IMG/VR virus record: IMGVR_UViG_3300050821_003884
Span: 16,898 to 80,897 of that record
Source: a virus
Strand: one strand, 5' to 3'
Length of the DNA: 64,000 nt
Shown here: in pieces, positions 1 through 64,000 of the stretch
How positions within the stretch are numbered: the stretch's first letter is position 1
Layout: each line of letters starts with the position of its first letter
Made by a program: the position numbers and the translations under genes
The notes under the pieces: model-generated
Database searches by the model: none
What the model was told of the DNA's origin: nothing
What the model saw: only the letters and a program-made list of their open reading frames with translations

Positions 1-25
1 CGTCCCATTCCATTTTTTCCATTGC

Positions 26-688
26 CTATACCGCCTCCATGCGGCGGATGATTTTCGCGACCGTGGTGCCGCGCCACGGCAAACCGGAGCGGCTCTTGTA
101 GCCGCAGGCATTCAGGTCTTCTGCGATCTTCTTGGGAGTGGCTCCAGTCCCACGCCATTCACGAATCTGTTCCAGCGTGCTGGCCTCGGACGGCTTCTCT
201 CCAAAAGCGTGACGACCTTCAGCCTTGCCGTGTTTTAATTTCTTGCGCCCTCGGGCGGCACGCAGCTTCTGCACGATCATGACGCGGTCATACTCGGCGA
301 TTGCGCCCATGATCTGGCGCATCAGCTTGCGGCTGGGATCGTCGCTGCACAGGTCCGGCTCATACACTGAGATCAGCGTAAAGCCGCGCTTGCGCAGGTC
401 GGCGATGATGGTTTCCTGCACCATCAGGTCACGCGCCAGACGGTCAAGTTTCTCGATCAGGATGGTCTTGATGCCATTCTCTTCCAGAGCCGCCAGCAGG
501 GATGCCAGCGCAGGACGGTCATCCAGTTCCTTAGTGCCGGATATGGCCTCTTCGCGAAACACCTCGGCAATCTCAAAGGCGTTGTCCGCAGCGTACTTCT
601 CACAGGCGAGTATCTGGCGATCAAATCCATCGCCTTCCACCTGTGCGCGTCCAGATACGCGTAAATATGCAAATGCTTTTACTACCAC
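26..688 (-). CDS. Serine recombinase (resolvase family, C-terminal recombinase/HTH domain)
   Basis: AYLRVS catalytic motif, DRPAL and EKLDRLARD motifs, C-terminal IAEDLN...W...TV helix-turn-helix; GGGAGGGG RBS. Confidence 0.9.
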   Translation of the reverse strand: MVVKAFAYLRVSGRAQVEGDGFDRQILACEKYAADNAFEIAEVFREEAISGTKELDDRPALASLLAALEENGIKTILIEKLDRLARDLMVQETIIADLRKRGFTLISVYEPDLCSDDPSRKLMRQIMGAIAEYDRVMIVQKLRAARGRKKLKHGKAEGRHAFGEKPSEASTLEQIREWRGTGATPKKIAEDLNACGYKSRSGLPWRGTTVAKIIRRMEAV

Positions 689-719
689 TTACCCCTCCCG
701 GTAATTTAATTTACTGCTG

Positions 720-923
720 CTACTTTCGCCGTCCGCTGACCCTGCGCCGGGGAATAGGTTTTAATCCCGGATCGCTACCGCCCAACAGAGCCAACCTGCG
801 TGACGCCTCCCACTCGATTAAGGTCTTTAGAGCCTTACGCACCAAGGCGCTCTTTTCCTGAATACCGGTGTACTCCTGCGCCTGCTTAATTAGTTTGTCG
901 TCTAATGTCAGTGTCGTTCGCAT
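720..923 (-). CDS. vapB: VapB-family antitoxin (orphan paralog of 1581..1793)
   Basis: MRTTLTLDDKL...ALIEWEASRRLALLGGS; own AGGAGG RBS; highly similar to 1581..1793. Confidence 0.8.
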   Translation of the reverse strand: MRTTLTLDDKLIKQAQEYTGIQEKSALVRKALKTLIEWEASRRLALLGGSDPGLKPIPRRRVSGRRK

Positions 924-1184
924 GTCTCCTCCTGTAAGGTCGTCCTCTGACATCTCTTTCACCATTTCGGAAGTAATGGTCCGACCCGTGGCCTTCATGA
1001 CAAGGAAGCCGTACTTGTCCCGTTTCAGTCTGGACGACGCGCTCAGCGGCGGCTCTGGTGCCTGTTCGGCCTTGCGGATCAGCTCGCTGACGGCGCTGCC
1101 CAGCTTGATACCCTTGGCGTCGGCGTAATATGACGCGATCTTCAGGGCGTCGTTGTCGATATGGAGATTCGTTCGTGTTCTCAT
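720..1184 (-). CDS. RHH-type antitoxin-like ORF reading in frame into the vapB at 720..923
   Basis: MRTRTNLHIDNDAL...GSAVSELIRK...ITSEMVKEM; GGGAGGG RBS; no stop before the next ATG. Confidence 0.6.
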   Translation of the reverse strand: MRTRTNLHIDNDALKIASYYADAKGIKLGSAVSELIRKAEQAPEPPLSASSRLKRDKYGFLVMKATGRTITSEMVKEMSEDDLTGGDMRTTLTLDDKLIKQAQEYTGIQEKSALVRKALKTLIEWEASRRLALLGGSDPGLKPIPRRRVSGRRK

Positions 1185-1215
1185 ATGTATATTCCCTCCC
1201 GGTAGACGTTCTTTC

Positions 1216-1584
1216 TTATTTCCAAGCAACATGAATGGCAAGCGACTCGGCGATACTGCGCAGAGCCTTGTCTCTAGTCCATAGCTGAGTGGACGGGTTA
1301 ATAAGAACGGCGGCAATCAAGTGGGCATCTGTCCAGCCGATGCCCCGGTTGTAAAGCTTCAGGTCTTCGATTAAGCGCCGGATTTCGCTCGATGTTGCCG
1401 GATAAATCTGCGGTAGACCGTCGAGGCGGGAGATGGTTGTTAATCTTGCTGGCAACGGGCCTAATGCCAATTCGCCAATCACGAATGGATGCATCGTAAT
1501 CTCGTCGGCATCAAGTCGCCGCTGCAACTCCAAATCACCGCGATTAAGGTGGTCGATCCAAATCGTTGTATCCGCGAGGATCAT
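1216..1584 (-). CDS. vapC: VapC PIN-domain toxin
   Basis: MILADTTIWIDHL, HPFVIGELALG, IGWTDAHL, LWTRDK PIN motifs; overlaps upstream vapB. Confidence 0.9.
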   Translation of the reverse strand: MILADTTIWIDHLNRGDLELQRRLDADEITMHPFVIGELALGPLPARLTTISRLDGLPQIYPATSSEIRRLIEDLKLYNRGIGWTDAHLIAAVLINPSTQLWTRDKALRSIAESLAIHVAWK

Positions 1585-1793
1585 GCTCTTCGCTTACTTT
1601 CCGGTGCAAACCTGCGGCGCGGAATCTGCGGAAAATCTGGAGCTGACCCGCCAAGCAGCGCTAGACGGCGTGCGCTTTCGCGTTCGATAAGCGCTTTCAA
1701 TCCGGCGTTGACCAGTGCTGTTGGCTTGGTCAGTCCCGTCAATTCCTGCGCAGTGTTTAAAAGTTCGTCATCCAGCGCCAATGTTGTTCGCAT
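1581..1793 (-). CDS. vapB: VapB antitoxin
   Basis: MRTTLALDDELL...ERESARRLALLGGS, directly upstream of vapC. Confidence 0.85.
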   Translation of the reverse strand: MRTTLALDDELLNTAQELTGLTKPTALVNAGLKALIERESARRLALLGGSAPDFPQIPRRRFAPESKRRA

Positions 1794-1811
1794 GGTTCCC
1801 CCCATGCGTTA

Positions 1812-1830
1812 ATTATAGCATCACATGATG
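1812..1830 (-). promoter_or_regulatory. Extended -10 promoter and palindromic operator of vapBC
   Basis: Minus-strand TGC-TATAAT; overlapping inverted repeat CATCA-CA-TGATG. Confidence 0.5.
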
Positions 1831-1851
1831 ACACAATGCATGCATCGTAGA

Positions 1852-2328
1852 TCAGGGGTATATTACCGTTTGGGCATAAGGCTCGCGGTAGATTTCATGC
1901 CGCGTCTTTGGGTTGTCGAGCACGGTGTTGCCCTGATAGCGGATCGCCTTCTCCGCCACTTCCAGCGGGAACTCGACGCCAAGGTAGGCCAGCCCCGTTT
2001 CTTGCCAAGTGTTGTCGATTAAATTTCCAACGCCGTCGAGGTTCCACGCGTGATGAATCGGAAGAAACGCGCAGCCATCGGCCACTGCGTAGCCTTCCAC
2101 AAATCTGTATTTGCCTGTTCTGGCCAGCTTCAGCGCGTTAGAGAAGCAGCCTCTTGGGATGCCGCGCCGCATACGCTTCGGCAGGGGCCTCGGTTCGTAC
2201 CATGTGCCATGCAGCAACAGGAACTCCCCGATCCCCGCATAGGTGTACCCCTCCGGCATCTGCCCGCGAGTAACTCTGCCAAGTAACGTTAGCCAGTCTG
2301 TAATAGCTTTCTGTGCATCTGAATTCAT
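1852..2328 (-). CDS. Hypothetical phage protein
   Basis: ORF in co-oriented run; GCFSNA...VEGYA...HHAW motif. Confidence 0.6.
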   Translation of the reverse strand: MNSDAQKAITDWLTLLGRVTRGQMPEGYTYAGIGEFLLLHGTWYEPRPLPKRMRRGIPRGCFSNALKLARTGKYRFVEGYAVADGCAFLPIHHAWNLDGVGNLIDNTWQETGLAYLGVEFPLEVAEKAIRYQGNTVLDNPKTRHEIYREPYAQTVIYP

Positions 2329-2420
2329 AGTTATAATTGTTCTCGCGGGGTGTTATCCTTCCGTCCCCCAGATTGAAGTGAGTAGTACCTCGGGCACCCC
2401 GCCACTTATCTATCCAGTTT

Positions 2421-2648
2421 TTAAAGGTCGTCGCCAATCAGGGTGATGATTCTCGGCCTGCCGCCTTTGCGGGGGCGCGGCAGCTTGATCTCATCGACGT
2501 GCGACGGCTGCTTCTTGCCGTTCCACGCCCGCGACCTGCACTTCTTGTTCTGGCAGTTCTGCGGCGGTGTCTTGCCGATGGAAACCCATTTATGGTGGCA
2601 CTTGTTGCAGGTGCATTCATTAGCGGCGATAGTGATACTGCGAATCAT
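2421..2648 (-). CDS. Small C4 zinc-ribbon protein
   Basis: CNKCHHKW...CQNKKCRSRAWN. Confidence 0.6.
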   Translation of the reverse strand: MIRSITIAANECTCNKCHHKWVSIGKTPPQNCQNKKCRSRAWNGKKQPSHVDEIKLPRPRKGGRPRIITLIGDDL

Positions 2649-3133
2649 TCGTTCATCCTTGCCCTTTTCTCCTCGGGTGCTTCGGCCTGACGCCCGGAGT
2701 CCCAGAGGTGATTCCAGATGCGGTTATAGAGTGATGGCTCATGCCACGCCTGAAAGACCGCCACCAGCCCTTCGTGCGACAGCCGTTCCTGATCCTGCGC
2801 CCCGCAGCCGAAAAATGCGCAACCGAAAGGCGATGTCTCCCAAATCTGGCAGCGCCGCTGCACGTAGTAAATGCAGGAGCCGTCAGGCTTGGTCGCCATG
2901 ACCAGCGTGGGGATGCGGAAGACTTCTCCATGCTTTGCGACGATGGCTCCGGGTGACGCCAGTAAATTTAATTCAGCCCACTGCAACGGGTCCGCGCCTT
3001 CCGGGATCATGCGATCCAGATCGGATGGGATGAGGAACCCCGGAAGGTACATGCAGTTCCTGCGGCAGGTGCGGCAGGAACAGCCCTCGCCGCGCTCTAC
3101 GCCGAATTCCGTTCTTGTAATCACTTCAGTCAT
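2645..3133 (-). CDS. Cys-cluster protein (YkgJ-like)
   Basis: CSCRTCRRNC and CIYY...CQIW...PFGC. Confidence 0.55.
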   Translation of the reverse strand: MTEVITRTEFGVERGEGCSCRTCRRNCMYLPGFLIPSDLDRMIPEGADPLQWAELNLLASPGAIVAKHGEVFRIPTLVMATKPDGSCIYYVQRRCQIWETSPFGCAFFGCGAQDQERLSHEGLVAVFQAWHEPSLYNRIWNHLWDSGRQAEAPEEKRARMNE

Positions 3134-3525
3134 TGACCGTCCTGTATCTTTTCCTGACGCACAAAAACAAAAGGCGCGTCGAAAAGCTCCTTAATAAATG
3201 CCTCATAGTCGCCGTGGTTGAGAATCTCGTACAGCCTGCCGTTCTCCGATGCCGCCTCTAGCGATCCGCCGGTGCTCCGCAGGGCAAAGATGCAGTAATT
3301 GCGCGCACCGGGAACCTCCGCCCTATACCAGCTTTTTCGGTCCTCCGACTCAAAGGCTTTGTCGTCCTCGTAGTAGCGGAAGCGATAGGTAAGCTCGTAC
3401 TTATCGTCCGGGATCACCTCGCGCAGGCAGGCCATCCAGTCCTGCTTTTCTGTCGTCTTCAGAAACCAGACGCCGACAACCTTGTCGTCGAGCTGGATGC
3501 CGTCAAAGGTCTTCTCATCCGTCAT
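3130..3525 (-). CDS. Hypothetical protein
   Basis: ATGA-coupled to neighbours. Confidence 0.6.
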   Translation of the reverse strand: MTDEKTFDGIQLDDKVVGVWFLKTTEKQDWMACLREVIPDDKYELTYRFRYYEDDKAFESEDRKSWYRAEVPGARNYCIFALRSTGGSLEAASENGRLYEILNHGDYEAFIKELFDAPFVFVRQEKIQDGQ

Positions 3526-3731
3526 TGCGCTGTACCTCTCTGCTTGTCGCTGATGGCCATTTCAATTCCGTACTCGCCGACTTCCGTTTCGCAAACCGTG
3601 AAACTCAGTCTGCGCCCATTGTCGAGAGTCAGCACCGGGTTCGTGGTACGCGGACGGTGCGACAGGCCAGTGCCGAACCATCCCCAGTCAACATCGACAA
3701 TCGTGCGACCGATTAAATCAGCTTTTCGCAT
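3522..3731 (-). CDS. Hypothetical protein
   Basis: Coupled ORF. Confidence 0.5.
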   Translation of the reverse strand: MRKADLIGRTIVDVDWGWFGTGLSHRPRTTNPVLTLDNGRRLSFTVCETEVGEYGIEMAISDKQRGTAQ

Positions 3732-3757
3732 TCAGCCAGCTCCGGCTACTTCTCTGT

Positions 3758-4363
3758 TCACTCATAACAGCTCCAAACTTCTTCTAGGTCGAGAACGAAT
3801 CCCTGTACTGGATTTATGCCCGTAAGGCTGGAAGCTGAGGACACCTCGCCAATCAGGCCAAACGCATTGTAGATGTAGCAACGTCTGTCCTTCGGATCAA
3901 TCAGCCAGCCAAGAGCCGCACCATTTTTCGCCCAGCGCTCCATCTTTTCCTGAGCCTCTTTCAGGGAGTCGCTCGGAGAACGAAGCTCGATGACGAAGTT
4001 GGGGCAGACAGGCGGGTAGCCCTTCAGAGCACCTTTGGGCAGTTGCCCCAAGCGCTCCTCTGTAACGTAAGCAGCGTCTGGGCACATACGGTCACGGCTG
4101 GCTGGGGATGCGGCGTCCGGGAAAATAAATTCCGTGCTGGAATCGAAGCAGCGCCCTCGTCTGTGTGTCTTCCACCAATTACGTAGCTGCGCGGCGATCT
4201 CTGAGTTTGCGTCGCCAGTCTCACCACCTGTTGGCGGATTCATGAAAATTTCTCCTCCTCTAATTTCGATCTGCATAGAGCTGAAGGCGCGACACAACTC
4301 GTCGTATTCCTCGTCAGTAAGTTGCGGGTCAAAGATGACCCTGTGTGCTTGTATGGTTGCCAT
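3758..4363 (-). CDS. Uma2 (DUF820) family PD-(D/E)xK endonuclease
   Basis: CPDAAYV...CPNFVIELRSPSD...LGWLIDP. Confidence 0.85.
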   Translation of the reverse strand: MATIQAHRVIFDPQLTDEEYDELCRAFSSMQIEIRGGEIFMNPPTGGETGDANSEIAAQLRNWWKTHRRGRCFDSSTEFIFPDAASPASRDRMCPDAAYVTEERLGQLPKGALKGYPPVCPNFVIELRSPSDSLKEAQEKMERWAKNGAALGWLIDPKDRRCYIYNAFGLIGEVSSASSLTGINPVQGFVLDLEEVWSCYE

Positions 4364-4366
4364 GAT

Positions 4367-4792
4367 TCAACTCCTTATTGGTCGTTGCACCGACTTCTCC
4401 GTGTTGGGGACGCTGGGCTTGGGGCCGATACCGTCCCAGATATTGCGGCCCTGCTCCCAGCACAGGCCCATGCGCGTGAAATACGGCACGTCTGAGAGAA
4501 AGCCGAACAGGTGGTACTGATTACTCAGGTCCACCACCTGCGACTCTCGCGGATACATTTCCACCATTTCCGTCTCCGGCCCCAGCAGCTCATTTTTAAT
4601 TCGCTGGAAGTCGCGCCAGTCGTGCTTGGCGGTACGCTCGTTGTCCCGGATGGATAGGTGGATGATGTCCGGGCCGCCCTCCTTAGGGTTGGGATACCGG
4701 CGCATGATGACGTGATACCGGTTGTTGTGAAATAAAACTCCCTGACCGTCGGGCAATTGCTCCATCTGAAACGGCGACCAGCTTCTAGGCAT
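4367..4792 (-). CDS. Conserved phage protein
   Basis: HLSIR...DWRDFQRIKNEL.G.E...E.YP...N.YHL motif typical of a phage DUF. Confidence 0.65.
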   Translation of the reverse strand: MPRSWSPFQMEQLPDGQGVLFHNNRYHVIMRRYPNPKEGGPDIIHLSIRDNERTAKHDWRDFQRIKNELLGPETEMVEMYPRESQVVDLSNQYHLFGFLSDVPYFTRMGLCWEQGRNIWDGIGPKPSVPNTEKSVQRPIRS

Positions 4793-5219
4793 TCTGCTCC
4801 TCTGGCCCCGTCTCCTTCGTCTTTACCAGATACGTTGTGCGCCTCGGCTGGAGCGCCTTCAGCCTTGCGATCTGCTGGTCGAGGACGAACAAAAACGCCT
4901 TCTCCCTGCAAACACACTCGTTCTTCTTGTGGTCGCACGGGCCGAATCCGACAATCATGTCGTCGATGATGGTTCGCGCCTCGGTGAACACCTCCAGCAT
5001 CAGCTCGTAGCTCGGGGCGCGGGGAGCCTCTGTGCCCGTCTCGATCTGCGAAAGAAAAGGGACACTGGCATACGGCTCTGCGAAGCGGTGATCCTCGCCG
5101 TTCCAGCTTCTGATCTTGCACTTTGCGCAGCGATGGGGCTTCGCGTCAGCGTCCCACTCCCAGCCGCAGTGAACACATCTGCAATGGAAGACTGTCTTGG
5201 TTTTAAGGGTGATAGGCAT
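4785..5219 (-). CDS. C4 zinc-ribbon protein
   Basis: CVHCGWEW...CAKCKIRSWN. Confidence 0.6.
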   Translation of the reverse strand: MPITLKTKTVFHCRCVHCGWEWDADAKPHRCAKCKIRSWNGEDHRFAEPYASVPFLSQIETGTEAPRAPSYELMLEVFTEARTIIDDMIVGFGPCDHKKNECVCREKAFLFVLDQQIARLKALQPRRTTYLVKTKETGPEEQNA

Positions 5220-5272
5220 GGGGAAATGCTCTCCTGAAAATTACTTTTGGTGCGTGTCTACTCCAGCCCACT

Positions 5273-5617
5273 TTAATGAGTTGGCTGCCGGTTCTCGCGG
5301 AACTTGCGATGCAGCTCGGCGATACTCCTGCGGGCTTCGGCCACAGGCAGCCTGTGACCGTACTTCCTGCGAAAGGTTTCAACGCTGCGATCAAGCAACG
5401 CATCCCAGTTGTTCGCATCGATCAGGCCCGCACAGGTCTTGCACGCCGCCCAGTCGGACTCGGAATTAATGTTCAGCTTGCTGCCGTCCGGCTTGGGTAA
5501 CTGCGACACATTAAAATCTCTTGCCGGGTAATCGGCGTAAATGGGGCTATCAGAGCAAAAGTCGCAAATCGGCCCCTCCGGCGGCTCGCTAAGGTAAACT
5601 GTCTCTCCGCTTTTCAT
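5273..5617 (-). CDS. Hypothetical Cys-motif protein
   Basis: CDFC...WAACKTC, shared with the N-terminus of 9256..10521. Confidence 0.6.
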   Translation of the reverse strand: MKSGETVYLSEPPEGPICDFCSDSPIYADYPARDFNVSQLPKPDGSKLNINSESDWAACKTCAGLIDANNWDALLDRSVETFRRKYGHRLPVAEARRSIAELHRKFRENRQPTH

Positions 5618-5623
5618 TCTGCT

Positions 5624-5971
5624 CTATTCTACCACCGTGGTGTCAACTGCAACCTCGTGTGTCGTTCCATCCGGTATGGGTGGACGGCCAGCCACGGCGC
5701 GAAGCAGCCCCTCCTGTACGTTGCGGCGAACATCGAGGACAGCTTGAAGCGCGACAAGGGAAGTGCGCAGCGAGGCTCGCTCAGTCTCGGTGATGGCCGT
5801 CCCTCGCGCCACCTCCAGCAGGATTATGCGATGCTCATTTAAAAAATCTGCCGCAGCGTTGGCCAGCGCAGCGGTCGCTTCCTCGAACAGCTTTACATGT
5901 GCGTTGACGCGCTCGACGCCTTCTGGGGTCTGCAAGCCTTGGGGTGTGAGGTCAATCTCCTCGATTTCCAT
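5624..5971 (-). CDS. Hypothetical protein
   Basis: GGAGG RBS, co-oriented. Confidence 0.55.
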   Translation of the reverse strand: MEIEEIDLTPQGLQTPEGVERVNAHVKLFEEATAALANAAADFLNEHRIILLEVARGTAITETERASLRTSLVALQAVLDVRRNVQEGLLRAVAGRPPIPDGTTHEVAVDTTVVE

Positions 5972-6153
5972 TAGTAGTCCTCCGGTTCAATCGGTTCGTC
6001 TACATCCGCTTGGGTGTAGTGCGTGAATATTACTGGGCGGTAGCGTGCCAGCTTCTCGGCCTTGCACTTGGCGCAGACGCGGCAGAGCGGGATGCCTCTG
6101 CCGTCTTGCTCCCACCAGCTCTCCAGCCCAGAGCCACAGGAACAGGGGCGCAT
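5971..6153 (-). CDS. Small Cys-rich protein
   Basis: MRPCSCGSG...DGRGIPLCRVC; TAATG coupling. Confidence 0.55.
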   Translation of the reverse strand: MRPCSCGSGLESWWEQDGRGIPLCRVCAKCKAEKLARYRPVIFTHYTQADVDEPIEPEDY

Positions 6154-6635
6154 TAGCTTATCTCCTGCGGCGTCTTCCATGCCTGCTGGTTGCGGATTTC
6201 TAAAACCTGCTGAATGGATAGCTTGTCGATATCCCAGCCCTTGGCCTTGCAGTACTGCGCCACGAACTCGCCGCGCATGCGGAGGATGGTGTGCTGTTCC
6301 TGTGTACCGCCTGCGACGGTGACTCCACCGGGCAGTGCGATTTCTGGTACGTGGTTGGCCAGCGCATAGCGGGGCGTGAAGAAGTCTTCCAGCTTTCCGG
6401 TGTCGCGGTTGATGTGCTTGCGGATGCCGTAAATGTCGTGCGATAAGTCCTGCAAGGGGCCTTCCAGCATGCTCTTGAAGTCGAGCGCACAGGCGTTGGC
6501 GTGGCACGCCATAAGGTCCATTACCAGCGTGCGCTTGTCGTCAGGGTAGTGCGTGAACGCGGCCAGTGCGCGGTCAGCGACCTGCACAAGCAAGTCGAAT
6601 TCCGGCTTGGAAATTTCCCAGTTGGTGATCGTCAT
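6153..6635 (-). CDS. Conserved phage protein (DUF6874-like)
   Basis: MDLMACH...HDIYGIRKHINRDTGKL...FTPRY; GGAGG RBS. Confidence 0.6.
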   Translation of the reverse strand: MTITNWEISKPEFDLLVQVADRALAAFTHYPDDKRTLVMDLMACHANACALDFKSMLEGPLQDLSHDIYGIRKHINRDTGKLEDFFTPRYALANHVPEIALPGGVTVAGGTQEQHTILRMRGEFVAQYCKAKGWDIDKLSIQQVLEIRNQQAWKTPQEIS

Positions 6636-6874
6636 TTTAAATTTCCTCCAGTCAGGGCGCTGATACATGCCTCAGAGGGCCAGCGGTTGATGTCGCTGCG
6701 GCAGTCGCCGCTGTAGCCCGGTGGATGAGCGCCGTCGCAGCAGCCGCAATCTTCCCAGTCGTCGGGCGGATTTTCGGCGTAGGTAGGGTTCGGTGCCAGC
6801 TCCCATGCCTTGGGGTCTACATAGAAACCCTTCGACTGGGCAACAGGCTGGTTATTGCTGGGTTGGGTCGTCAT
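6632..6874 (-). CDS. Hypothetical protein
   Basis: AGGAG RBS; CGCCDGAH motif. Confidence 0.5.
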   Translation of the reverse strand: MTTQPSNNQPVAQSKGFYVDPKAWELAPNPTYAENPPDDWEDCGCCDGAHPPGYSGDCRSDINRWPSEACISALTGGNLK

Positions 6875-6966
6875 GTCATTACTCCTACTGAGAAAGGCGA
6901 GGATACTCTCAACAAAGGTCAGCATCGTTTCCCTCACGCAAATCGGTTTACCTGCGGTTGCGGCGT

Positions 6967-7386
6967 TCACTTCTTACTGCTCCTGTAGGCGTCGATCAGC
7001 TCCTGAATCTGGCCGTCCGCTGCGGACAGCAGGCTCTGAGCCTGATCTTTCACGACATTGCTACCGCTCTGGAAGGCCCATTGCTGAACAAAAAGGTCGC
7101 CATCGTCGGTCTGCATTGTTAAGGCAACCGCCTGAATACTGGAAGAGTCCTTGGCAAGGGCATCGCTCAGCGTGACCACGTGCAGCCTCCAGCGGGTGCC
7201 CGTGGACGCGGATTCGTAGCGCGGACTGCGGGCAATATCATCGCGCAGGGCGGAGCAAAAACGTCCGCCGACAAAGTCGTCGGCTTCGTTGGTGCAGGTG
7301 ACTTCGATAGGCTGCTTGTTGGGCTGTGCATGGCACAGGCTGGCGGTGAAAACTAAGGCAGAGAGTATTACAGTAGTAAGTTTCAT
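6967..7386 (-). CDS. Secreted protein with signal peptide
   Basis: MKLTTVILSALVFTASLCHA-Q; start-associated motif upstream. Confidence 0.65.
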   Translation of the reverse strand: MKLTTVILSALVFTASLCHAQPNKQPIEVTCTNEADDFVGGRFCSALRDDIARSPRYESASTGTRWRLHVVTLSDALAKDSSSIQAVALTMQTDDGDLFVQQWAFQSGSNVVKDQAQSLLSAADGQIQELIDAYRSSKK

Positions 7387-7425
7387 TTCCCCTCCCGGAA
7401 ATCGGTTTATGTGTAGTTGCTGTTT

Positions 7426-7620
7426 TTAATTTGCGTGCTGGTGCAGGTAATCCCAAGCTTCTCGGGCAGTGAAGCTCCCGAGACGCCTTCCAGCCCCGTT
7501 GTAGATGGTCCTGCGCTGATCGTCGTTCTCTTTGCGGTGCGTCCAGCCCCGGCTGGCGATGGCTTCGCTCAGAGTCTGCTCGCCTGCGACGACAGTGTTG
7601 ACATAATGTTCGTGATCCAC
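7426..7620 (-). CDS. Hypothetical protein
   Basis: GGGAGGG RBS and GTG start. Confidence 0.55.
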   Translation of the reverse strand: MDHEHYVNTVVAGEQTLSEAIASRGWTHRKENDDQRRTIYNGAGRRLGSFTAREAWDYLHQHAN

Positions 7621-7654
7621 TTTTCCCTCCCGAAAATTGGTTTATATGTGTTGT

Positions 7655-8200
7655 CTATTCCGGCAACCCGACGAAAAAGTCTTCTACCCTGAGCGCTCCC
7701 TTGAGCGGAGCGGGCAGCGTTACATCGTCGGTTGAATCCAGAAGAGCGGACAGCGTTCGCCAGTAGGCGATGACGGTGCGCTGCTTGGGATCGACTACCC
7801 ACACCACATCGACACGCGCATTCAGGTAGATATCCACCTTCTCACTCGCGTCCTGATTCGGCGACAAGATTTCCACCGCCAGCAGGGGAGGAACGTTGAC
7901 GTACGCGTCGTCCTGCATGGCCCGTCTCCACGCTGGCCATGAAACGATGAACAGGTCAGGCGAGGGCATGTCGTAGGGTGTCAGCTTGATGTTGGAGTCG
8001 CCGTTGCAGATGTAGCCGCTGTCCTTACACGCAGCGTCGAGCAGTCTCCGAATGTTCTGCTGCACCTGCTGGTGCAGCGGCTTTGCGTCCGGTGTCATCA
8101 CTATCCTTCCGTTAATCAGTTCGTCGCGAAACCCCGGAACGCCAGCGAACGAATGCTCGTACTGCTCGACCATGATGGGGTGCGTGTTTATGGTTGCCAT
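7655..8200 (-). CDS. Uma2 (DUF820) family endonuclease
   Basis: ELING, PSPDL, PLLAVEILSP, VWVVDP. Confidence 0.85.
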   Translation of the reverse strand: MATINTHPIMVEQYEHSFAGVPGFRDELINGRIVMTPDAKPLHQQVQQNIRRLLDAACKDSGYICNGDSNIKLTPYDMPSPDLFIVSWPAWRRAMQDDAYVNVPPLLAVEILSPNQDASEKVDIYLNARVDVVWVVDPKQRTVIAYWRTLSALLDSTDDVTLPAPLKGALRVEDFFVGLPE

Positions 8201-8234
8201 CTCAAATCCCTCCCGGTAAATCTGTTTATGCGTG

Positions 8235-8819
8235 TTACTTGCTTGCGGTTCCCGATTCTTCCAAGTCCTCTACGTCGGCCAAATCACGTCTCCGGCCAGC
8301 GGCTAACTTAGAAGCGATGAGGTCTTGCTTGGAAATAAAAGGTATCTCAAGGTCACCCAGCTTGGCGATAACACGCTGCCTCCAAGCCGAGTCGAAGTCT
8401 ACCCCGGAAATCTTTTTAAGTATGTCGATGCGGAATGGCTCAACCCCAATCTGCAAAATCAGATCGTTAGCGAAATCGGCAGGGGCGAATTTGTCCATCG
8501 GTGCCCCAAACTCACTGCACGCGTCGTAGGCGTGCTGGGCGTTCTCGGCAGTTTGGCGTATCCATACGTCGAAGTCTTTGGTGTATCGCCACTGAGCATA
8601 AAAGCTGAAGGCGTGCCCACCAATGATGAGATAGTCAACGCCGTGCTTATTCAATACGCGCAGCATGGCTATGTAATCGGGTGACTCAATATGCAAAGCT
8701 TCTTTCATCTGAAAAATCTCCCTCATCCGCCTGTCTTCGCTCAGACCATGCCATGCGAGATATTCCGACCTTTTCACGTCGGCGAAGTTGGTGTAGCTGG
8801 TTAAGGTAATGTCGCGCAT
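8235..8819 (-). CDS. Nucleotidyltransferase (start uncertain)
   Basis: YLIIGGHA...RYTKDFD...LIASKLAAGRRRDLAD. Confidence 0.8.
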   Translation of the reverse strand: MRDITLTSYTNFADVKRSEYLAWHGLSEDRRMREIFQMKEALHIESPDYIAMLRVLNKHGVDYLIIGGHAFSFYAQWRYTKDFDVWIRQTAENAQHAYDACSEFGAPMDKFAPADFANDLILQIGVEPFRIDILKKISGVDFDSAWRQRVIAKLGDLEIPFISKQDLIASKLAAGRRRDLADVEDLEESGTASK

Positions 8820-8820
8820 G

Positions 8821-9183
8821 TTATGCGTCCCCCTCTCGCAGGCCGCAGATTTTAATTCGCAGCGCCCGCCACTCATCCGGCGTCAGCTTATCCAGCGGGT
8901 GATTGTCGTGCTCCATGGTTTCGATGGATGACCGGATGTCGTCGGCATCCGCGTAGTCAGGACGCGCCCGGAATGCAGCGATGCGGCTGCGCTCCTCGGC
9001 CTCGTCTGCTCGCTTCTTCTGCTCTGCTTTAATTTCGGCCTTGGTCGCGGGGCGGGGAACTGTGTATCCCATGGGCGCGATTTCGCCGTCAGCCCTGATC
9101 ACAGTGTGAGTGCCGGAATAGGTCGTGAAGGCTGTCCAGCCCTCCGCTCGCCGTGTCGGTATTACTTTCTTGGCTTTTGCCAT
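8821..9183 (-). CDS. Hypothetical protein
   Basis: RBS motif; downstream of a palindromic promoter. Confidence 0.6.
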   Translation of the reverse strand: MAKAKKVIPTRRAEGWTAFTTYSGTHTVIRADGEIAPMGYTVPRPATKAEIKAEQKKRADEAEERSRIAAFRARPDYADADDIRSSIETMEHDNHPLDKLTPDEWRALRIKICGLREGDA

Positions 9184-9214
9184 TTTCCCTCCCGTAAATA
9201 CAGTAGATCATAGT

Positions 9215-9231
9215 TAGCACTATGGTGTCAA
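9215..9231 (-). promoter_or_regulatory. TTGACA -35 within a palindromic operator (copy 1 of 4)
   Basis: Minus strand TTGACACCATAGTGCTA; -10 spacing unclear. Confidence 0.5.
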
Positions 9232-9255
9232 GTTAACCCAATTCTTCTCAGTCAC

Positions 9256-10521
9256 TCACTGGCCAAGCCCTCGCGTGTACGGCTCGATCCAGATACGTTT
9301 CTTCTGTTGCAGTTTGCGCTCGCCGAATGGCTGCTCGCGATAGAATCCCCGCACCCAGTGGAAGCGGGGCGACGCGTGGTGGCCGCCCTGATACTCGCTC
9401 GCCTCCCGGCGTATGCGGTAGTCCTCGCCGATGATGCTCGGGGTCCAGAATTCCTTCGCGGCCTTCTTCTCGCTTGCAGGGAAGTGCTTTAAGCGTGTGC
9501 CCAGCTTCACCATGTCCGGACGGGAAGTCATCAGGAGCAGAGTCCCGAAGATGTAGTGAATTAAATCAACCAGCATCAGGTTGTCATCGTCGGTCATCGC
9601 TGGCTGGTAGAACCATCCCGATTCGTGGCGGTCATCGCTGAACCGGGACACCATCTTATCTGCGTCGGGCAGGCTGATACGCTCCCCAAACGCGTCTAAA
9701 GGCATATTCCAGTGGGTGAGATGTCCGGCCTCGGTGAGCGCCAGCATAGTCAGCGCTCCGTTGACGGAACCATAGGGTCGTCCGGGGATGAGCTTGGAAA
9801 TCAATCTCTCATTTTCCCGGAAGCGGCTATAGGCAATGAATTCTACATTGCCCTCGGTGGGGTGCCGCATGCTCCCCTTCGGCAGCATAAAGATCGCCGC
9901 CTCGAAAGGCAGCGGCATCGCGTACCAGTCGATCTCGCCGGGGGGAGTCGTCTGCCGGATGGCCTCGGCGATGTCTTTCCCCAGCCAGTACATCGGCATC
10001 TGGTAACGGGCAAGCTGGGAGGCTACAAGAAACTCGTATTGTTCGCTGCGCCCTACGGTTCCCTGCATCACCTTCAAGGCGATGGCGGCAAACTGACGCG
10101 CTGGTTCTTTCGGGCTGTAGTAATTTCCGCAGCGCGGCGACTCGGAATAAATTCGCGGATAGCAGATGCGCCACAGTTCGGGATAATTCCTTTCCAGCTC
10201 ATCGTAGGTGTCGCGAATCTCCTGCGCGGTAAACTCCATCTTCGGGATATGCCGCCGGACGGCATAGCGATGGAACTCAGAGAGAGACATATCGCCAGCC
10301 TGATTGAGAAGAACTGGGGAAAGCTTGGCCATCTCCGGGTCTGCCATCATGGCCTTCAGGAGCCGCGCATGGACGGCATCCCAGTTATCAACCTCGATGA
10401 ACCCCTCGCATGTCGCGCAAGCCATCCAGCGCCACACCTGCTGATCCTCGCCGCTGCTGGTGCGGCTCGCTGCGTAGACGACGACTGGATCGGGTCCGGC
10501 GCAGAAGTCGCAGCGAGACAC
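9256..10521 (-). CDS. Hypothetical phage protein, 421 aa
   Basis: N-terminal CDFC/CATC; C-terminal HASPRFHWVRG...WIEP phage motif. Confidence 0.65.
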   Translation of the reverse strand: MSRCDFCAGPDPVVVYAASRTSSGEDQQVWRWMACATCEGFIEVDNWDAVHARLLKAMMADPEMAKLSPVLLNQAGDMSLSEFHRYAVRRHIPKMEFTAQEIRDTYDELERNYPELWRICYPRIYSESPRCGNYYSPKEPARQFAAIALKVMQGTVGRSEQYEFLVASQLARYQMPMYWLGKDIAEAIRQTTPPGEIDWYAMPLPFEAAIFMLPKGSMRHPTEGNVEFIAYSRFRENERLISKLIPGRPYGSVNGALTMLALTEAGHLTHWNMPLDAFGERISLPDADKMVSRFSDDRHESGWFYQPAMTDDDNLMLVDLIHYIFGTLLLMTSRPDMVKLGTRLKHFPASEKKAAKEFWTPSIIGEDYRIRREASEYQGGHHASPRFHWVRGFYREQPFGERKLQQKKRIWIEPYTRGLGQ

Positions 10522-10547
10522 CGCCGTGGGTATATATTTCTCATGGT

Positions 10548-10763
10548 TTAGAGATTGCGCACGAGGACTTCGTTGTCGTAGTCCCGCTTGCGTCGCTGGT
10601 TAACGGCAGCGCTCATGGTTGACTGGTGGAACTTCTCCGCCAGATACCAGCGCAGTTCGATACCATCCCATCCTTCCGGCATGGCAGCGACTTTGCTCAG
10701 CGCCTCACTCTGTACGCTGGCCACAAGCTCACGGATAAACGTCTTTTTCTGTTGTTTCGTCAT
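10548..10763 (-). CDS. Hypothetical protein
   Basis: GGGAGG RBS. Confidence 0.6.
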   Translation of the reverse strand: MTKQQKKTFIRELVASVQSEALSKVAAMPEGWDGIELRWYLAEKFHQSTMSAAVNQRRKRDYDNEVLVRNL

Positions 10764-10820
10764 TTAAATTTCCTCCCGGTTTGTGTCCGCCGCTTCTTAC
10801 ATGGGAAGCGGCGGTTAGTT

Positions 10821-11471
10821 TTACTGCTTTACGGTCCCGGTAGCTGAGTCAATCGCTGCCGGAGCAGCAGCAGCGGTTGCGCCGCCGCAGAGTTGGGCCT
10901 CAACTTCCGGCTTCAGCTTTCTGGCACCGCAGAGGGAAGCGCTTGCTTGCTGCGTGTTGCTGCCATCGCCGCTGATGAACGGCGTGAAGTCTCCAATCGT
11001 CGCATATTCGTGATCGGTGCTGTCCGGATCAGGGAAGTAGAACGTGCAGCGAACGGTTTCGTGCGGATGTTTCTTGCTCGGGCTGGCGCAGTCCGATGCA
11101 AACAGAACTTTCGTGCCAGACTGGACACCATCCAAAAACCACTTGTTGTGAATCGTCTTAGCGTCGTAGGGACGCTCCGCCATGCCAGCCGCCAGCGCAA
11201 GGGCGAACGTTCTTCCCTTGTTGACGGGAGCTTCCACCCGGTAATTCCCGGCGTCGGTATACAGCAGGTGTATCCCTTGTCCTCCGTCGTCCAGCTTGGC
11301 GTCCGTCTGCGTCTTGCCCAGAGTTACGTCAGAACCGGTTGTGATGCGAAAGCTTTTATCAAGCGTGCCCATCTGGTACTGAGCAGCATGCCTATACGTC
11401 TTGGTGTCCTTGGCAAAACTAAATGTGGTCGAGAGCGCCACGGCAAAAATGCTACAAATTACTTTCTTCAC
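10821..11471 (-). CDS. Secreted protein with signal peptide
   Basis: MKKVICSIFAVALSTTFSFA-K. Confidence 0.65.
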   Translation of the reverse strand: MKKVICSIFAVALSTTFSFAKDTKTYRHAAQYQMGTLDKSFRITTGSDVTLGKTQTDAKLDDGGQGIHLLYTDAGNYRVEAPVNKGRTFALALAAGMAERPYDAKTIHNKWFLDGVQSGTKVLFASDCASPSKKHPHETVRCTFYFPDPDSTDHEYATIGDFTPFISGDGSNTQQASASLCGARKLKPEVEAQLCGGATAAAAPAAIDSATGTVKQ

Positions 11472-11524
11472 TTACTTCTCCTGTAATTTTATTTACTGCA
11501 ACTCCGCAGTCGGTTAGGGGGGGG

Positions 11525-11737
11525 TTAAGTAATCTCTACAAGGGTGAGCCGCTTGTCGCCCTCGTCCGCAGGAATCTCGGGGTAGTATTCGACAAACAGG
11601 GAACCGCACTCCCATTCATTGAACAACTCCTGCTTGATCTCGCGAATCCGGTAGTGGCCGTCGCTGGTCGCCTTCACAACCTCCATTTCCGGCGGCATCT
11701 TTGCCAATGCCTCGATAAGTTCTTTTACGGTCATCAC
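11525..11737 (-). CDS. Hypothetical protein
   Basis: MTVKELIEALAKMPPEMEV phage-type start. Confidence 0.6.
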   Translation of the reverse strand: MMTVKELIEALAKMPPEMEVVKATSDGHYRIREIKQELFNEWECGSLFVEYYPEIPADEGDKRLTLVEIT

Positions 11738-11937
11738 GCCTCCTCAAACTCTGCCTTGCGGCTCAGGAATCCCGGCTCATGGGTGCTGTTGTACTGGTGG
11801 CAAATCTCCCGCGCATCGGCGTAGGTGACGTGCTTGCGCAGGTAAGTCTTAGGCCCCGCTCCCGGCTCCCGGCCACCCGGCCAGTCTTTATTTCGCTTCC
11901 ACCAGTTGCGTACAAATACGTTGTAGTAAGTTTCCAT
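11734..11937 (-). CDS. Hypothetical protein
   Basis: RBS motif; coupled. Confidence 0.6.
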   Translation of the reverse strand: METYYNVFVRNWWKRNKDWPGGREPGAGPKTYLRKHVTYADAREICHQYNSTHEPGFLSRKAEFEEA

Positions 11938-11973
11938 TCGATTGAATCCCTCCCGGTTCGTTTTAAATTTTGT

Positions 11974-12255
11974 TTACTCTCCCGATTCCGCTGCCGCTTG
12001 CCAGACAGTTGTTCCGGCTTGCTCAGCCCAGAACTGGTCTTTACATGGCTCCCACTTCAGGCCGCTCCAGTCGGGCTTCGTCTTGGACACGGTGAAGTAT
12101 TCTTGGCCGACTGCATAGATGGCCAGCTTGCCCGTGTGTCCGTACTGGTAGCGGTAGTCTTTAATGTCTGCCGCATCGAAGCCGATAGTCCCGGCAATGA
12201 TGGCTGCGGCGTTGACGCGAACTTTTTTCGTTGTCGTTACCTTGCTCACTGTCAT
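11974..12255 (-). CDS. Hypothetical protein
   Basis: Coupled ORF. Confidence 0.55.
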   Translation of the reverse strand: MTVSKVTTTKKVRVNAAAIIAGTIGFDAADIKDYRYQYGHTGKLAIYAVGQEYFTVSKTKPDWSGLKWEPCKDQFWAEQAGTTVWQAAAESGE

Positions 12256-12734
12256 CGCACGCCTCCAGCCGTCGCTCTTTCCTGCTCGGCCACGCTAAGC
12301 AGAAGGTCTTCCTCTCTCCACTTCCGTAGTTTCAGCGAATCTTGAATGTCGTTCAGGATTCCCAACTCTTCACGCTCCAGCTTCTGGCTGACCTCGGCGC
12401 TGTTTAGGGTATTTGCCCTCCGCACCGCTACATCGTAGGAGTTCAGCTCCTCCAGCCTCATCATCTTGTCGAACATCATGTCGTCAGCCAGCGACTTCGA
12501 TTGTTTTTTCGCCGCGTCCCGCCACTCGTCTACAGCACGCCAGTCCATATCGAAGGGATACGAACTCGCAATCATCTGCGTTGCTACCTGCCGGAACCCC
12601 GGACTCAGCGTGAACATTCTGTAGATCACCTTGCCCCCGCTCCACAGAAGAAGCCCAACAAACCCTAAAAATATCCTCAGTGCCACGTTCTTTTGTATGC
12701 TTGGCGCAGTCGTTGTCGTTGTCATCTCTCCCAA
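12252..12734 (-). CDS. Membrane-anchored hypothetical protein
   Basis: One hydrophobic helix (IFLGFVGLLLW). Confidence 0.55.
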   Translation of the reverse strand: MGEMTTTTTAPSIQKNVALRIFLGFVGLLLWSGGKVIYRMFTLSPGFRQVATQMIASSYPFDMDWRAVDEWRDAAKKQSKSLADDMMFDKMMRLEELNSYDVAVRRANTLNSAEVSQKLEREELGILNDIQDSLKLRKWREEDLLLSVAEQERATAGGVR

Positions 12735-12841
12735 ACTCCTTTTCCTGTAATTGTGAAATTTAAATCTCAGTGGCCGCGCTACCGGGAGGTGAACGCGGCC
12801 ACTCTCGCACCCAGCTATACTCCTCGCTGTAAGTGCGAAAC

Positions 12842-13105
12842 TTAAACCTCGTCGCCGAAGTTCGGACCCCAGCCGCCGTAGCAGGCGTCAGAGTGGTATC
12901 CGGTTCCTATGCATCCGGGGCAATCTGGCGTTGGGGCTTCCACTGCCCACCATCTTGCGCATCCGCACTTCTCGCCATTCGCCATAACCACGTCGCATGG
13001 GATAGGTGCCCCTTTCGGGGGATTAGGCTTGCCGTCCGCATTGAGCGGGGAAGTAGCCAGCGTGTGGTGGGTACACCAGTCGTGCCCACAGTATTTGCAT
13101 CTCAT
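12842..13105 (-). CDS. Cys/His-rich small protein
   Basis: MRCKYCGH...; GGGAGGG RBS. Confidence 0.5.
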   Translation of the reverse strand: MRCKYCGHDWCTHHTLATSPLNADGKPNPPKGAPIPCDVVMANGEKCGCARWWAVEAPTPDCPGCIGTGYHSDACYGGWGPNFGDEV

Positions 13106-13157
13106 AATCGAACCCTCCCGGTTTCTTCTGTAAATCGTTTTAGGTGTGAACCTGCTG

Positions 13158-13496
13158 TTAGAAACCAGCGCGTTTTTTAATTGTTTCCCAGCCGTTGTCG
13201 AGTGTCTGCACTTCGTGGCCATCAGGGAAGACGGCGTCGGACTTAATAAGTCCTGTCAAGCCGTAGCCCAGATACTTCTTGGCCGAAGCCCACCTGCCAA
13301 ACGGTCTGACAATCATGTCCCCCACGATCAATTCGTGCGCGTAGCCCTCAGTGACAAGCCGGGTTGGCGTTGAGATGAGCGCCGCCGCCAGAGTGAGGCT
13401 GTGGCCTCGCTCGATTCCCATGTCCTGCATGAGGAGCTGAACCGGGGTGTGTAGAGCATGAATCCCAAACATTGCCTTGATGTAAACGTCGTCCAT
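13158..13496 (-). CDS. Hypothetical protein
   Basis: RBS motif. Confidence 0.55.
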   Translation of the reverse strand: MDDVYIKAMFGIHALHTPVQLLMQDMGIERGHSLTLAAALISTPTRLVTEGYAHELIVGDMIVRPFGRWASAKKYLGYGLTGLIKSDAVFPDGHEVQTLDNGWETIKKRAGF

Positions 13497-13529
13497 CGGA
13501 ACCCTCCCGGTTCTTTCTATAAAAGCTGT

Positions 13530-13901
13530 TTACGTGTGAGTGTAGCCGTCCGGCTCGATGCCCACGAACATACCGCACCATTTGATCCCGGCGAAGCGGT
13601 CGGAGCCGATGCCGCACTCCTGTATCCGGGTGAAGAACTCCCGGCGATCCTTTGAGCCGTCATGGCTGCGACGGTAGAGCTTGTTGATGGCCTCGACCTG
13701 TGCCGGGGTCATCCAGCCGGGGATAACAACGTGCCCCTCGCCCTCGGCCAGACGCTTGTCGCGATCCTCTGAACCTGCGACGTAGCCGTCGAAGTACGCC
13801 TCGCGGTTGAAGACTCCCCGCGTGTTCGGCTGCTCGGAGTCGGAGCCGTGGCGGTATCCCGTGGAATAGTCGCTGTTCGTGTTTGTCTCTTCTGTGCTCA
13901 T
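13530..13901 (-). CDS. Hypothetical protein
   Basis: C-terminal WCGMFVGIEPDGYTHT phage motif. Confidence 0.6.
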   Translation of the reverse strand: MSTEETNTNSDYSTGYRHGSDSEQPNTRGVFNREAYFDGYVAGSEDRDKRLAEGEGHVVIPGWMTPAQVEAINKLYRRSHDGSKDRREFFTRIQECGIGSDRFAGIKWCGMFVGIEPDGYTHT

Positions 13902-14539
13902 GGCTGCTCCTGTAAATCGGTTTCGTCGTCATCCTGCGATGCGTGGCTATCCCGGATGTCTCCAGCGGCCAGCCAGAGGATGCGGGTAAGGTTCTGGTTG
14001 TGGTCGGATAGTTCCTCTGCGTCCCACGTCCCATAGTCCTCCAATTCCCGGCGTAGCGCTTCCGGCTTGATCTTCGCCAACTGCTCGGCAATAACCGGGT
14101 CGGCTTGCAGGGCTTGCACGTCGGCTTCGCAGTCTCCGGCATGGGAAGCGGACTCGGCCTGTTCCAGTGTCATCTCGAACTCAACGCCATAGTTGCCGCT
14201 GAACCAATATTTCTTTTCGCTGGTATCCTCGGCATACGCAAACGTCGCCAGAGGGTAATCCTGCGCTACCTGCCGCTGCGCGTCCTGAAACGATGCGGCT
14301 CGCTTGTAAATGTCGATCTGGTTGTCTACGCCATCCGGACAGTAGGCGCGGTAAATGTGTTCGCCTTTGGTTGCTCCCCAGTAGGCTCCGCCGTCGTCGT
14401 AATCGCCGTCTACCCACCTGAGGCGAATCAGCAGGAAGGCTACGGGCCGGGACTTGGAGCCGTCGTCGTGTACGTCGCTGCGGCCCATGCTTGCACCGTA
14501 CCGTGAATACGCTTTCGTTAACGCTGGAACCTGTGCCAT
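13898..14539 (-). CDS. Hypothetical phage protein
   Basis: SRYGASMGR, DGDYDDGGAYWG motifs. Confidence 0.6.
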   Translation of the reverse strand: MAQVPALTKAYSRYGASMGRSDVHDDGSKSRPVAFLLIRLRWVDGDYDDGGAYWGATKGEHIYRAYCPDGVDNQIDIYKRAASFQDAQRQVAQDYPLATFAYAEDTSEKKYWFSGNYGVEFEMTLEQAESASHAGDCEADVQALQADPVIAEQLAKIKPEALRRELEDYGTWDAEELSDHNQNLTRILWLAAGDIRDSHASQDDDETDLQEQP

Positions 14540-14617
14540 TTTAAAATTATTCCTCACTGGTAAATCTGTTTTTGGGTGTGGTCGCGGCTTGCTTGGCTGC
14601 GACCACTTGGAAGGGAA

Positions 14618-15505
14618 CTACGCTGTCTTACGCTTGGGTACGAGCGTACGGTACGCCTTGTGCGCGGAGATGAGCTTCTTCTCTGCCGCGTCCGTGGCAT
14701 CTTCCAGCCAGTGATCCACTGCGTGAGCCAGAGCCTCGGCTGCTTCATAGACGGAGCTGGTCACCTTGGGTGCTGGCGCTGGCTTCGCTGTTCCGTGGGC
14801 CTTCGCGTCCTTCGTCTTACCCTTGGCGGCGATCACGTTGCTGACCTTGACGCGGGTCTTGCCCTTCAACGTGTTCTTGGTTTCCGCGATGACCTCCTTC
14901 TGCTTGTCCTTGCTCAGCTTGGTAAGCTGGACGGCAGCGGTGATCTTCACCTTCCCGTCACGAACGGCTTGTGCGGCTTCAGGAGCCAATTCCACCAGTG
15001 CGGCACGGTCTTTCACCCACTTCACCGCAGTCGCCTTCTCTTCGGGCTTCTTCGCCTCAGGAAAATAGATTTCAGCAATCTCTTCCAGAGACTTCTTGAA
15101 GCGCTTCTGCCAGATGCCGATGTTGTGTGTGTCGTCCATCGGCGTGGTGTCCTTGCGGAAACGGTTCTCGGCAATGGCTGCGGCGAAGGCTTCTTCGTCG
15201 GTCAGCGTCTCGTAGGTCGCCTCAAGCTTGATGAGCGGCTCGCCCTTCTTGGCTAGGCGGCTGTTCAGCAGCTTGACGGCACGCCAGCGGCGGTGGCCGT
15301 AGACGAGCACGGGTTGACCAGCGTCATTCTTGCGCACCAGTACGGGTGTGCGCTGGCCGTTCTTTTCAATATCTGCGGCCAAGTCATCGACATCGGTGTT
15401 CTCGATGCGCCCGTTAAGCTGCGGATCGAGCAGGATGTTCTCAGGGTAATCAGCGACCAGAGTGCTGGTGCGCTTCGTTGTTTCGTTTGCGAATACTACA
15501 GCCAT
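14618..15505 (-). CDS. ParB/Srx N-terminal domain protein
   Basis: LAADIEKNGQRTPVLVR...GHRRWRA...AENRFR. Confidence 0.8.
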   Translation of the reverse strand: MAVVFANETTKRTSTLVADYPENILLDPQLNGRIENTDVDDLAADIEKNGQRTPVLVRKNDAGQPVLVYGHRRWRAVKLLNSRLAKKGEPLIKLEATYETLTDEEAFAAAIAENRFRKDTTPMDDTHNIGIWQKRFKKSLEEIAEIYFPEAKKPEEKATAVKWVKDRAALVELAPEAAQAVRDGKVKITAAVQLTKLSKDKQKEVIAETKNTLKGKTRVKVSNVIAAKGKTKDAKAHGTAKPAPAPKVTSSVYEAAEALAHAVDHWLEDATDAAEKKLISAHKAYRTLVPKRKTA

Positions 15506-15616
15506 TTTATTTTCTCCCGGTATTTGGTTTGAGTTAAGGTTCTGGCACCCAATCCTCGTTCGGATGCGGTGTGCCGCGTTCTGTACTGCCGTTCTGTTAT
15601 TGTTAGATTATATACA

Positions 15617-15633
15617 TAGCACCATGGTGTCAA
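15617..15633 (-). promoter_or_regulatory. Sigma70-like promoter with palindromic operator (copy 2)
   Basis: Minus strand TTGACACCATGGTGCTA...TATAATCT. Confidence 0.65.
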
Positions 15634-15789
15634 GCACTATTTTAAATTATTTCTGCCTTACCTATAACACTCTAAAAGAGTTACGTAGGTAACCGTTGAT
15701 CACTGCTAAACGTGTTTAGGTATAAAGCGGGGGAGTCTTGCTCGGGTCAAAGGCGCAGGGTAGGCGCAATTGCTGCTGCCATGTTCTTT

Positions 15790-15987
15790 TTAATTTTCCC
15801 GGCGCACGGCAACCAATTTGCCGCTGGCATCCCGGATGAGATGGCGCGGTCTGACTGGCTGCGGGGGCTTGCGCTCAGGAAGCTGAAAGCGGGGACTCTC
15901 AGGCAGGAAGCGGCATTCGTTGTCGGGGTTGTGGTCTTCGTTGCAGTAGGGGCAACCGGGCAGGATATGGGCTGGCTTGGTTCTCAT
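15790..15987 (-). CDS. Small hypothetical protein
   Basis: CPYC..H...C motif. Confidence 0.4.
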   Translation of the reverse strand: MRTKPAHILPGCPYCNEDHNPDNECRFLPESPRFQLPERKPPQPVRPRHLIRDASGKLVAVRREN

Positions 15988-15991
15988 GGGT

Positions 15992-16225
15992 TTAATTCCC
16001 GCCAGCCAAAATAGCTATTACTAGGCAGGCTGCGACGAAGAGAGTGAAGATGACCCAGTTGCGCCTTGAATCCCTCTGAGCCTTCTTCTGTTCCTCGGTA
16101 AGGACTGGCTTCTCGGGGCGGTGGTAGGTCTTCCGCTCTTCAAGGTAGCTCCCAAAGGCGCATATCAGCCACCAGCATCCCACAGCAAGGGCGACAATAA
16201 AAATAAATGCAATCATTTCGATCAC
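15992..16225 (-). CDS. Small two-TM membrane protein
   Basis: Two hydrophobic segments; start motif upstream. Confidence 0.6.
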   Translation of the reverse strand: MIEMIAFIFIVALAVGCWWLICAFGSYLEERKTYHRPEKPVLTEEQKKAQRDSRRNWVIFTLFVAACLVIAILAGGN

Positions 16226-16241
16226 TCCTGTAAATCTGTTT

Positions 16242-16451
16242 CTACCTGTTGCAGGGCACCCAGAACGAATGGGTGTCCGTACTCTTGGTTTTCTGGTTGT
16301 AGTGCGTGTGCTGGTAGTTGCACTCCTCGCCGCCGTCCGTCATCCTGCTCCCGGTGAAGTAAGCCGTCTCGCCATCCGTGGGGCAGGATGCGGTCAGGTC
16401 GTAGACGGCCATGCCCAGCAGGGCCAAAGCAATTAAAAGTGTACGCTTCAA
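16242..16451 (-). CDS. Small secreted Cys protein
   Basis: MKRTLLIALALLG signal-like N-terminus. Confidence 0.55.
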   Translation of the reverse strand: MKRTLLIALALLGMAVYDLTASCPTDGETAYFTGSRMTDGGEECNYQHTHYNQKTKSTDTHSFWVPCNR

Positions 16452-16912
16452 GCGGTTACCTCTCTTTGCTCTGCGGCAAGGTAATCAAGCAGCGGCACCT
16501 GTGACTCAGGCTTCAGGATGACGGCCTCTTGTGTGCTGTAGTCGAAGACGAAATACGCGCCCTCGCCAGCCTTGGCGACTGCGGCCCGGATGCGGCGCGA
16601 AGCCCCGTCCGTGCATTTAATTTGCAGCCCCTGACTGCCCGTGCGCAGGGCAACGTGGAAGCGCTTCACCTCAACGTCTTTCGAGATGAGCACCTCGTCA
16701 GGGTCGGTGATGATGCACTCAGGCTTGCTGCCTACCCACCATGTTGGCTTTGGGCTAGGCTCGCCCTCAGACGTGTTTACAGGCGTGGTCAGGCTCTGAC
16801 CAGCGCGGCTGAAGTCGATGGCCGTCCAGATAGCGATGCCGCCTCTGTCCCGGAGCCAGCCAGCAATCTTCTCGGCATTGTCCGGTGTCGTGATGTACGG
16901 TTTTAAATTCAT
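16448..16912 (-). CDS. Hypothetical protein
   Basis: Start motif upstream. Confidence 0.65.
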   Translation of the reverse strand: MNLKPYITTPDNAEKIAGWLRDRGGIAIWTAIDFSRAGQSLTTPVNTSEGEPSPKPTWWVGSKPECIITDPDEVLISKDVEVKRFHVALRTGSQGLQIKCTDGASRRIRAAVAKAGEGAYFVFDYSTQEAVILKPESQVPLLDYLAAEQREVTA

Positions 16913-16951
16913 GCTTACCCTCCCGGTAAAGCGGTTTACAGGTGTTCAGGG

Positions 16952-17497
16952 TTACGAGCGCCAGTCGGTGACGCGGGTCGCGTAGAGCCGGTCGAACTCG
17001 GCGCGATCTTCGGCAGTCAACTCTTTCCGGTACTCGGCTAGGTTTCTGTCAAGGTCGTCGGCGCTGCCGATGAATGCTCCGCCGCCGTCTGAAGCCGTAG
17101 AGCCAGCGGTGACATAGCCGTCTGACGTGATGGACAGGCTGTAGAGCCGTCCGCCGCGCCCGTCACGTGCGCCATAGTCGTGACCGATAATCGCGCCCAC
17201 GATGGCTACCAGCTTGGGGCTGAAGTTAAAGTGGCTGGGGTCGATGCGCTCTGCGAACTCGTCCACCTTCGGCGCTTCTGTCGCTGCGACCTTTTCGGCA
17301 ATCACGACGGATGTGCGAACGCCCGTCTGGTACTTCTTGCCGTCAGGTGCCTTGTACGATCTGGATGTGACTTTGGTCATAGTCTGGTCGCTGCTGGGGA
17401 ACTTAAACTCCTGTCCCACGGTCAGGTACTTGAAGATTGAATTGCCTTGGCCTTGTGTCAGTGCTGCTAAATCTCGAAACTCTGTGTCGTTGCTCAT
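16952..17497 (-). CDS. Hypothetical protein
   Basis: Start motif upstream. Confidence 0.65.
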   Translation of the reverse strand: MSNDTEFRDLAALTQGQGNSIFKYLTVGQEFKFPSSDQTMTKVTSRSYKAPDGKKYQTGVRTSVVIAEKVAATEAPKVDEFAERIDPSHFNFSPKLVAIVGAIIGHDYGARDGRGGRLYSLSITSDGYVTAGSTASDGGGAFIGSADDLDRNLAEYRKELTAEDRAEFDRLYATRVTDWRS

Positions 17498-17542
17498 AGT
17501 CCCTCCCGGTGACTTGCTGTAAAGATGTTTTAGCGTATGTGG

Positions 17543-17770
17543 CTATGCTTGTTCCGGTGCCTCGGCCTTCACTGCCACCAGCCCAGCCGTGGATGACCAT
17601 GTGTAGTTGACTGGCTCGTCGGACTCGACTACCTGATACGCCTCGGCCAGCGTCCACGCCGCAATCTTGTTGCGGCCATAGGCTTCTGCCTCTTCGCGGG
17701 TCGCCAGTGCGACGCCGTTCAGGTAAAACTTGGGGTCGTCGTAGGTTTTAATTTCTGCTTTGAAGCTCAT
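17543..17770 (-). CDS. Hypothetical protein
   Basis: NG..LATREEAEAY...VESDEPVNY phage motif. Confidence 0.6.
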   Translation of the reverse strand: MSFKAEIKTYDDPKFYLNGVALATREEAEAYGRNKIAAWTLAEAYQVVESDEPVNYTWSSTAGLVAVKAEAPEQA

Positions 17771-17809
17771 GCGCTTTCCCTCCCGGTGAAAGACTTGTGT
17801 AAAGCGGTT

Positions 17810-18280
17810 TTAGCGTGACATGTGGCGGCGGCGTATCTCGGTTGCGTTCGCCGGGATGCGCTTTCGCACGTCCAAGTGATAGTGATAGGGTGCGGACTCA
17901 AGCTCTCGCTTCAGGTCTGCGTACTCTTCAGGCTTCGCCAGCTTGGTACGGTAGATGATGTCTAGGTTCGCTGCGCCATGCTGCCCGATGTGCTGATAGC
18001 TGTCGCAGTCGTACTCGCTGGTGCCGGGGTCGCAGGGGAACAAGGCGATTACATCGCCACCCTCGGACTTCGGCCACTTGCGAAAGATCACTGGCGTTTT
18101 GCACATCGCGAACCAGTGGCCAGTCGGCCCGATGACTACGGTGTGATTCGCCTCATCCTGTTGGCACTCGCCGCAGTAGTTAAACTCAAACGTTTGCCGT
18201 AAAAACTCTTTTACGGTGATGCCGCTCGCGTCTTTCTTCGGCGGCACAGGTGCGAATCGGTTGCCAGCGGCTTGTGTCAT
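17810..18280 (-). CDS. Conserved phage protein
   Basis: VIFRK...DVIALFP...SYQHIGQH motif. Confidence 0.65.
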   Translation of the reverse strand: MTQAAGNRFAPVPPKKDASGITVKEFLRQTFEFNYCGECQQDEANHTVVIGPTGHWFAMCKTPVIFRKWPKSEGGDVIALFPCDPGTSEYDCDSYQHIGQHGAANLDIIYRTKLAKPEEYADLKRELESAPYHYHLDVRKRIPANATEIRRRHMSR

Positions 18281-18459
18281 TGCGCGGCCTCCGTTTTCGC
18301 CTTGCAGCCTTCGCAGTAGTACGCGTTGGCGCTGAATGGCCTTGCCGTAACGTCGGCATAGACGGCTTCACGATCATCCTGCAATGCCTTGCCGCACCCA
18401 GCGCAGCGGTACTGTAATGTTGCCGCGTGGTTCTTGTTTACTTTCACGAACTTGTGCAT
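18277..18459 (-). CDS. Small zinc-finger protein
   Basis: CAGC...CEGC; RBS motif. Confidence 0.5.
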   Translation of the reverse strand: MHKFVKVNKNHAATLQYRCAGCGKALQDDREAVYADVTARPFSANAYYCEGCKAKTEAAQ

Positions 18460-18503
18460 TTACCCCTCCCGGTAAAACGCGTACTGTCCTCATCCTACAT
18501 AGG

Positions 18504-18520
18504 TGACACCATGGTGTCAA
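18504..18520 (-). promoter_or_regulatory. Sigma70-like promoter with perfect palindrome TGACACCATGGTGTCA (copy 3)
   Basis: TTGACA-N17-TAGGAT on the minus strand. Confidence 0.65.
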
Positions 18521-18565
18521 GTATGCGCAGGTTTCAGGGTGATGGTGGGGCCGTAGCCCCACGGG

Positions 18566-18889
18566 TTAGCTTCGGCTAAGGTAGGGAGTGGCTGGCCCTT
18601 CCATGAGCACCTGAAGGACCGTCTGCCCGTCAAGGGTCGTGAATGACCAGTGGGGCTTCGGCAGGTAGACGTGGAACCGCGCTACCCAGTCCTTTGTTTT
18701 GCTGCCCTCGCTCTGTACGTGCGCAAGGCGCTCCTCAAAGTCCTCGCGCTCTTCCTCGGGCAGGGTATAGCGCAGCGCCTCGATAGCTTGCTCCAGCGCT
18801 TTGGGGTCGTGCTGCTTCAGGTGGGTGTGGATGTGCGGGGTCAGTATCAGCACCTGTAATGCGTTGCCTGTTCTGGTTCCTTTTATCAT
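18566..18889 (-). CDS. Hypothetical protein
   Basis: Start motif upstream. Confidence 0.55.
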   Translation of the reverse strand: MIKGTRTGNALQVLILTPHIHTHLKQHDPKALEQAIEALRYTLPEEEREDFEERLAHVQSEGSKTKDWVARFHVYLPKPHWSFTTLDGQTVLQVLMEGPATPYLSRS

Positions 18890-18938
18890 TTAGCTCTCTC
18901 CTGTAAATAAGTTCTGGTGAGTGGTTGCGGTTTAGCTG

Positions 18939-19202
18939 CTACCTGCCCTCTTGGGTTGCTATCACTTTCTGCGCGTTGTGGATGCCAGCGGTTAACTTCT
19001 GGATCAGCTTCTCAGCCTCAAAGACAGTCATGCGGACATTCAACTGTAGGGGATTGTCGGTGTCGTGCCTCTGAAGGATCAGCACCAGCAGGGGTGTGCC
19101 TTCCGGCGTGGTGACGTTCAAAAGCTCCGGGTCAATGTTCGCCATGTTGGACGGGTAATGAGACTGCCCGTGTGACGTTGCAAATCTTCTGCTTACTTTC
19201 AT
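18939..19202 (-). CDS. Hypothetical protein
   Basis: Start motif upstream. Confidence 0.55.
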   Translation of the reverse strand: MKVSRRFATSHGQSHYPSNMANIDPELLNVTTPEGTPLLVLILQRHDTDNPLQLNVRMTVFEAEKLIQKLTAGIHNAQKVIATQEGR

Positions 19203-19241
19203 TGCTTCTCCTGTAAATCGGTTTCCGTGTGTTGATCTTGC

Positions 19242-19565
19242 TCAGTCCAGCGGCGGGAATTTTAATCCCGCCTTGTAACCAGCCTTCGTATAGAAAGCCT
19301 TGATCGGTGCCAGCGTCTTCTTAAGCTCTGCCTCAGTCGGCTCGGGCAGTCGCGGATATGCGCCCATGCCAGCGAACATGTAGCCATACAGCAGGGTCAT
19401 CAGCTTGTCGGCTGCTTTCGCTGGCAGCTTCCAGTAGGGCCAGCCGTCGCTGTGCTCGTTGACTTCGTTCTTGAACGCGTCCAGAAACCTCGCGTACTTG
19501 CCCAGAACAGGATGCGACTGGAACCTCTGCGCTGCCTCTTCAACTTCCCATTGATTCATCCACAT
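19242..19565 (-). CDS. Hypothetical phage protein
   Basis: NEHSDGWPYW motif; start motif upstream. Confidence 0.6.
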   Translation of the reverse strand: MWMNQWEVEEAAQRFQSHPVLGKYARFLDAFKNEVNEHSDGWPYWKLPAKAADKLMTLLYGYMFAGMGAYPRLPEPTEAELKKTLAPIKAFYTKAGYKAGLKFPPLD

Positions 19566-19740
19566 ATTTCTATTCCTCCCGGTTGTATAAATTTGTTTTC
19601 AGGTGATTGGGCTTTGCAGTACCCACCATTAACCATGTCTGCATGCGGTTGGATAATTCCACTCTTACTGACGACTTCACGCTTGCAGATGGGACAAAGG
19701 ACAATGCTAATTTTGGCGAGTTGCTTTCTCTGCTTTGGTG

Positions 19741-20220
19741 TCATGGCTTGACTCTCAGCGCGGCAATCTCCAGCTTGATCGTGGTGATCTTGCCCTCAAG
19801 GTCGGCGATTTCTTTCTCGCGCTTCTCGATCTCGCGGCGCGTGTCGTCCTGCTGCGCCTCGACCAGCGCGGCCTGATTGTCTTTCAGCCAGCGCTCGACC
19901 TCGGCAGTCAGAAGCTCTGCGACCGCAACCCGTGCAGTGTGGCTGATATCGCTCTTTACGTTGCTGCCACGGCGCGAAATGTACATGTTATGGTAGAACT
20001 TCGCAGACGGGGCTTCGCCCTCTTTGCCCAGCGTCCACGTGCCTGTCGGCGACTTGTAGAAATGGGCACTGACGCCATAGGTGATGCCGCGCACGGTGAT
20101 GAAAAATCCGCCCTCGAATCTGGATGCGCTGCCCGTGTTGCAGTCGAAGAAAATATGCTCGCCGCTCGTCGGGGTAATCTCGCCCCGGAGTTGCTTTGTC
20201 TCTACTTTGAAAGATGCCAT
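19741..20220 (-). CDS. Hypothetical protein with C-terminal coiled coil
   Basis: RBS; downstream of promoter copy 4. Confidence 0.6.
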   Translation of the reverse strand: MASFKVETKQLRGEITPTSGEHIFFDCNTGSASRFEGGFFITVRGITYGVSAHFYKSPTGTWTLGKEGEAPSAKFYHNMYISRRGSNVKSDISHTARVAVAELLTAEVERWLKDNQAALVEAQQDDTRREIEKREKEIADLEGKITTIKLEIAALRVKP

Positions 20221-20262
20221 GTCTTACCCTCCCGGTAAAAGCAGTTATCAGGTTATTGTATG

Positions 20263-20279
20263 TGACACCGTGGTGTCAA
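20263..20279 (-). promoter_or_regulatory. Sigma70-like promoter with palindromic operator (copy 4)
   Basis: Minus strand TTGACACCACGGTGTCA; TAACCT 18 bp after TTGACA. Confidence 0.6.
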
Positions 20280-20512
20280 GTATTCTGCAACTCAATCGTG
20301 ACGGGGAACAGGAAGTAATACGGGCCGATAACGCGCACGATCTCATCTAGTGCGGCCTTGGCCTCTTCCTCGTCCTCCCATATCTCCAGCAAGTATCCGG
20401 AGATACGCTTCGCAGCGAACGGTGCAGCATCCAGAAGGCCCGGACACGCTACCTTGTGCCAGCCGGGGAATGATCCATCCGTCCGCCTCTGCGAGATAAT
20501 GAAGCCCTTCAT
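20276..20512 (-). CDS. Hypothetical protein
   Basis: Start motif upstream. Confidence 0.5.
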   Translation of the reverse strand: MKGFIISQRRTDGSFPGWHKVACPGLLDAAPFAAKRISGYLLEIWEDEEEAKAALDEIVRVIGPYYFLFPVTIELQNT

Positions 20513-20536
20513 GTTTGTAATCCTCTCTCCTGTAAA

Positions 20537-20728
20537 TCAGTTTGCGTGTGACGTACTTGCAAGCCCTGCGGCTCTAAGGTGCGCTGTCGCCTGTTGCGGG
20601 GTGTAGAGCAAACCATAGGGGCTGCCGGGTCGCTGTTGCGCTTCCACGCTGCCATCGGCTCTAAACTTCAGACGATAATGCGGGTAGTGTCGCCTGATTG
20701 CCGTTTTCTGCTTGGCGGTGTACTTCAT
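20537..20728 (-). CDS. Small basic protein
   Basis: MKYTAKQK...; start motif upstream. Confidence 0.55.
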   Translation of the reverse strand: MKYTAKQKTAIRRHYPHYRLKFRADGSVEAQQRPGSPYGLLYTPQQATAHLRAAGLASTSHAN

Positions 20729-20826
20729 AACTCTCTCCTGTAAATCAATTTTGGCGTGATGCGCCAATTCAGGCCCACGCATATGGGCTTGAATCAGCGC
20801 ACGGGGCAGGGGATGCCCCATGCGGG

Positions 20827-21597
20827 TTAGTTCTGCGTCTTTAGCTTGTCGGCTTCCTCGATCACTGCGACGGCTTGGATCAGCAGGTCGTGTGGACTGT
20901 TAGCGTCGCGTGGTGACGTGTGCTCACGCGCCCAGTCTGTCAGCGCTCGCAGTGCTTCCAGCAATCGCGTGTTGACTGGCTCACCTGTAGACGTGTTTTC
21001 AGGTGATGCTGTTCCCAGTTCCGCCTGAGACAACTCTTTGACGCCCACGATGGCCTCGGCCTCGGCCCATGTCAGGTCTACGGTAAAGCCGGGGGTGTCC
21101 AGAAAGACGCTCTCGCTATTGGTTGCCGTGGCTTTCGGATTCGATCTCACGGCATAAGCGGTGCGCTTGTCGGTAACAAATGTCACACGGGCATAGCCAT
21201 TCGCTGCGGGGATATTGTCGGCATCGAAGTCTACATATTCCTCATGCGTCTGTACCCAGTGATACGTTTCCCGTGCAGACACTGCGGCGTTGACAGTGAC
21301 AGGCTCGGCGTTGCGCGTCGCGCCTGTTGCTCTGTCTGTCCATGGACGCGACTCGTTCGCGGCTGTCGTGATCGCGCTCTCGTGCTGCCACGAAGTAAGC
21401 ACAGCGCAAGGCTCGGGCTGTCGCGGCCAGACGGTCTGCACAACACCGTAGCTCTGGCCCAAGTCAATCGCGATAGGCTCGCGGCCTTTGGCGATGGTGG
21501 ACGCGTAGGAGTCAGCCTCGCTGCGCGTGTCAAACTGGCGACGGGTCGCCTGTACATAGTCGCCGCTGTCGTCGCGGCAGATAACGATGAAGCTCAT
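20827..21597 (-). CDS. Hypothetical protein
   Basis: 256 aa; start motif upstream. Confidence 0.6.
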   Translation of the reverse strand: MSFIVICRDDSGDYVQATRRQFDTRSEADSYASTIAKGREPIAIDLGQSYGVVQTVWPRQPEPCAVLTSWQHESAITTAANESRPWTDRATGATRNAEPVTVNAAVSARETYHWVQTHEEYVDFDADNIPAANGYARVTFVTDKRTAYAVRSNPKATATNSESVFLDTPGFTVDLTWAEAEAIVGVKELSQAELGTASPENTSTGEPVNTRLLEALRALTDWAREHTSPRDANSPHDLLIQAVAVIEEADKLKTQN

Positions 21598-21638
21598 TTT
21601 TAATTCCTCCCGGTTGTGTAAATTGGTTTTAGTGTGAA

Positions 21639-21944
21639 TTACAGGATGCCCCCGTAGATGTTCGGGCCGAAGTCGTCTTCCGGCGGGAAGCGTACCTCGA
21701 TGCTCCAGCCATACACGAAGTCAATGTCGATCCCGTCGCCGTAAAGCTCTTCAGTCTCTTCGCTGGCGATTTTGCCGCGCAATGCGTCGGCTGTTTCTTT
21801 GGGCATGTAACTGTCGAACAGGGCAGGGTCGGGAATCAGTAGGCTCGGCTTCGTGTCAAATGTTTGCCAGTCGCCGTCTACCTCGATTTCCAGATGGAGC
21901 ACGCCGCTCGCGTCTTTCCATGCGTTATAACTTCCCGGTGTCAT
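21639..21944 (-). CDS. Acidic hypothetical protein
   Basis: Start motif upstream. Confidence 0.6.
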   Translation of the reverse strand: MTPGSYNAWKDASGVLHLEIEVDGDWQTFDTKPSLLIPDPALFDSYMPKETADALRGKIASEETEELYGDGIDIDFVYGWSIEVRFPPEDDFGPNIYGGIL

Positions 21945-21984
21945 GATGCGTTCTCCTGTAAATGTGTTTGTGTGTGATGGGTGT

Positions 21985-22188
21985 TTACGGCAGTTGCCGG
22001 ATATCGCGATGCGTCCAGCCTGAGCCTATGCTCGGCATCAGGCCAAGGACGTAATCTCTGGAGTAGGGTGTGGCGACGTGGACGTGTGCTGTGCCCTCAA
22101 TGGTGACGGTGATATCTTCCTTCTGGCGTAGCTTCTCAGCTACCCACTGCACCAGCGTCGGCCCAGTGTAGATGGCGAAGCGGTTCAT
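21985..22188 (-). CDS. Hypothetical protein
   Basis: MNRFAIY...; start motif upstream. Confidence 0.55.
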   Translation of the reverse strand: MNRFAIYTGPTLVQWVAEKLRQKEDITVTIEGTAHVHVATPYSRDYVLGLMPSIGSGWTHRDIRQLP

Positions 22189-22223
22189 GTTGCTATCTCC
22201 TGTAAACAAGTTTGTGTGTTGGT

Positions 22224-22484
22224 TTAAAGGATCGACTGAATAGCTCGCCGCATACTGGCGACTTCTTCGGCTGTGCTCTTCGGCTTCTCCGTGGCCGGGA
22301 CAGTCACGCGCTCCAGTTCCACCCATTGCTGGCCCGTGCTGTTGCGGCTGTCAGGCGTGATAAGCAGACGCGGCTTGCCCCATGAGTTCTTGACGTTCAG
22401 AACAGTGCAGAGAATTTGTAGTTGTTCAAAGCGGACTAGGACTGTCGCGCCAATTGCGGGGATCATCTCAAGTGCGGTTGTCAT
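22224..22484 (-). CDS. Hypothetical protein
   Basis: Start motif upstream. Confidence 0.6.
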   Translation of the reverse strand: MTTALEMIPAIGATVLVRFEQLQILCTVLNVKNSWGKPRLLITPDSRNSTGQQWVELERVTVPATEKPKSTAEEVASMRRAIQSIL

Positions 22485-22521
22485 TTGGCTCTCTCCTGTA
22501 AATAAGTTTGTGTGTGATGGC

Positions 22522-22686
22522 TTAGTCTTCGTACTCTGCGGTCAGCTTCTTGCTGGCCTTGCGTGCTCGCCTGTTGAAGCGTGCCTTGATCTTCTTGCGC
22601 GTTCCTGCGCGGAACCCGTAGTACTTCTTTGCCGTGGTAAGTGCGTCGTACTCGTCGCCGCCCTTGAGTGGAATCTCGCGTCTCAT
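22522..22686 (-). CDS. Small basic phage protein
   Basis: MRREIPLKGGDEYDALT...; start motif upstream. Confidence 0.6.
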   Translation of the reverse strand: MRREIPLKGGDEYDALTTAKKYYGFRAGTRKKIKARFNRRARKASKKLTAEYED

Positions 22687-22801
22687 TGCCGTGTGCTCCT
22701 GTAAATGTGTTTGTGTGTGACGCAATGCGCCAGCGCAAGCCTCTGTGCAGGGGCTTGAGTTGGCGCATGGGGCTTGTTGCGCCCCATGCGGTTGTTGTTG
22801 G

Positions 22802-24139
22802 TTAGTCGGCGACGTATACCGTCTCGCCGAAGGGTGCGACCAGTGGCTGCCCTCTGTAGTCGCGCTCTTTAGTCGCAAGCCATAGGACGGGAACCTCCGG
22901 CGCTACCAGCGGGAAGGTGCCCTCAAGGTCAGTGATGCAGATGCAGCAGACAGGCTGTGACTCATCCTGTTCTATCGCTTCCAGCGCGGGAATGAAGTTC
23001 GTTCCGCCGCCGCCTTTTGGTTCCCACGTCAGCGGCTCGCCGCGTTCCAGCCGTACAATGCTGCACACTCGCGCATCCGCCATGTACAGCGTTACGCCCG
23101 AGGGGTCGCATTCATCTAGTACGCTCTGCACGATCTGGCGAGCGAAGTCCAGCGCCACATCGTCAATGCTGCCCGATGTGTCTACCATGATCGCCACCTC
23201 GCCCATGCGGTGAGCATAGAGCGCGGGAAGGTACGTACCCTGCGCAAGGTAACGCGTGTTTGGACGCGTCCAGCTATAGTCGCTCGCTGTCCGTTCCTGC
23301 ATCCAGCGCAGTACCAGACTGCGCACGTCTACGCGGGGCTTCAGCGCGTCGGCAATCACACGCGCCAGACCGCCGGGTAACTCGCCCTGCGACTTGGCCA
23401 GCGCTGCCGCTGTTGCGACCGCCTCCTTCCACTCCTGCTCGCTCGGGGCTTCGTCGCCGTCTGCATCCGGGCCAACCGGAGCATCTCTGACTTCGCCCTG
23501 ACTGTTGCCGCTGCCTTGCTGCTCGCCGCCGCCTTCGCCGTCGCTGCCTTCGCTCTGGCCTTCGCCGTTGCCGTCACCATCCGACTCGCCGCCTTGCTCG
23601 CCGTCACCGTCGCCGGTGCCGTCGCCTTCGTCGTCAGCGTCTCCGGGTTGGCCGGGGTCGCCGTTGTCGTCGGGCTGCTCTTCGTTCTCCTCATCTTCGT
23701 CGGGCTGCGGTTCAGGTTCCGGCTTAGGTTCCGGCTCCTGCTCTTGCTGGTGGCCGTGAATCCATTCCGCCGACTTGCCAATCTCCTCGCCCTCTGCATA
23801 GTACGCATCCGGCGGGAGGGTAAAGCCAGACGTTTGCAGTTCCGTATTGATCGCCTTGTCGCAAGCGATATTCCACGGCTTCATACTGCGACCGCCACGC
23901 CGCCACGGATGGCCCAGCGCGACGTGCAGTACCTCATGCGCTACCAGTCCGACAAGCTCGCCGTGGCTCAGTGAATCGACAAACGCCGGATTGTAGCCCA
24001 GCGTTCGCCCGTCTACCCATGCGGTTTCGCATGTTGGGTCGGCTTGCACCTTCAGACGCAGCGCAAGCGAACCGAAGAACGGCTGCTCTAAGATCAGCGA
24101 AGTGCGAGCCGCAATAAATTTACCGTGTGCTGTACTCAT
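22802..24139 (-). CDS. Metallopeptidase-vWA protein (DUF2201-like)
   Basis: AHEVLH (HExxH), acidic G-rich linker, MIDAS DTSGS, GGGTNF, ITD. Confidence 0.85.
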   Translation of the reverse strand: MSTAHGKFIAARTSLILEQPFFGSLALRLKVQADPTCETAWVDGRTLGYNPAFVDSLSHGELVGLVAHEVLHVALGHPWRRGGRSMKPWNIACDKAINTELQTSGFTLPPDAYYAEGEEIGKSAEWIHGHQQEQEPEPKPEPEPQPDEDEENEEQPDDNGDPGQPGDADDEGDGTGDGDGEQGGESDGDGNGEGQSEGSDGEGGGEQQGSGNSQGEVRDAPVGPDADGDEAPSEQEWKEAVATAAALAKSQGELPGGLARVIADALKPRVDVRSLVLRWMQERTASDYSWTRPNTRYLAQGTYLPALYAHRMGEVAIMVDTSGSIDDVALDFARQIVQSVLDECDPSGVTLYMADARVCSIVRLERGEPLTWEPKGGGGTNFIPALEAIEQDESQPVCCICITDLEGTFPLVAPEVPVLWLATKERDYRGQPLVAPFGETVYVAD

Positions 24140-25074
24140 TAGCTAAACAACCCCTTCCCAAACGTTTTCTGCATGTCGTCTAAAATGCTCTGTGCTCGTG
24201 CTGCCGTTTCTGCGCGGACTGCCGGAACCTTGCGCAGCGTCTCCGGTTCACTCATGGCGAGCAATTCCGTTTCGCGCCTGTACTTCTCCAACCGTGGATC
24301 GCCTGTGACGTTCAAGCGTTCCAACACGTCGCAGAGGTCACGCGCATTACCAATCAAGGTGTCGCGAAAGATCGCATCCGGTGAAGACAGTGCGGAAACA
24401 ATCTTCTCGACTCGCTCGTATAAGCGGCCAATCGCTTCTTTCTGCGCGGCTTCAAACTGTGCCTTGACGCGGTTTTCAGCGCTTGACGCAATCGCCTGAA
24501 TCTCAGCGTCGGACAGTGCAACCCGGAAGTCGCCGCCACTCGGAACAGGATTAAATTCAATCCCGAATGAGAAGCGCTTCGCCATGTCCGAAGGGTAATC
24601 GCCATGCTCAAACATGCCGTTCAGGATCGTTTTTGCCGCCTCGCGCAGTGCCGGATAGTCGTGCAGGAATTCAGCCAGCAAGCGATTAAATTCATGCTGC
24701 CGTTCACGGATGCCATCCGTGTACGCTTGGTAATTCTTGATCGGTAGCAACTGCCAGCCATCCGACCATTTGAGCGTTTGCTCGTAATGCCAGACGCGAA
24801 CCGCCGCGATGTGTGCCGTTAGCGCCTTGTGACTGTTGGCGTGTTGCACCTGCTTCAGCGCTTGCATGTTCTTGACACTGAAGCGTGTTTCGTCGTGAAT
24901 GCTCAGCTTGGACGGAAGCAGGTCTTTGTTGAAACGTCCCGCCCCTTCGCTTGCGCCTTGCGCTGCCAGTGTTTCGCGGGTCACTCGCTTGTCGAACTTC
25001 TTGCCGCTCCAGCTTGAAATGCTGAGCGATACCAGAATTGCGCGTGCGTGTAAGTCTTGCTTCGTGTTGCTCAT
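24139..25074 (-). CDS. DUF3150-like protein of the AAA/vWA module
   Basis: ILVSLSISSWSG N-terminus; lies between AAA and vWA genes. Confidence 0.55.
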   Translation of the reverse strand: MSNTKQDLHARAILVSLSISSWSGKKFDKRVTRETLAAQGASEGAGRFNKDLLPSKLSIHDETRFSVKNMQALKQVQHANSHKALTAHIAAVRVWHYEQTLKWSDGWQLLPIKNYQAYTDGIRERQHEFNRLLAEFLHDYPALREAAKTILNGMFEHGDYPSDMAKRFSFGIEFNPVPSGGDFRVALSDAEIQAIASSAENRVKAQFEAAQKEAIGRLYERVEKIVSALSSPDAIFRDTLIGNARDLCDVLERLNVTGDPRLEKYRRETELLAMSEPETLRKVPAVRAETAARAQSILDDMQKTFGKGLFS

Positions 25075-25145
25075 CTCTTTTACCCTCCCGGTAAACGTGT
25101 TTGTGTGTGTTCGTGGCGAGCGTTCCCACGCGCTCGCCAGTGAAT

Positions 25146-26210
25146 TTAATTGCTGCCGCTGATTAGCTTGCCGAATTCCGTAGTCTGCAAACGAACATAC
25201 GCGTCACTGTAAATAAGCTTGTCGTTTTTGTCGGTCGCAGAGCGGACAGTCAGCACAGCGAACTCGCCGAAACCCGCTTCAGCCCAGCGCTTGGCATAGG
25301 TGCATATCCGGTTGAAGTTCTGCTCGGTAGCTCTGCCAGCAAGCGCGATGGCGACCGCGTAGCGCTCATTCGGTGACGTTGGCAACGGTGCCTTGTCGGG
25401 ATTCAACAGGATCGCGTCCACGTTGACCAAAGACTTGTACATCCGGCGGAATACCTGATATTCGGTCGCTGCCGCTTCGCCCACTGCGCCAGCCAGCGCA
25501 ACCGACTCGACTTCTGCGGACAGGTCCAAGTCTTCAATCTGCGCGGCGTGTTGCCAAGTACGCGGCGAAGGACTGTTGGTTAGATCAGCGCTTGCCTCAA
25601 ACTTGGAAAGCAGCTCCGGGCGATAGCGCAGAAACGCTATCAGCATCGGACTGATACCCGCGTCAAATGCCCAGCGTGCCCATGCATCTATGTCTGTGTG
25701 CAGTTCCACGATAGTGGCAAAGCGCGACTTGACAGGTTCCAGCAAGCCCCGTGCCCCGGCTCTGTGCTGCCGTCCATTGGTCGCAGCAACAAAGGTTACG
25801 CAGTCGGGAAGGATGTGCTCGCCTACACGCCGCGCTAAAAACAACTGCATACATGCGGCTTGGACTGACTCCGGCGCTTGCGCCAAGTCATCAAAAAACC
25901 ATACGGTCGGCATCGTCGCCAGCAGTGCAGCGGCGAACTCGCCAATAGGCCGGAAGTCTGCGACTTTCGACTTCGCGTCAAACCACGGCAACCCCTTAAA
26001 ATCCGTGGGATCACTGACAGCAGGGTGCGAAACGATCAGGTTAAAGCCCAGCGCTTGCGCAGTCTGCTCAACTAGTTGCGTCTTGCCGATACCCGGCGCA
26101 CCTGCTACCAGAACAGGACGGCGCTTGGGAATTGCCTTCGTGAGTAATTCAATCAAGCCTTGCGGCTTCAGTGCGGGTAAAACCTGCGGTGTTTGTGTTG
26201 CGGTTGCCAT
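25146..26210 (-). CDS. MoxR-like AAA+ ATPase
   Basis: GAPGIGKT Walker A, FFDD Walker B, VAATN, SRF, SPRTW. Confidence 0.85.
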   Translation of the reverse strand: MATATQTPQVLPALKPQGLIELLTKAIPKRRPVLVAGAPGIGKTQLVEQTAQALGFNLIVSHPAVSDPTDFKGLPWFDAKSKVADFRPIGEFAAALLATMPTVWFFDDLAQAPESVQAACMQLFLARRVGEHILPDCVTFVAATNGRQHRAGARGLLEPVKSRFATIVELHTDIDAWARWAFDAGISPMLIAFLRYRPELLSKFEASADLTNSPSPRTWQHAAQIEDLDLSAEVESVALAGAVGEAAATEYQVFRRMYKSLVNVDAILLNPDKAPLPTSPNERYAVAIALAGRATEQNFNRICTYAKRWAEAGFGEFAVLTVRSATDKNDKLIYSDAYVRLQTTEFGKLISGSN

Positions 26211-26292
26211 GTTGTTTTAATTCCTCCCGGTAAATGTTTTGAAAGTTAAGCTTTCAATTCTGCTCACTGCGAGAGTGAGCAGACATCAAAGC

Positions 26293-26430
26293 TTAGTAAC
26301 CTAGTGACTTCATAAGCTCGCAGAACTTCTGTAAAAGCTCATCGGCTTGCGCCTTGCGGATGTCGTTTTCTACTTCATCCATCGTCGTGCGGTACTGCTC
26401 GGCAATTGCCGCGATGATTAGCTCTTTCAT
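26293..26430 (-). CDS. 45-aa protein not in the ORF track
   Basis: GGGAGG RBS, MKELIIAAIAEQY...SLGY. Confidence 0.5.
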   Translation of the reverse strand: MKELIIAAIAEQYRTTMDEVENDIRKAQADELLQKFCELMKSLGY

Positions 26431-26435
26431 GTTTT

Positions 26436-26783
26436 TTAATTCCTCCCGGTTGTTGGTTCAAAAGTAGTGCCGTGCGGGTTTAGCCTGTAGAGCTTGCTGC
26501 CCGTTTCGCTGTTAATCTCAAGGTTAAAAGTCAGCGTCAAAGCGTGAACTATATCAACCTGTTCTGGCTTGATTCCTGCGGCTTTCGTCATCCTGACGAT
26601 GCGCTTTAGTTCCTTCTGTAACTCGCCGAGTGTTGCTGCGCGATAGGTGTTTATCTTGACCACCTTGCGGTTGTGCGTCTGATGAGCGATTGAAGCGGCG
26701 TAACTCTCTATGCGTTGCGCCATTGTCGGCTCTGCATTGTCGGTATACTGCGCGTCAGTGCGGGGTTCAGGTGTTTTCTTCAT
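26436..26783 (-). CDS. Hypothetical protein
   Basis: GGAAGG RBS. Confidence 0.55.
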   Translation of the reverse strand: MKKTPEPRTDAQYTDNAEPTMAQRIESYAASIAHQTHNRKVVKINTYRAATLGELQKELKRIVRMTKAAGIKPEQVDIVHALTLTFNLEINSETGSKLYRLNPHGTTFEPTTGRN

Positions 26784-26853
26784 TGTTTCCTTCCGGTAAT
26801 TTCAGGCGTGCGCCTGTTGCTTGCCTCACGCATGAGGCAAGGCACAGAAGCAC

Positions 26854-27027
26854 TTACCGGATGTAAGCATTAAGCCCGATAATCACAGGCTTGCCGTCTA
26901 CGGTGGCGGTTGTTGCCACGTTGCCGCCGGAACTGGCAACGATCAAAGTCTTGCCCGTTTTTGACGGGGTTGGCGACTGCATCGGAATGCGGATTACTAG
27001 CTCATTTTTCTCAATTACTACTTTCAT
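26854..27027 (-). CDS. Small beta-rich protein, first gene of the left arm
   Basis: PSKTGKTLIVASSGGN...GLNAY; GGGAGG RBS. Confidence 0.6.
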   Translation of the reverse strand: MKVVIEKNELVIRIPMQSPTPSKTGKTLIVASSGGNVATTATVDGKPVIIGLNAYIR

Positions 27028-27939
27028 TGTGTTTCCTCCCGGTACGCTGGATGCGCCCATGTAAGTCCCATTGAATGAAGCTTGCATGGACGCATAGGAA
27101 CCTCATAAATCCCTATGCGACCGAATCTTTTTGTTGTGTCTCATGTATCTCTGTTTGCGCTTTGCTTTGCGCTTGTCGTACTTGCGACCGGAGAGCCTTT
27201 GCCCTCATCGTTCCTGATCCACCGTTAGTGCAGGGCCGTTAACCCCTGCCTAGTACCTCCGAATCCGCCTGTTACCGTCAACTTTCGCTGCTCCCATCCT
27301 GCCTCGCGCCTTCGCGCCTACGTTGCCAGATGTTTAGGTAACCCGTTCGTTTTCTTCAGCATCCCGTGTTCTTAAATCAGGTATCGCTTTCAGAACTTAT
27401 GCAATTGTCAAAGATCAGTACGGTTACCGAAGTAACCGCCGCGCCTTAGCGCCGAACTCACTAAAACCACTATACACGCAATGTGTCCTTAACACACATA
27501 TATTTCAACTATTTTATAACCTTTACAATCAATCACTTGGAACGTTTTCCACAGAGAGTTATATTTAACACTCCGGTGCTAGTCGCAACCGTATATATAG
27601 GTGTGAACGCGTACGGATGCCGGGACAGGATACGGACACCTTATATAGAGCAGGGAATCCAGCGCGGGAGCACTGCCGGGGTTTCCCGGCTCCTGCCGGG
27701 AATTAAATCCAGCGGAAACCGCCGCATTTCTGATCGCTTTATCTTCGCCCCTAATACACAAAAAGCCAGTGAATGTGTGCATCTGTATGATTACAAAGGC
27801 ATTGCAGCGCCTGTTTTCAAAACGCGTTCGTTTTAAGCGTGTATTAGGGCACAGGTAAGGGTGCAGGCTCACTTTTTTACCCGGTGCCTAGAAGGTGCCT
27901 CAGAGCGCGATTAAAGGGCATCCTAGCGAAGGCCAAAAA

Positions 27940-27972
27940 TGTGGAAAAGCCTGTGGAAAAGCCTGTGGATAA
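27940..27972. promoter_or_regulatory. Three tandem DnaA-box-like sites
   Basis: TGTGGAAAA, TGTGGAAAA, TGTGGATAA at a 12-bp period; the last is the reverse complement of TTATCCACA. Confidence 0.55.
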
Positions 27973-28238
27973 CTTTTGCACCCAGTGTTTACGCGGCTGA
28001 AATAAACTGCACACGCGTGTTTCCCTTTGTTTGCGCGTCGGACATGCGTCTGTCCCTTTGTTTATGCGGGTGTTAGCTGCTGTTGCCTTAATACACGTTT
28101 CCATGCTTGCGTTTTCGCCCCGGAACGGTGGCCGGGACAGGATGCCTGTACTCTCCTGCTAAAACACCTGACTCTCTGCCGGGAGTGCCTCCCGGCGGGT
28201 GCTCCCGCCGCGTAGGCGCATCCGCTGTGCATCCGCTG

Positions 28239-28910
28239 CAAACGCCGCAAGCTTCGCCATGGCAAACGCCACGCCAACGCGCTACAACCGCCGCCAGACG
28301 CCAGCAAACGCCACGCCACGAATCGCCAGCACTGCCGCCACGGAACGCCGCCGCCGCTGCCGTGTGTTCGCGCATGGATGGCAGGGTTTGGCCGATGCTG
28401 GAAACGATCTCGCCAATTTTCGCCGCGCATTTTATTCCGCGCAATGTCCTGTAAACGCGTTTGTCCGCATTGTCCTTTTTTCCGTCCACGTGGCGCAAAC
28501 CCGCATGGATACAGGGGTTTTAGCGCCTCAGAGTCTCATTCTGTACAATCGGACTTCAGCCCCGGCCTCGCCTCAGCCCCGGCCTCGCCGGACACCTGTA
28601 AACGCGTTTGCGCACCTCGAAGTCCTCGAAGTCCTCGCCGGAGGTTGTCCCGCACCCCCACCTGCTGCTACAGCTATAACTCATTTTCCGCCTCTTGCCT
28701 TCTTCCTTCTCCAGCCGAAGGCGCAGCTTTTCGCCACCGTACGGGGCTGAAGGCGCAGCTTTACCCTGAAAAATTCACAGCGGTGGAAAATAAAAATTTT
28801 CGGCAGCCGGATAATTCCATACGTGGCGATGATAAGTTGAATGGCAACAATATATTGCCGCGATCTTGGCTCTGTACTTACCGGGTAAAAGCGCAGCTTA
28901 GGCGCAGCAT
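28239..28910. repeat. Cluster of short direct repeats in the non-coding divergence region
   Basis: GCAAACGCCACGCCA x2, CCTGTAAACGCGTTTG x2, CAGCCCCGGCCTCGCC x2, CCTCGAAGT x2+, GCGCAGCTT x3. Confidence 0.65.
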
Positions 28911-29011
28911 GTGTATGGAATTATGGGGGTTACGGGTAGAAATTGCTGGAAAAATATGCACGAACGGTGTACATAACTAGTGGACACAATTGGTGCTCAC
29001 GATTGGTGCTT

Positions 29012-29518
29012 ATGGATATCAATCATTGTTTGCGTTGCGGGCGGGACTGGTGCTACCGGGGTGAAGGCAGGGCGCTGCGCTGCGGCAAATGCAAGAGTCC
29101 GTACTGGGACCGGCCCATGGGAAACGCAATACAGCCAGTGTTGGTGAGTGTGCCAGACAGTGTGAGCGAAGTGCCGCGCAAGCCGGTGCAGTCGGCGGCG
29201 GAGCCGTCCATGGATATCTTGCGGGAGATGGCGGCGGGCCGGATTCCGGCGGAATATCGGGAACCAGCGAAGAATGCCGGGACTTCTATACGTCAGACCG
29301 CCTACCCGGTGGAAAAGGGCGAAGCGCTGTTCTTTCTGGATCGGCAGGCGTCTCCGGGAAACGGCTTTATGAATGATGAGGCGGGGCCGGAAGCTGAGAT
29401 GTGCCCGATCCGGGGCCGGGACGACCAGCGTGGTGAGTGGATACTGTGTGCCCTGCCCAAGCATGATCCGCGCAAGGTGAAATGCGTGCCGGGGGAAAGG
29501 GTGCCGTATGACGAGTGA
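29012..29518 (+). CDS. C4 zinc-ribbon protein, first gene of the right arm
   Basis: CLRCGRDW...CGKCKSPYW. Confidence 0.6.
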   Translation: MDINHCLRCGRDWCYRGEGRALRCGKCKSPYWDRPMGNAIQPVLVSVPDSVSEVPRKPVQSAAEPSMDILREMAAGRIPAEYREPAKNAGTSIRQTAYPVEKGEALFFLDRQASPGNGFMNDEAGPEAEMCPIRGRDDQRGEWILCALPKHDPRKVKCVPGERVPYDE

Positions 29519-29533
29519 GTATGTGGAGGTAGC

Positions 29534-29791
29534 ATGAGATTTCTTCCGATCTACGTGGGGGAAGTAATGGTGGGCTTCGAAGCACAGGCGGAGAGTGAGG
29601 ACGACATCGCGGTGTTGTTCTGTCTGGCGGGATTGAAGCCGCGAGTCTACGGCGACGGGGATAGATTGCCCGCAGTACTGAGGCTGTGCCCGGAGCTGCC
29701 TTACAAGCTGTGCCCGATAGAGCCGATGATGAACTTGAACCCGGTACGGAAGTTGCCGAAAGATTATGCCGGTCCTGCGAAAAAGAGCTGA
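29534..29791 (+). CDS. Hypothetical protein
   Basis: GGAGG RBS. Confidence 0.55.
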   Translation: MRFLPIYVGEVMVGFEAQAESEDDIAVLFCLAGLKPRVYGDGDRLPAVLRLCPELPYKLCPIEPMMNLNPVRKLPKDYAGPAKKS

Positions 29792-29837
29792 AGCTAACAG
29801 GGAGAGCATTAAGGGAACTTAAGGACGGGAGGGGAAT

Positions 29838-30161
29838 ATGGCGGAACAACCGTTGCGGGAACTTTACCAGCGTCTAAACCATTTGCTGTACGACGCCTCG
29901 CTGACTATCGACCACTTCGAAGCCAGCCCGGAACTGGACAGGCTGCCCAACGTGGCCGACATGGGAGCGCGTCGGGTGGGTTACCCGGAAACGGAGAAGT
30001 ACTGCCGGTTCAAGGTGGACCAGATGATCGCGCATGCCGAAGCCATCCACGACGAAATGGACAGGGTGGCAAAGGTACTGGAAAGGCTGGCGGCTGAAGT
30101 GCAGCCTTCCGTGGCGGAAACGGGTCCGTGGCGCGAGCTTTTACGTTTTAATAAAAAGTAA
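29838..30161 (+). CDS. Hypothetical protein directly upstream of the array
   Basis: GGGAGGGG RBS. Confidence 0.6.
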   Translation: MAEQPLRELYQRLNHLLYDASLTIDHFEASPELDRLPNVADMGARRVGYPETEKYCRFKVDQMIAHAEAIHDEMDRVAKVLERLAAEVQPSVAETGPWRELLRFNKK

Positions 30162-31775
30162 GCGCCATCAGAAGTAGAGCGTCAAGCCAAAGAAATCGTG
30201 CGTGCCAAGTAATTTGCGTGAGCCAACTGATACGCGAGCGCCATGAAGGGAGAGTGAGCCGCTATGCTGGAGAGCGCCAAATGAAGGGAGCGGTACACTG
30301 GGGCGTCCGAATCATGGCCGATGAGAGTACCACAGTGTCAGAGTGAACCAAACGAGTGATATAAGGGGTTTTTGTACATTAACCATTGTCTAGGCGAGCA
30401 CCACGAACAGCGAGTGAATCATGGGACATGAGAGTGCCAAGAGGCGGGAGTGAATCAAGCAAATTGAGAGTACCGGGAAAAGGGAGTGGCGAGCCATTTG
30501 CGGATGCGAGTGCCAAAGCAAGCGTGCGAGCCAGCCTAAGTGAGCGACAGCCGTTCTTGATACGAGCGCCATGGAGTGGGAGCGAACCATATCTTGAGTG
30601 AGCGCCAAAATGGTGGTGTGAACCACCGAAATTGCGAGTACCAAAGTAAATGCGTGAACCGGAAAGCTATGAGAGCACCAGAATCAGGGAGTGAGCCAAA
30701 GATCGTGAGAGCGCCAAAGGCCGAGGAGCGAACCATCATTGCTGCGAGCACCATTAAAGTTGCGTGAATCAGTAATCATGCGAGCACCAAAAGAGGTGAG
30801 TGAATCAGACATGACGAGAGCGCCAAGATCAGCGAGTGAACCAGTAATTATGCGAGCACCAGAATAATAGCGTGAACCAATCTAGCAGCGAGCACCAAGA
30901 CGATAGAGTGAATCATGCAAACTGCGAGTGCCACGCCCGGAGAGTGAACCAAAGTATGAGCGGGTGCCAAACCAAATGCGTGAATAAACGAATGATACAG
31001 GTGGCTTTTATAATTTTAATTTCAGCCAAAATTACTTGCGAGCGCCATCGTAAGAGTGAACCAAGTCTTTGGCGAGTGCCGGGAATCCCGCGTGAGCCAA
31101 TAGGTAGTGCGAGCGCCAAAGTGACAGTGCGAACCGAAAGACGCGAGATGCGCCAAAGAAAATGCGTGAACCGTAATGAAAGTGAGCGCCAAGTTCAGAG
31201 CGTGAACCAAGTTGATTGCGAGCACCATTAACGGCGAGTGAACCAACATGGATGTGCGTGCCAAGCGCATGGAGTGAAATGAGTGATACCGGGGCTTTTG
31301 CTTTTCAAACCATTACATCGGCGGGTGCCAATAAACGAGCGTGAAATTAACCAGTTCAAATGCGCAGTACCAAATAATCCGCGTGAACCACAAAGTAGTG
31401 CGAGCACCACAACACCGGCGTGAACCATATGCACCGCGTGTGCCATAGTAAAAGCAAAAGCCCCGGTATCGCTCGTTTAACCAACCTTACGGCGAGCGCC
31501 AAGTTGGAAGCGTGGAACCGGAATCAGAGTGAGCGCCAAATACGCTGAGTGAAACCATGGGTGTTGCGAGCACCAGTAAGACTGCGTGAACCAAGATCAG
31601 GGAGAGTGCCAATCGATGAGAGTGAACCAAGTACACCGGGAGTTACCAAAGGAGTTGAGTGAACCAAAGAGTGTTGCGAGTGCCATAACTGCGGAGTAAC
31701 CAACCCACAAGCGAGTACCAAAGATTACGCGTGAACTAATTCATTTGCGAGCGCCAAGGAATCGGAGTGAACCAA
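30161..31775 (+). repeat. TIGR-like dual-repeat guide array, segment 1 (~40 units of 36 nt)
   Basis: Alternating G(A/C)GTGAACCA and GNGAG(C/T)(A/G)CCA repeats separated by 8(-9)-nt variable spacers. Confidence 0.85.
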
Positions 31776-31794
31776 TCAGCAGGGGAGGAGGACC

Positions 31795-31953
31795 GTGAAA
31801 ACTTACACCGTGCTGCTCAGGGACCGCAGTTATCACGAAATTAAAGCCATGAACGAAAACAGCGCTTACAACAAGGCCCTGCGCCGCTTCGGAATCCATA
31901 GCGTCTTTGCCGTCTGGCGGACCCGATCAGCGCCCGGAGTCTTTAAGGATTAA
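31795..31953 (+). CDS. 52-aa ORF embedded in the array
   Basis: GGAGGAGG RBS, GTG start, MKTYTVLLRDRSYHEIKAMNENSAYNKALRRFG...; no repeats inside. Confidence 0.6.
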   Translation: MKTYTVLLRDRSYHEIKAMNENSAYNKALRRFGIHSVFAVWRTRSAPGVFKD

Positions 31954-31962
31954 GGGAACAAC

Positions 31963-32250
31963 AGCCAGTGTAGATGCGAGCGCCAAGATACCAGTGTGAG
32001 CCGATGTACAGCGAAAGCCATCTTTGACGGGAGTACCGGAAGGATTGAGTGAACCAATGTCGAAGGTGAGCACCACGGTATAGGAGTGAACCAATAGATG
32101 CGAGAGCGCCACAGCCATAGCGTGAACCAGCTTGATAGTGAGTGCCAGATATAGGGAGTGAACCAGAACCCTAGAGAGCGCCAAGATTGAGGAGTGAATT
32201 TGAAAGAAGTTACCCCGGATCGCGTGCGAGTGCCGAATCCAAGGAGTGAA
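31963..32250 (+). repeat. TIGR-like array, segment 2 (~7 units)
   Basis: Same repeat alternation up to the Tas start codon. Confidence 0.85.
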
Positions 32251-32259
32251 TTTTAATTT

Positions 32260-33276
32260 ATGAGCACCATCGCACCCATCGCTGAAGTCATGGAGCCGCT
32301 CAAGCGGCTTACGCGGGATTTAGCCAAAGCCGCCGTCACCCTGTCCGCGCACGAGGCGCGGTTTCTGGTGGACGCCTACTACATGATGCAGAAGAACCGC
32401 ATCGCCGCCGCGCATCAGATTCGTACCCTGAGCGCGGGCAACGAACCCCACACCGTGCTGGACTGGCTGGAAACCCAGAGCGAGATGCTGGAATCGCAGA
32501 TCAAACGCGCTCTGGACAAGTGGACGGACGCGAACCCGGTCGGCATCTGGGCAAAGAGTATCACCGGCATCGGCCCCGTCATCGCGGCGGGATTACTGGC
32601 GCATATCGACATCACCCACTCGGAGACGGCGGGGCATATCTGGTCCTTCGCCGGACTCAATCCCGAGATGGTGTGGAAGAAAGGAGAGAAGCGGCCTTTC
32701 AACGCGTCGCTCAAAACCCTGTGCGCCTTCAAACTGGGCGAGTCGTTCGTGAAGGTGCAGGCGAATGAAAACGACATCTACGGCAGGGTCTTCGCCATGC
32801 GCAAGAAGCAGGAAGCGGAATACAATGTGGCGGGCAGGTTTGCCCAGATAGCCGCGACGAAGGCGGCGATGGTTGGCAAGTCCACCGACGCGTACAAGGC
32901 GTACAGCGCCAACCTGCTGCCCCCGGCGCACATCCATGCGCGGGCCAGACGCTACGCGGTAAAACTGTTTTTAGCCCATTACCACATGGTGGCTTATTTC
33001 CAGCACCACCAGCGGCTGCCGCCCTTTCCCTACGCCTTCTCCCATCTGGAAGGGCACATCCACTTCATCGAGCCGCCGCATGCGGATTTGATTCCGGGCC
33101 TGCCTGCGGCGCTGAATATCTACCAGTTAGAGATGCGCAACCGGCCAAGGAATTTTAATCCACGACAACCAAAAGCTATGAGCGCACCAATGCAGATGAG
33201 TGAACCAGTGTCGCCGGGTGTACCAAGAAACGAGAGTGAACCGAAGCCGAAAGGCAAAAGGAAGCGCAAGGCGTAA
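32260..33276 (+). CDS. tasA: Nop/IS110-related RNA-binding protein without a nuclease domain (TasA-like)
   Basis: Coiled coil (LVDAYYMMQKNRI), SITGIGPVIAAGLLA and IWSFAGL motifs, HIHARARRYAVKLFLAH; no DEDD RuvC, HNH or IS110 catalytic SG; flanked by 36-nt arrays. Confidence 0.8.
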   Translation: MSTIAPIAEVMEPLKRLTRDLAKAAVTLSAHEARFLVDAYYMMQKNRIAAAHQIRTLSAGNEPHTVLDWLETQSEMLESQIKRALDKWTDANPVGIWAKSITGIGPVIAAGLLAHIDITHSETAGHIWSFAGLNPEMVWKKGEKRPFNASLKTLCAFKLGESFVKVQANENDIYGRVFAMRKKQEAEYNVAGRFAQIAATKAAMVGKSTDAYKAYSANLLPPAHIHARARRYAVKLFLAHYHMVAYFQHHQRLPPFPYAFSHLEGHIHFIEPPHADLIPGLPAALNIYQLEMRNRPRNFNPRQPKAMSAPMQMSEPVSPGVPRNESEPKPKGKRKRKA

Positions 33277-34052
33277 ACCACAGTACTTGCGAGCACCAAG
33301 CAGTCGGAGTGAACCAGAGAATCGGAGAGCACCAAGCCAAGGGAGTGAACCAGCACACGAGAGAGCACCAAGGAGCGCGAGTGAACCAGTAAGTTAGCGA
33401 GTACCAAGAACCGCGAGTGAACCATTAGCAGTTGCGAGCACCAGAACTAGGGAGTGAACCAGTAGCCACGTGAGCACCAATATCGGTGAGTGAACCATCA
33501 TGGTTGTGAGCACCAGAGGAAACACGTGAACCAAGATTTCCGTGAGCGCCAATGGACGAGAGTAAACCGGAAAGCGGGAGAGCACCAAGCGGATAGAGTG
33601 AACCAAACCAGCAATACCGGGGCTTTTGTACTTTGAACTAATTCATCAGGGAGCGCCAAAAAGAATGCGTGAACCATGGGCCATGCGGGTGCCAAAGCAC
33701 GAGAGTGAAAACCATTCCGCGTGAGCGTACCAAAAATGTCGCGTGAACCAGAGTCGTTGTGAGTGCCATACAAAGGGAGTGAGCGGGTTTTGTACTTAAC
33801 CGATTATCAGGCGAGCGCCAGCGTCGAGGAGTGAACCACGAGCCGCGAGAGCACCAATGCTGCGGAGTGAACCAGAAGGAGATGAGAGCGCCAAGGCAGG
33901 GAAGTGAACCAGTGTACCAGTGAGCACCAAAATGAGTGAGTGAACCATTAGATTAAGGGAGCACCAATAGTACGGCGTGAACCAAAAAGCGAGAGAGCGC
34001 CAAGTTGGAAGTGTGAACCAAAGGACATGAGAGTGCCAGACAAAGGGAGTGA
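33167..34052 (+). repeat. TIGR-like array, segment 3 (~22 units)
   Basis: Example AACCA-CAGTACTT-GCGAGCACCA-AGCAGTCG-GAGTG; starts inside the 3' end of the Tas ORF. Confidence 0.85.
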
Positions 34053-34251
34053 AATTAAATTCAGCTCCGGCGTGCGTGGCAAGTACGCCGGGAAGCTGCC
34101 GCTGGTGGCCGACGTGAGTATTAGCATCACCTGCCCCAAGTGCGGGATGACGAGTTACAACCCGAACGACGTAAGCCAGCGTTACTGCGGCAACTGCCAT
34201 GCATTTCACGACGACATGAAAGAGGGGTTTGAACGTGGCCCTAGAAGCTGA
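34027..34251 (+). CDS. Small zinc-finger protein (start uncertain)
   Basis: ITCPKCGMTSYNPND...YCGNCH phage motif. Confidence 0.55.
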   Translation: MRVPDKGSEIKFSSGVRGKYAGKLPLVADVSISITCPKCGMTSYNPNDVSQRYCGNCHAFHDDMKEGFERGPRS

Positions 34252-34729
34252 GATCGAGCGCGGCTGGGCGCTGCTGGAACTGGATGTGCCTGCCTTAGAG
34301 GGCGGCGTCGCCATGAAGTTTGTCGTCGAAAACGATACCGAATCGACTATCGTCTTCGTGCCCGAACCGGAAGTGATCAACGATCCCGATCTGAAAAGCG
34401 CCGTTGCCCAGAAGGTGCGTAAGCTGGTGCGGGAGATGGACGCGCACACCGTCTATCACATCTCCGATGCATGGACCGGCCACGTGCCCGACGCCAAGAA
34501 CAGGCCGGAGCTGATGCGACTGGTGCAGGAGGTCGGGATAAAGAAGGCTTCCGAAATGGGCCTTGCCACCGTGCGCGAAGCTCTGATGTGCCAGATTACC
34601 AAGCGCAATGAGGCCGCCCTGCTGCGCTGGTTCTATCGCCGCGAGGGCACGGAAGAAAAGATCGTCATGGAGGAGCGCGATAAAATCAACGGACTGGCGC
34701 AGGGAAGATTCTCCAAGCTCTTTACCTGA
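34229..34729 (+). CDS. Hypothetical protein
   Basis: HISDAW...REAL motif; start uncertain. Confidence 0.55.
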   Translation: MNVALEAEIERGWALLELDVPALEGGVAMKFVVENDTESTIVFVPEPEVINDPDLKSAVAQKVRKLVREMDAHTVYHISDAWTGHVPDAKNRPELMRLVQEVGIKKASEMGLATVREALMCQITKRNEAALLRWFYRREGTEEKIVMEERDKINGLAQGRFSKLFT

Positions 34730-34753
34730 AAATAAATTCTGGAGGGAAGTTAC

Positions 34754-35314
34754 ATGAGCTGCCCACGCGACGGAAGGCAGAGCCACCCCCTGTTCCAAAC
34801 GTGGCGTTCCATGGTGCGTCGGTGCCACGATCCAAAGTTTAGGCACTATAAGAATTACGGCGCACGTGGCATTCGCGTCTGCGATGTATGGCGACGGTCA
34901 TTCTGGCAGTTCGTGACTGACGTAGGCCAGCGGCCAGCGGGCCGTAGCTTAGACCGGGAGGATAATAACGGTCCTTATTCTCCCGGCAATGTTAAATGGG
35001 CTACACGCGAGGAACAGGGTCGAAACACGCGCTTCAATCGTCTGCTTACGGTCAACGGTGTTACGAAAACATTGCAGGAGTGGAGCAATGAAACGGGTCG
35101 CCCGAAGAGCACTCTTTTTAATCGCATCCGACGCGGCTGGACGGGCGAGGAGGCTGTGCTCACCCCCGTGCGCGGAGAAAGCGTCTTGAGCGTGTGCCAT
35201 GAGCTTGGGTTGAACCCTAATACGGTAGCGGGCAGACTACGCCGTGGCTGGACATGGGAGCAAGCGATTGCTAAACCTGTTCAGGTCCATCGAAGGAGAG
35301 ATTATGTCCACTAA
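34754..35314 (+). CDS. HNH-like endonuclease with repeated DNA-binding tail
   Basis: WRSMVRRC...YGARGIRVC..W...SLDREDNNGPYSPGNVKWAT; RIRRGW/RLRRGW repeats. Confidence 0.75.
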   Translation: MSCPRDGRQSHPLFQTWRSMVRRCHDPKFRHYKNYGARGIRVCDVWRRSFWQFVTDVGQRPAGRSLDREDNNGPYSPGNVKWATREEQGRNTRFNRLLTVNGVTKTLQEWSNETGRPKSTLFNRIRRGWTGEEAVLTPVRGESVLSVCHELGLNPNTVAGRLRRGWTWEQAIAKPVQVHRRRDYVH

Positions 35315-35972
35315 ATGCCCCGTTGAACACACTCTGAGGCCGGATTTGCCACCCTTGCCGGAAAATATGAAGCATTTGCCTATCTTTCGTTCTTACCCCG
35401 TGCCCGCCTTCGTCCACTGGCTGGAAAACGGCGAACCCGAGTTCCGCATCCTTGAGCCGGGTTACTTCGTCAAAGCCATCCGCCAGTCCCTGTGCTGGGT
35501 CTGCGGCCTGCCTTTTACCAACCGCCGCAGAGCCTTCGTCATTGGGCCGATGTGCGCCATCAACCGCATCTCCGCCGAGCCACCCTGCCATGTGGAATGC
35601 GCCCGCTTCTCCGCCATCGGCTGCCCCTTCATGAGCCGTCCTCACATGGTCCGGCGCGAGGACAACCTGCCCGATGGCATCCACGTGCAGGAAGGCCACG
35701 TCGAGCATAATCCCACCGTGGCGCTGGTCTACCACACGCGAAAGTTCAAGGTCTTCAACACCAAGACCGGCCCGCTGGTTGAAATGGATGAGCCATACGA
35801 CGTGGAGTGGTATTACCAAGGGCGCAGGGCCACGCGGGACGAGGTTCTGGGGGCGCTGGTGAAGGGCATCGCGCAACTGCGCGATGAAGCTCTCACGCAC
35901 GGCCCGGAGGCGGTCACGGAGATGGAGAAGCAGATCGCCTACGTGCTCGACAATCTGGTGCCGGTACGATGA
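35304..35972 (+). CDS. Conserved phage protein
   Basis: CWVCG...FVIGPMCAINR..EPPCHVECA...CPF. Confidence 0.65.
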   Translation: MSTKCPVEHTLRPDLPPLPENMKHLPIFRSYPVPAFVHWLENGEPEFRILEPGYFVKAIRQSLCWVCGLPFTNRRRAFVIGPMCAINRISAEPPCHVECARFSAIGCPFMSRPHMVRREDNLPDGIHVQEGHVEHNPTVALVYHTRKFKVFNTKTGPLVEMDEPYDVEWYYQGRRATRDEVLGALVKGIAQLRDEALTHGPEAVTEMEKQIAYVLDNLVPVR

Positions 35973-36247
35973 GCGGCGACATGAAAGTAAAGTTCATCCC
36001 TTCGGGCCGGGGCAAGGCGCAGTGTCCGCCCGATCCGGAGTTTCCCAAAGGCGTGCATATCCGCGCTCCCGCAGGCGTTGTCCACACTTGCAGGGTGGAG
36101 CTGCCCTATCCCGCCCCGGAGTGCGGCATGTTCAGCATCGCGTGCGAGCGCTGCGGCCTTACGGTGATGATTACGGCGGCGGGGCGGGTAGACGATCCGG
36201 TCAGCGTGGAGCTGCCCTGCGCGTGGACGGCAGGCAGAAAGGGATAA
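35969..36247 (+). CDS. Cys-rich hypothetical protein
   Basis: Coupled ORF. Confidence 0.55.
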   Translation: MSGDMKVKFIPSGRGKAQCPPDPEFPKGVHIRAPAGVVHTCRVELPYPAPECGMFSIACERCGLTVMITAAGRVDDPVSVELPCAWTAGRKG

Positions 36248-36252
36248 AGCGG

Positions 36253-36438
36253 ATGAAAAGCGAACAGGAGGTACGCACCCGACTTGAAGCCATCTACGAC
36301 GAGCTGGTGCGCCTGCGTCACCAGCCCAAGCCATGGGCGCTCCAGACGCGGCAGGATATCGACCGCGCCCACGGACGCATCGACGCGCTGGAATGGGTGC
36401 TGGAACTGGGGATATACGGGGCCGAGGCCAAGCGATGA
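36253..36438 (+). CDS. Small phage protein
   Basis: MKSEQEV...IDALEWVL motif. Confidence 0.55.
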   Translation: MKSEQEVRTRLEAIYDELVRLRHQPKPWALQTRQDIDRAHGRIDALEWVLELGIYGAEAKR

Positions 36439-36671
36439 AGGCGGCGAGCGAACTGGCGGCGCTGAGGGCGGAAAACGAGCGGCTGAAGCAGGTGCTCGCG
36501 ACGATACAGGAGGAGTGCAACAACTTTGTCGAAGCGTACTCCTTCGCCAAGCCGTATCCGAAGGGGTATATCTACACGCTGGCGGAGTCCCGCGCCGGGA
36601 TGGTCTTTGCCCACGGACGCTTTCAGGTGATGGCCAAGAAGATCGCCGAGGCTATAAGTGGGGTATCTTAA
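36435..36671 (+). CDS. Hypothetical coiled-coil protein
   Basis: ATGA-coupled. Confidence 0.5.
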   Translation: MKAASELAALRAENERLKQVLATIQEECNNFVEAYSFAKPYPKGYIYTLAESRAGMVFAHGRFQVMAKKIAEAISGVS

Positions 36672-37092
36672 GCAAGGGTTAAGTTATAAACCAAGAGCCA
36701 TTTTATATAATCAGGTTAGTAAGTTAAGTTATTCCCCCTGTAAGGGATGCAGACCTTAGTAACATCGGAAATAAATTGTTGTTTTTGTCGCCGAATGCCT
36801 TGACAAATTGATGATGATCATCAGATATTTGTGATCAACGTCAGGCGGGATATTTAGCCTCCCCCGTTGCCCGTAACACAGTACGGGCGCACAAAGGTTT
36901 CTGTCGCACGCCGCCACGTGAAGGGGAAATCTTCCCCGCAACCCAGCAATGGGAAATTAAAATTTTCGCCGCTACTTCGCTGAATTGCGACAGCGGCGAG
37001 TTGCGTTTTTAGGGTTGATTGCTGTTTCGCCGACTTACGGACTTGCAAAGAATTGCGCCTTTTACCGCTGAGCTATTGCTGGGAGGCTGAAA

Positions 37093-37278
37093 TTGGCTAC
37101 ACAAAGTACCTTCGAAACATCTATGCAGCGTGCCTGTTTACGCTGCGGGCATGAGTGGATTCAGCGCAAGATTTCCGATGACAAACCGGCCCAGTGTCCG
37201 GCGTGCAAAAGTCCGAAGTGGAACATTAAATCCACTCGGGCGCGGGCGGGAAAGCGAAAAAGCGACAACCCAAATTAA
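37093..37278 (+). CDS. C4 zinc-ribbon protein
   Basis: CLRCGHEW...PAQCPACKSPKWN. Confidence 0.6.
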   Translation: MATQSTFETSMQRACLRCGHEWIQRKISDDKPAQCPACKSPKWNIKSTRARAGKRKSDNPN

Positions 37279-37327
37279 AACCGGGGAGGGGGCTGAGCCA
37301 TGCCCGGAAACCGGGCGGAGGAGCGGC

Positions 37328-37858
37328 ATGAGCTTCCACGAGCAGGCCAATGACGAAACCAATCGCCTCTGGGCTTATCGCGAGGGTGAGAACGCGTTCG
37401 ACAACGACCAGCGCAAGTGGGTATATGCCCGCGATAACCGCGAGCATGTGCTGAGGCTGGAAGAGGCCGTGCGCGATCTGGAAGAGCTGCCGAAAGGCAC
37501 GCCGATTCCCCTCGCCGATCTCGACGCCCTGCTCACGCGTACCGATGGCGAGCGTGCGCGGCTGAGGAAGGAGAACGACTACCTGCGCGGCGTGGTGGGC
37601 AACGGAAATTACGCCTGCGTCTACTGCGGGCTGTCGCGGGAAGACATGGCCAAGTGCCCCAGCGGCTTTCCCGGCTGCGCCCGCGCCGACGACATCCTGT
37701 GCGCTCCGCCCTGCGCGGGCTGCATCCGCCTCGCCGAGGTGCGCAGAGAGACGCTGGCCAAGGCGCGGGACTGGCTACAGGAAAATAACGGAGCGCTGGC
37801 GGCCTATGCCGAAGAGATGTATCGGGCGCTGGCTCCGAAAGTTACGGAGGACACATGA
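37328..37858 (+). CDS. Hypothetical protein
   Basis: GGAGGAG RBS; CVYCGL...CPSGFPGC. Confidence 0.6.
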   Translation: MSFHEQANDETNRLWAYREGENAFDNDQRKWVYARDNREHVLRLEEAVRDLEELPKGTPIPLADLDALLTRTDGERARLRKENDYLRGVVGNGNYACVYCGLSREDMAKCPSGFPGCARADDILCAPPCAGCIRLAEVRRETLAKARDWLQENNGALAAYAEEMYRALAPKVTEDT

Positions 37859-38157
37859 GCGGGGACGGGAAGCAGCTCCGGATAGAGGAGCTGCCGCTGA
37901 TACGGGACGACTTCATCATTCGCGCCGGGTTTCATTCAGAATTCCGCGCCGGAAGCGCATCCGCCGACGTAGCCGGAACCTTTACCGAGGAAGACGCCGA
38001 GGATGTGATCGCCATGCTGGAGATTACCATCCGCTCTGTAAAACGGCAGATGCGGGCACCGGGCGAGCAGGAATTAGAGCCGCTGCCCATCGTCGATGAC
38101 CGCAATCAGAATCCCGCCTACGCCTGCTGGGAAGGCATCGGGGAACAGGAGAAATAA
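37855..38157 (+). CDS. Hypothetical protein
   Basis: Coupled ORF. Confidence 0.5.
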   Translation: MSGDGKQLRIEELPLIRDDFIIRAGFHSEFRAGSASADVAGTFTEEDAEDVIAMLEITIRSVKRQMRAPGEQELEPLPIVDDRNQNPAYACWEGIGEQEK

Positions 38158-38158
38158 A

Positions 38159-38467
38159 TTGGCAAGCATCATGATCAACGGCATCGTGTCGCATCGCGAC
38201 AAGCAGCCATACATCCAGATCAGCAATGAAAACGGCATCCTCGCCCAGCTCTCGATGGCACAGGCCAGAAACGTGGCCATGGATATTTTACAAATGAGCG
38301 CAAGAACGGAATGCGACGCCATGATCCGGAAATTCTTCGACACCAACGAGTTTCCTGAAGGCGCTGCGGACGCGCTGGTCATCAGCTTCCGCGACTACCG
38401 CGCCCAGCTCGACGACGAGGAAATCAAAACCAGCCGCAGCGACCCGGATACCGGAGAAAGACACTAA
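38159..38467 (+). CDS. Hypothetical protein
   Basis: AGGAG RBS and TTG start. Confidence 0.55.
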   Translation: MASIMINGIVSHRDKQPYIQISNENGILAQLSMAQARNVAMDILQMSARTECDAMIRKFFDTNEFPEGAADALVISFRDYRAQLDDEEIKTSRSDPDTGERH

Positions 38468-38485
38468 GAGAAAGGACAACCCTCT

Positions 38486-38704
38486 ATGGCCTATCTGAAG
38501 GAACGCATGAACGGAACCGTCGTTACCCAGCCCCACAAAATGCGGGTGATGCTGAGAGGTAAAATTTCCAACCTGCTTACGCAGTACACCCTTGATGAAG
38601 TGCTGGGCGAGATTGCCGCGCAGCGGCCCACATTCGACATCCATCTCGTAGTGGCCGGACGCAAAGCGGCCAACGGACAGGAAGCGCTCAGCGACCAGCA
38701 GTAA
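38486..38704 (+). CDS. Hypothetical protein
   Basis: Co-oriented ORF. Confidence 0.5.
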   Translation: MAYLKERMNGTVVTQPHKMRVMLRGKISNLLTQYTLDEVLGEIAAQRPTFDIHLVVAGRKAANGQEALSDQQ

Positions 38705-38731
38705 GTTTTTTCGGAGTTCGGAGGTGACGTA

Positions 38732-38971
38732 ATGCCCGCCATCCGGGAACCAGAAACAGCCTTTTCTATCGGCGTCTGTTCTTTCAACCTGCGCCTGATG
38801 TCGGACGAACTGCGCCGGGAAGTGGAGCGAAGACTCTCCGGCCTGCCGATTGAGTATTCCCGCCTAACCGTGCGCTCCCGCGATGGCCAGACGCGCAGGC
38901 AGATCGTGTGGCACCTGCGCGGCGAAGACTCACCCACTTACACGCAAAGCGATTTACAAGTGATTGAATGA
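38732..38971 (+). CDS. Hypothetical protein
   Basis: GGAGG RBS. Confidence 0.5.
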   Translation: MPAIREPETAFSIGVCSFNLRLMSDELRREVERRLSGLPIEYSRLTVRSRDGQTRRQIVWHLRGEDSPTYTQSDLQVIE

Positions 38972-39231
38972 CAAACAACGCCAAATGGCGCGACAAGGTG
39001 CGCGAGGAATTAAAAAAGGGCGGCAGCGAGGCTCCCTGCCCCTTTTGCGGCGTTCCCCGCGTCCAGCGCAGCGACTACATTCGCTGCTGCCGCTGCGGCG
39101 TCAACTGGCTGAAAGGCGAAGCGCTCGACTGTGACCCGCGCAGGGAACGCCAGCGCAGGCATCAGGAGCTGGCTGCGGCCACGCTGTCGGGAAATAAGGC
39201 AGGGAAGAAGGAAGAGCATGCCGGACGATAA
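38968..39231 (+). CDS. Zinc-ribbon protein
   Basis: CPFC...CRC. Confidence 0.5.
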   Translation: MTNNAKWRDKVREELKKGGSEAPCPFCGVPRVQRSDYIRCCRCGVNWLKGEALDCDPRRERQRRHQELAAATLSGNKAGKKEEHAGR

Positions 39232-39409
39232 CATCACGTTCACCATCACGGGCAATGAATATATGCAGCTGCTGCTCATGATGGGCTACGCCACGGGCGC
39301 GGCCAGCAGGGAAGAAGATCAGCCCCTGTTGCGCAGCTTTCTGCGGCTGGCCAACAGCATCAACAAGGACAATCCCAAGTGGATACCTTACGAAGTGCCG
39401 GAAGAATAA
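39218..39409 (+). CDS. Hypothetical protein
   Basis: Co-oriented ORF. Confidence 0.5.
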   Translation: MPDDNITFTITGNEYMQLLLMMGYATGAASREEDQPLLRSFLRLANSINKDNPKWIPYEVPEE

Positions 39410-39436
39410 AAATTATTCCAAGGAGAATTAAAACTC

Positions 39437-39661
39437 ATGCGCTGTAGGAGACACCGCCGTTTCAACTGCATCGTTTGTACGCCCCAGCCCGCCGCTGCGG
39501 CCACAAGCGACGACTCTTCCTCATCCACGTTGCTGAATCTCGCAGTCGCCGAAAGCGTTGTCGAGACATTCAGCTCCGCGCCCGACTCACAGCCTGACAG
39601 CAACCCCTTCTCCGGCAGCGACGGCATGACCGGTGGCGGCGGCGCAGGCGGAGACTTCTGA
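39437..39661 (+). CDS. Ser/Gly-rich small protein
   Basis: Ends FSG..G..GGGGAGGDF; AAGGAG RBS. Confidence 0.55.
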   Translation: MRCRRHRRFNCIVCTPQPAAAATSDDSSSSTLLNLAVAESVVETFSSAPDSQPDSNPFSGSDGMTGGGGAGGDF

Positions 39662-39670
39662 GGTGTTCTG

Positions 39671-40303
39671 ATGAAAGTCGAAGTGACCAACGAATTAAAA
39701 CTGCGCTGGCCGGAAGGCTGGATTCGTACCCTGATCGAGCTGCGCAAGCACGACGCGCACTGGAAGAAGCCGCTCAGCTATTACGAGCAGCAGACAGTCA
39801 GGGAGCTGACGCTCATGGGCGCGACGGCGGTGCTGATTACCCATGGAACGTTCGACAAGGAGCGCATGGACCCCGGCGTTTCTGTCTGGTTCTCGCTCAC
39901 CAAGGAAGACTACTCGTGGCAGACGCTGCTGGGCCTGCCGCCCGCACCCACGCTGGACGAGATCGATACGAACTATCGTGAGCGGGTCAAGCCCATCCAC
40001 CCTGACCGCGAAGGCGGCGACATCGAACTGTTCAAGCGCTATGGAGAAGCCCGCAAACGCGCCCGCGACTGGGTTCTGGGCACGCATGCGGATCGCCACG
40101 AGTACGTGATGGCGCTGGATCGCTACACCACGATTCGTGCGAATCTGGCCGGACTCTCCAGTGCCTTCCGCAGCTTCCGCTCCCTGCAAAAACTGGGCAT
40201 GCCCACGATTCTCGAACGGGTGCTGGACAAGGCTTTCAAGGCTGCACTACCTATGAACGCATCGGGAGACGCCCATGAGCCTCGTGCTGAACGCACTGCC
40301 TGA
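39671..40303 (+). CDS. J-domain (DnaJ-like) phage protein
   Basis: LRWPEGW N-terminus; YRERVKPIHPDREGG (HPD motif). Confidence 0.7.
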   Translation: MKVEVTNELKLRWPEGWIRTLIELRKHDAHWKKPLSYYEQQTVRELTLMGATAVLITHGTFDKERMDPGVSVWFSLTKEDYSWQTLLGLPPAPTLDEIDTNYRERVKPIHPDREGGDIELFKRYGEARKRARDWVLGTHADRHEYVMALDRYTTIRANLAGLSSAFRSFRSLQKLGMPTILERVLDKAFKAALPMNASGDAHEPRAERTA

Positions 40304-40742
40304 TCTGCACTCCGAAATCGCCTCTCTCCGGCGTGAGCTGGAGAAGAAGAATCTGCGCCTCGCGGAAGTGGAAGAAGAGCTGACGCGGGAGCGAAATAAA
40401 AACCGCACCATCGAGGCCGGGGCGGAGAAACTGCGCAACATTCTCGATCCGCTGGTGAACGCTCTGGCCGCCATCTACGGGCGTATGGAGGCCATCGGCA
40501 TCGATGGCTCCGCGCCCGCCAACGACTCCAAGCGGGAAGTCTGGGAGTCGTGGAAGCAGAAGCTGGGCGGCCTGACGGCCAAGGCGATTGATGTGCTCAT
40601 GCTGCACGGCCCCATGAATCAGACGCAGCTACGCATTCAGTTAGCCTGCGCCTCACGCTCCGTAACCAACATCGTCGGCGCACTCAACAAGGCTGGACTG
40701 ATCAACAAAGTGGACGGGAAGATCGCGCTCAAGGAGCTGTAG
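40275..40742 (+). CDS. Coiled-coil plus winged-helix protein
   Basis: N-terminal heptads; C-terminal AIDVL...LNKAGLI. Confidence 0.55.
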   Translation: MSLVLNALPDLHSEIASLRRELEKKNLRLAEVEEELTRERNKNRTIEAGAEKLRNILDPLVNALAAIYGRMEAIGIDGSAPANDSKREVWESWKQKLGGLTAKAIDVLMLHGPMNQTQLRIQLACASRSVTNIVGALNKAGLINKVDGKIALKEL

Positions 40743-40964
40743 CGATGATTATCATCCTGAATGTACCGACCCCGACACCCATCTCCGTGTGGCACTCCGC
40801 AATCTATCTTCACCAAGACAGAGCGCTGGCCTACCGGCATGCCGGATTTCTGGAAGCGATGACCGGCGACCGTTGCCGGGTCGTAAAACACGGGCTGATG
40901 GGGTATCGCGTGGCCCGCTTCGATCCCGGCGGCGGGGAAGCGGAATAATTCCAACTCGGTTCAT

Positions 40965-41171
40965 CTAGAACCCCCAGATCGATTCCGGCTCTTTGCTGTG
41001 CGCTGCCAGTACGCGATTGCGATGCGGCGCGGGCAGGAAGACCTTGCCGCCCATGCCGCCGGGTTTGTCGGCAAGGCAGCGGGCTGTGATCGCCGCACGG
41101 CAGTCCGGACAGACGATGCTCAGCGTCTGCTCGTCGTAGTCGTCGAAGCCTGTCTCTACTTTATGGATCAT
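40965..41171 (-). CDS. Small zinc-finger protein
   Basis: CPDC.A...C...H..R. Confidence 0.5.
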   Translation of the reverse strand: MIHKVETGFDDYDEQTLSIVCPDCRAAITARCLADKPGGMGGKVFLPAPHRNRVLAAHSKEPESIWGF

Positions 41172-41642
41172 ATCTACCCCGACTAATAAATGATGATGAT
41201 CATCATCATAACTATAGACTTATTAACATCCATGCTTGACTTAGGCGCATGATAGGCGCATGTTATCACCTTGTGATGGCGCATTTGTTGGAGAAATATA
41301 TGATGAACAATCAAGGGAGGATAATCGACCTGCTGGTGCGCTACTGGGGGCTGGGGAAAGAACTGGACGAGGACGAGAGGGCAGTGCTGCTTACGGCTCT
41401 CGACGAGGAGAATAAGCTGCTGCGCGGGCCGATCCACCAGCGGGCGCTGGAGCGCCTGAAGGAGAAGGGAATTGAGTAATGGACGATCCCCTCTGCGGCT
41501 ACTGCCACATGCCGCTCAGCCTGCACTGCAAAGGCCACCAGTCGCATTCGGACGGACGCCATGGAACCTGTATATGCGTGAGCCGCCACTGTCTCGCGCC
41601 GCTGTGCGACTGTCTTGATTTCCGGCCACCAGAGGAGAAGCC

Positions 41643-41879
41643 ATGCCCCGCCCCAAACCCACCAGCAAGGCGCTGTACGAGCGCAAGGACCGCGCTCAGG
41701 AATGGAAAGTGTTCCGCAGAAACAACCTGCTCACCCAGAAGCGGCTGGCGCATATCATGGGCGTCTCCCGCCGCACCATCCAGTTGGTCGAAGGCGCATA
41801 TATTACCCCGCATCCGAAAACCCTGCGCCTCTTCAGCCAGTTTAAAAACAAGTACGATAGCCGCGTAAATACTGCATGA
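41643..41879 (+). CDS. XRE-family HTH regulator
   Basis: LTQKRLAHIMGVSRRTIQLVEG. Confidence 0.75.
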   Translation: MPRPKPTSKALYERKDRAQEWKVFRRNNLLTQKRLAHIMGVSRRTIQLVEGAYITPHPKTLRLFSQFKNKYDSRVNTA

Positions 41880-41901
41880 TTTAAAAACAAAGGAGAAATT
41901 T

Positions 41902-42288
41902 ATGACTGATACTGTTGATTTCGTCGAAGCGCTTTCGGGCGAGGAAATCGTTATCGATCTGTGCTCGCAACTGGCCGAGAAGCTGCGCAAGGACTGCAAC
42001 CTGAGAGAGTCGGACAGCTATCAGGGCGGCTACATGGCCAAGATCACGGTGCATCTGGAAGCTTACGGCATGGACACCGCCACTGTGGATGCCACGGTTG
42101 CGACCGGCACCGAGCAGGATCATCCGGATGAGCTGCTGGACGCCGAGTACGAGATTCCCGTTGAACCTTTGCTGAATGTGGTGCGCGAGCGCTCCGAGCA
42201 GCCGGTGCCCACGCTGGCGGAAGAAGGCGGGCAGCCGGTAGTGAAGTCGCGCCGTTACGTGCGCCGCGAGCAGAAGGTTTCAGTGTAA
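41902..42288 (+). CDS. Hypothetical protein
   Basis: AAGGAG RBS. Confidence 0.6.
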   Translation: MTDTVDFVEALSGEEIVIDLCSQLAEKLRKDCNLRESDSYQGGYMAKITVHLEAYGMDTATVDATVATGTEQDHPDELLDAEYEIPVEPLLNVVRERSEQPVPTLAEEGGQPVVKSRRYVRREQKVSV

Positions 42289-42387
42289 GAAACAGAGCGT
42301 CATCCTCCGCTTAGAAATTAAATTTCAGGCGGGGATGCGGGGTGCGGCGGACTTCTTGGGGGAGGCTGCCGCACGTTATCTCGCGAG

Positions 42388-42780
42388 ATGGAGAAACCCG
42401 CCAACCGAGTGAGCGGCATGCCGATGACAGACGATCAACTGAATTCCTTCGCAGAACGATTCGTACTATCATTCGAGAAATTAGCGTTAGCTCTGGAGGG
42501 CTTGAATGAAACCTACCGACGACAGTACGCCAGCCAGTACCCGGAACGCAGGGAAGTCAGGGAAGCCGTCGTCACGCGGATCCAGTCCGAAGAAGACAGA
42601 ATCCGCGAAGCGCAGGGCGCAAGCAGCAGGCCCCTCTCCGCGTGGCTCAGCGAAGTCGAAGACGAGGAAGAAGAGGCAGAATTTATTGGAGTTCGTGAGC
42701 GCGAATGGCTCGACGCCCAAAGAACCCCCGCCACCGCTCAAGGACGTGAAGGCGATCACACGGAAGAGGGAGAATCCTAA
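42388..42780 (+). CDS. Hypothetical protein
   Basis: Co-oriented ORF. Confidence 0.5.
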   Translation: MEKPANRVSGMPMTDDQLNSFAERFVLSFEKLALALEGLNETYRRQYASQYPERREVREAVVTRIQSEEDRIREAQGASSRPLSAWLSEVEDEEEEAEFIGVREREWLDAQRTPATAQGREGDHTEEGES

Positions 42781-43405
42781 GCGCACCCTCACCGCGCTCA
42801 AGCGCCTTGGCGTCTCCGCGAAAGAGCTGGCGCTCGCTCCCCAGATCACGCCTTTGCTCAAGCGGGCCGAGGGTGGCGTCGAACAGGTTATAGCCGCCAT
42901 GCGCTTTGCTCCCGACGAAGTAATTGCCGCATTTCTGGAAAAATATGACTCCATCCGCGCCGGAGATCGCGAGCGCCTGAGCATTGAAGCTGTTGCGCTG
43001 GCCGCGCAGATCAACATTGCCCACCTACTCGGATCGATCCAGTTGGCGCTTCAGCAGCAGTCGGTAAACACGGTAAAAATTATCGCGGTAACCAATCACC
43101 ATAAGATCACCGAAGCCAGAGTCGCTTACGGCATGTTGCCGCTGGGTGAAAGAGATCGTACCGCGCTCGATACCGCCATGGGATTTTTACCTTCGCCTAA
43201 AGGGCCGACCTTCATCAACAAAGCAATATTCGGATCAGGCAAGAATGTGATGGACCAGCAGCGGAGCGGCGACGATGACGAGGAAGGCGAGCTGGTCAAT
43301 AGCGACGATATCGACTTAGACCGTTTGTTCCCACCTGCAAATCTCATGCAGGAACGGCTTCAGGCAATCAGGCAGCGCCAGTTACCGTCGGGGACGAAGC
43401 CCTGA
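42506..43405 (+). CDS. Hypothetical protein, candidate small terminase (start likely near 42695)
   Basis: Helical protein upstream of terL; position is the only evidence. Confidence 0.4.
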   Translation: MKPTDDSTPASTRNAGKSGKPSSRGSSPKKTESAKRRAQAAGPSPRGSAKSKTRKKRQNLLEFVSANGSTPKEPPPPLKDVKAITRKRENPKRTLTALKRLGVSAKELALAPQITPLLKRAEGGVEQVIAAMRFAPDEVIAAFLEKYDSIRAGDRERLSIEAVALAAQINIAHLLGSIQLALQQQSVNTVKIIAVTNHHKITEARVAYGMLPLGERDRTALDTAMGFLPSPKGPTFINKAIFGSGKNVMDQQRSGDDDEEGELVNSDDIDLDRLFPPANLMQERLQAIRQRQLPSGTKP

Positions 43406-43424
43406 GCGTGAAAGGAAACAGATT

Positions 43425-44285
43425 ATGGTGTCCGATTCTTATAAAGCGCAATATCCTCCTCTGACTCTGTCGAGTTCATACGAACAGGAAGCCATGAATT
43501 GCGTGCTTACCGGCACCGCTGCGGCCTCCCACTCGACCGGGGACGGGGTCATAATTTACACCGTGCCGCCGCCGTCCCCGGAACCTCCGGTAGAACCGCT
43601 TCCAGAGGGGCCGCCATCGGAACTGGCCACGCTGCACATGGACATGAATGACTCGACGGACAACATCGTGGCCTTGGAAAACAAGGCGTTCACGCCGGTT
43701 GTCGGCAGCATTCTCCAGATCGATGCTGAGTACATGGCCGTCACCGATGCGGCCAACCGCAATAATCTGCAAGTGAGCCGTGCGGCCTGCGGTTCCGACA
43801 TCGGCACGCACACGGCGGGAGTCGAGGTAACGATCTGGGGAGCGTCGCCGCCGACTGATTTGGCCAGCGGGACAGGCGTACTCCACATGCCCATGAACGA
43901 TTCCACCGACAGCATCGTGGCCCTTGAAGACAAGGCGTCATCGGTGGCTGCTGGCAGTGTTCTCGGGATTGACGCCGAGTACATGATGGTTACCGACGCC
44001 ACCAATCTCAACAACCTTGCCGTCACCCGTGCGACTTGCGGCTCCGCTATTGGCCCGCACGCGGAAGGGGCGCAGGTGACGATGTGGGGAAATGGATCAT
44101 CTGCCCAGACGGCGACGAAGACGAAGGGTACGCACCACAATAAAGCTGCTGCTGCGTCAGGCGGCGAGGCCAGCGCTCACAAGACATCGAAACAAATCCG
44201 CCCTGAGACTGCGGCTGAGGAACGGCGGCGCGAAGACGCGGAAGATGACAAAGCTGGCGAGGTACACGCCAAGAAGAAGAAGTAA
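43425..44285 (+). CDS. Protein with two internal virion-type beta repeats
   Basis: Duplicated LHM.MNDSTD.IVALE.KA...IDAEYM.VTDA.N.NNL.V.RA.CGS. Confidence 0.65.
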   Translation: MVSDSYKAQYPPLTLSSSYEQEAMNCVLTGTAAASHSTGDGVIIYTVPPPSPEPPVEPLPEGPPSELATLHMDMNDSTDNIVALENKAFTPVVGSILQIDAEYMAVTDAANRNNLQVSRAACGSDIGTHTAGVEVTIWGASPPTDLASGTGVLHMPMNDSTDSIVALEDKASSVAAGSVLGIDAEYMMVTDATNLNNLAVTRATCGSAIGPHAEGAQVTMWGNGSSAQTATKTKGTHHNKAAAASGGEASAHKTSKQIRPETAAEERRREDAEDDKAGEVHAKKKK

Positions 44286-44290
44286 AGCTC

Positions 44291-44398
44291 TTGACGCTAA
44301 GTAATAACACGAATTAGTTTTAGTTCCATCGGAGATACAGGCCACCCGCACGGGACAGGTCATGGCTCTGGCACTTATGCCAGAGCCATTTTTATTTG
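44291..44398 (+). promoter_or_regulatory. Late promoter, leader and intrinsic terminator (copy 1)
   Basis: TTGACG-N18-TAGTTT, GAGATACAG, ATGGCTCTGGCA/TGCCAGAGCCAT hairpin, TTTTATTT. Confidence 0.7.
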
Positions 44399-44407
44399 CG
44401 GAGGGAA

Positions 44408-46558
44408 ATGTACAGCGATAAAACCATCTTCCGTAATCTGGACGACTTTGCCGCCAAGGAAGGGTGGCTGCCCCAATACCACTCTTACGACGAAGTACGC
44501 GAATTCAGCGCCTACATCGACTCGCTTACCAAGATCGAATCGAACTCCAAGTCCAGCTACATTTCCGTAGTCAAGCGCATCACCGCCAAGCGGCAGAAGG
44601 ACGTGGCCCGCTGGATTGAAAACGAGCAGGTTTTGTGCGGCTTCGACAGTGGTTACTGGGAAAGAAATTACGCGTGGGTCTGTGACGAGAAGGGACAGAT
44701 ATTTAAATTCGCGAACCGCACATCGCAGGTGGTCTTCGATTCGATCATCGCCGGTTTCGATGAGCGCGAGGTGTCGATTGAGCTGCTGATCCTGAAGGCG
44801 CGGCAGGTAGGCATCTCCACCAAGACGGCGCTGAAATTTATTCACCGGCTGATGTTCATTCCCCACACGCAGGCGGTGATGGCGTCGGTGATGAAGGAAA
44901 AGTCGGAACTGATCGGACGCATCCTCGATACCGCGTACAACCGCTCGCCATGGTGGCTGGTGCCCCGGCGCATGCCCAAGCGCTCCTTCGACAACGGCTC
45001 CATTCTGTCGATCCAGTCGGGCATGCAGGCTACGGGATTGGCTCAGGGGTGGACGCCAACCTGCGTGCATGTATCCGAGCTGGCTGATGTTCCGAATCCT
45101 AAGACCACCATCGAAGAAGGCTTGTTCCGCGCCGCGCATTCATCCAAAAACCTCTTTATGGTTCTTGAAGGCACAGGCGGCGGCAATACCGGGTGGCTGG
45201 CGGATACGTGGAGAGCTTCGAAAGAAGACTGGCCCAAGGGGCTGGCCCGCCTGTGTCCGGTGTTCATCCCTTGGGCCATGTGCCCGGACATTTACCCGGA
45301 GCCGGACTGGGTGAAAAAGTTTCCCGTGCCCGAAGACTTTGCGTCGCGGATGCACGAGGTAACCCGCAAGCACGTCATCAAGTGCGAATCGTACATCCGC
45401 AACACGCCCTATCTGGCCAAGATCGCGGGCGCTGACTGGCGTATGCCGATTGAGCAGAAGTGGTTCTGGCAGTTCAACTACGATGCGGCCTGCAAGAACC
45501 ACACGCAGAAGACATGGGCCGCGCAGATGCCCGCCGACGACTACGAAGCGCTGACCGGAATTCACGACAGCGTCTTCGATCCCGAGGTGCTGGCGGAAGT
45601 CGAGGACCGCATCTACGAGGTCCATACGGATTCGAACAGGCGGGAGCGCAGGAAGCCGGTTGAGGTCTACGCCATCACCGGCCATGACGTAGATGAAATC
45701 TTTCATCCGCCGGACGAGCGCATCGACTGGACGAAGGACGTGGTGCGCGTCGAGTGGGATTCATATCGCGGCCAGCATTACGAGTGGAAGATGATTCCGC
45801 TGCTCGCGCTGGACGAGGACAGCGAACGCAACACTATGGATTATCTGCTGATCTACGAGTGGCCGAAGAATGGGCAGCGCTACTCCTGCGGGATCGACAC
45901 GGCGGACGGCTTGGGCAAGGAAGACGAAGAGCGGTCTTGCCTGTCGATTGCCAAGAACAGGTATTCCGGTGATTGCGATCAGCAGGTGGCCGAGCTGACA
46001 TCGAACCGCATCAACTCCGCGCAGATCGTCCCCTTTGCGGCCTGCATGGGGGCGCTGTACGGTCCCGCGTGCCCCGACGCCCGTGGCATGAAGTTCTGCA
46101 TCGAGCAGATTCAGGGGCCGGGAGATACCTGCCAGCACCAGTTGAAGATGATGGGCTTCTTCAACCACCACATCCCGCGCCGCTACGACTCGAAAAAGAT
46201 CAAGGACGATTCTTCCAAAAAGGAAGGCTGGTACTCCAGCACGTGGTCCGTCCCGATTCTCACCACCCGCTTTGTCGAGGCGGTCAACGGCGGCTGGTAC
46301 GAGCCGAGATCGAGATGGCTGATCGAGGAGCTGCGCACGCTGGAGCGCCACGAGACGGGCAGCAGGTCCAAGATGGAGCACCGCAGCGGTAAGTTCGACG
46401 ACCGCTTCCGGGCGGCGGCGCAGTCGTACTTCACCGCGCACGACATGGATGTGCTGACGGAGCGGGCGCAGAAGCGCTATGCCCTGCCAGCCCGCAAGGC
46501 GGTGGTTTCCCGTACAGCCTGTACGGCGAATCAGGTATCGGTAGGGAGTTGGGGATGA
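44408..46558 (+). CDS. terL: Terminase large subunit
   Basis: ILKARQVGIST Walker A, VHVSE Walker B, LEGT, nuclease GIDTADG and FDD. Confidence 0.85.
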   Translation: MYSDKTIFRNLDDFAAKEGWLPQYHSYDEVREFSAYIDSLTKIESNSKSSYISVVKRITAKRQKDVARWIENEQVLCGFDSGYWERNYAWVCDEKGQIFKFANRTSQVVFDSIIAGFDEREVSIELLILKARQVGISTKTALKFIHRLMFIPHTQAVMASVMKEKSELIGRILDTAYNRSPWWLVPRRMPKRSFDNGSILSIQSGMQATGLAQGWTPTCVHVSELADVPNPKTTIEEGLFRAAHSSKNLFMVLEGTGGGNTGWLADTWRASKEDWPKGLARLCPVFIPWAMCPDIYPEPDWVKKFPVPEDFASRMHEVTRKHVIKCESYIRNTPYLAKIAGADWRMPIEQKWFWQFNYDAACKNHTQKTWAAQMPADDYEALTGIHDSVFDPEVLAEVEDRIYEVHTDSNRRERRKPVEVYAITGHDVDEIFHPPDERIDWTKDVVRVEWDSYRGQHYEWKMIPLLALDEDSERNTMDYLLIYEWPKNGQRYSCGIDTADGLGKEDEERSCLSIAKNRYSGDCDQQVAELTSNRINSAQIVPFAACMGALYGPACPDARGMKFCIEQIQGPGDTCQHQLKMMGFFNHHIPRRYDSKKIKDDSSKKEGWYSSTWSVPILTTRFVEAVNGGWYEPRSRWLIEELRTLERHETGSRSKMEHRSGKFDDRFRAAAQSYFTAHDMDVLTERAQKRYALPARKAVVSRTACTANQVSVGSWG

Positions 46559-46944
46559 ACAGGCAGCTACAGACAAAAATTATCTACTACTACAACGGCG
46601 TGACCGGCGCAATCACCATGGGACTCCCGGAGCAGTACAGCGCACCCTATGGCTGGCAGAAGATCGTCTGCCACACAGCGCATGAGGCCGAAGTATGGTC
46701 TGCGCGGATGCGGCGCTGGGAAGCCTTCAAGCAGCAGATGGAAGACGAGCAGCGGGAGCTTATCGAGGGGCCGATCCGGGATAACCTGCGCAGGCATATC
46801 CAGCATCTGGCCGCCAATGCCCGTAATAACATGAACCGCGATTTTCTACTTATGCATTTGAATAACTACGACAAGCGTCCGGACCTAACTAGGACCGAAC
46901 GGATAAGTTATCTACATGCGGAAGCCCACGAAAGCGGGCATTAG
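46555..46944 (+). CDS. Hypothetical protein
   Basis: Coupled to terL. Confidence 0.6.
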   Translation: MNRQLQTKIIYYYNGVTGAITMGLPEQYSAPYGWQKIVCHTAHEAEVWSARMRRWEAFKQQMEDEQRELIEGPIRDNLRRHIQHLAANARNNMNRDFLLMHLNNYDKRPDLTRTERISYLHAEAHESGH

Positions 46945-47042
46945 TAAAAATTAAATTGCATGCGGACGGATGTCGTTGTAGGTTAGGCAAAGTTACCCCG
47001 TTTGTGGGAGCGGGTTCCGGGAGAGAAACTGGAAACGCCTGA

Positions 47043-49151
47043 GTGCCGGTTCTCGTCGATAGCGTTCAGCAGGCCGTCACGTCCACGGGGCGCACCTCGT
47101 GGGCTGCCCCGAAATTTGAATCGCACCCCAGCGTTATTTTCAATTGGGTAGAAGAGCAGATTCAGGAAGGCGAAGGCTTTCTTGAAGGCCAGCAATGCTA
47201 CCGGGACTTCTCCGCCAACCTGCGGGTCTTCAACGCCGTCTTCAAAGACACCGCCAAATCCAAGCTGGTCACCAACGAGCTTAAATACGATATCCGTAAG
47301 TTCTGCGAGACGCTGGCGCAGGTAAGAGAGATCGCCGGATACGGCTCCGACCATCCCGGATTTAAAAAGATGGCGGACATGCTGACGAAAGTCAGCAAGG
47401 CTATCTACCACGAGTCGGACTTCCCCTTTCAAATCCTCAAGGTTCTCCAATATGCCAGCGTGATGGGCATCGGCTACCTGTGGCCCAAGGTACGCGCCGA
47501 CGAGTACGGCTACGGGGAAAGAAAGATGGAGTTCGACGCGCTGGGGATGCTCGACGTGGTTCCGGTACAGGTGCCGCCGCGCAGCAACAACGTTCAGGAC
47601 GCCTACGCGGTTACCGTCTACGACTACATGCCCCTTGCCGAGGCATTTGCAAGGTTCCCCCTGTTTCAGGGCGACATTCAGCCCGTCGGCCCGCGCAATT
47701 TCTCGACGCGCATGCAGGCCCGCCGCATCGACTTCGCCGAGCGCAACCGCTATGGAATGCAGGGCCGGAGCTTCGGCGACCTCTACGCGGAAATCCGTTA
47801 TACCTTCGTGCGTGATGTACGCATCAACTCCACCGGCTTGGAGCTGCCCATGGGAGACATGGGGACCACTTGGTTCTACAAGGTTCCCTATGTCGGCCAG
47901 CAGATCGTGGGCGGCGTAAGTGATGGCAAGCCGATCATGCGCTATGCCACGCCGGAAGACTGCCGCGTCTATCCCAACCTGCGCTGCATTATTACTTCGA
48001 CGGGCATGGGAAAGCCCATGTACGACGGCCCCGCCTTCGACTGGGATTCGAAGATACCGATAATCCAGTACACCGTGGACGACTGGGCGTGGGAGCCGCT
48101 GGGACGGTCGCTGGTGGGCGATGTCGCTTCGATTGAAACCACCACGCGCAAGATCGAGCGCAAGATGGACGCGGTTATTACCGTTACGCTGAATCCGCCG
48201 CTGGGCTACAACCACACGGAAACCGGCGGTCCCAAGATCGAGCACTTCGACATCTTCGAAGAGGATGTTCGTCTGGGCGTGGACGGCAAGCCGCGAGATA
48301 CGCTGCAATCGGTATTACCCGAAAGCGTGCAGGTAACCAGCGAGCATTTTAATTTCCTGAAATACCTGAAGGAATGCAAGCAGACGCAGCTTGGACTACA
48401 GGACTTGGGCAACCTTCAGAACATGAAGATGAACATCGCCAATGACACCGCAGACAAGATGCTGGAGTCGATTGGTCCCATCGCCAAGGGCATCGCGGCC
48501 AGAATCGAAAAGAGTAACAAGGCTATTGGCTACAGGATGAAATTTTTAATTCTGCAATGGTTCAACGTGCGCCGGATCATGGAGTACGTGGGGCCGGACA
48601 GCGTCGCCCCGGAAACCTTCGACTACAACCCCGACGAGCTGGTCCCCAGCCACATGCCGGACGAAATGGTGAAGGGTAATTTCCCTAGTCTGGGATCGGT
48701 GTATTCGCAACTGGACCGGGCACGGTGGTTTGCCCGCAATATCCGGCTGGTTTCCGTGCCCAGCACGCTGCTGAAGATTACCCAGATGCAGCGCCAGTTG
48801 ACGATGCTGCAACTGAAGCGCGGCGGCGCTCCGCTCTCGTGGCTTACCGTCTTCCGCAACATGGACATTACGAACCCGGAAAAAGAGATTGAGGACAGCT
48901 TCAAGGAAGACGCCAAGCTACAGGAGATGAAGATACTGGCGCAGCTCGAAATCATGAGCAAGCTGAAGCAGATGGGTATCGATCCGCAGGCCCTGATGGG
49001 CGGTGGTGAAGGTGGCGGGGGCGGCGGTAAAGGCGGTGGCGGTGGCGGTGGCGGTAAAGGCGGCAGGCCGTCCAGCGGGCAGAAAGCGCCACGCTTGGGC
49101 ACCAAGGGTGGAGCCGGGGGCGAACCACGCACAACGGTGAAGGAATCATAA
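47043..49151 (+). CDS. Portal protein
   Basis: ~700 aa after terL, mostly helical with a low-complexity tail. Confidence 0.7.
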   Translation: MPVLVDSVQQAVTSTGRTSWAAPKFESHPSVIFNWVEEQIQEGEGFLEGQQCYRDFSANLRVFNAVFKDTAKSKLVTNELKYDIRKFCETLAQVREIAGYGSDHPGFKKMADMLTKVSKAIYHESDFPFQILKVLQYASVMGIGYLWPKVRADEYGYGERKMEFDALGMLDVVPVQVPPRSNNVQDAYAVTVYDYMPLAEAFARFPLFQGDIQPVGPRNFSTRMQARRIDFAERNRYGMQGRSFGDLYAEIRYTFVRDVRINSTGLELPMGDMGTTWFYKVPYVGQQIVGGVSDGKPIMRYATPEDCRVYPNLRCIITSTGMGKPMYDGPAFDWDSKIPIIQYTVDDWAWEPLGRSLVGDVASIETTTRKIERKMDAVITVTLNPPLGYNHTETGGPKIEHFDIFEEDVRLGVDGKPRDTLQSVLPESVQVTSEHFNFLKYLKECKQTQLGLQDLGNLQNMKMNIANDTADKMLESIGPIAKGIAARIEKSNKAIGYRMKFLILQWFNVRRIMEYVGPDSVAPETFDYNPDELVPSHMPDEMVKGNFPSLGSVYSQLDRARWFARNIRLVSVPSTLLKITQMQRQLTMLQLKRGGAPLSWLTVFRNMDITNPEKEIEDSFKEDAKLQEMKILAQLEIMSKLKQMGIDPQALMGGGEGGGGGGKGGGGGGGGKGGRPSSGQKAPRLGTKGGAGGEPRTTVKES

Positions 49152-49179
49152 GTAATTTTTTATTTCCGGGAGAACTGAG

Positions 49180-49434
49180 ATGGCGATAAAGATCATGGCG
49201 CAGAGGGACTTTCTGGTAACTGAAGTCAGCATTGAGCTGCCCTGCGACCTTGCTGAACTCGAATTTCTGCTGAAAACGTCGCGAGGCACGGGCAGGATCG
49301 TCGCCATGTATCAGAAGGGCGGCACGATGGGCGTCAACATCGAACAGAAAACTAAAATTCGCGACAACGTCGCCGACAGAGTGCGGGCATTGGTGGGCGT
49401 GGAAAGCACGGAGATCAATGGACACGAGGAGTAA
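49180..49434 (+). CDS. Hypothetical protein
   Basis: GGGAG RBS. Confidence 0.55.
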   Translation: MAIKIMAQRDFLVTEVSIELPCDLAELEFLLKTSRGTGRIVAMYQKGGTMGVNIEQKTKIRDNVADRVRALVGVESTEINGHEE

Positions 49435-49520
49435 GTGGGATAACATGCGCCTATCTTCCATACTTTTGATTTCTAATTACGCGCACCCGAGGCAAAGTCA
49501 AGATTCTGCGAAATAAAATC

Positions 49521-49642
49521 TTGACGGCAGGGAATAGTTAGGCATAGTTTCGTAGGCAAGATTCATTTGAGATACAGACTCCCCGGTAATGTGCTGGGAT
49601 TAAGTCATGGCTCTGGCAAAACGCTAGGGCCATTTTTATTTG
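49521..49642 (+). promoter_or_regulatory. Late promoter, leader and intrinsic terminator (copy 2)
   Basis: TTGACG-N18-TAGTTT, GAGATACAG, ATGGCTCTGGC/GCTAGGGCCAT hairpin, TTTTATTT. Confidence 0.7.
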
Positions 49643-49673
49643 ACCTAGCACAACCACTCAAAAGGAGTCTGTC

Positions 49674-49775
49674 ATGGCAAAACGTCGGAAGCATTCCGCT
49701 GCTGTAGCCCACATCAAGAAGTCCCGCAAGCACCGTGGCCGCAAGGGTGGCCGTAAGAGCGCCATCAAGGCGTAG
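49674..49775 (+). CDS. 33-aa very basic peptide
   Basis: AAGGAG RBS; MAKRRKHSAAVAHIKKSRKHRGRKGGRKSAIKA. Confidence 0.6.
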   Translation: MAKRRKHSAAVAHIKKSRKHRGRKGGRKSAIKA

Positions 49776-49811
49776 TTGTAGCCCCGCACCGCCGAGTAAC
49801 AAAGCTGGAGA

Positions 49812-50132
49812 GTGCAGATGGCTACACCCCCAATGCCGCAACCCGATCCGGGACAGGGAGCCGCACCGCCGAATGGTGGAGGCTCCCCTCCCCCTGCGCC
49901 AGATCAAGGCGGACAGCAGCCTCCCGATCAGGGTGGGCAGCCATCTCAGGCTCCCGCCAATCCCATTCAAATCCTCCTCGCCAAGTGGTCCAAAGTCGCC
50001 GAACAGATGAGTCAGGCTGATCCGCGTCTGGCAGCGGGCGCAAATAAAGTGCGCGAGGGCATCCGGGATATGCAGCAGGCCATGATTACACCGCAGCAAC
50101 CGACACCGCTGGGACAACAGCCCCAGTACTAA
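49812..50132 (+). CDS. Pro/Gln-rich head-region protein
   Basis: GGAG RBS; precedes the scaffold gene. Confidence 0.55.
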   Translation: MQMATPPMPQPDPGQGAAPPNGGGSPPPAPDQGGQQPPDQGGQPSQAPANPIQILLAKWSKVAEQMSQADPRLAAGANKVREGIRDMQQAMITPQQPTPLGQQPQY

Positions 50133-50167
50133 CCACAACTGTGAATTTCCGGGAGAAATAAAACCTT

Positions 50168-51115
50168 ATGCCAACCGTAGAAGAAGTTTTGAGACAAAGC
50201 GGATTTACCGATGAGCAGATTGCTGGCCTCGACAAGCGGGCTATCACCGCTTTCAGTGGCGTGCTGAGCGCAGCGGACAGGGAACGGCTGGAAGCCAAGG
50301 CCGCGCAGGATGCAGCGGAGCTGGCGCAGCGCAGCAATGTCGATTTCTACGAAAACAGGATCGCGCCTTCGCTAACGCAGTGGGAAGAGGAGAAGCAGCG
50401 CATCGAGAACGAGAAGGCAACGCTGGCGGCACAGGCCGCCTTCTATAAAACGCAGGCTGAGGAAGCCAAGAAGTCAGGCTTTATCGCCGCCGATGCCCCC
50501 AACTTTGTCCCTCCCCCCAATCCCAATCCCGGCGTCCAGCCCCGCGACGGCCAAGGCCGCTACGTAGCGGGCGCTCCCGGCGGCACACCCGGTTCCCCGC
50601 AGTACTTCGACGTGAATAAAGTCTACGAAACCGCTGGCACGGCGGCAGTCCTGATCTCTGACATCGACTGGAAGCACCGCCAGCTCTACGGGGGCAAGCC
50701 CCTGCCGATTTCGCCGACCGAACTGATCCGACAGGCCGACGCCGTCAAGCTCGATCCCATGACCTACGCCTCCCGCACATTTAATTTCGCCGGTCGCGAA
50801 GAGCAGATGAAGGCGGAAGAAGAGAAAGCGCGGAACGAGAAGATCGCCGCCGAGGCCGTAGCCCCGTACGAGGCGAAGCTGAAGGAAGCCGACGAGCAGC
50901 GCAAGAAGGACTTGGCGGAAAACGACAGGAAATGGGCAGAGCGCGTCGGCTCAAATCCCGATGTCCGCATGCCCCAAACGAATCCGCGAATGACAGATAT
51001 TGCTCAGGCGGTTCGCGCAGATGCAAAGCTCGATCCGCTGAATATGAACGATCAGCAGCGCAGGGCGATGACCTCGCAGATGATTCGCAAGGACATTGAA
51101 GGAAACGCGGCCTAA
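50168..51115 (+). CDS. Putative capsid scaffolding protein
   Basis: Coiled coils, PRDGQGRY motif, directly before the capsid gene. Confidence 0.6.
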   Translation: MPTVEEVLRQSGFTDEQIAGLDKRAITAFSGVLSAADRERLEAKAAQDAAELAQRSNVDFYENRIAPSLTQWEEEKQRIENEKATLAAQAAFYKTQAEEAKKSGFIAADAPNFVPPPNPNPGVQPRDGQGRYVAGAPGGTPGSPQYFDVNKVYETAGTAAVLISDIDWKHRQLYGGKPLPISPTELIRQADAVKLDPMTYASRTFNFAGREEQMKAEEEKARNEKIAAEAVAPYEAKLKEADEQRKKDLAENDRKWAERVGSNPDVRMPQTNPRMTDIAQAVRADAKLDPLNMNDQQRRAMTSQMIRKDIEGNAA

Positions 51116-51164
51116 CTGCGGCGGGTAAAAGTTTCGAAGTTATTGACGATAGGAGATATCCATC

Positions 51165-52403
51165 ATGCCGACCGATCCGCTTTATAACGAGATAGACGCG
51201 TCGAATTTAGAGTCTGTCCGCCGTAACGTGGTTTTTAATAACCTGTTCGTCGGCACCCCATTTCAGGCCAAACTGCGCCGCGCTGGCGTGTGGGATGAAT
51301 TCCTCGGCGGCGCGGGCATGATGGAAGGCATCCTGTACGGTCGCACGCAGGGCGCGGCTGTCAATCCGGGCCAGACCATCACGGTTACCCGGCAGCAGAT
51401 CAACACCGGAATTAAATTTCTGCCCAAGGCGTATGCCACTTGGTATCCGCTCGACGACTGGGAAATGGATGACGGTTCCGGCACGGGTGGAGTGATCAAC
51501 TCCGGCCCGTCGAAGATCGTGGACGAGTACCAGCTCTACATGGAGAACCTTGTTCTCACCATGAACACCATGCAGGAGATGGACTCCTTCCGTCATGGGC
51601 AGCCCGCGTCGGCGACGGTGGGTGACAACCGGGTCAAGACGATCAATGGTCTGGACGAGGCGCTGAACAACGGCATCGATCCGTCGATCTACGGAAACAT
51701 CTACAAGTCCTATGGGGGCCAGCAGCGCAATGGCAACGTCGGCGTCGCGCTGAACTCCACTCCGATTTATTGCGGCACTCCGTCTGGCGGCACAGGTCAG
51801 ATCGACTTCGCCGTACTCATGCAGTTGTGGTCGCAGTGCAAAGTGACTGGCGGCTCTCCCTCACTGGGCATCACCAATGTCTTTGGCTTTAAGGCTGTAG
51901 CTATTGCACTCGATGCCCAGCGTCGCGATATTTCGAATACGCGGCACGACATCAAGTGGGACGGGCTGAACTTCAACGGCGTGGATATCTACGCCGATCC
52001 TCTGGCTCCTTCGGCGCAGGCGCAGAACTACATTGCTCTGGGCGCGGCGGTAGGCGGCGGACAAGGCAATGCCAGCTTGGTCGATGGCGTGGGTTCGAGC
52101 ACTACGACTCTGCCTTTCGCGACTCCGCAGTTTGTCGGCCCCACCGGGGCACCGGTTGCGTTTTCGCCGACTGGATCGGGGCTGCCGTCCAACGCGACCA
52201 TTCAGCCGGGTGAGGTCATTTACTTCCTTGAGCCGGAGTCATTCAAGATCAGGCCGACGAACAAGAAGGGCTGGAACTTCGGGCTGCGCCGTGCGCCGAT
52301 GCCGAACAACGTGAGCGTCGATGCGCTGTTCATGAGACTGGGGATCAACCTGTACAACACCCAGCCGAGGCACAACTGCTACGCCTTCTCATTTGCTGCA
52401 TAA
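51165..52403 (+). CDS. Major capsid protein
   Basis: 412 aa after scaffold; INGL, YGG, GLNFNGVDIYAD, IYFL patterns of HK97-fold capsids. Confidence 0.75.
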   Translation: MPTDPLYNEIDASNLESVRRNVVFNNLFVGTPFQAKLRRAGVWDEFLGGAGMMEGILYGRTQGAAVNPGQTITVTRQQINTGIKFLPKAYATWYPLDDWEMDDGSGTGGVINSGPSKIVDEYQLYMENLVLTMNTMQEMDSFRHGQPASATVGDNRVKTINGLDEALNNGIDPSIYGNIYKSYGGQQRNGNVGVALNSTPIYCGTPSGGTGQIDFAVLMQLWSQCKVTGGSPSLGITNVFGFKAVAIALDAQRRDISNTRHDIKWDGLNFNGVDIYADPLAPSAQAQNYIALGAAVGGGQGNASLVDGVGSSTTTLPFATPQFVGPTGAPVAFSPTGSGLPSNATIQPGEVIYFLEPESFKIRPTNKKGWNFGLRRAPMPNNVSVDALFMRLGINLYNTQPRHNCYAFSFAA

Positions 52404-52452
52404 CAAAGAATTTCAGGCGCTGGTGTAAGGGAACGTTTAAGGAGAGACTCAA

Positions 52453-53280
52453 ATGCCGAGACAGCAAATACTTCCCACTTGGTTCGCGTGGAACAACGCC
52501 AACTTTACAAGCGCGTCTGGAATTACAGACTCGCGGACGGGGCAAGAGTTTCCTGTCGGCGGATTAAATCTGGGCGATTACTTTGAGGTGACGGAGAAGG
52601 AAGCGAACTCCGCTTCCGCGCTGACCGTCGGCCTGCTCCATCACGGCCAGTACCGTCTGGTGCATGTCGATTCCGGCGCAACCCCTGCGAACGTGAAGAC
52701 CGGCACCGTCGGCTACATCCGTGCAGGCATGTTCATGCAGGGCGTGGTCATCACCCTTCCCGGTACAGGCGGCACTCCCGGCACCTATAACATCGCAGCT
52801 ACTCCCGGTTCGGGCGGTGGCGCGGGCGCGGTGATTCAGGTTGTCGTCAACGCGGCAGGCGTGGTTATCTCGGCAGTTCCGCTGGCGGGCGGCAACAACT
52901 ACGTTACCCCGCCGCTGTTCTCGCTGGCTGTCACCGGCGGCACCGGAACGGTTGCGGCGCAACTGAATTCCACGCCGAATGAAGTGACCAGCTACGATCA
53001 GGCCGTCACCACGAAGACTCTGGTGCGTCCGGTGGTGTTCCTGAATTCGATCACTCCCGGCAACTACGGATTTATTCAGGAGCTGGGTCTGGCGACGCTG
53101 CTGTCGAATGGCGCGATTACCGCGAACAACTGGGTGAATTCCGCCGCCAACGGACTTTCGGTGGATGGCGGAGCCGCAGGACCGACCACGGCCACGATAG
53201 GCCAGTCCGTCGACGCGGCCAGCGCGGCGGGTCAGATGTTCAAGGCTTACCTGACGCAGTGCCCTGAAGTTCAGGACTAA
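52453..53280 (+). CDS. Capsid decoration/cement-like protein
   Basis: After capsid; YRLVH...GNYGFIQ; Gly/Thr-rich. Confidence 0.55.
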   Translation: MPRQQILPTWFAWNNANFTSASGITDSRTGQEFPVGGLNLGDYFEVTEKEANSASALTVGLLHHGQYRLVHVDSGATPANVKTGTVGYIRAGMFMQGVVITLPGTGGTPGTYNIAATPGSGGGAGAVIQVVVNAAGVVISAVPLAGGNNYVTPPLFSLAVTGGTGTVAAQLNSTPNEVTSYDQAVTTKTLVRPVVFLNSITPGNYGFIQELGLATLLSNGAITANNWVNSAANGLSVDGGAAGPTTATIGQSVDAASAAGQMFKAYLTQCPEVQD

Positions 53281-53290
53281 GGAGCGGACG

Positions 53291-53617
53291 ATGCAACTTA
53301 CATTGCTCAAAGGCTACCCGGACTTCGTCGGCAAGCGGGCCACGTTTGTCGGCTACGGAAACGGGCCAGCCGTCTACAACCAAGCGACCGGCGACATCGT
53401 TACGCTTCCGCTGCCGAACTACTACATCGACTCGCTGCAAAGCGGCATAAACAGCGTGAGCGGCCAGTTCTTTGTCAGAGCGCAGCCCGTTGGCGTGGGT
53501 CCACGGCAGAAGTGGGCGTTGTTCTGGTACACGGCAGCAGGCGCTTCGGTGGCGAATAACGCCACCACTCTGGCGGTGGAACAAATACAGATCGGTGGAC
53601 TCTGCGGCCAGTACTAA
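53291..53617 (+). CDS. Virion protein
   Basis: AAGGAG RBS; structural operon. Confidence 0.55.
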   Translation: MQLTLLKGYPDFVGKRATFVGYGNGPAVYNQATGDIVTLPLPNYYIDSLQSGINSVSGQFFVRAQPVGVGPRQKWALFWYTAAGASVANNATTLAVEQIQIGGLCGQY

Positions 53618-53681
53618 AAGGCTGCGAACGGAAGTCTCAACCCTCCCGGAATGAGACACAGACAACAGAGGCTCTTGTGGG

Positions 53682-54254
53682 TTATGCCACATGGGCCTCT
53701 GTTGGCATGGAGGGGAAATTAAGATGAGCAAATTCGCCAAAATGTCGGAGCGCCAGCCCATCATAAAGTCTCGCTGCTTCTTCGGCGGTCATAACAAGGG
53801 GAGATACGATTTGCCTACCTCTAACTATGATCGATGCGCGGAATTTATTTCTGAATCGACGAACCCCCTTGTACCCAATCGTGTTATTCGACGGCTTCGG
53901 GCGATTGGCTTGATTCTGGGAAGTTGTGCATGGACGCAAATTGTCGTCCCGATTATCAAGGCCGTTGCCGTTGTGGTGGTCGATGTCGGAAGAATGGCAT
54001 CCGCCAAGAATGACTCTGTGCATAAGGATGCGCTTCTTTCTTCCCTCGACGACAACCCTTCGCGTTGCGTAGAAGGTGTGCTTTTTACTGTTCCACTGCG
54101 CGTGCCAGTTGAACTGCATCAGGTGGTCGAAATGCCGCGAGCTGACAAGGCAATTCAGTCCTCCGGCCAACGGAATGATGCGATAGCTAGGATCGGATGG
54201 CTGAACAACAGTATGGCGCTGTACCTCGCGTTTCATCTCGGCCATTTTACCCAA
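53682..54254 (-). CDS. HNH-AP2 homing endonuclease
   Basis: MHRVIL...DHHNGNGLDNRDDNLR...YKGV...AARLYD...FGEFAHLNF. Confidence 0.85.
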   Translation of the reverse strand: MGKMAEMKREVQRHTVVQPSDPSYRIIPLAGGLNCLVSSRHFDHLMQFNWHAQWNSKKHTFYATRRVVVEGRKKRILMHRVILGGCHSSDIDHHNGNGLDNRDDNLRPCTTSQNQANRPKPSNNTIGYKGVRRFRNKFRASIIVRGRQIVSPLVMTAEEAARLYDGLALRHFGEFAHLNFPSMPTEAHVA

Positions 54255-54281
54255 GCGGAAGCCCCTTATAGAGGTGCCTAA

Positions 54282-55520
54282 ATGTCCTTGGGTTCAATGC
54301 GGCAGGAGCTACTCGGCATACCGGGCACAAACTTCGGCCTGTGTACCACGAAAATTAACGAAGCTCTGGCTCTGATTCAGGATGAAAACGTCTGGAGCTT
54401 CCAGCTCATCACGAATGGATGGCTCACTCCCGGCCTGCTGGGTGGGCCGAACACAACCTTTCTCAGCCCCGGACTGATAACCGTTACCCCGTATACCAAC
54501 ACCATCACCGGCGATGCGGTGGCGTCGCAGACTTGGCAGGCGACGATTTTTAATCCGCCGCTGCTGACGCAACAGCAGATCAGAGTCCCGTACTACTCGC
54601 TCTATAACATCATCGCGCTGGGAAATAACGGCACCGCTTCGTATGTAACAATCTCCAGCCCCGGCTCAGGGCAGACGCCGGGAACCTATCCGACTCTGAT
54701 TACCGATGGCGCGGGCGCGGGCGGAGGCGGCATTGCTCTGGTCACGGTAGCGGCAGACGGGACAGTGAAGACGGCTCCCACGATACTGGCTCCGGGGGCG
54801 GGCTACGTGATGCCCGTAATTAATTTTTCGCAGGGCGGAGTTCCCGCAGTCTTCCAAGTCGGCATGCAGGCGGTGCTGACGCTGGACCGGCCATGGACGG
54901 AGCCGAAGCAGGTCAATGCGGGCTACATGATCTATCAGGCTTACTTTGCCGCGCCACCCGGATTCAAGCGCTGGTATCTCATCGAGGACACAACCAACAA
55001 TGCCTATATCGACTGGTGGTCTTTTTCGCAGATCGATCTTTCCCAGCGCGACGCGCAGAGAACTAATTTCCAGCAGCCCAGCAATGCGGTTCCTTACGGG
55101 ATGGACACGCGGCAGGGCAGCGCGACGTATGGCCAGTTTTTATATGAGTTATGGCCGCACCCGATCATGCAACTGCCATATACGTTTTCCTGTCAAGCGA
55201 ATTGGCCCGCGCTGGTAAATCCCGGCGATATGGTTCCGTACCCGCTCACCGATGAGCTGGTGAAGTGGCGGTCCTACGAAGTGCTTTACCTCTGGAAAGA
55301 GTCGCAGAAGGGCGACGAGATGGAGCGCGGGTCGGGCGCGAACTGGCAGTTCCTCTCGCAGGCGGCGAACAAGGAATACGGAGGCCGTCTCAAGACGATC
55401 CGCAACATGGATCGCCATCTCGTCGATCTCTACTTCACCAAGATGCGCAGGCAGCCATCCTTTGGATCGGTCTACGGAACCGTGAACAGTCAGGCAAACG
55501 TCGGCGGATGGGACAGCTAG
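54282..55520 (+). CDS. Head-tail adaptor-like virion protein
   Basis: KINEAL...WSF and ELWPHP motifs; structural operon. Confidence 0.5.
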   Translation: MSLGSMRQELLGIPGTNFGLCTTKINEALALIQDENVWSFQLITNGWLTPGLLGGPNTTFLSPGLITVTPYTNTITGDAVASQTWQATIFNPPLLTQQQIRVPYYSLYNIIALGNNGTASYVTISSPGSGQTPGTYPTLITDGAGAGGGGIALVTVAADGTVKTAPTILAPGAGYVMPVINFSQGGVPAVFQVGMQAVLTLDRPWTEPKQVNAGYMIYQAYFAAPPGFKRWYLIEDTTNNAYIDWWSFSQIDLSQRDAQRTNFQQPSNAVPYGMDTRQGSATYGQFLYELWPHPIMQLPYTFSCQANWPALVNPGDMVPYPLTDELVKWRSYEVLYLWKESQKGDEMERGSGANWQFLSQAANKEYGGRLKTIRNMDRHLVDLYFTKMRRQPSFGSVYGTVNSQANVGGWDS

Positions 55521-55532
55521 GGGGGCGATCTC

Positions 55533-56108
55533 ATGAAAAGAGCTTTTCATATGTCAGGGCTGGCGGTTCTCTGGCTGACAGCGGCGGTGCCCGGAGGCGC
55601 ACAGGTGACCGTAGGCAATACTGGCACTAGTTATGTCACCAGCGCTCCAGCGGGGACGTGCAATCCCAGTAGCTCACCGCTGACCATTGTTCGGCCCGCC
55701 GGTACGATGTACACCTGCCAGAGCGGGACATGGGCCAGCGTGGGGTCTACGAGCGGCACGCCTACGGAGAGTTCGTGGTTCTCCTATATGTGGGCCACCC
55801 TTGCATCGGTAGCCTCCTACTCGCAGCTTACCCCTGTAAACGCCATCACGGTAGACCGCGTGGAAGTCGTGCTATCCGTGCAACCGGCAGGCTGCACGAC
55901 CAATGCGGTCGTGGCTCTTCAGGATTCCACGGCGAACTCGGTACTTTATTCATTCACGATTACTCCCACGCAGATTTATGACTCAGGCGCGACTCCGTTA
56001 GCGATATCCGTGCCAGCGCAGCACGCACTCAGGGTACGCACGATAACAGCCAGCGCAGGATGCACTACGACCGGGCAGGTTGGCTCATTCGTCGTGCAGT
56101 ACCACTAA
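55533..56108 (+). CDS. Signal-peptide virion-type protein, paralog 1
   Basis: Signal peptide then shared QVTVGNTG...C...YTC..GTW module. Confidence 0.7.
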   Translation: MKRAFHMSGLAVLWLTAAVPGGAQVTVGNTGTSYVTSAPAGTCNPSSSPLTIVRPAGTMYTCQSGTWASVGSTSGTPTESSWFSYMWATLASVASYSQLTPVNAITVDRVEVVLSVQPAGCTTNAVVALQDSTANSVLYSFTITPTQIYDSGATPLAISVPAQHALRVRTITASAGCTTTGQVGSFVVQYH

Positions 56109-56118
56109 CAGGGAACTT

Positions 56119-57522
56119 ATGAAAAAAGTTCTTATCATGTTCGCTCTCTGGCCTTTCGCAGTGACGCTGGCGGGCGCACAGGTGCAGGTCGGCAATACGG
56201 GCATCCAGTACGCCACCAGCGCTCCCACCGGGGCGTGTAACGCCAGCAGTGCGGTGCTGACTGTCGTCCGGCCCGTGGGGGCTGTGTACGCGTGCCAGAA
56301 CGGGACATGGGCCTTTGCGGGTGGCGGCTCACCGCCGCCGGTGCTTCCCTACGGAGACAGCTTTACACGTGCGAATGGGCCGCTTGGCGCAAACTGGGCT
56401 GAGCCGGATGGCGCGGACGGAACCCTGCAAATCATCAGCAATCAGGTACTCGCGGCTGCGGTCGGAAGTGGAATTGTACATTCCGCCGAGCTGTACGTAC
56501 CGGGCACGTTCGGAAATAACCAGTACTCCACTATTACGCTGAATAGCGGGACCGGGTCCGCAGTGTCAGGATCGGCAGGGCAGTTCTCACTCGTAAGAGG
56601 GAAAACATCGTCGGTACAGTTTTATAACGATGCCGTCGCGACAGGGGCGACGTTCGGAGGACTGGTATTCCGCGTTGGCAATCCGGCCAGTGTGGACTTT
56701 TGCGGCACAGCGTGGGTCGGGCCTCCTTATGCGATAGGCGACACGCATGAACTGGATGTGGCGGGAACGGGGCCGGTTTTCTTCTGGTCGCGACACAACG
56801 GCGTCATCGACGCGACCTGCGTAGACAGCACTTTTAACTATACGGGAGGGAATCCGGGGTTGGGGGTCATAGACACGAACGCTACTCCGACCCTTGCGGA
56901 TGGACCGTGGCTGGGCGGCACGCTTCCCGACTTCAGTACGACACCCTCTGACAATTTCCAACGCGCCAATGCTGGCTGGTTGGGCGTGAATTGGTGGTTT
57001 GCGATGACGGGAGGGGGAGGCCCCTTCACGTCGTATTTCGTGCTCAACGGAAATGCTGCAACGCTGTCATCGGCAGCAGGCAACGTGGCCGGAGTCGCCA
57101 TCTGGACTACGCCTTTCACCGTGAACCACTCCTCCAAGATCACGGTTGGGAATATTGCATCGGGCAGTGATTGGCTGGGGGCAGTGGCGCGGTACAGCAT
57201 TCCAGCCAACGGCACAGGCAACGAAGGCACCGATACTTTTTATTTCGCCTTGGCAGAGGCGAACGGGACTATAGACCTCTTTGCGTTCAGCGCCGGAACC
57301 TACAATCTCCTGAGCAACGGCACATTTGGATCGGCCATTTCCACGCTGGAGCTGGACGCGACCGGAACATCGCCTGTCCTTCTGACAATCAAGGTTAACG
57401 GCGCTCAGTTCGGCAGCACGATCTCCGATTCGACGTATAAGTACACCGGAACTTATGCGGGGTTCGCCGCATTTGGCAGTCAAGCATCCACGATTACAGG
57501 CTGGTCCGGAGCCAATATCTGA
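56119..57522 (+). CDS. Signal-peptide protein with two lectin-like repeats, paralog 2
   Basis: MKKVLIMFALW...AGA-Q; shared module; DSFTRAN/DNFQRAN duplication. Confidence 0.7.
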   Translation: MKKVLIMFALWPFAVTLAGAQVQVGNTGIQYATSAPTGACNASSAVLTVVRPVGAVYACQNGTWAFAGGGSPPPVLPYGDSFTRANGPLGANWAEPDGADGTLQIISNQVLAAAVGSGIVHSAELYVPGTFGNNQYSTITLNSGTGSAVSGSAGQFSLVRGKTSSVQFYNDAVATGATFGGLVFRVGNPASVDFCGTAWVGPPYAIGDTHELDVAGTGPVFFWSRHNGVIDATCVDSTFNYTGGNPGLGVIDTNATPTLADGPWLGGTLPDFSTTPSDNFQRANAGWLGVNWWFAMTGGGGPFTSYFVLNGNAATLSSAAGNVAGVAIWTTPFTVNHSSKITVGNIASGSDWLGAVARYSIPANGTGNEGTDTFYFALAEANGTIDLFAFSAGTYNLLSNGTFGSAISTLELDATGTSPVLLTIKVNGAQFGSTISDSTYKYTGTYAGFAAFGSQASTITGWSGANI

Positions 57523-57550
57523 CGACCGAAGGAGGGACTAGGCGAATCAC

Positions 57551-58579
57551 ATGAAAACAGCTTTACGCATGATCGGGCTGGTCGCTCTGATCGCGGCGGT
57601 GCTGGCAGGCGTCTCCCTCATCTCCGACCGCGCTATACCTGCGCAGGTGACCGTAGGCAATACGGGCATCCAGTATGTCACCAGCGCTCCTACGGGGGCG
57701 TGTAACGCCGGTAACGCGCCACTGACTATCGTCCGTCCCAGCGGGGCTATGTATACGTGCGCAAGCGGGACATGGAGCCAAGCGGGTGGTGGCCCCGGTT
57801 CGGCGGTGACCTCGGTTTCGAATAGCGACAGCACCCTCGTCATCTTGCCTACGACCGGCGATGTGGTGGCCGCGCTTAATCTGGGCCATGCAAATAATTG
57901 GACCGCAAATAACCACGTTTTTAGCGGGGCAGGCGCAGCATCGACGCCCGCCGTTTCTTTCACAGGTACACCGTTCGCCGGTACAGGTACGACTAGTATC
58001 CCGCTGATGTACTTCACGAATGGCGGAGCGCCGCCTTCCGCGACGTGGAACACGAATGCAACATACATGGGCATCGAAGCGCCAGTGGGATGGGCCGGAA
58101 ACTTCGTGGATTTTCAGCGGAACGGTAGCAGCTTCTTCTCGGTTAACAGCGTCGGAGCCGTAACTGCGGGCAGTCTCTACTCGGGCAGCAGCTTTCGTAC
58201 TGTGGCCGCATCTGGAGGATTCTTTGAGCTTAATGCCGGAGGCGCTCCAGCGTGGTTAACTTCTCCCGGCAGTGGCGTGGTGAATATCGGAACCACGAAT
58301 GGGGCGTCGAACGGTACGGTTAATGTCGCAACCCTTCAGGCTTCCGCTCTCATTCAGCAGGCAGCCAACGCCTTTGGCGGGACATGCACGATGGCCTCGG
58401 GCACAACCTGCACAGTCACAATCGGCAAGAGCTACACGGCCCCAGTCTGCATTGCAACCGTACAAAATGGGACGGTGATTACGGGAGGCTGTACGGTAAG
58501 CGGTGCCGTGGCCACGATCACAGCGGCCACCACCAACTCCTCAACGTGGGGCGCAGTCGTGTTCGGGAATCCTAACTAA
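57551..58579 (+). CDS. Signal-peptide fibre-like protein, paralog 3
   Basis: Shared module; ANNWTANNHVF fibre repeat. Confidence 0.7.
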   Translation: MKTALRMIGLVALIAAVLAGVSLISDRAIPAQVTVGNTGIQYVTSAPTGACNAGNAPLTIVRPSGAMYTCASGTWSQAGGGPGSAVTSVSNSDSTLVILPTTGDVVAALNLGHANNWTANNHVFSGAGAASTPAVSFTGTPFAGTGTTSIPLMYFTNGGAPPSATWNTNATYMGIEAPVGWAGNFVDFQRNGSSFFSVNSVGAVTAGSLYSGSSFRTVAASGGFFELNAGGAPAWLTSPGSGVVNIGTTNGASNGTVNVATLQASALIQQAANAFGGTCTMASGTTCTVTIGKSYTAPVCIATVQNGTVITGGCTVSGAVATITAATTNSSTWGAVVFGNPN

Positions 58580-58592
58580 GAGGAAGGAACTT

Positions 58593-58994
58593 ATGAGTGG
58601 TTATGCCGGAGCAGGACAGGCAACGCTGTTGCGCGGGAACCAGCAGGTATTTTTATTTCAGCAGGAACTCATTGTCGCTGGCAGGGCGAGCCGCGCCGTC
58701 CAGTTAGAAAGAATTAGCCGCCCTTATTACCCATGGGGTGTGTCTTTCCAGCTTTCCTTTGCGGACGTAAACGGCCTTCCGGCTGATCCGGGAGCGTTCG
58801 AGGTGGACATCCAGACATCGGATGTCGATCAGGACATTCAGTACGCCACCATTAATTCATGGGTGAACGACGCCAGCCTGAACGCGACCTTTGCGGGACG
58901 CATCGAGCTTCCCGTTTTCTATGCGAAATACGTCCGCGCATTCATGAAAACGCTGACGAACGCCGTATACACGACTGTCGTGGCGACGCGCTGA
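58593..58994 (+). CDS. Virion-region protein
   Basis: AGGAAGG RBS. Confidence 0.55.
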   Translation: MSGYAGAGQATLLRGNQQVFLFQQELIVAGRASRAVQLERISRPYYPWGVSFQLSFADVNGLPADPGAFEVDIQTSDVDQDIQYATINSWVNDASLNATFAGRIELPVFYAKYVRAFMKTLTNAVYTTVVATR

Positions 58995-59001
58995 GGAAAC
59001 C

Positions 59002-59481
59002 ATGGACAGACAGCGTGCGCAGAATTTAATTGAGCAGCACGAGGGGCGGCGTAACCGGGCCTATGCCGACACCGAGGGAATTCTGACGATTGGCATCGGA
59101 TTTAATTTAGAGGAGCCTAGCGCACGTTCCCGTATTGAGGCGCTGGAAGTGGATCACGGCGCACTGTGCGCGGGTCAGGCTTCGCTGACCGACGCGCAGA
59201 TCGACACCCTGTTCAGTCGCGATCTCGACACCGCCATCTCCGACGCCGCGTCGCGGGTGCCGGACTTCTGGAACCAGCCGGAAGATGTGCAGCTTGCCAT
59301 GGTGGACATGATTTTTAATCTGGGCGGGCCGCGTTTTTCGAAGTTCACCGACATGATCGCAGCGCTGAAGGCGAAGGATTACCTGACGGCGGCGGCAGAG
59401 ATGGCTGATTCCAAGTGGGCCAAGCAGGTTTCCAACCGCGCTGCCGACAATATCGCACTGGTACGTGGATGCGCAGCGTGA
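59002..59481 (+). CDS. Endolysin, GH24/T4-type lysozyme
   Basis: HEG...AYADTEG..TIGIG.NL, DMIFNLG, SKWAKQV..RA. Confidence 0.9.
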   Translation: MDRQRAQNLIEQHEGRRNRAYADTEGILTIGIGFNLEEPSARSRIEALEVDHGALCAGQASLTDAQIDTLFSRDLDTAISDAASRVPDFWNQPEDVQLAMVDMIFNLGGPRFSKFTDMIAALKAKDYLTAAAEMADSKWAKQVSNRAADNIALVRGCAA

Positions 59482-59497
59482 AGCACAGGAGGACTCT

Positions 59498-59845
59498 ATG
59501 AATCCGCAGATGGAGAAGGCCAAGCACTGGGTTATCACAACTGTTGTCTCGATGCTGGGCGGTGGCGCGGCGGCTGGGTTTGGCGCGATGATGGACCCAT
59601 CGAAGTATGACATCCGGCATGACCTTTTCTCCGGGAAGTTATGGAAGTACGTCTTTATGGGCTGGGGCCTGACCTTCGCTGGCATCATGGTGAAATCTCC
59701 ACTCGGGCAGAAAGTAATCGCCGTCACCAAGCAGAACAAAGAGCAACTGGAGCAGACGCAGAGGGATTTAGATCAGGCCAAGGCCGATCTGAAAGCTGCC
59801 ATGGGTCCAACGCCCGCAACGCCGCCAGATAAAGCGAAATCTTGA
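59498..59845 (+). CDS. Holin-like two-TM protein
   Basis: Two hydrophobic helices plus coiled coil, next to the lysozyme. Confidence 0.55.
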   Translation: MNPQMEKAKHWVITTVVSMLGGGAAAGFGAMMDPSKYDIRHDLFSGKLWKYVFMGWGLTFAGIMVKSPLGQKVIAVTKQNKEQLEQTQRDLDQAKADLKAAMGPTPATPPDKAKS

Positions 59846-59919
59846 TGACACCCTAGCCGAAGCGGTGTTATAACTGCCGGTAAAGATACGCGCTCTGCTA
59901 GATTCGTAACAAGGCAATC

Positions 59920-59969
59920 AAGCGGCGGCTTTTCCGGCTAACTACCGGGGAGCCGCCGCTTTTTATTTT
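59920..59969 (+). terminator. Intrinsic terminator
   Basis: AGCGGCGGCT...AGCCGCCGCT followed by TTTTATTTT. Confidence 0.7.
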
Positions 59970-59993
59970 GGCGCGACAAAGGAGATAACTCAG

Positions 59994-60149
59994 ATGGCTA
60001 AGCCAGCACTCGCCGAATGTGAAGATATGCCCTCTCACCCCAACGCGCCCAAAAAGGTGAACGCTCGTCAGCACGGCACGAACTCGTTCGTCAGGGGTGG
60101 AGGGAAAAAGGGCAAGGGGAAAAGGGGCCGCAAGCACGTAACGAAATAG
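59994..60149 (+). CDS. 51-aa basic peptide
   Basis: AAGGAG RBS; ends GGGKKGKGKRGRKHVTK. Confidence 0.55.
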   Translation: MAKPALAECEDMPSHPNAPKKVNARQHGTNSFVRGGGKKGKGKRGRKHVTK

Positions 60150-60156
60150 GGAAGCC

Positions 60157-60309
60157 GTGCCGACGGAAACCTATAAGTCCGAAGAAGCCTACCGGAAGGC
60201 CCGCGCCTACACACACATGCATGGCATAGTCACGCATGCCAAGCGTGTTTGTATTAAGGGCCGGGGATGCCACACGGTCAAGCACGGAAAGAGAACCCGC
60301 AAAAGGTGA
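60157..60309 (+). CDS. 50-aa basic peptide
   Basis: GTG start; MPTETYKSEEAYRKARAY...KRTRKR. Confidence 0.5.
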   Translation: MPTETYKSEEAYRKARAYTHMHGIVTHAKRVCIKGRGCHTVKHGKRTRKR

Positions 60310-60312
60310 GCA

Positions 60313-63300
60313 ATGAAATGGTTGTGGGCGATTCTTCTACTCCTGAGTCCGGTGCTGGCGCGAGCGCAAACCGCTGCACCGATTTCCGGCTTCTGCGTCA
60401 ACGGCGCAAAGCCAGCGATCACCAGCGGGCTGCCATCCAGTAACTACAATCAGAATTTAATTCCCAGATGCACGGTGCAGGTGTTTCTGGCGGGAAGCAC
60501 AAATCCGGCCACCATCTACGCCGATCAGAACAAGACGCCGCTGACCAATCCATTCACGGCCAACACGGATGGATCGTGGACATTCTACGTAGTTGCGCCG
60601 ACAACTCAGGGCACGAATCAGGCTTATGATGTCACCCTTTCGGGCGGCATCGCGCCGAATGTTTACACCCTGCCGCGAACCCTATCCAGCCTGTCGCTGG
60701 GCGGCGGCGGCGGCGCGACGCCAGCAGCCCCGCCATCCGGAAGCTTCCAGTTAAATTTAAATAACGTCTTCGCTTCCGATCAGTTGGCGATGTGGGACTT
60801 CACGAAGAAACAGGCACAGTTCTATGACGTGGCCGCGCAGCGCCCCAAGGTGGATATCCGCAATCCGCAATACGCGGGCGGCGCTGACCCGACAGGGGTG
60901 GCGGATTCCAGCAACGCGGTTTTGGCGGCTTACGCCGACCTTGTCGCGCATCCGTCTGCGACGGGCGTATATCCCTGCCTCTATGTGCCGACCGGTACAT
61001 ACATCATGACGAAGACGCTGCGCGTCACGAACCCCAGTTTTTGTATTGTGGGAGACAGCGGCAGCAACTCCATCCTGCGGATGATGGACCCGACCGTCAA
61101 CCTGATAACCATCAAGGCTGGCGGCATGACCAAAGGCTACCTCGCCAACTTTCAACTTCAAGGCAACGGGCATTTGTCGTCCGGCACCCTGCTGGAAGTG
61201 GACGACTCGTATCCCGTCATGACGAACGGCCTCGTGTTCGTCAACAACGGCGGCAGGTGTCTGGCTCTGAACGGCGGGGCAGAGCGGTTTCGCGCCTATG
61301 ACGCAGTGTTCTGGAACTGTCGCTGGTCGCTGGTGGAGTCGGGCAACACCAATGAAAATAAATTTTCCGGGCTTTTGGTGCTAAATCCCGGCTCAGATAC
61401 AGGCAACTATAGCTGGAATGTGAATGCCGTCAACGGCGTGTGGCCGGGGCCGAATCTGGGCCAGCCGGTTGCGGCAACGTGGGCAGCAAGCACGTTCTAT
61501 CCGCACAATGCGATTGTCAGCGATGGCTCCACGAACTGCTCCGGCGGAGCCTGCAATCAGCAGATGACTTCCGCGAGTCAGATATGCGGCGCAACTCCAC
61601 CCCCCTACGGCGCAGCCGATGGCTCGACCGCCAGCGATGGCGTATGCACATGGGCGAATATTTCCCGGCGCACCTTGGTTCGTCCCGAAAACCACGCTGC
61701 GATTGTGCTTTCCGGGCAGAACAACACGATTGACGGAGCTTGTTCAGTTAAGGCGCTGATCGATCAGAGCGGCATCATTTTTGGCGGCGAAACCGGAGTT
61801 GTCAGTAACTGCTACTTTGAAGGGTTTTTGGTAAAGGTTCCAAACCACTCCGTCCAGACACAAGGGCCGCTGGATCATTTTGTCGGAACCAGCACTCTGA
61901 ATGTCGGCGGACTCGTTGCATCCATTACCAACTCACAGTGGATGGGGCCTTATCGGAATGACCCTGCCGACGCGCAGGCGGTAAACATTGGCGGTGCTCT
62001 TGTATATGTCATTGTCCCGATTGACTACGACGCAGGATCGTCGGCCCCATCAGCAGTTCCCGGCGTGGCAAAGAACCAATACGAATACATCAATGTCGGC
62101 GCTGCGGCTTCCGATGGAAAGCTCTACATCGTAAACAGAAATCAGAGTGGATCGACTGCGCCAGCGAATACGACGTGGCTGGCAAATAATTACTTCTTCT
62201 TCCAGTACATCGGCCAAGGTGCTGGCCCGGTGCATTACAAAAACAATCATCTGGAGGCTACGCAGGCACCCGCAGCGGGGTATGCGATCCTCGGCACGGA
62301 CAACGACAACCCGGCAGCCGAAGTTTTACTTGGGCAGGAAGTAGATGGGCAGATTATTAAAGGGCCGGGACAGGGCACAAGATTTCCCGGCATGACTAAC
62401 TTGTTTGGCACACGTGAGATTGATCTTGACGGCAACATCACGCGGACTGGGCCGTGGGATCAAGGCTCAATCAAGGCTCCGATATATGGCGTTGTTGAGA
62501 TGCCCATGACCACCTATACGCCATTCTCATCCCCAACAACTTCAAACTGGCTTTACACCACCGCCCCGATTATCGGCACCTTCCACCACATACCGACCGC
62601 ATGGCCGGGAGGGAACTATTCAACCTATACGCTTGACTACCTGAACGGATTCATCGGGGGAGCGGACAGCAGCGGCACGGTGTTTAACCACTTTTACCTC
62701 AGGACTGCGGTGGGTGCGAACAACGCAGAGGCCCAAGTATTCACTAACCAGTATTGCTTCCAAGACACGCCGCCAGCATCGGGAGGCACCACACAAGCGA
62801 ATCATCAGTTCTGCTTTCAGGGCGATCCGGCCTTCGGCGCATCCACCGGCTTCTATATAAATTACTTTAGCGCGGGAGGAATGCGGAAGGCTTTCGGCGT
62901 GTCTCCGAACGCAAGCCTCGATGCCGTATTCAGCACAGGCAGGTATTACAACTTCAGCAATCAGTTTTTGGTAGACCCCGCTGGCGAAACAGCCAGCCCT
63001 AGTCGGGGCTTGGGTGCGCTGGTGGGCTATCAGGATGGCTTGGCCGTACAAGGTAAGTCAAACGCTGGCGCAGATTCCAACCCGGTGTTCGATGTGGCGA
63101 CCAACGACCTTACGCACCTCATGACTGTCCTGAATAACGGGAACGCGACGATTGGCGCTACCTCGCAGGGCATGATGTCCAATCGTGTGCGCAATTCCTA
63201 CAACTTCGCCGCCGCAACTTGGACGACGACAAACTCGCCCACCATCACGCCGGGGCAAACCGATGGGTGGGGCGGCACAACCGGAACGAAGATTGTTTCC

Positions 63301-63957
63301 ACGGTGGCAAACACCACACTGATCGACAACTATTCCGGAGCCGTTGATTTAAACGCGTATCTCACCTGTGTCCATACGAAGGGCAACACTGGCGGCGAGA
63401 CGGTCATGGCGACCGCGTTCAATAACGTATCACCAGCGCCGACCTATACCCTGACGACTAACTATGCGTGGTATTGCGCGACGAACAGCCGCACTGTCAA
63501 CCTTACATTTGCGTTTACACTCACGCTTCTTGTGCCCGAGACGATCTTCGTTGATGCCGTGCTTACCGTCTTTCAGGGCGCGGCTGGCTCAGCCGGTTCA
63601 TTTCTCTACACCGGCCCCGTCCCGCTCTATCTGCCCACCAACGGAACGCCTTACAGCACTCCCATTCTAGCCACCACTCAAGGCAATACGCTGGTTTCGC
63701 CAGTAGTGCTGTCTGGAGTGACTGGCAGCATCGGCGGTAGCGCTCTGGCGGCGGGAGCCTGCGCCACCGGAACCGCGTCCATCACCGGCGCGACGGTGGG
63801 GGAAGTAGGACAGGCTATGGCTGCGGACGGCACGTTTCAGGCAGGCTACGTGGTGTCGGCAGGGGGAACGGCGGCAGGTACAGCAACTGTGAACGTATGC
63901 GCGATTGTGGCGGGAACGCCGACAGCGAAGACGTACAACGTTCGCTTGTTGCCTTAA
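60313..63957 (+). CDS. Tailspike-like beta-helix protein with N-terminal signal peptide
   Basis: MKWLWAILLLLSPVLARA-Q; head-binding-like TIYAD...LTNPFTANTDG; pectate-lyase-like GADPTGVADS...LYVPTGTY. Confidence 0.75.
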   Translation: MKWLWAILLLLSPVLARAQTAAPISGFCVNGAKPAITSGLPSSNYNQNLIPRCTVQVFLAGSTNPATIYADQNKTPLTNPFTANTDGSWTFYVVAPTTQGTNQAYDVTLSGGIAPNVYTLPRTLSSLSLGGGGGATPAAPPSGSFQLNLNNVFASDQLAMWDFTKKQAQFYDVAAQRPKVDIRNPQYAGGADPTGVADSSNAVLAAYADLVAHPSATGVYPCLYVPTGTYIMTKTLRVTNPSFCIVGDSGSNSILRMMDPTVNLITIKAGGMTKGYLANFQLQGNGHLSSGTLLEVDDSYPVMTNGLVFVNNGGRCLALNGGAERFRAYDAVFWNCRWSLVESGNTNENKFSGLLVLNPGSDTGNYSWNVNAVNGVWPGPNLGQPVAATWAASTFYPHNAIVSDGSTNCSGGACNQQMTSASQICGATPPPYGAADGSTASDGVCTWANISRRTLVRPENHAAIVLSGQNNTIDGACSVKALIDQSGIIFGGETGVVSNCYFEGFLVKVPNHSVQTQGPLDHFVGTSTLNVGGLVASITNSQWMGPYRNDPADAQAVNIGGALVYVIVPIDYDAGSSAPSAVPGVAKNQYEYINVGAAASDGKLYIVNRNQSGSTAPANTTWLANNYFFFQYIGQGAGPVHYKNNHLEATQAPAAGYAILGTDNDNPAAEVLLGQEVDGQIIKGPGQGTRFPGMTNLFGTREIDLDGNITRTGPWDQGSIKAPIYGVVEMPMTTYTPFSSPTTSNWLYTTAPIIGTFHHIPTAWPGGNYSTYTLDYLNGFIGGADSSGTVFNHFYLRTAVGANNAEAQVFTNQYCFQDTPPASGGTTQANHQFCFQGDPAFGASTGFYINYFSAGGMRKAFGVSPNASLDAVFSTGRYYNFSNQFLVDPAGETASPSRGLGALVGYQDGLAVQGKSNAGADSNPVFDVATNDLTHLMTVLNNGNATIGATSQGMMSNRVRNSYNFAAATWTTTNSPTITPGQTDGWGGTTGTKIVSTVANTTLIDNYSGAVDLNAYLTCVHTKGNTGGETVMATAFNNVSPAPTYTLTTNYAWYCATNSRTVNLTFAFTLTLLVPETIFVDAVLTVFQGAAGSAGSFLYTGPVPLYLPTNGTPYSTPILATTQGNTLVSPVVLSGVTGSIGGSALAAGACATGTASITGATVGEVGQAMAADGTFQAGYVVSAGGTAAGTATVNVCAIVAGTPTAKTYNVRLLP

Positions 63958-63978
63958 GTGAGTTTTTGGGAGAAGGAA

Positions 63979-64000
63979 ATGAAGAAGCTCTGGGCGTTGC
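63979..64000 (+). CDS. Start of a further signal-peptide protein (truncated by the window)
   Basis: GGAGAAGG RBS, MKKLWAL. Confidence 0.5.

Follow-up and report, generated by a model that had tools for sequence, protein, structure and literature searches.

TIGR-Tas systems bind DNA under RNA guidance, are small, need no PAM and currently attract interest as tools. The dual-repeat TIGR-TasA system of Flavonifractor plautii (FpTIGR) was described by Faure et al. in 2025 (PMC12045711), and published arrays start and stop with truncated edge repeats (PMC12045711). In SpTIGR-TasH, from Salicola phage CGphi29 (PDB 9w03, 9w04, 21kl), pre-tigRNA is processed by a Y/H dyad on a C-terminal loop of SpTasH, of which H296 is catalytic (PMC13421893). 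Guide-dependent binding of double-stranded DNA and reversible transcriptional repression are known for MbTasA and for catalytically dead TasR, and for MbTasA RNA-guided DNA binding without cutting, together with silencing, was shown experimentally (bioRxiv 10.64898/2026.09.09.750476). Guide units inside tas genes have also been described previously, in a preprint.

We compared these systems with a locus in a window of 64,000 nucleotides (positions 16,898 to 80,897 of IMG/VR virus record IMGVR_UViG_3300050821_003884). The record is 80,897 bp long, includes a terminase and looks like a complete genome; no DNA similarity to deposited phages was found. The locus is very probably a phage-encoded dual-repeat TIGR-TasA system, as an earlier sequence-only reading had proposed, since the layout of its array, the fold of its protein, the lack of a nuclease domain and the phage setting all match published systems. 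The gene tasA and its arrays all lie on one strand, within a + strand operon:

30179..32253, + strand: upstream TIGR array, ~49 loop repeats in 8 blocks
32260..33276, + strand: tasA (product P0001, 338 aa)
33162..33243, + strand: guide units within the 3' end of tasA, five half-repeats (~2 units), in frame
33271..34056, + strand: downstream TIGR array, ~20 loop repeats in 3 blocks

Across window positions 30179-34056, a chained parse yielded 141 half-repeats in 12 blocks, in which two 10-nt repeats alternate, GNGTGAACCA (edge) and GNGAGYRCCA (loop), edge and loop being assigned from block boundaries only. The octamers GTGAACCA and GAGCRCCA take turns every 18 nt, and Tandem Repeats Finder returned periods of 18, 36 and 73. 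The information profile gives 10-nt consensuses of G-N-G-T-G-A-A-C-C-A and G-N-G-A-G-Y-R-C-C-A, both semi-variable at position 2, and 8 spacer positions that each carry 0.0-0.3 bit, apart from the two opening positions of spacer B, which reach ~0.5 bit. CCA (box C) carries 1.3-2.0 bits in both repeats, which also have a box D in common, 5' G-N-G followed by U/A-G. The period of 18/36 nt and the profile bear out the 36-nt unit of AACCA-A-GNGAGYRCCA-B type that had been read from the letters, and the 8 information-poor positions beside a semi-variable repeat position agree with its description of spacers as 8 nt plus a semi-variable flank. The pattern GNGWGNNCCA-N8-GNGWGNNCCA (at most 1 mismatch) has 83 matches, all on the + strand and all inside 30198-34038, whereas shuffles averaged 0.10 matches and never exceeded 2, confirming the dual-repeat array that had been claimed at 30161-34052.

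Loop repeats number ~49 upstream of ORF 32260-33276, slightly more than the 47 units first counted there, and 22 downstream of it, where the earlier count of 22 stands. Clean edge-A-loop-B-edge units number 58, among which 41 have spacers of 8+8 nt and 14 of 9+8 nt; spacers are generally 8 nt and sometimes 9 nt long, and degenerate units also occur, with 2-3 mismatches in the repeats or spacers of 7, 9 or 10 nt. Nearly all spacers differ, as had been noted: no spacer pair is duplicated, and a single spacer B is present twice. The upstream array starts directly 3' of the stop codon of ORF 29838-30161, and the downstream array ends in a 3'-truncated edge repeat, GAGTGAA; blocks open with xAACCA and close with GAGTGA(A) in the main array and in both of the orphan arrays described below. 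CRISPR-Cas, which has one repeat of 25-36 nt, spacers of like length and cas genes, was ruled out by the two alternating 10-nt repeats, the 8-nt spacers and the lack of cas families among the scanned ORFs. Two related phages (L002 and L003) carry the same repeats in 75-77 units; the array is conserved in relatives and the spacers are different, no spacer pair being common to relatives and this phage.

The protein encoded between the arrays contains the motif GIGPVIAAGL, and a coiled coil and Nop domain occupy residues ~28-277. Sequence searches of the PDB with phmmer placed TasR (9mty, E 8.7e-13) and TasH (5.1e-8) first and IS621 next (2e-3). All 10 of the 10 best Foldseek matches of the AF2 model (mean pLDDT 83.6) are TasH or TasR, at probability 1.00. 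VIA-align superposed model residues 28-277 on TasH chain 66-309 (Z 18.7, 220 aligned residues, rmsd 3.5 A) and residues 31-276 on TasR chain 112-322 (Z 18.1). These matches agree with the coiled-coil and Nop protein with a GIG/AGL motif that had been recognized from the sequence alone. Only 27 residues, helical or disordered in the model, precede the structural match, leaving no room for a nuclease domain; together with the lack of any nuclease Pfam match in P0001, this upholds the earlier statement that RuvC DEDD and HNH are absent. P0001 is a TasA, a Tas-family coiled-coil and Nop protein without an HNH or RuvC nuclease domain. Residue H266 aligns with SpTasH H296, and Y258 lies one position off Y289; among 47 homologues, H266 is invariant and Y258 is at least 90% conserved, and the Y/H guide-processing dyad (Y258, H266) is retained. 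The disordered tail (~296-338) is encoded in part by the in-frame half-repeats at 33162..33243, after which comes a basic tail, KPKGKRKRKA. A TasA homologue, P0002, is 96% identical to P0001.

Some of these data would also fit a domesticated or decayed IS110-family transposase accompanied by satellite repeats that hold no guides. Residues 99-136 match Pfam PF02371 (Transposase_20), the protein matches phrog_4285 (E 1.3e-47), whose label is transposase, and after Tas proteins the nearest structural neighbors are IS621 and ISCro4. The ISCro4 match, however, is limited to the coiled-coil and RNA-binding part (chain 125-320, Z 12.6 by VIA-align), with no counterpart of the N-terminal DEDD domain in P0001, and Tas structures score far higher, so that the structural comparison that the sequence-only reading had suggested ranks Tas best and the IS110 family lower. 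The repeats, moreover, show a box C motif and are evenly set around spacers that hold no information, and relatives keep the array with different spacers; we regard a transposase origin of this kind as extremely improbable. Nop5 and Nop56 do not appear in the structural match lists, where Tas, IS110 and coiled-coil matches dominate, so that a relationship to them may still exist.

A recurring junction element divides the main array into blocks, and a small ORF occupies a 183-nt gap in the array:

30351..30375, + strand: junction copy 1, consensus approximately CGAGTGATACCGGGGCTTTTGTAC, with the end of a block on one side and a 5'-truncated edge repeat on the other
30988..31025, + strand: junction copy 2, diverged, contains TATAAT
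31274..31305, + strand: junction copy 3, left arm of a 32-nt inverted repeat
31450..31481, - strand: inverted junction copy, right arm of the 32-nt inverted repeat
31795..31953, + strand: small ORF, 52 aa, GTG start, GGAGGAGG before the start
33606..33630, + strand: junction copy 5
33787..33810, + strand: junction copy 6, 5'-shortened

The two arms of the inverted repeat are 91% complementary and 144 nt apart, enclosing ~4 units. The local fold of the junction element is no better than that of shuffles, and a role as promoter or terminator was rejected, as nothing on the + strand resembles a sigma-70 signal or a terminator. Neither a sigma-70-type promoter nor a rho-independent terminator was found for the array and tasA parts. 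The 52-aa ORF has no Pfam match and no homologue among the related loci compared.

Guides are present at three genome sites, ~80 in total (~70 in the main array and ~12 remote). The remote units belong to two orphan mini-arrays, ~12 units together, 19-22 kb upstream of the main array and ~20-22 kb from tasA, both in an operon beside an SMC/Rad50-like ATPase. The flanking ORFs belong to no Pfam family and lack homologues in related loci, and Rfam and tRNA scans found nothing. The position of the orphan arrays beside the ATPase is compatible with TasA being more than a simple repressor, namely a DNA bender or tether, guided by RNA, that aids recombination, integration or partition or recruits a nuclease in trans; Faure et al. 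floated roles for TasA in bending DNA, in helping an integrase and as a partner of ParB, and an HNH endonuclease gene is present at window positions 22802-24139. We nevertheless judge such a role quite improbable, as the HNH gene lies on the opposite strand at a distance of 8 kb, no ParB-like or other conserved partner gene was found beside tasA, and the sole direct tests of TasA gave reversible repression and no cleavage (bioRxiv 10.64898/2026.09.09.750476).

For guide-directed binding by a TasA, characterized relatives suggest a sequence of events. The arrays would be transcribed along with the operon, and a TasA dimer would bind each unit and cut within the edge repeat via the Y258/H266 loop, giving 36-nt tigRNAs (AACCA-spacerA-GNGAGYRCCA-spacerB-GNGUG). 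At an uninterrupted 16-bp site, spacer A would pair with one DNA strand and spacer B with the other, and the complex, having no nuclease, may stay on the DNA and block transcription or replication. By this analogy we infer that the system would be programmed by its guides to bind DNA that it does not cut, and would thereby silence it. Guides of this layout might conceivably be directed at RNA, as those of box C/D sRNPs are, with the Nop-like protein guiding RNA modification or binding, and a Nop domain and box C/D-like layout are indeed common to snoRNPs. Against this, no fibrillarin or L7Ae partner was found among the scanned ORFs, TasR is inactive on RNA substrates, and TasA bound double-stranded DNA in EMSA (bioRxiv 10.64898/2026.09.09.750476), so that RNA targets appear highly unlikely.

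Among possible DNA targets, self-regulation found no support: we searched the phage's own 80.9-kb genome with arrays masked, in both spacer phases and both geometries and with gaps of 0-2, and obtained 0 matches for A+rc(B) or rc(A)+B 16-mers at up to 1 mismatch; matches at 2 mismatches were at a level equal to that of shuffled pairings. Nor did targeting of rival phages: at up to 1 mismatch, and in both geometries and phases, guides of the window had no match in the L002 and L003 pieces, and guides of those relatives did not match this genome. Host targeting was examined in a relative: in the isolate genome of Acidobacteriaceae bacterium KBS 96, whose TasA is 52% identical, six TasA-locus guides gave 0 exact matches to its own 6.7-Mb genome and two 1-mismatch matches against ~0.9 expected by chance, in a test of low power with one geometry and one phase. 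For a single 16-mer against public collections, hundreds of chance matches are expected per pattern. Because guides numbering ~80, at two sites besides the main array, include none that match the phage's own genome, they are most likely aimed at DNA of the host or of rival mobile elements. The three guide sites, the absence of self-matches and the lack of guides in common with phages that have a 71-77% identical TasA also leave some room for a fast-turning repertoire against such DNA in which junction elements, one of them inverted, bound exchangeable sub-array cassettes, a reading that we consider unlikely; if the cassettes are real, they would represent recombination-based renewal of TIGR spacers.

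Much of what we observe is already described, including the type of system, the role of TasA, 8-nt spacers with 10-nt repeats (in SpTIGR) and guide units inside tas genes, and the locus alone leaves knowledge of the family unchanged. Particular to it are ~70 guides with orphan mini-arrays, the junction element, guide units in tasA and the absence of spacer pairs common to relatives. The phage adds a well-formed TasA locus with an array size at the upper end and guides at three sites, none self-directed. If the host were known, the ~80 guides would give strong statistical power to spot natural targets, since exact 16-mer chance matches in a 5-Mb genome amount to ~0.2 across the whole guide set.

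Set beside known systems, the locus is an unusually large member of the TIGR-TasA type published in 2025-2026: typical dual-repeat TIGR-TasA arrays have 5-15 units, whereas this phage has ~70 plus ~12 remote. Like IS110 bridge-RNA recombinases (IS621, ISCro4), P0001 combines a coiled coil with an RNA-binding domain (PF02371 match, Z 12.6), but it lacks their N-terminal DEDD RuvC-like and catalytic serine domains, and the single bridge RNA per element used by IS110 has no equivalent here. MbTasA and dead TasR, from which the mechanism proposed here is taken, are likewise nuclease-free Tas proteins, MbTasA coming from a Minisyncoccota bacterium. SpTIGR-TasH is also phage-encoded, with 10-nt repeats, 8-nt spacers, one repeat ending in AACCA and a Y/H dyad that aligns, and TasH is the best structural match of P0001 (Z 18.7) at 25% sequence identity; however, TasH is a DNA-cleaving protein with an HNH nuclease of ~65 residues at its N terminus, a domain that P0001 lacks, and the Sp array has ~12 units against ~70 here. 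Box D here is G-N-G plus U/A-G, unlike the plain UG of TaTIGR. With FpTIGR the locus has in common a solo coiled-coil and Nop protein without nuclease, a 36-nt unit in which edge and loop repeats alternate and both finish in CCA, and arrays on both sides of tas with blocks that end in truncated edge repeats; it differs from FpTIGR in its 8-nt spacers with 10-nt repeats (FpTIGR spacers are 9 nt), in an array that the recurring junction element splits into blocks and in a tasA 3' extension encoded by guide units.

Two motifs, GTGAACCA and GAGCRCCA, alternate at an 18-nt step on the plus strand of both flanks of the tasA ORF (32260-33276; reading of 29900-34400), and Tandem Repeats Finder returned array periods of 18, 36, and 73. 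A position profile of 90 repeat pairs resolved two 10-nt repeats, GNGTGAACCA and GNGAGYRCCA, in which repeat position 2 is semi-variable, and eight spacer positions carrying 0.0 to 0.3 bit each, rising to ~0.5 bit at the first two of spacer B. By chained parse, the main array comprises 141 half-repeats in 12 blocks (30179-34056), with ~49 loop-type repeats upstream and 22 downstream of tasA and 58 clean units. Spacers are mostly 8 nt long, and 9-nt spacers are almost confined to spacer A, which follows AACCA (14 versus 1). A degenerate two-repeat pattern matched 83 times, always on the plus strand and within 30198-34038, compared to a mean of 0.10 matches in shuffled sequence. The sequence-only reading, which had described a dual-repeat array around the ORF built from 8-nt spacers with a semi-variable flank, is thus borne out in detail; its unit formula holds as AACCA-A-GNGAGYRCCA-B-GNGTG. 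No spacer pair is duplicated in the main array. Main-array spacers are purine-rich overall; the first base of spacer B, directly after the loop-repeat CCA, is A in 39 of 57 cases, the second is a purine in 48 of 57, and C is almost absent from both.

Features of the main array and of the stretch preceding the window (L035, same phage genome, positions of the full record)
L035 10424-10655 (approximate), plus strand: orphan mini-array 1, ~6 units with the same repeat pair, 6.2 kb before the window start
L035 12550-12785 (approximate), plus strand: orphan mini-array 2, ~6 units with the same repeat pair, 4.1 kb before the window start
30351-30375: junction element, direct copy
30988-31025: junction element, direct copy
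31274-31305: junction element, direct copy, one arm of an inverted pair
31450-31481: junction element, inverted copy, other arm of the pair
31795-31953: 52-aa ORF with GTG start and strong ribosome-binding site (GGAGGAGG, 5 nt upstream), located where the array is interrupted for 183 nt
33162-33243: five array half-repeats that, followed by a basic tail, encode the C-terminal extension of the TasA protein
33606-33630: junction element, direct copy
33787-33810: junction element, direct copy

We also examined the 16.9 kb before the window for further arrays and found two orphan mini-arrays in intergenic gaps of one operon, with no tas gene nearby. This operon includes an SMC/Rad50-like ATPase gene (L035 12786-14726) immediately after mini-array 2, and another ORF (L035 12013-12699) runs into that mini-array, so that its tail is array-encoded, as in TasA. 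Together with the main array, the phage therefore carries ~80 guides at three sites and a single tasA. All blocks in the window and both mini-arrays start with a 5′-shortened xAACCA and end with GAGTGA(A). Truncated edge repeats open and close published TIGR arrays (PMC12045711), and because the block boundaries match this rule, we infer that GNGTGAACCA is the edge repeat and GNGAGYRCCA the loop repeat; given the indirect nature of this assignment, target searches were run in both spacer phases.

The main array is split into blocks by a junction element of ~25 nt (consensus near CGAGTGATACCGGGGCTTTTGTAC), present in six copies, five direct and one inverted, and, within the window, found in the array region only. 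It carries no promoter-like or terminator-like signal, the predicted fold of a single copy is no stronger than that of shuffled sequence, and none occurs at the array-block boundaries of L002 and L003, two related IMG/VR phage contigs. The inverted pair (31274-31305 and 31450-31481) could form a 29-bp stem enclosing ~4 guide units (z = -5.4). The stop codon of the preceding gene marks the start of the array, which extends to the next gene. No sigma-70-like promoter was found on the plus strand of the locus, nor a terminator-like site on that strand outside the tasA coding region, and the simplest reading of the sequence is therefore that the array would be co-transcribed with the operon. Neither the 52-aa ORF nor the flanking ORFs have a Pfam family or counterparts in related loci, and no ParB-like partner gene was found around tasA.

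The tasA product, P0001 (338 aa), has a weak Pfam match (PF02371, residues 99 to 136, E = 1e-5) and a strong match to phrog_4285, labelled transposase (1.3e-47); its best matches among PDB sequences are TasR (9mty, 8.7e-13) and TasH (5.1e-8), followed by IS621 (2e-3). An AlphaFold2 model from 47 homologues (mean pLDDT, 83.6) is disordered from about residue 296 onward, and its top ten Foldseek hits are exclusively TasH or TasR chains (probability 1.00). The structure comparison with Tas and IS110 proteins, run with VIA-align, favored TasH (Z = 18.7; 220 residues, rmsd 3.5 Å, model 28-277 on chain 66-309) and TasR (Z = 18.1; 193 residues, rmsd 2.5 Å, model 31-276 on chain 112-322) over ISCro4 of the IS110 family (Z = 12.6). 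Ahead of the aligned region, P0001 has just 27 residues, compared to 65 in TasH (HNH domain) and 111 in TasR (RuvC domain); P0001 is therefore a nuclease-free TasA, in agreement with the nuclease-less TasA-like protein proposed earlier. SpTasH processes its own guides through Y289 and H296 (PMC13421893), and a Y/H loop of this kind is reportedly characteristic of dual-repeat systems. BLASTP aligns H266 of P0001 with H296 and places Y258 one position away from Y289; the family alignment shows no variation at H266 and at least 90% conservation at Y258.

P0001 has more than 5,000 relatives at E ≤ 1e-3, and because most are only 265 to 300 aa long, its C-terminal 40 to 50 residues are an addition, which is also present in one protein 96% identical to it. 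Guide units within disordered regions of tas genes have been described in a 2026 preprint. At the other end of the gene, the AGGAG before the ATG (window 32230-32270) is formed by the end of a spacer together with GAG from the last edge repeat, the first codons (ATGAGCACCA) are loop-repeat-like, and the start sequence is identical in L002 and L003.

TasR leaves 8-nt 3′ overhangs, which fit a target layout of spacer A plus the reverse complement of spacer B. With arrays masked, and with either layout, either phase, and gaps of 0 to 2 allowed, the phage's own genome contains no target at ≤1 mismatch, and 2-mismatch matches occur at the level of shuffled pairings. Regulation of the phage's own genes through perfect or near-perfect guide pairing is thereby excluded. 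Searching guides against genomes in both directions between this phage and parts of L002 and L003 gave no matches.

Among species genomes, the closest relatives of P0001 are from Acidobacteriota MAGs and one isolate, which hints at a soil host for the phage. The isolate, Acidobacteriaceae bacterium KBS 96, encodes a TasA 52% identical to P0001 and an array of six units (L007 5790-6010, on a 6.69-Mb scaffold) with repeats GAGAGAACCA and GAGCGAGCCA and 8-nt spacers, and could serve as a cultivable system for work on TasA biology. Its six guides have no exact match in its own 6.7-Mb genome and two 1-mismatch matches, as by chance. L002 and L003 (~120 kb each) encode TasA proteins 71 to 77% identical to P0001 and share the same two repeats in 75 to 77 units, and very long arrays are therefore a trait of the clade; published TIGR arrays typically have 5 to 15 units, and the TIGRFinder survey mean is ~16 units per dual-repeat array. 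No spacer pair is common to the window and either contig. Between L002 (3954-7882) and L003 (4070-7982), TasA is identical across 295 residues and the flanking DNA is 98 to 99% identical. Among their ~159 half-unit spacers, 64 are identical, 25 have one to three differences, ~29 are as divergent as random pairs, and 79 lie in unit-sized gaps; many units have been inserted, deleted, or replaced. The units common to both contigs keep the same order, and the unshared ones are scattered among them instead of being added at one end.

The window covers bases 16898-80897 of one virus record of 80,897 bp. Its recognizable genes are those for a terminase large subunit, an HNH endonuclease, and an ATPase; the majority of the remaining large ORFs have no PHROG or Pfam match, and there is no DNA-level similarity to deposited phages. 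By analogy with characterized relatives, TasA would process its own 36-nt guides, the tandem spacers would recognize 16-bp sites, and binding without cleavage would lead to repression. Among deposited phages, a Tas relative was detectable only in Salicola phage CGphi29, from which SpTasH comes; the array of that phage is also built from 10-nt repeats with 8-nt spacers. Every feature of a dual-repeat TIGR-TasA system that can be sought in sequence is present at the locus. This kind of system is already published (Faure et al. 2025, two 2026 preprints, and one 2026 paper); the locus described here stands out for the size of its array, its remote orphan arrays, its junction element, and its guide-encoded TasA tail.

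Follow-up and report, generated by a model that had tools for sequence, protein, structure and literature searches.

What is the ~30-bp sequence that repeatedly interrupts the guide units of a phage TIGR array, and does the TIGR-TasA system need it? The sequence was met in a 64,000-nt window (positions 16,898 to 80,897 of IMG/VR record IMGVR_UViG_3300050821_003884; positions below are those of the window) taken from an 80.9-kb phage, a metagenome-derived viral contig. An earlier note on this DNA had proposed that it was a protein-binding site, an internal promoter, a processing signal or a scar left by the addition of guide blocks. With a probability of about 0.5, it is instead a linker at array junctions that carries no guide, left over from array ends and spread by segmental duplication and by one inverted duplication. 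Most likely the linker marks the joining and subsequent copying of sub-arrays rather than a signal that the system requires.

Results and discussion

The array lies beside a Tas protein that has a Nop/IS110-C-terminal-like RNA-binding domain and neither HNH nor RuvC, as expected of a TIGR-TasA locus. Two 8-10-nt repeats, the loop repeat GAGCRCCA and the edge repeat GAGTGAACCA, alternate at a half-unit spacing of 18 nt in the manner of dual-repeat TIGR arrays and, with ~74 units, this is among the largest arrays that could be read and is visibly modular (Table 1). The only Pfam match of TasA is PF02371; it also matches phrog_4285 and, among PDB sequences, 9mty (E 9e-13) and TasH (E 5e-8). It has more than 5000 homologues, the closest of which (P0001, 96% identity) is also 338 aa long. 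The C-terminus of TasA is read through array units.

Table 1 Linker copies and neighbouring features of the TIGR array
Feature	Position	Strand	Remarks
TIGR array, upstream part	30160..31780	+	blocks b1-b5, ~42 units of 36 nt
Linker copy 1	30351..30380	+	30-nt insert; profile E 7.5e-5
Linker copy 2	30986..31023	+	most diverged copy; profile E 6.5e-5
Linker copy 3	31277..31306	+	left arm of inverted pair; profile E 6.9e-7
Block b4	31307..31449	+	four guide units inside inverted pair; 7/7 repeats GCG-prefixed
Linker copy 4	31450..31478	-	inverted; profile E 1.4e-7
52-aa ORF	31795..31953	+	strong Shine-Dalgarno sequence; between array blocks; no family match
Array block b6	31955..32255	+	~8 units
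tasA	32260..33276	+	Nop/IS110-C-terminal-domain protein without nuclease domain, 338 aa
TIGR array, downstream part	33160..34052	+	blocks b7-b9, ~24 units
Linker copy 5	33606..33635	+	30-nt insert, full edge repeat to AACTA; profile E 4.1e-6
Core-only copy	33783..33797	+	GCGGGTTTTGTACTT, between GAGTGA and AACCG; below profile threshold

A search with the linker consensus, allowing up to three mismatches, gave 3 matches against 0 in 100 shuffled sequences. A profile was then built from the copies themselves, which makes the test partly circular for them, and run against the whole 80.9-kb record. Five sites were returned (E 1e-7 to 8e-5), four direct and one inverted, all of them inside the array, and the next-best match (E 0.6) lay outside it. 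The first claim of the earlier note, that a repeated element divides the array into blocks, was borne out, as was the claim that it breaks the 36-nt register: the loop-to-loop distances across the linkers are 71, 78, 67, 56 and 71 nt instead of the expected 36 or 72. No copy was found elsewhere in the 80.9-kb genome and the linker is absent from its two orphan arrays; nor does any spacer, on either strand, have a 9-mer in common with linker sequence outside the repeats.

A further, partial copy had been placed near 33779. Only the core is present there and it falls under the profile threshold, but its context supports it, as TTTTGTAC occurs just four times in the genome and three of these are at linker junctions. 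Within b4, positions 31333-31353 may be the deletion remnant of another linker, and 32206-32224 in b6 resembles the inverted linker only weakly and non-significantly, giving no profile match.

The linker has a regular anatomy. AAAC is followed by GAGYGATACC, which is a degenerate edge repeat, then by the 16-nt G4-T4 core GGGGCTTTTGYWYTT, and lastly by AACCA, an edge repeat truncated at its 5' end. The view that it resembles neither repeat type was not quite right, since its left half is a decayed form of the edge repeat. Every copy is placed midway through an edge repeat, between the halves GTGAA(CC) and AACCA, and these half-repeats match the natural array ends of the same genome. Copy 1 has a full edge repeat (30341-30350) on its left and AACCA (30381-30385) on its right, copy 3 is preceded by the 3'-truncated edge repeat GAGTGAA, and the inverted copy has AACCA on its right and a loop repeat plus only 4 nt on its left. 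Copy 2 has ~8 additional AT-rich bases, like the junction directly upstream of tasA.

What follows the direct copies is also conserved. The first spacers after all four are more alike than random spacers (p ~0.002), and the third spacers after copies 1 and 5 (30350 and 33605) agree at 7/8 positions, which equals the background maximum. The similarity of these first and third spacers suggests duplication of a module rather than independent insertion of the linker. Across 36 nt of flank, similarity past the first spacer is mostly at background level, a point that counts against the relic reading. Variants of the repeats that differ between blocks (GTGAATCA in b2 only, and the GCG type in b4) were also considered as a sign that the blocks had separate origins, and this was dropped as the signals are weak.

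Arrays beside TasA proteins of 75-79% identity were then compared. They run uninterrupted for up to ~57 units (L020) and contain neither this linker nor any other; the motif is absent from every homologous array that could be read. This speaks against a general requirement for it in TIGR arrays and, as the arrays of these related phages are equally long without it, the linker does not appear to be a needed signal. Only tasA and its arrays are common to the phage and its relatives; the flanking genes differ. In public collections (viral contigs and 185,579 species genomes), searched with the exact 16-mer and with 20-21-mer patterns, there were 25 matches, all unrelated to arrays, and no match to the 5-kb locus came from a distant blastn search of 50,697 phage records.

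The right half of the linker suggests where the core may have come from: it resembles an intrinsic terminator's descending arm and U-tract, and TTTTG(C)TTTT is present as a U-tract. The right-half pattern (20-21 nt) was found in 10 unrelated contigs, in 6 of which it forms a terminator's descending arm and U-tract with the complementary arm just upstream; it is identical to this part of terminators ending in ...ATACCGGGGCTTTTG... in unrelated phages and bacteria. Unlike these terminators, the direct copies all lack an ascending arm beside them. Complementarity is offered by the inverted copy alone; as this lies downstream of its nearest partner, the U-tract would fall inside the loop. No hairpin or partner arm was seen at any direct copy, and a scan of the + strand found no intrinsic terminator at the copies. 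Local folds at the direct copies (z -0.1 to +1.3) were no better than those of shuffled sequences and gave no consensus structure, and the one Rfam match, a sub-threshold snoRNA, lay outside the linker. The suggestion of a processing signal thus gained no support, as conserved local RNA structure was not found. It counts against the relic reading that the terminator origin is drawn from look-alikes in unrelated genomes and that an intact ancestral terminator was not found.

The preferred reading, a relic of array ends, would account for the junctions as follows. Each can be read as an array end (a full or 3'-truncated edge repeat), then AAAC, a decayed extra edge repeat, the core and an array start, the last consisting of the 5'-truncated edge repeat AACCA and a conserved first spacer; such an order is the residue that end-to-end joining of arrays would be expected to leave. 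The core would be the remnant of a terminator-like tail that has lost its folding, so that transcription probably reads through. The direct copies may have arisen by unequal recombination between array repeats, the junction module being duplicated together with neighbouring half-units, and the single inverted copy by an inverted duplication, or a flip, of a local stretch. The linker would be transcribed in the pre-tigRNA and then presumably discarded when TasA cuts at the adjoining edge repeats. It would have no role that the system requires and, as a side effect, the RNA of copies 3 and 4 would form a stem looping out four guides.

This pair deserves separate attention. The near-perfect inverted repeat that had been described around ~4 units was recovered as 31274-31305 and 31450-31481 (32 nt, 91% complementary), with arms 144 nt apart, or four units. 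The accompanying claim that the inverted copy calls for an event at the DNA level also stands, since an inverted duplication or a flip is required. Copies 3 and 4 are identical at 27/30 positions, far closer than any other pair of copies, and their similarity stops sharply at both ends. Both features are less in keeping with the relic reading than with a recent event in which just the element was copied, or with selection for pairing.

It is possible, if unlikely, that the linker is a functional RNA element, the direct and inverted copies pairing in the pre-tigRNA to admit RNase III or to act as a clamp that stabilises it. The stem would then part the upstream guide blocks from the small ORF and the tasA stretch, or isolate four guides. 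On the array strand the copies at 31277 and 31450 form a continuous stem of 29-30 bp around these guides (MFE -83.6 kcal/mol, z -5.1), the inverted copy could pair with copy 5 as well, at 22/24 positions, and the arms are conserved above other pairs of copies. Yet inverted repeats fold equally on either strand, and with one inverted copy to four direct ones most copies are left without a partner. At both mismatches the stem has G-U in RNA of the array strand but C-A in that of the opposite strand, which hints at selection on the RNA stem and so counts against the relic reading, but two transitions would both yield G-U by chance about 1 time in 4. No long stem was found in the related arrays; the family does not, then, need one.

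A trace of insertion or recombination at the DNA level, left as guide blocks were added or shuffled, is likewise improbable. Either a 30-nt element would have entered edge repeats and duplicated AACCA or, alternatively, four guides would have been brought in by a cassette of 202 bp (31277-31478) whose terminal inverted repeats measure 29 bp. The 30-nt inserts of copies 1 and 5 are indeed flanked by AACCA and by AACCA/AACTA, both orientations are seen with an identical right-hand junction, and genes for a resolvase-family recombinase and for a tyrosine integrase are carried by the phage. However, the apparent duplication of AACCA is the array's own half-repeat, so that no target-site duplication of the kind left by a MITE can be recognised, and there are no copies at unrelated sites, in the orphan arrays or in the other genomes and viral contigs searched. 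The conserved downstream spacers again indicate module duplication.

Terminal inverted repeats, as in a MITE, are present only in the pair of copies 3 and 4. Removal of 31277-31478 restores a canonical edge repeat and the 36-nt spacing, and all seven repeats of b4 are of one variant; restoration of the repeat is, though, automatic for any two edge-repeat junctions. It is doubtful that this stretch is a discrete four-guide cassette inserted exactly mid-edge-repeat, with the solitary 30-nt copies flanked by AACCA as footprints of the same process. Serine-invertase sites (hix/gix) span ~26 bp, with two inverted half-sites around a 2-bp core, and occur as an inverted pair. Here an inverted pair and a resolvase-family gene exist, but on direct reading the linker has no dyad symmetry. 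The scar proposed in the earlier note survives in a weaker form only, the direct copies looking like segmental duplication of a junction module and not like independent insertions.

There is also little to recommend an internal transcription signal, whether one promoter per block or an antiterminator of the boxA kind that sustains RNA polymerase through a long untranslated array. The linker does sit exactly where an independent array would start. The internal promoter suggested earlier nevertheless finds no support: on the array strand no sigma-70 site (-35 and -10 boxes 16-18 nt apart) is present at any copy, and a promoter scan of 5.3 kb gave just two weak minus-strand matches, fewer than in shuffled sequences. 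boxA elements are known to aid long CRISPR arrays, and the bases past the core resemble the boxA consensus GNTCTTTAANA (bioRxiv 10.64898/2026.07.09.737519), with 9/11 matches in copy 5 and 7-8/11 in the others. The TCTTT core of boxA is not conserved, however; the similarity falls outside the conserved positions and is partly owed to the array's own AACCA, and chance alone would give 8/11 matches dozens of times on each strand. Being rich in G and poor in C, the array RNA is a poor Rho substrate, which counts against an antiterminator, and the relatives would transcribe ~57 units without such an element. The inverted copy, moreover, would face the wrong direction. The gene-start motif of the phage's left arm (CACAC-N2-AAAC-N3-TTTAC plus a Shine-Dalgarno sequence), which has AAAC and TACCGGG in common with the linker, was also tried and rejected, as a profile of 16 instances recovered the left-arm sites and no linker copy even at E up to 1000.

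A binding site for TasA or the small neighbouring proteins is very improbable: ~25 nt are conserved and the left half retains an edge-repeat-like GAGYGA box, which Tas proteins recognise in RNA, but there is no dyad symmetry, no copy at promoters or elsewhere in the genome and no recognisable DNA-binding family among the small proteins, and relatives bearing the same TasA lack the linker. Finally, an assembly artefact is highly unlikely: mis-joins might be feared in repetitive arrays of a metagenome-derived contig, but the inverted copy lies mid-contig between unique spacers and differs from its partner at 3 positions, so that it is no perfect fold-back.

Conclusions

The junctions can be compared with the termini of dual-repeat TIGR arrays (Faure et al. 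2025, PMC12045711), in that the same two half-repeats occur at each junction, with the G4-T4 core, which resembles a terminator tail, between them. They differ from array ends in that "end" and "start" are just 16-30 nt apart in one continuous array, the terminator cannot fold, and the junction module recurs in five copies, one of them inverted. A stem-loop TIGR-TasA locus on a Peromyscus gut contig (PMC12045711) also has one tasA and several sub-arrays and, like the phage, has arrays upstream and downstream of tas as well as inside its 3' end, an arrangement also reported in bioRxiv 10.64898/2026.09.09.750476. Its array is of the stem-loop type whereas that of the phage is dual-repeat, and its separators are ~450 nt of intergenic DNA with no short repeated element.

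The origin, growth and maintenance of TIGR arrays are acknowledged to be an open question, adaptation machinery not being known (PMC12045711). Boundaries lying exactly mid-edge-repeat, together with paralogous junction modules, point to joining and segmental duplication as a route of growth. If the inverted pair is neither functional nor mobile, the linker is a lineage-specific relic of modest interest. If it is either of these, it would be directly relevant to how arrays are processed or expanded, and the 202-bp cassette, if real, would be the first visible sign of a mechanism by which TIGR guide blocks are moved or added.

Results and discussion

The window comes from a phage record of 80.9 kb in IMG/VR, with a CheckV completeness of ~78%. 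In its TIGR array the loop repeat GAGCRCCA and the edge repeat GAGTGAACCA alternate in an 18-nt step, with 8-10-nt spacers between them. The tasA product has PF02371 as its sole Pfam domain, matches phrog_4285 and, at the sequence level, the solved chains 9mty and TasH, and has >5000 homologues; judged from these matches, it is a TasA without a nuclease domain, belonging to the family that PMC12045711 describes. The TIGR-TasA system of this phage is of a kind already known.

Features of the array and its surroundings (window positions unless marked genome)
Feature	Position	Strand	Remarks
Dual-repeat TIGR array	30160-34052		~74 units of 36 nt
tasA, 338 aa	32260-33276		array on both sides
52-aa ORF	31795-31953		embedded in the array
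Linker, direct copies	30350, 30986, 31277, 33605	+	profile search
Linker, inverted copy	31449-31478	-	profile search
Linker, core-only copy	33783-33797		below profile threshold
Two orphan arrays, same repeat pair	genome 10424-10651, 12567-12780		~6 units each; before window start
HNH endonuclease gene, phrog_3377	34754-35314		just downstream of array; winged-helix tail
HNH endonuclease gene, phrog_1314	22802-24139

The linker, a ~30-nt non-guide element between blocks of the array, was searched for with the consensus of the earlier note (≤3 mismatches), giving 3 sites against 0 in 100 shuffles; a profile built on the copies found just five sites across the entire record, the next match having E 0.6. 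From loop to loop, the spacing across the copies is 71, 78, 67, 56 and 71 nt, so the 36-nt register is broken at each, as the earlier note had held. The partial copy it placed at ~33779 survives as a core sharing TTTTGTACTT with copy 33605, but fails as a profile match. A candidate second inverted copy at 32206-32224 was not significant in the profile search. Of the only four genomic occurrences of the octamer TTTTGTAC, three are at linker junctions. The linker is absent from both orphan arrays of this genome, which lie far from tasA and flush between genes.

Every copy is placed between the two halves of one edge repeat: on the left the repeat is full or 3'-truncated (GAGTGAACCA, GAGTGAA or GCGTGAA) and on the right is its 5'-truncated half, AACCA. 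Copies 30350 and 33605 carry inserts of exactly 30 nt, with AACCA on either side (AACTA to the right of 33605). The linker itself consists, in order, of AAAC, a decayed extra edge repeat (GAGYGATACC vs GAGTGAACCA) and a 16-nt core with a G-run and a T-run, GGGGCTTTTGYWYTT; it had been described as resembling neither repeat type, yet it contains one of them in decayed form. As the spacer that comes first after each of the four direct copies is more conserved than expected (p ~0.002 against random spacer sets) while similarity across the full 36-nt flank is mostly at background level, the repeated module spans ~55 nt and comprises the linker and the first half-unit. The third spacers of 30350 and 33605 agree at 7/8 positions, the background maximum. 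At 31333-31353 an edge repeat is interrupted by ATT and preceded by AAACGAGCG, which resembles a linker that has lost its core.

When the right half of the linker was scanned in public collections, matches were found in unrelated contigs only. The 20-21-nt pattern matched 10 contigs, and in six it belongs to a clear intrinsic terminator, supplying the U-tract and the descending arm, whose complement lies immediately 5'. No such arm is present at any direct copy in this phage, a terminator scan of the array strand found none at the copies, local folds there were no better than shuffles and the copies share no consensus structure. The sole sequence complementary to the linker is the inverted copy.

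The most economical reading, to which we give about an even chance (roughly 0.5), is that the linker arose where the end of an array, a disabled terminator tail and the start of an array became fused. Unequal recombination inside the array would then have produced further copies and one inverted duplication the inverted copy, and the linker would be transcribed and discarded as the tigRNA matures.

The inverted repeat reported in the earlier note is real: 31277 and 31450 are complementary over 32 nt (91%), enclose four units, and at 27/30 identical positions are the closest of all copy pairs, their likeness stopping abruptly at both ends. The right junction of 31450 is the usual one (AACCA, then a spacer); on its left only 4 nt separate it from a loop repeat, which means that the array lacks one spacer and half an edge repeat at that point. 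The four enclosed units (31307-31449) have seven repeats, every one the GCG-prefixed variant.

In array-strand RNA the pair would form a continuous 29-30-bp stem, and a functional stem, such as a site for RNase III, is an unlikely though conceivable alternative. Both differences are G-U on the array strand and C-A mismatches on the opposite strand, an asymmetry with a chance probability of ~1 in 4, and the arrays of relatives with TasA 75-79% identical (loci L020/L021/L023, L022, L024 and L028) contain no long inverted repeats. Equally improbable is a mechanism acting on DNA, by insertion or as a cassette. If 31277-31478 is deleted, the flanks close to a perfect edge repeat in register, but the outcome would be the same for any two edge-repeat junctions and so adds no independent evidence. 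Against a recombination site, the linker has neither dyad symmetry nor copies outside the array. The phage encodes a resolvase-family serine recombinase, with an open frame of 220 aa, and a tyrosine integrase (window 233-676 (-) and genome 470-1024).

For the internal promoter suggested earlier, no sigma-70-type site was found on the array strand. The bases 3' of the core match the boxA consensus at 9/11 in one copy and 7-8/11 in the others; such matches are frequent by chance expectation, they fall on positions other than the conserved ones, and AACCA supplies part of the match. Rich in G and poor in C, the array RNA should attract little Rho. No guide is complementary to the linker. The left-arm gene-start motif, CACAC-N2-AAAC-N3-TTTAC, lies at window 8200-25100 (-) before at least 16-23 genes, joined to AGGAG or CCGGGAGG immediately 5' of the start codon; kinship with the linker through a common AAAC ... 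TACCGGG was not significant by profile search.

The tasA frame encodes 338 aa, where relatives have ~295 aa. Because the usual stop, at an AAAATCC junction, is out of frame, translation continues across ~3 array units and an insert of 31 nt foreign to the array (33245-33275), which encodes a lysine/arginine-rich tail. bioRxiv 10.64898/2026.09.09.750476 mentions arrays within the 3' end of tas. The tasA core lies between two exact copies of the 10-nt sequence GAATTTTAAT in direct orientation (32248-32257 and 33150-33159); similar AT-rich motifs occur inside copy 30986 (31011-31022) and end the last array block (~34046). An array unit (31084-31098) is complementary to the tasA 5' coding part (32306-32320) at 14/15 positions, with weaker pairs in L020 and L024; a rough chance estimate of ~0.3 such pairs per 4 kb suggests coincidence, autoregulation by a self-targeting guide being the conceivable alternative.

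At the strand switch, window 27100-28980 has almost no ORFs, many short tandem repeats (periods 9-17 nt) and CCTGTAAACGCGTTTG on either side of a 170-nt segment, and could be an origin or regulatory region. The sole linker look-alike outside the array (28508, weak, E 0.6) lies here.

Conclusions

The TasA 75-79% relatives have the identical two repeat types and different genes flanking tasA and the arrays; there, arrays lie flush between genes without terminators. The earlier note had proposed looking for the motif in other TIGR arrays: no foreign linker occurs in those of these relatives, which reach ~57 units in L020. A TasA 96% identical and equally unusual in length (P0001, 338 aa) is encoded on a 22.5-kb contig. 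Since all readable relatives lack the linker and have equally long arrays, the comparison of sequences argues against an indispensable role as promoter, antiterminator or processing signal. A repeated, orientation-variable linker in a dual-repeat TIGR array goes unmentioned in the consulted text of PMC12045711 and of the bioRxiv preprint, and the linker is therefore rated as new within a known TIGR system.
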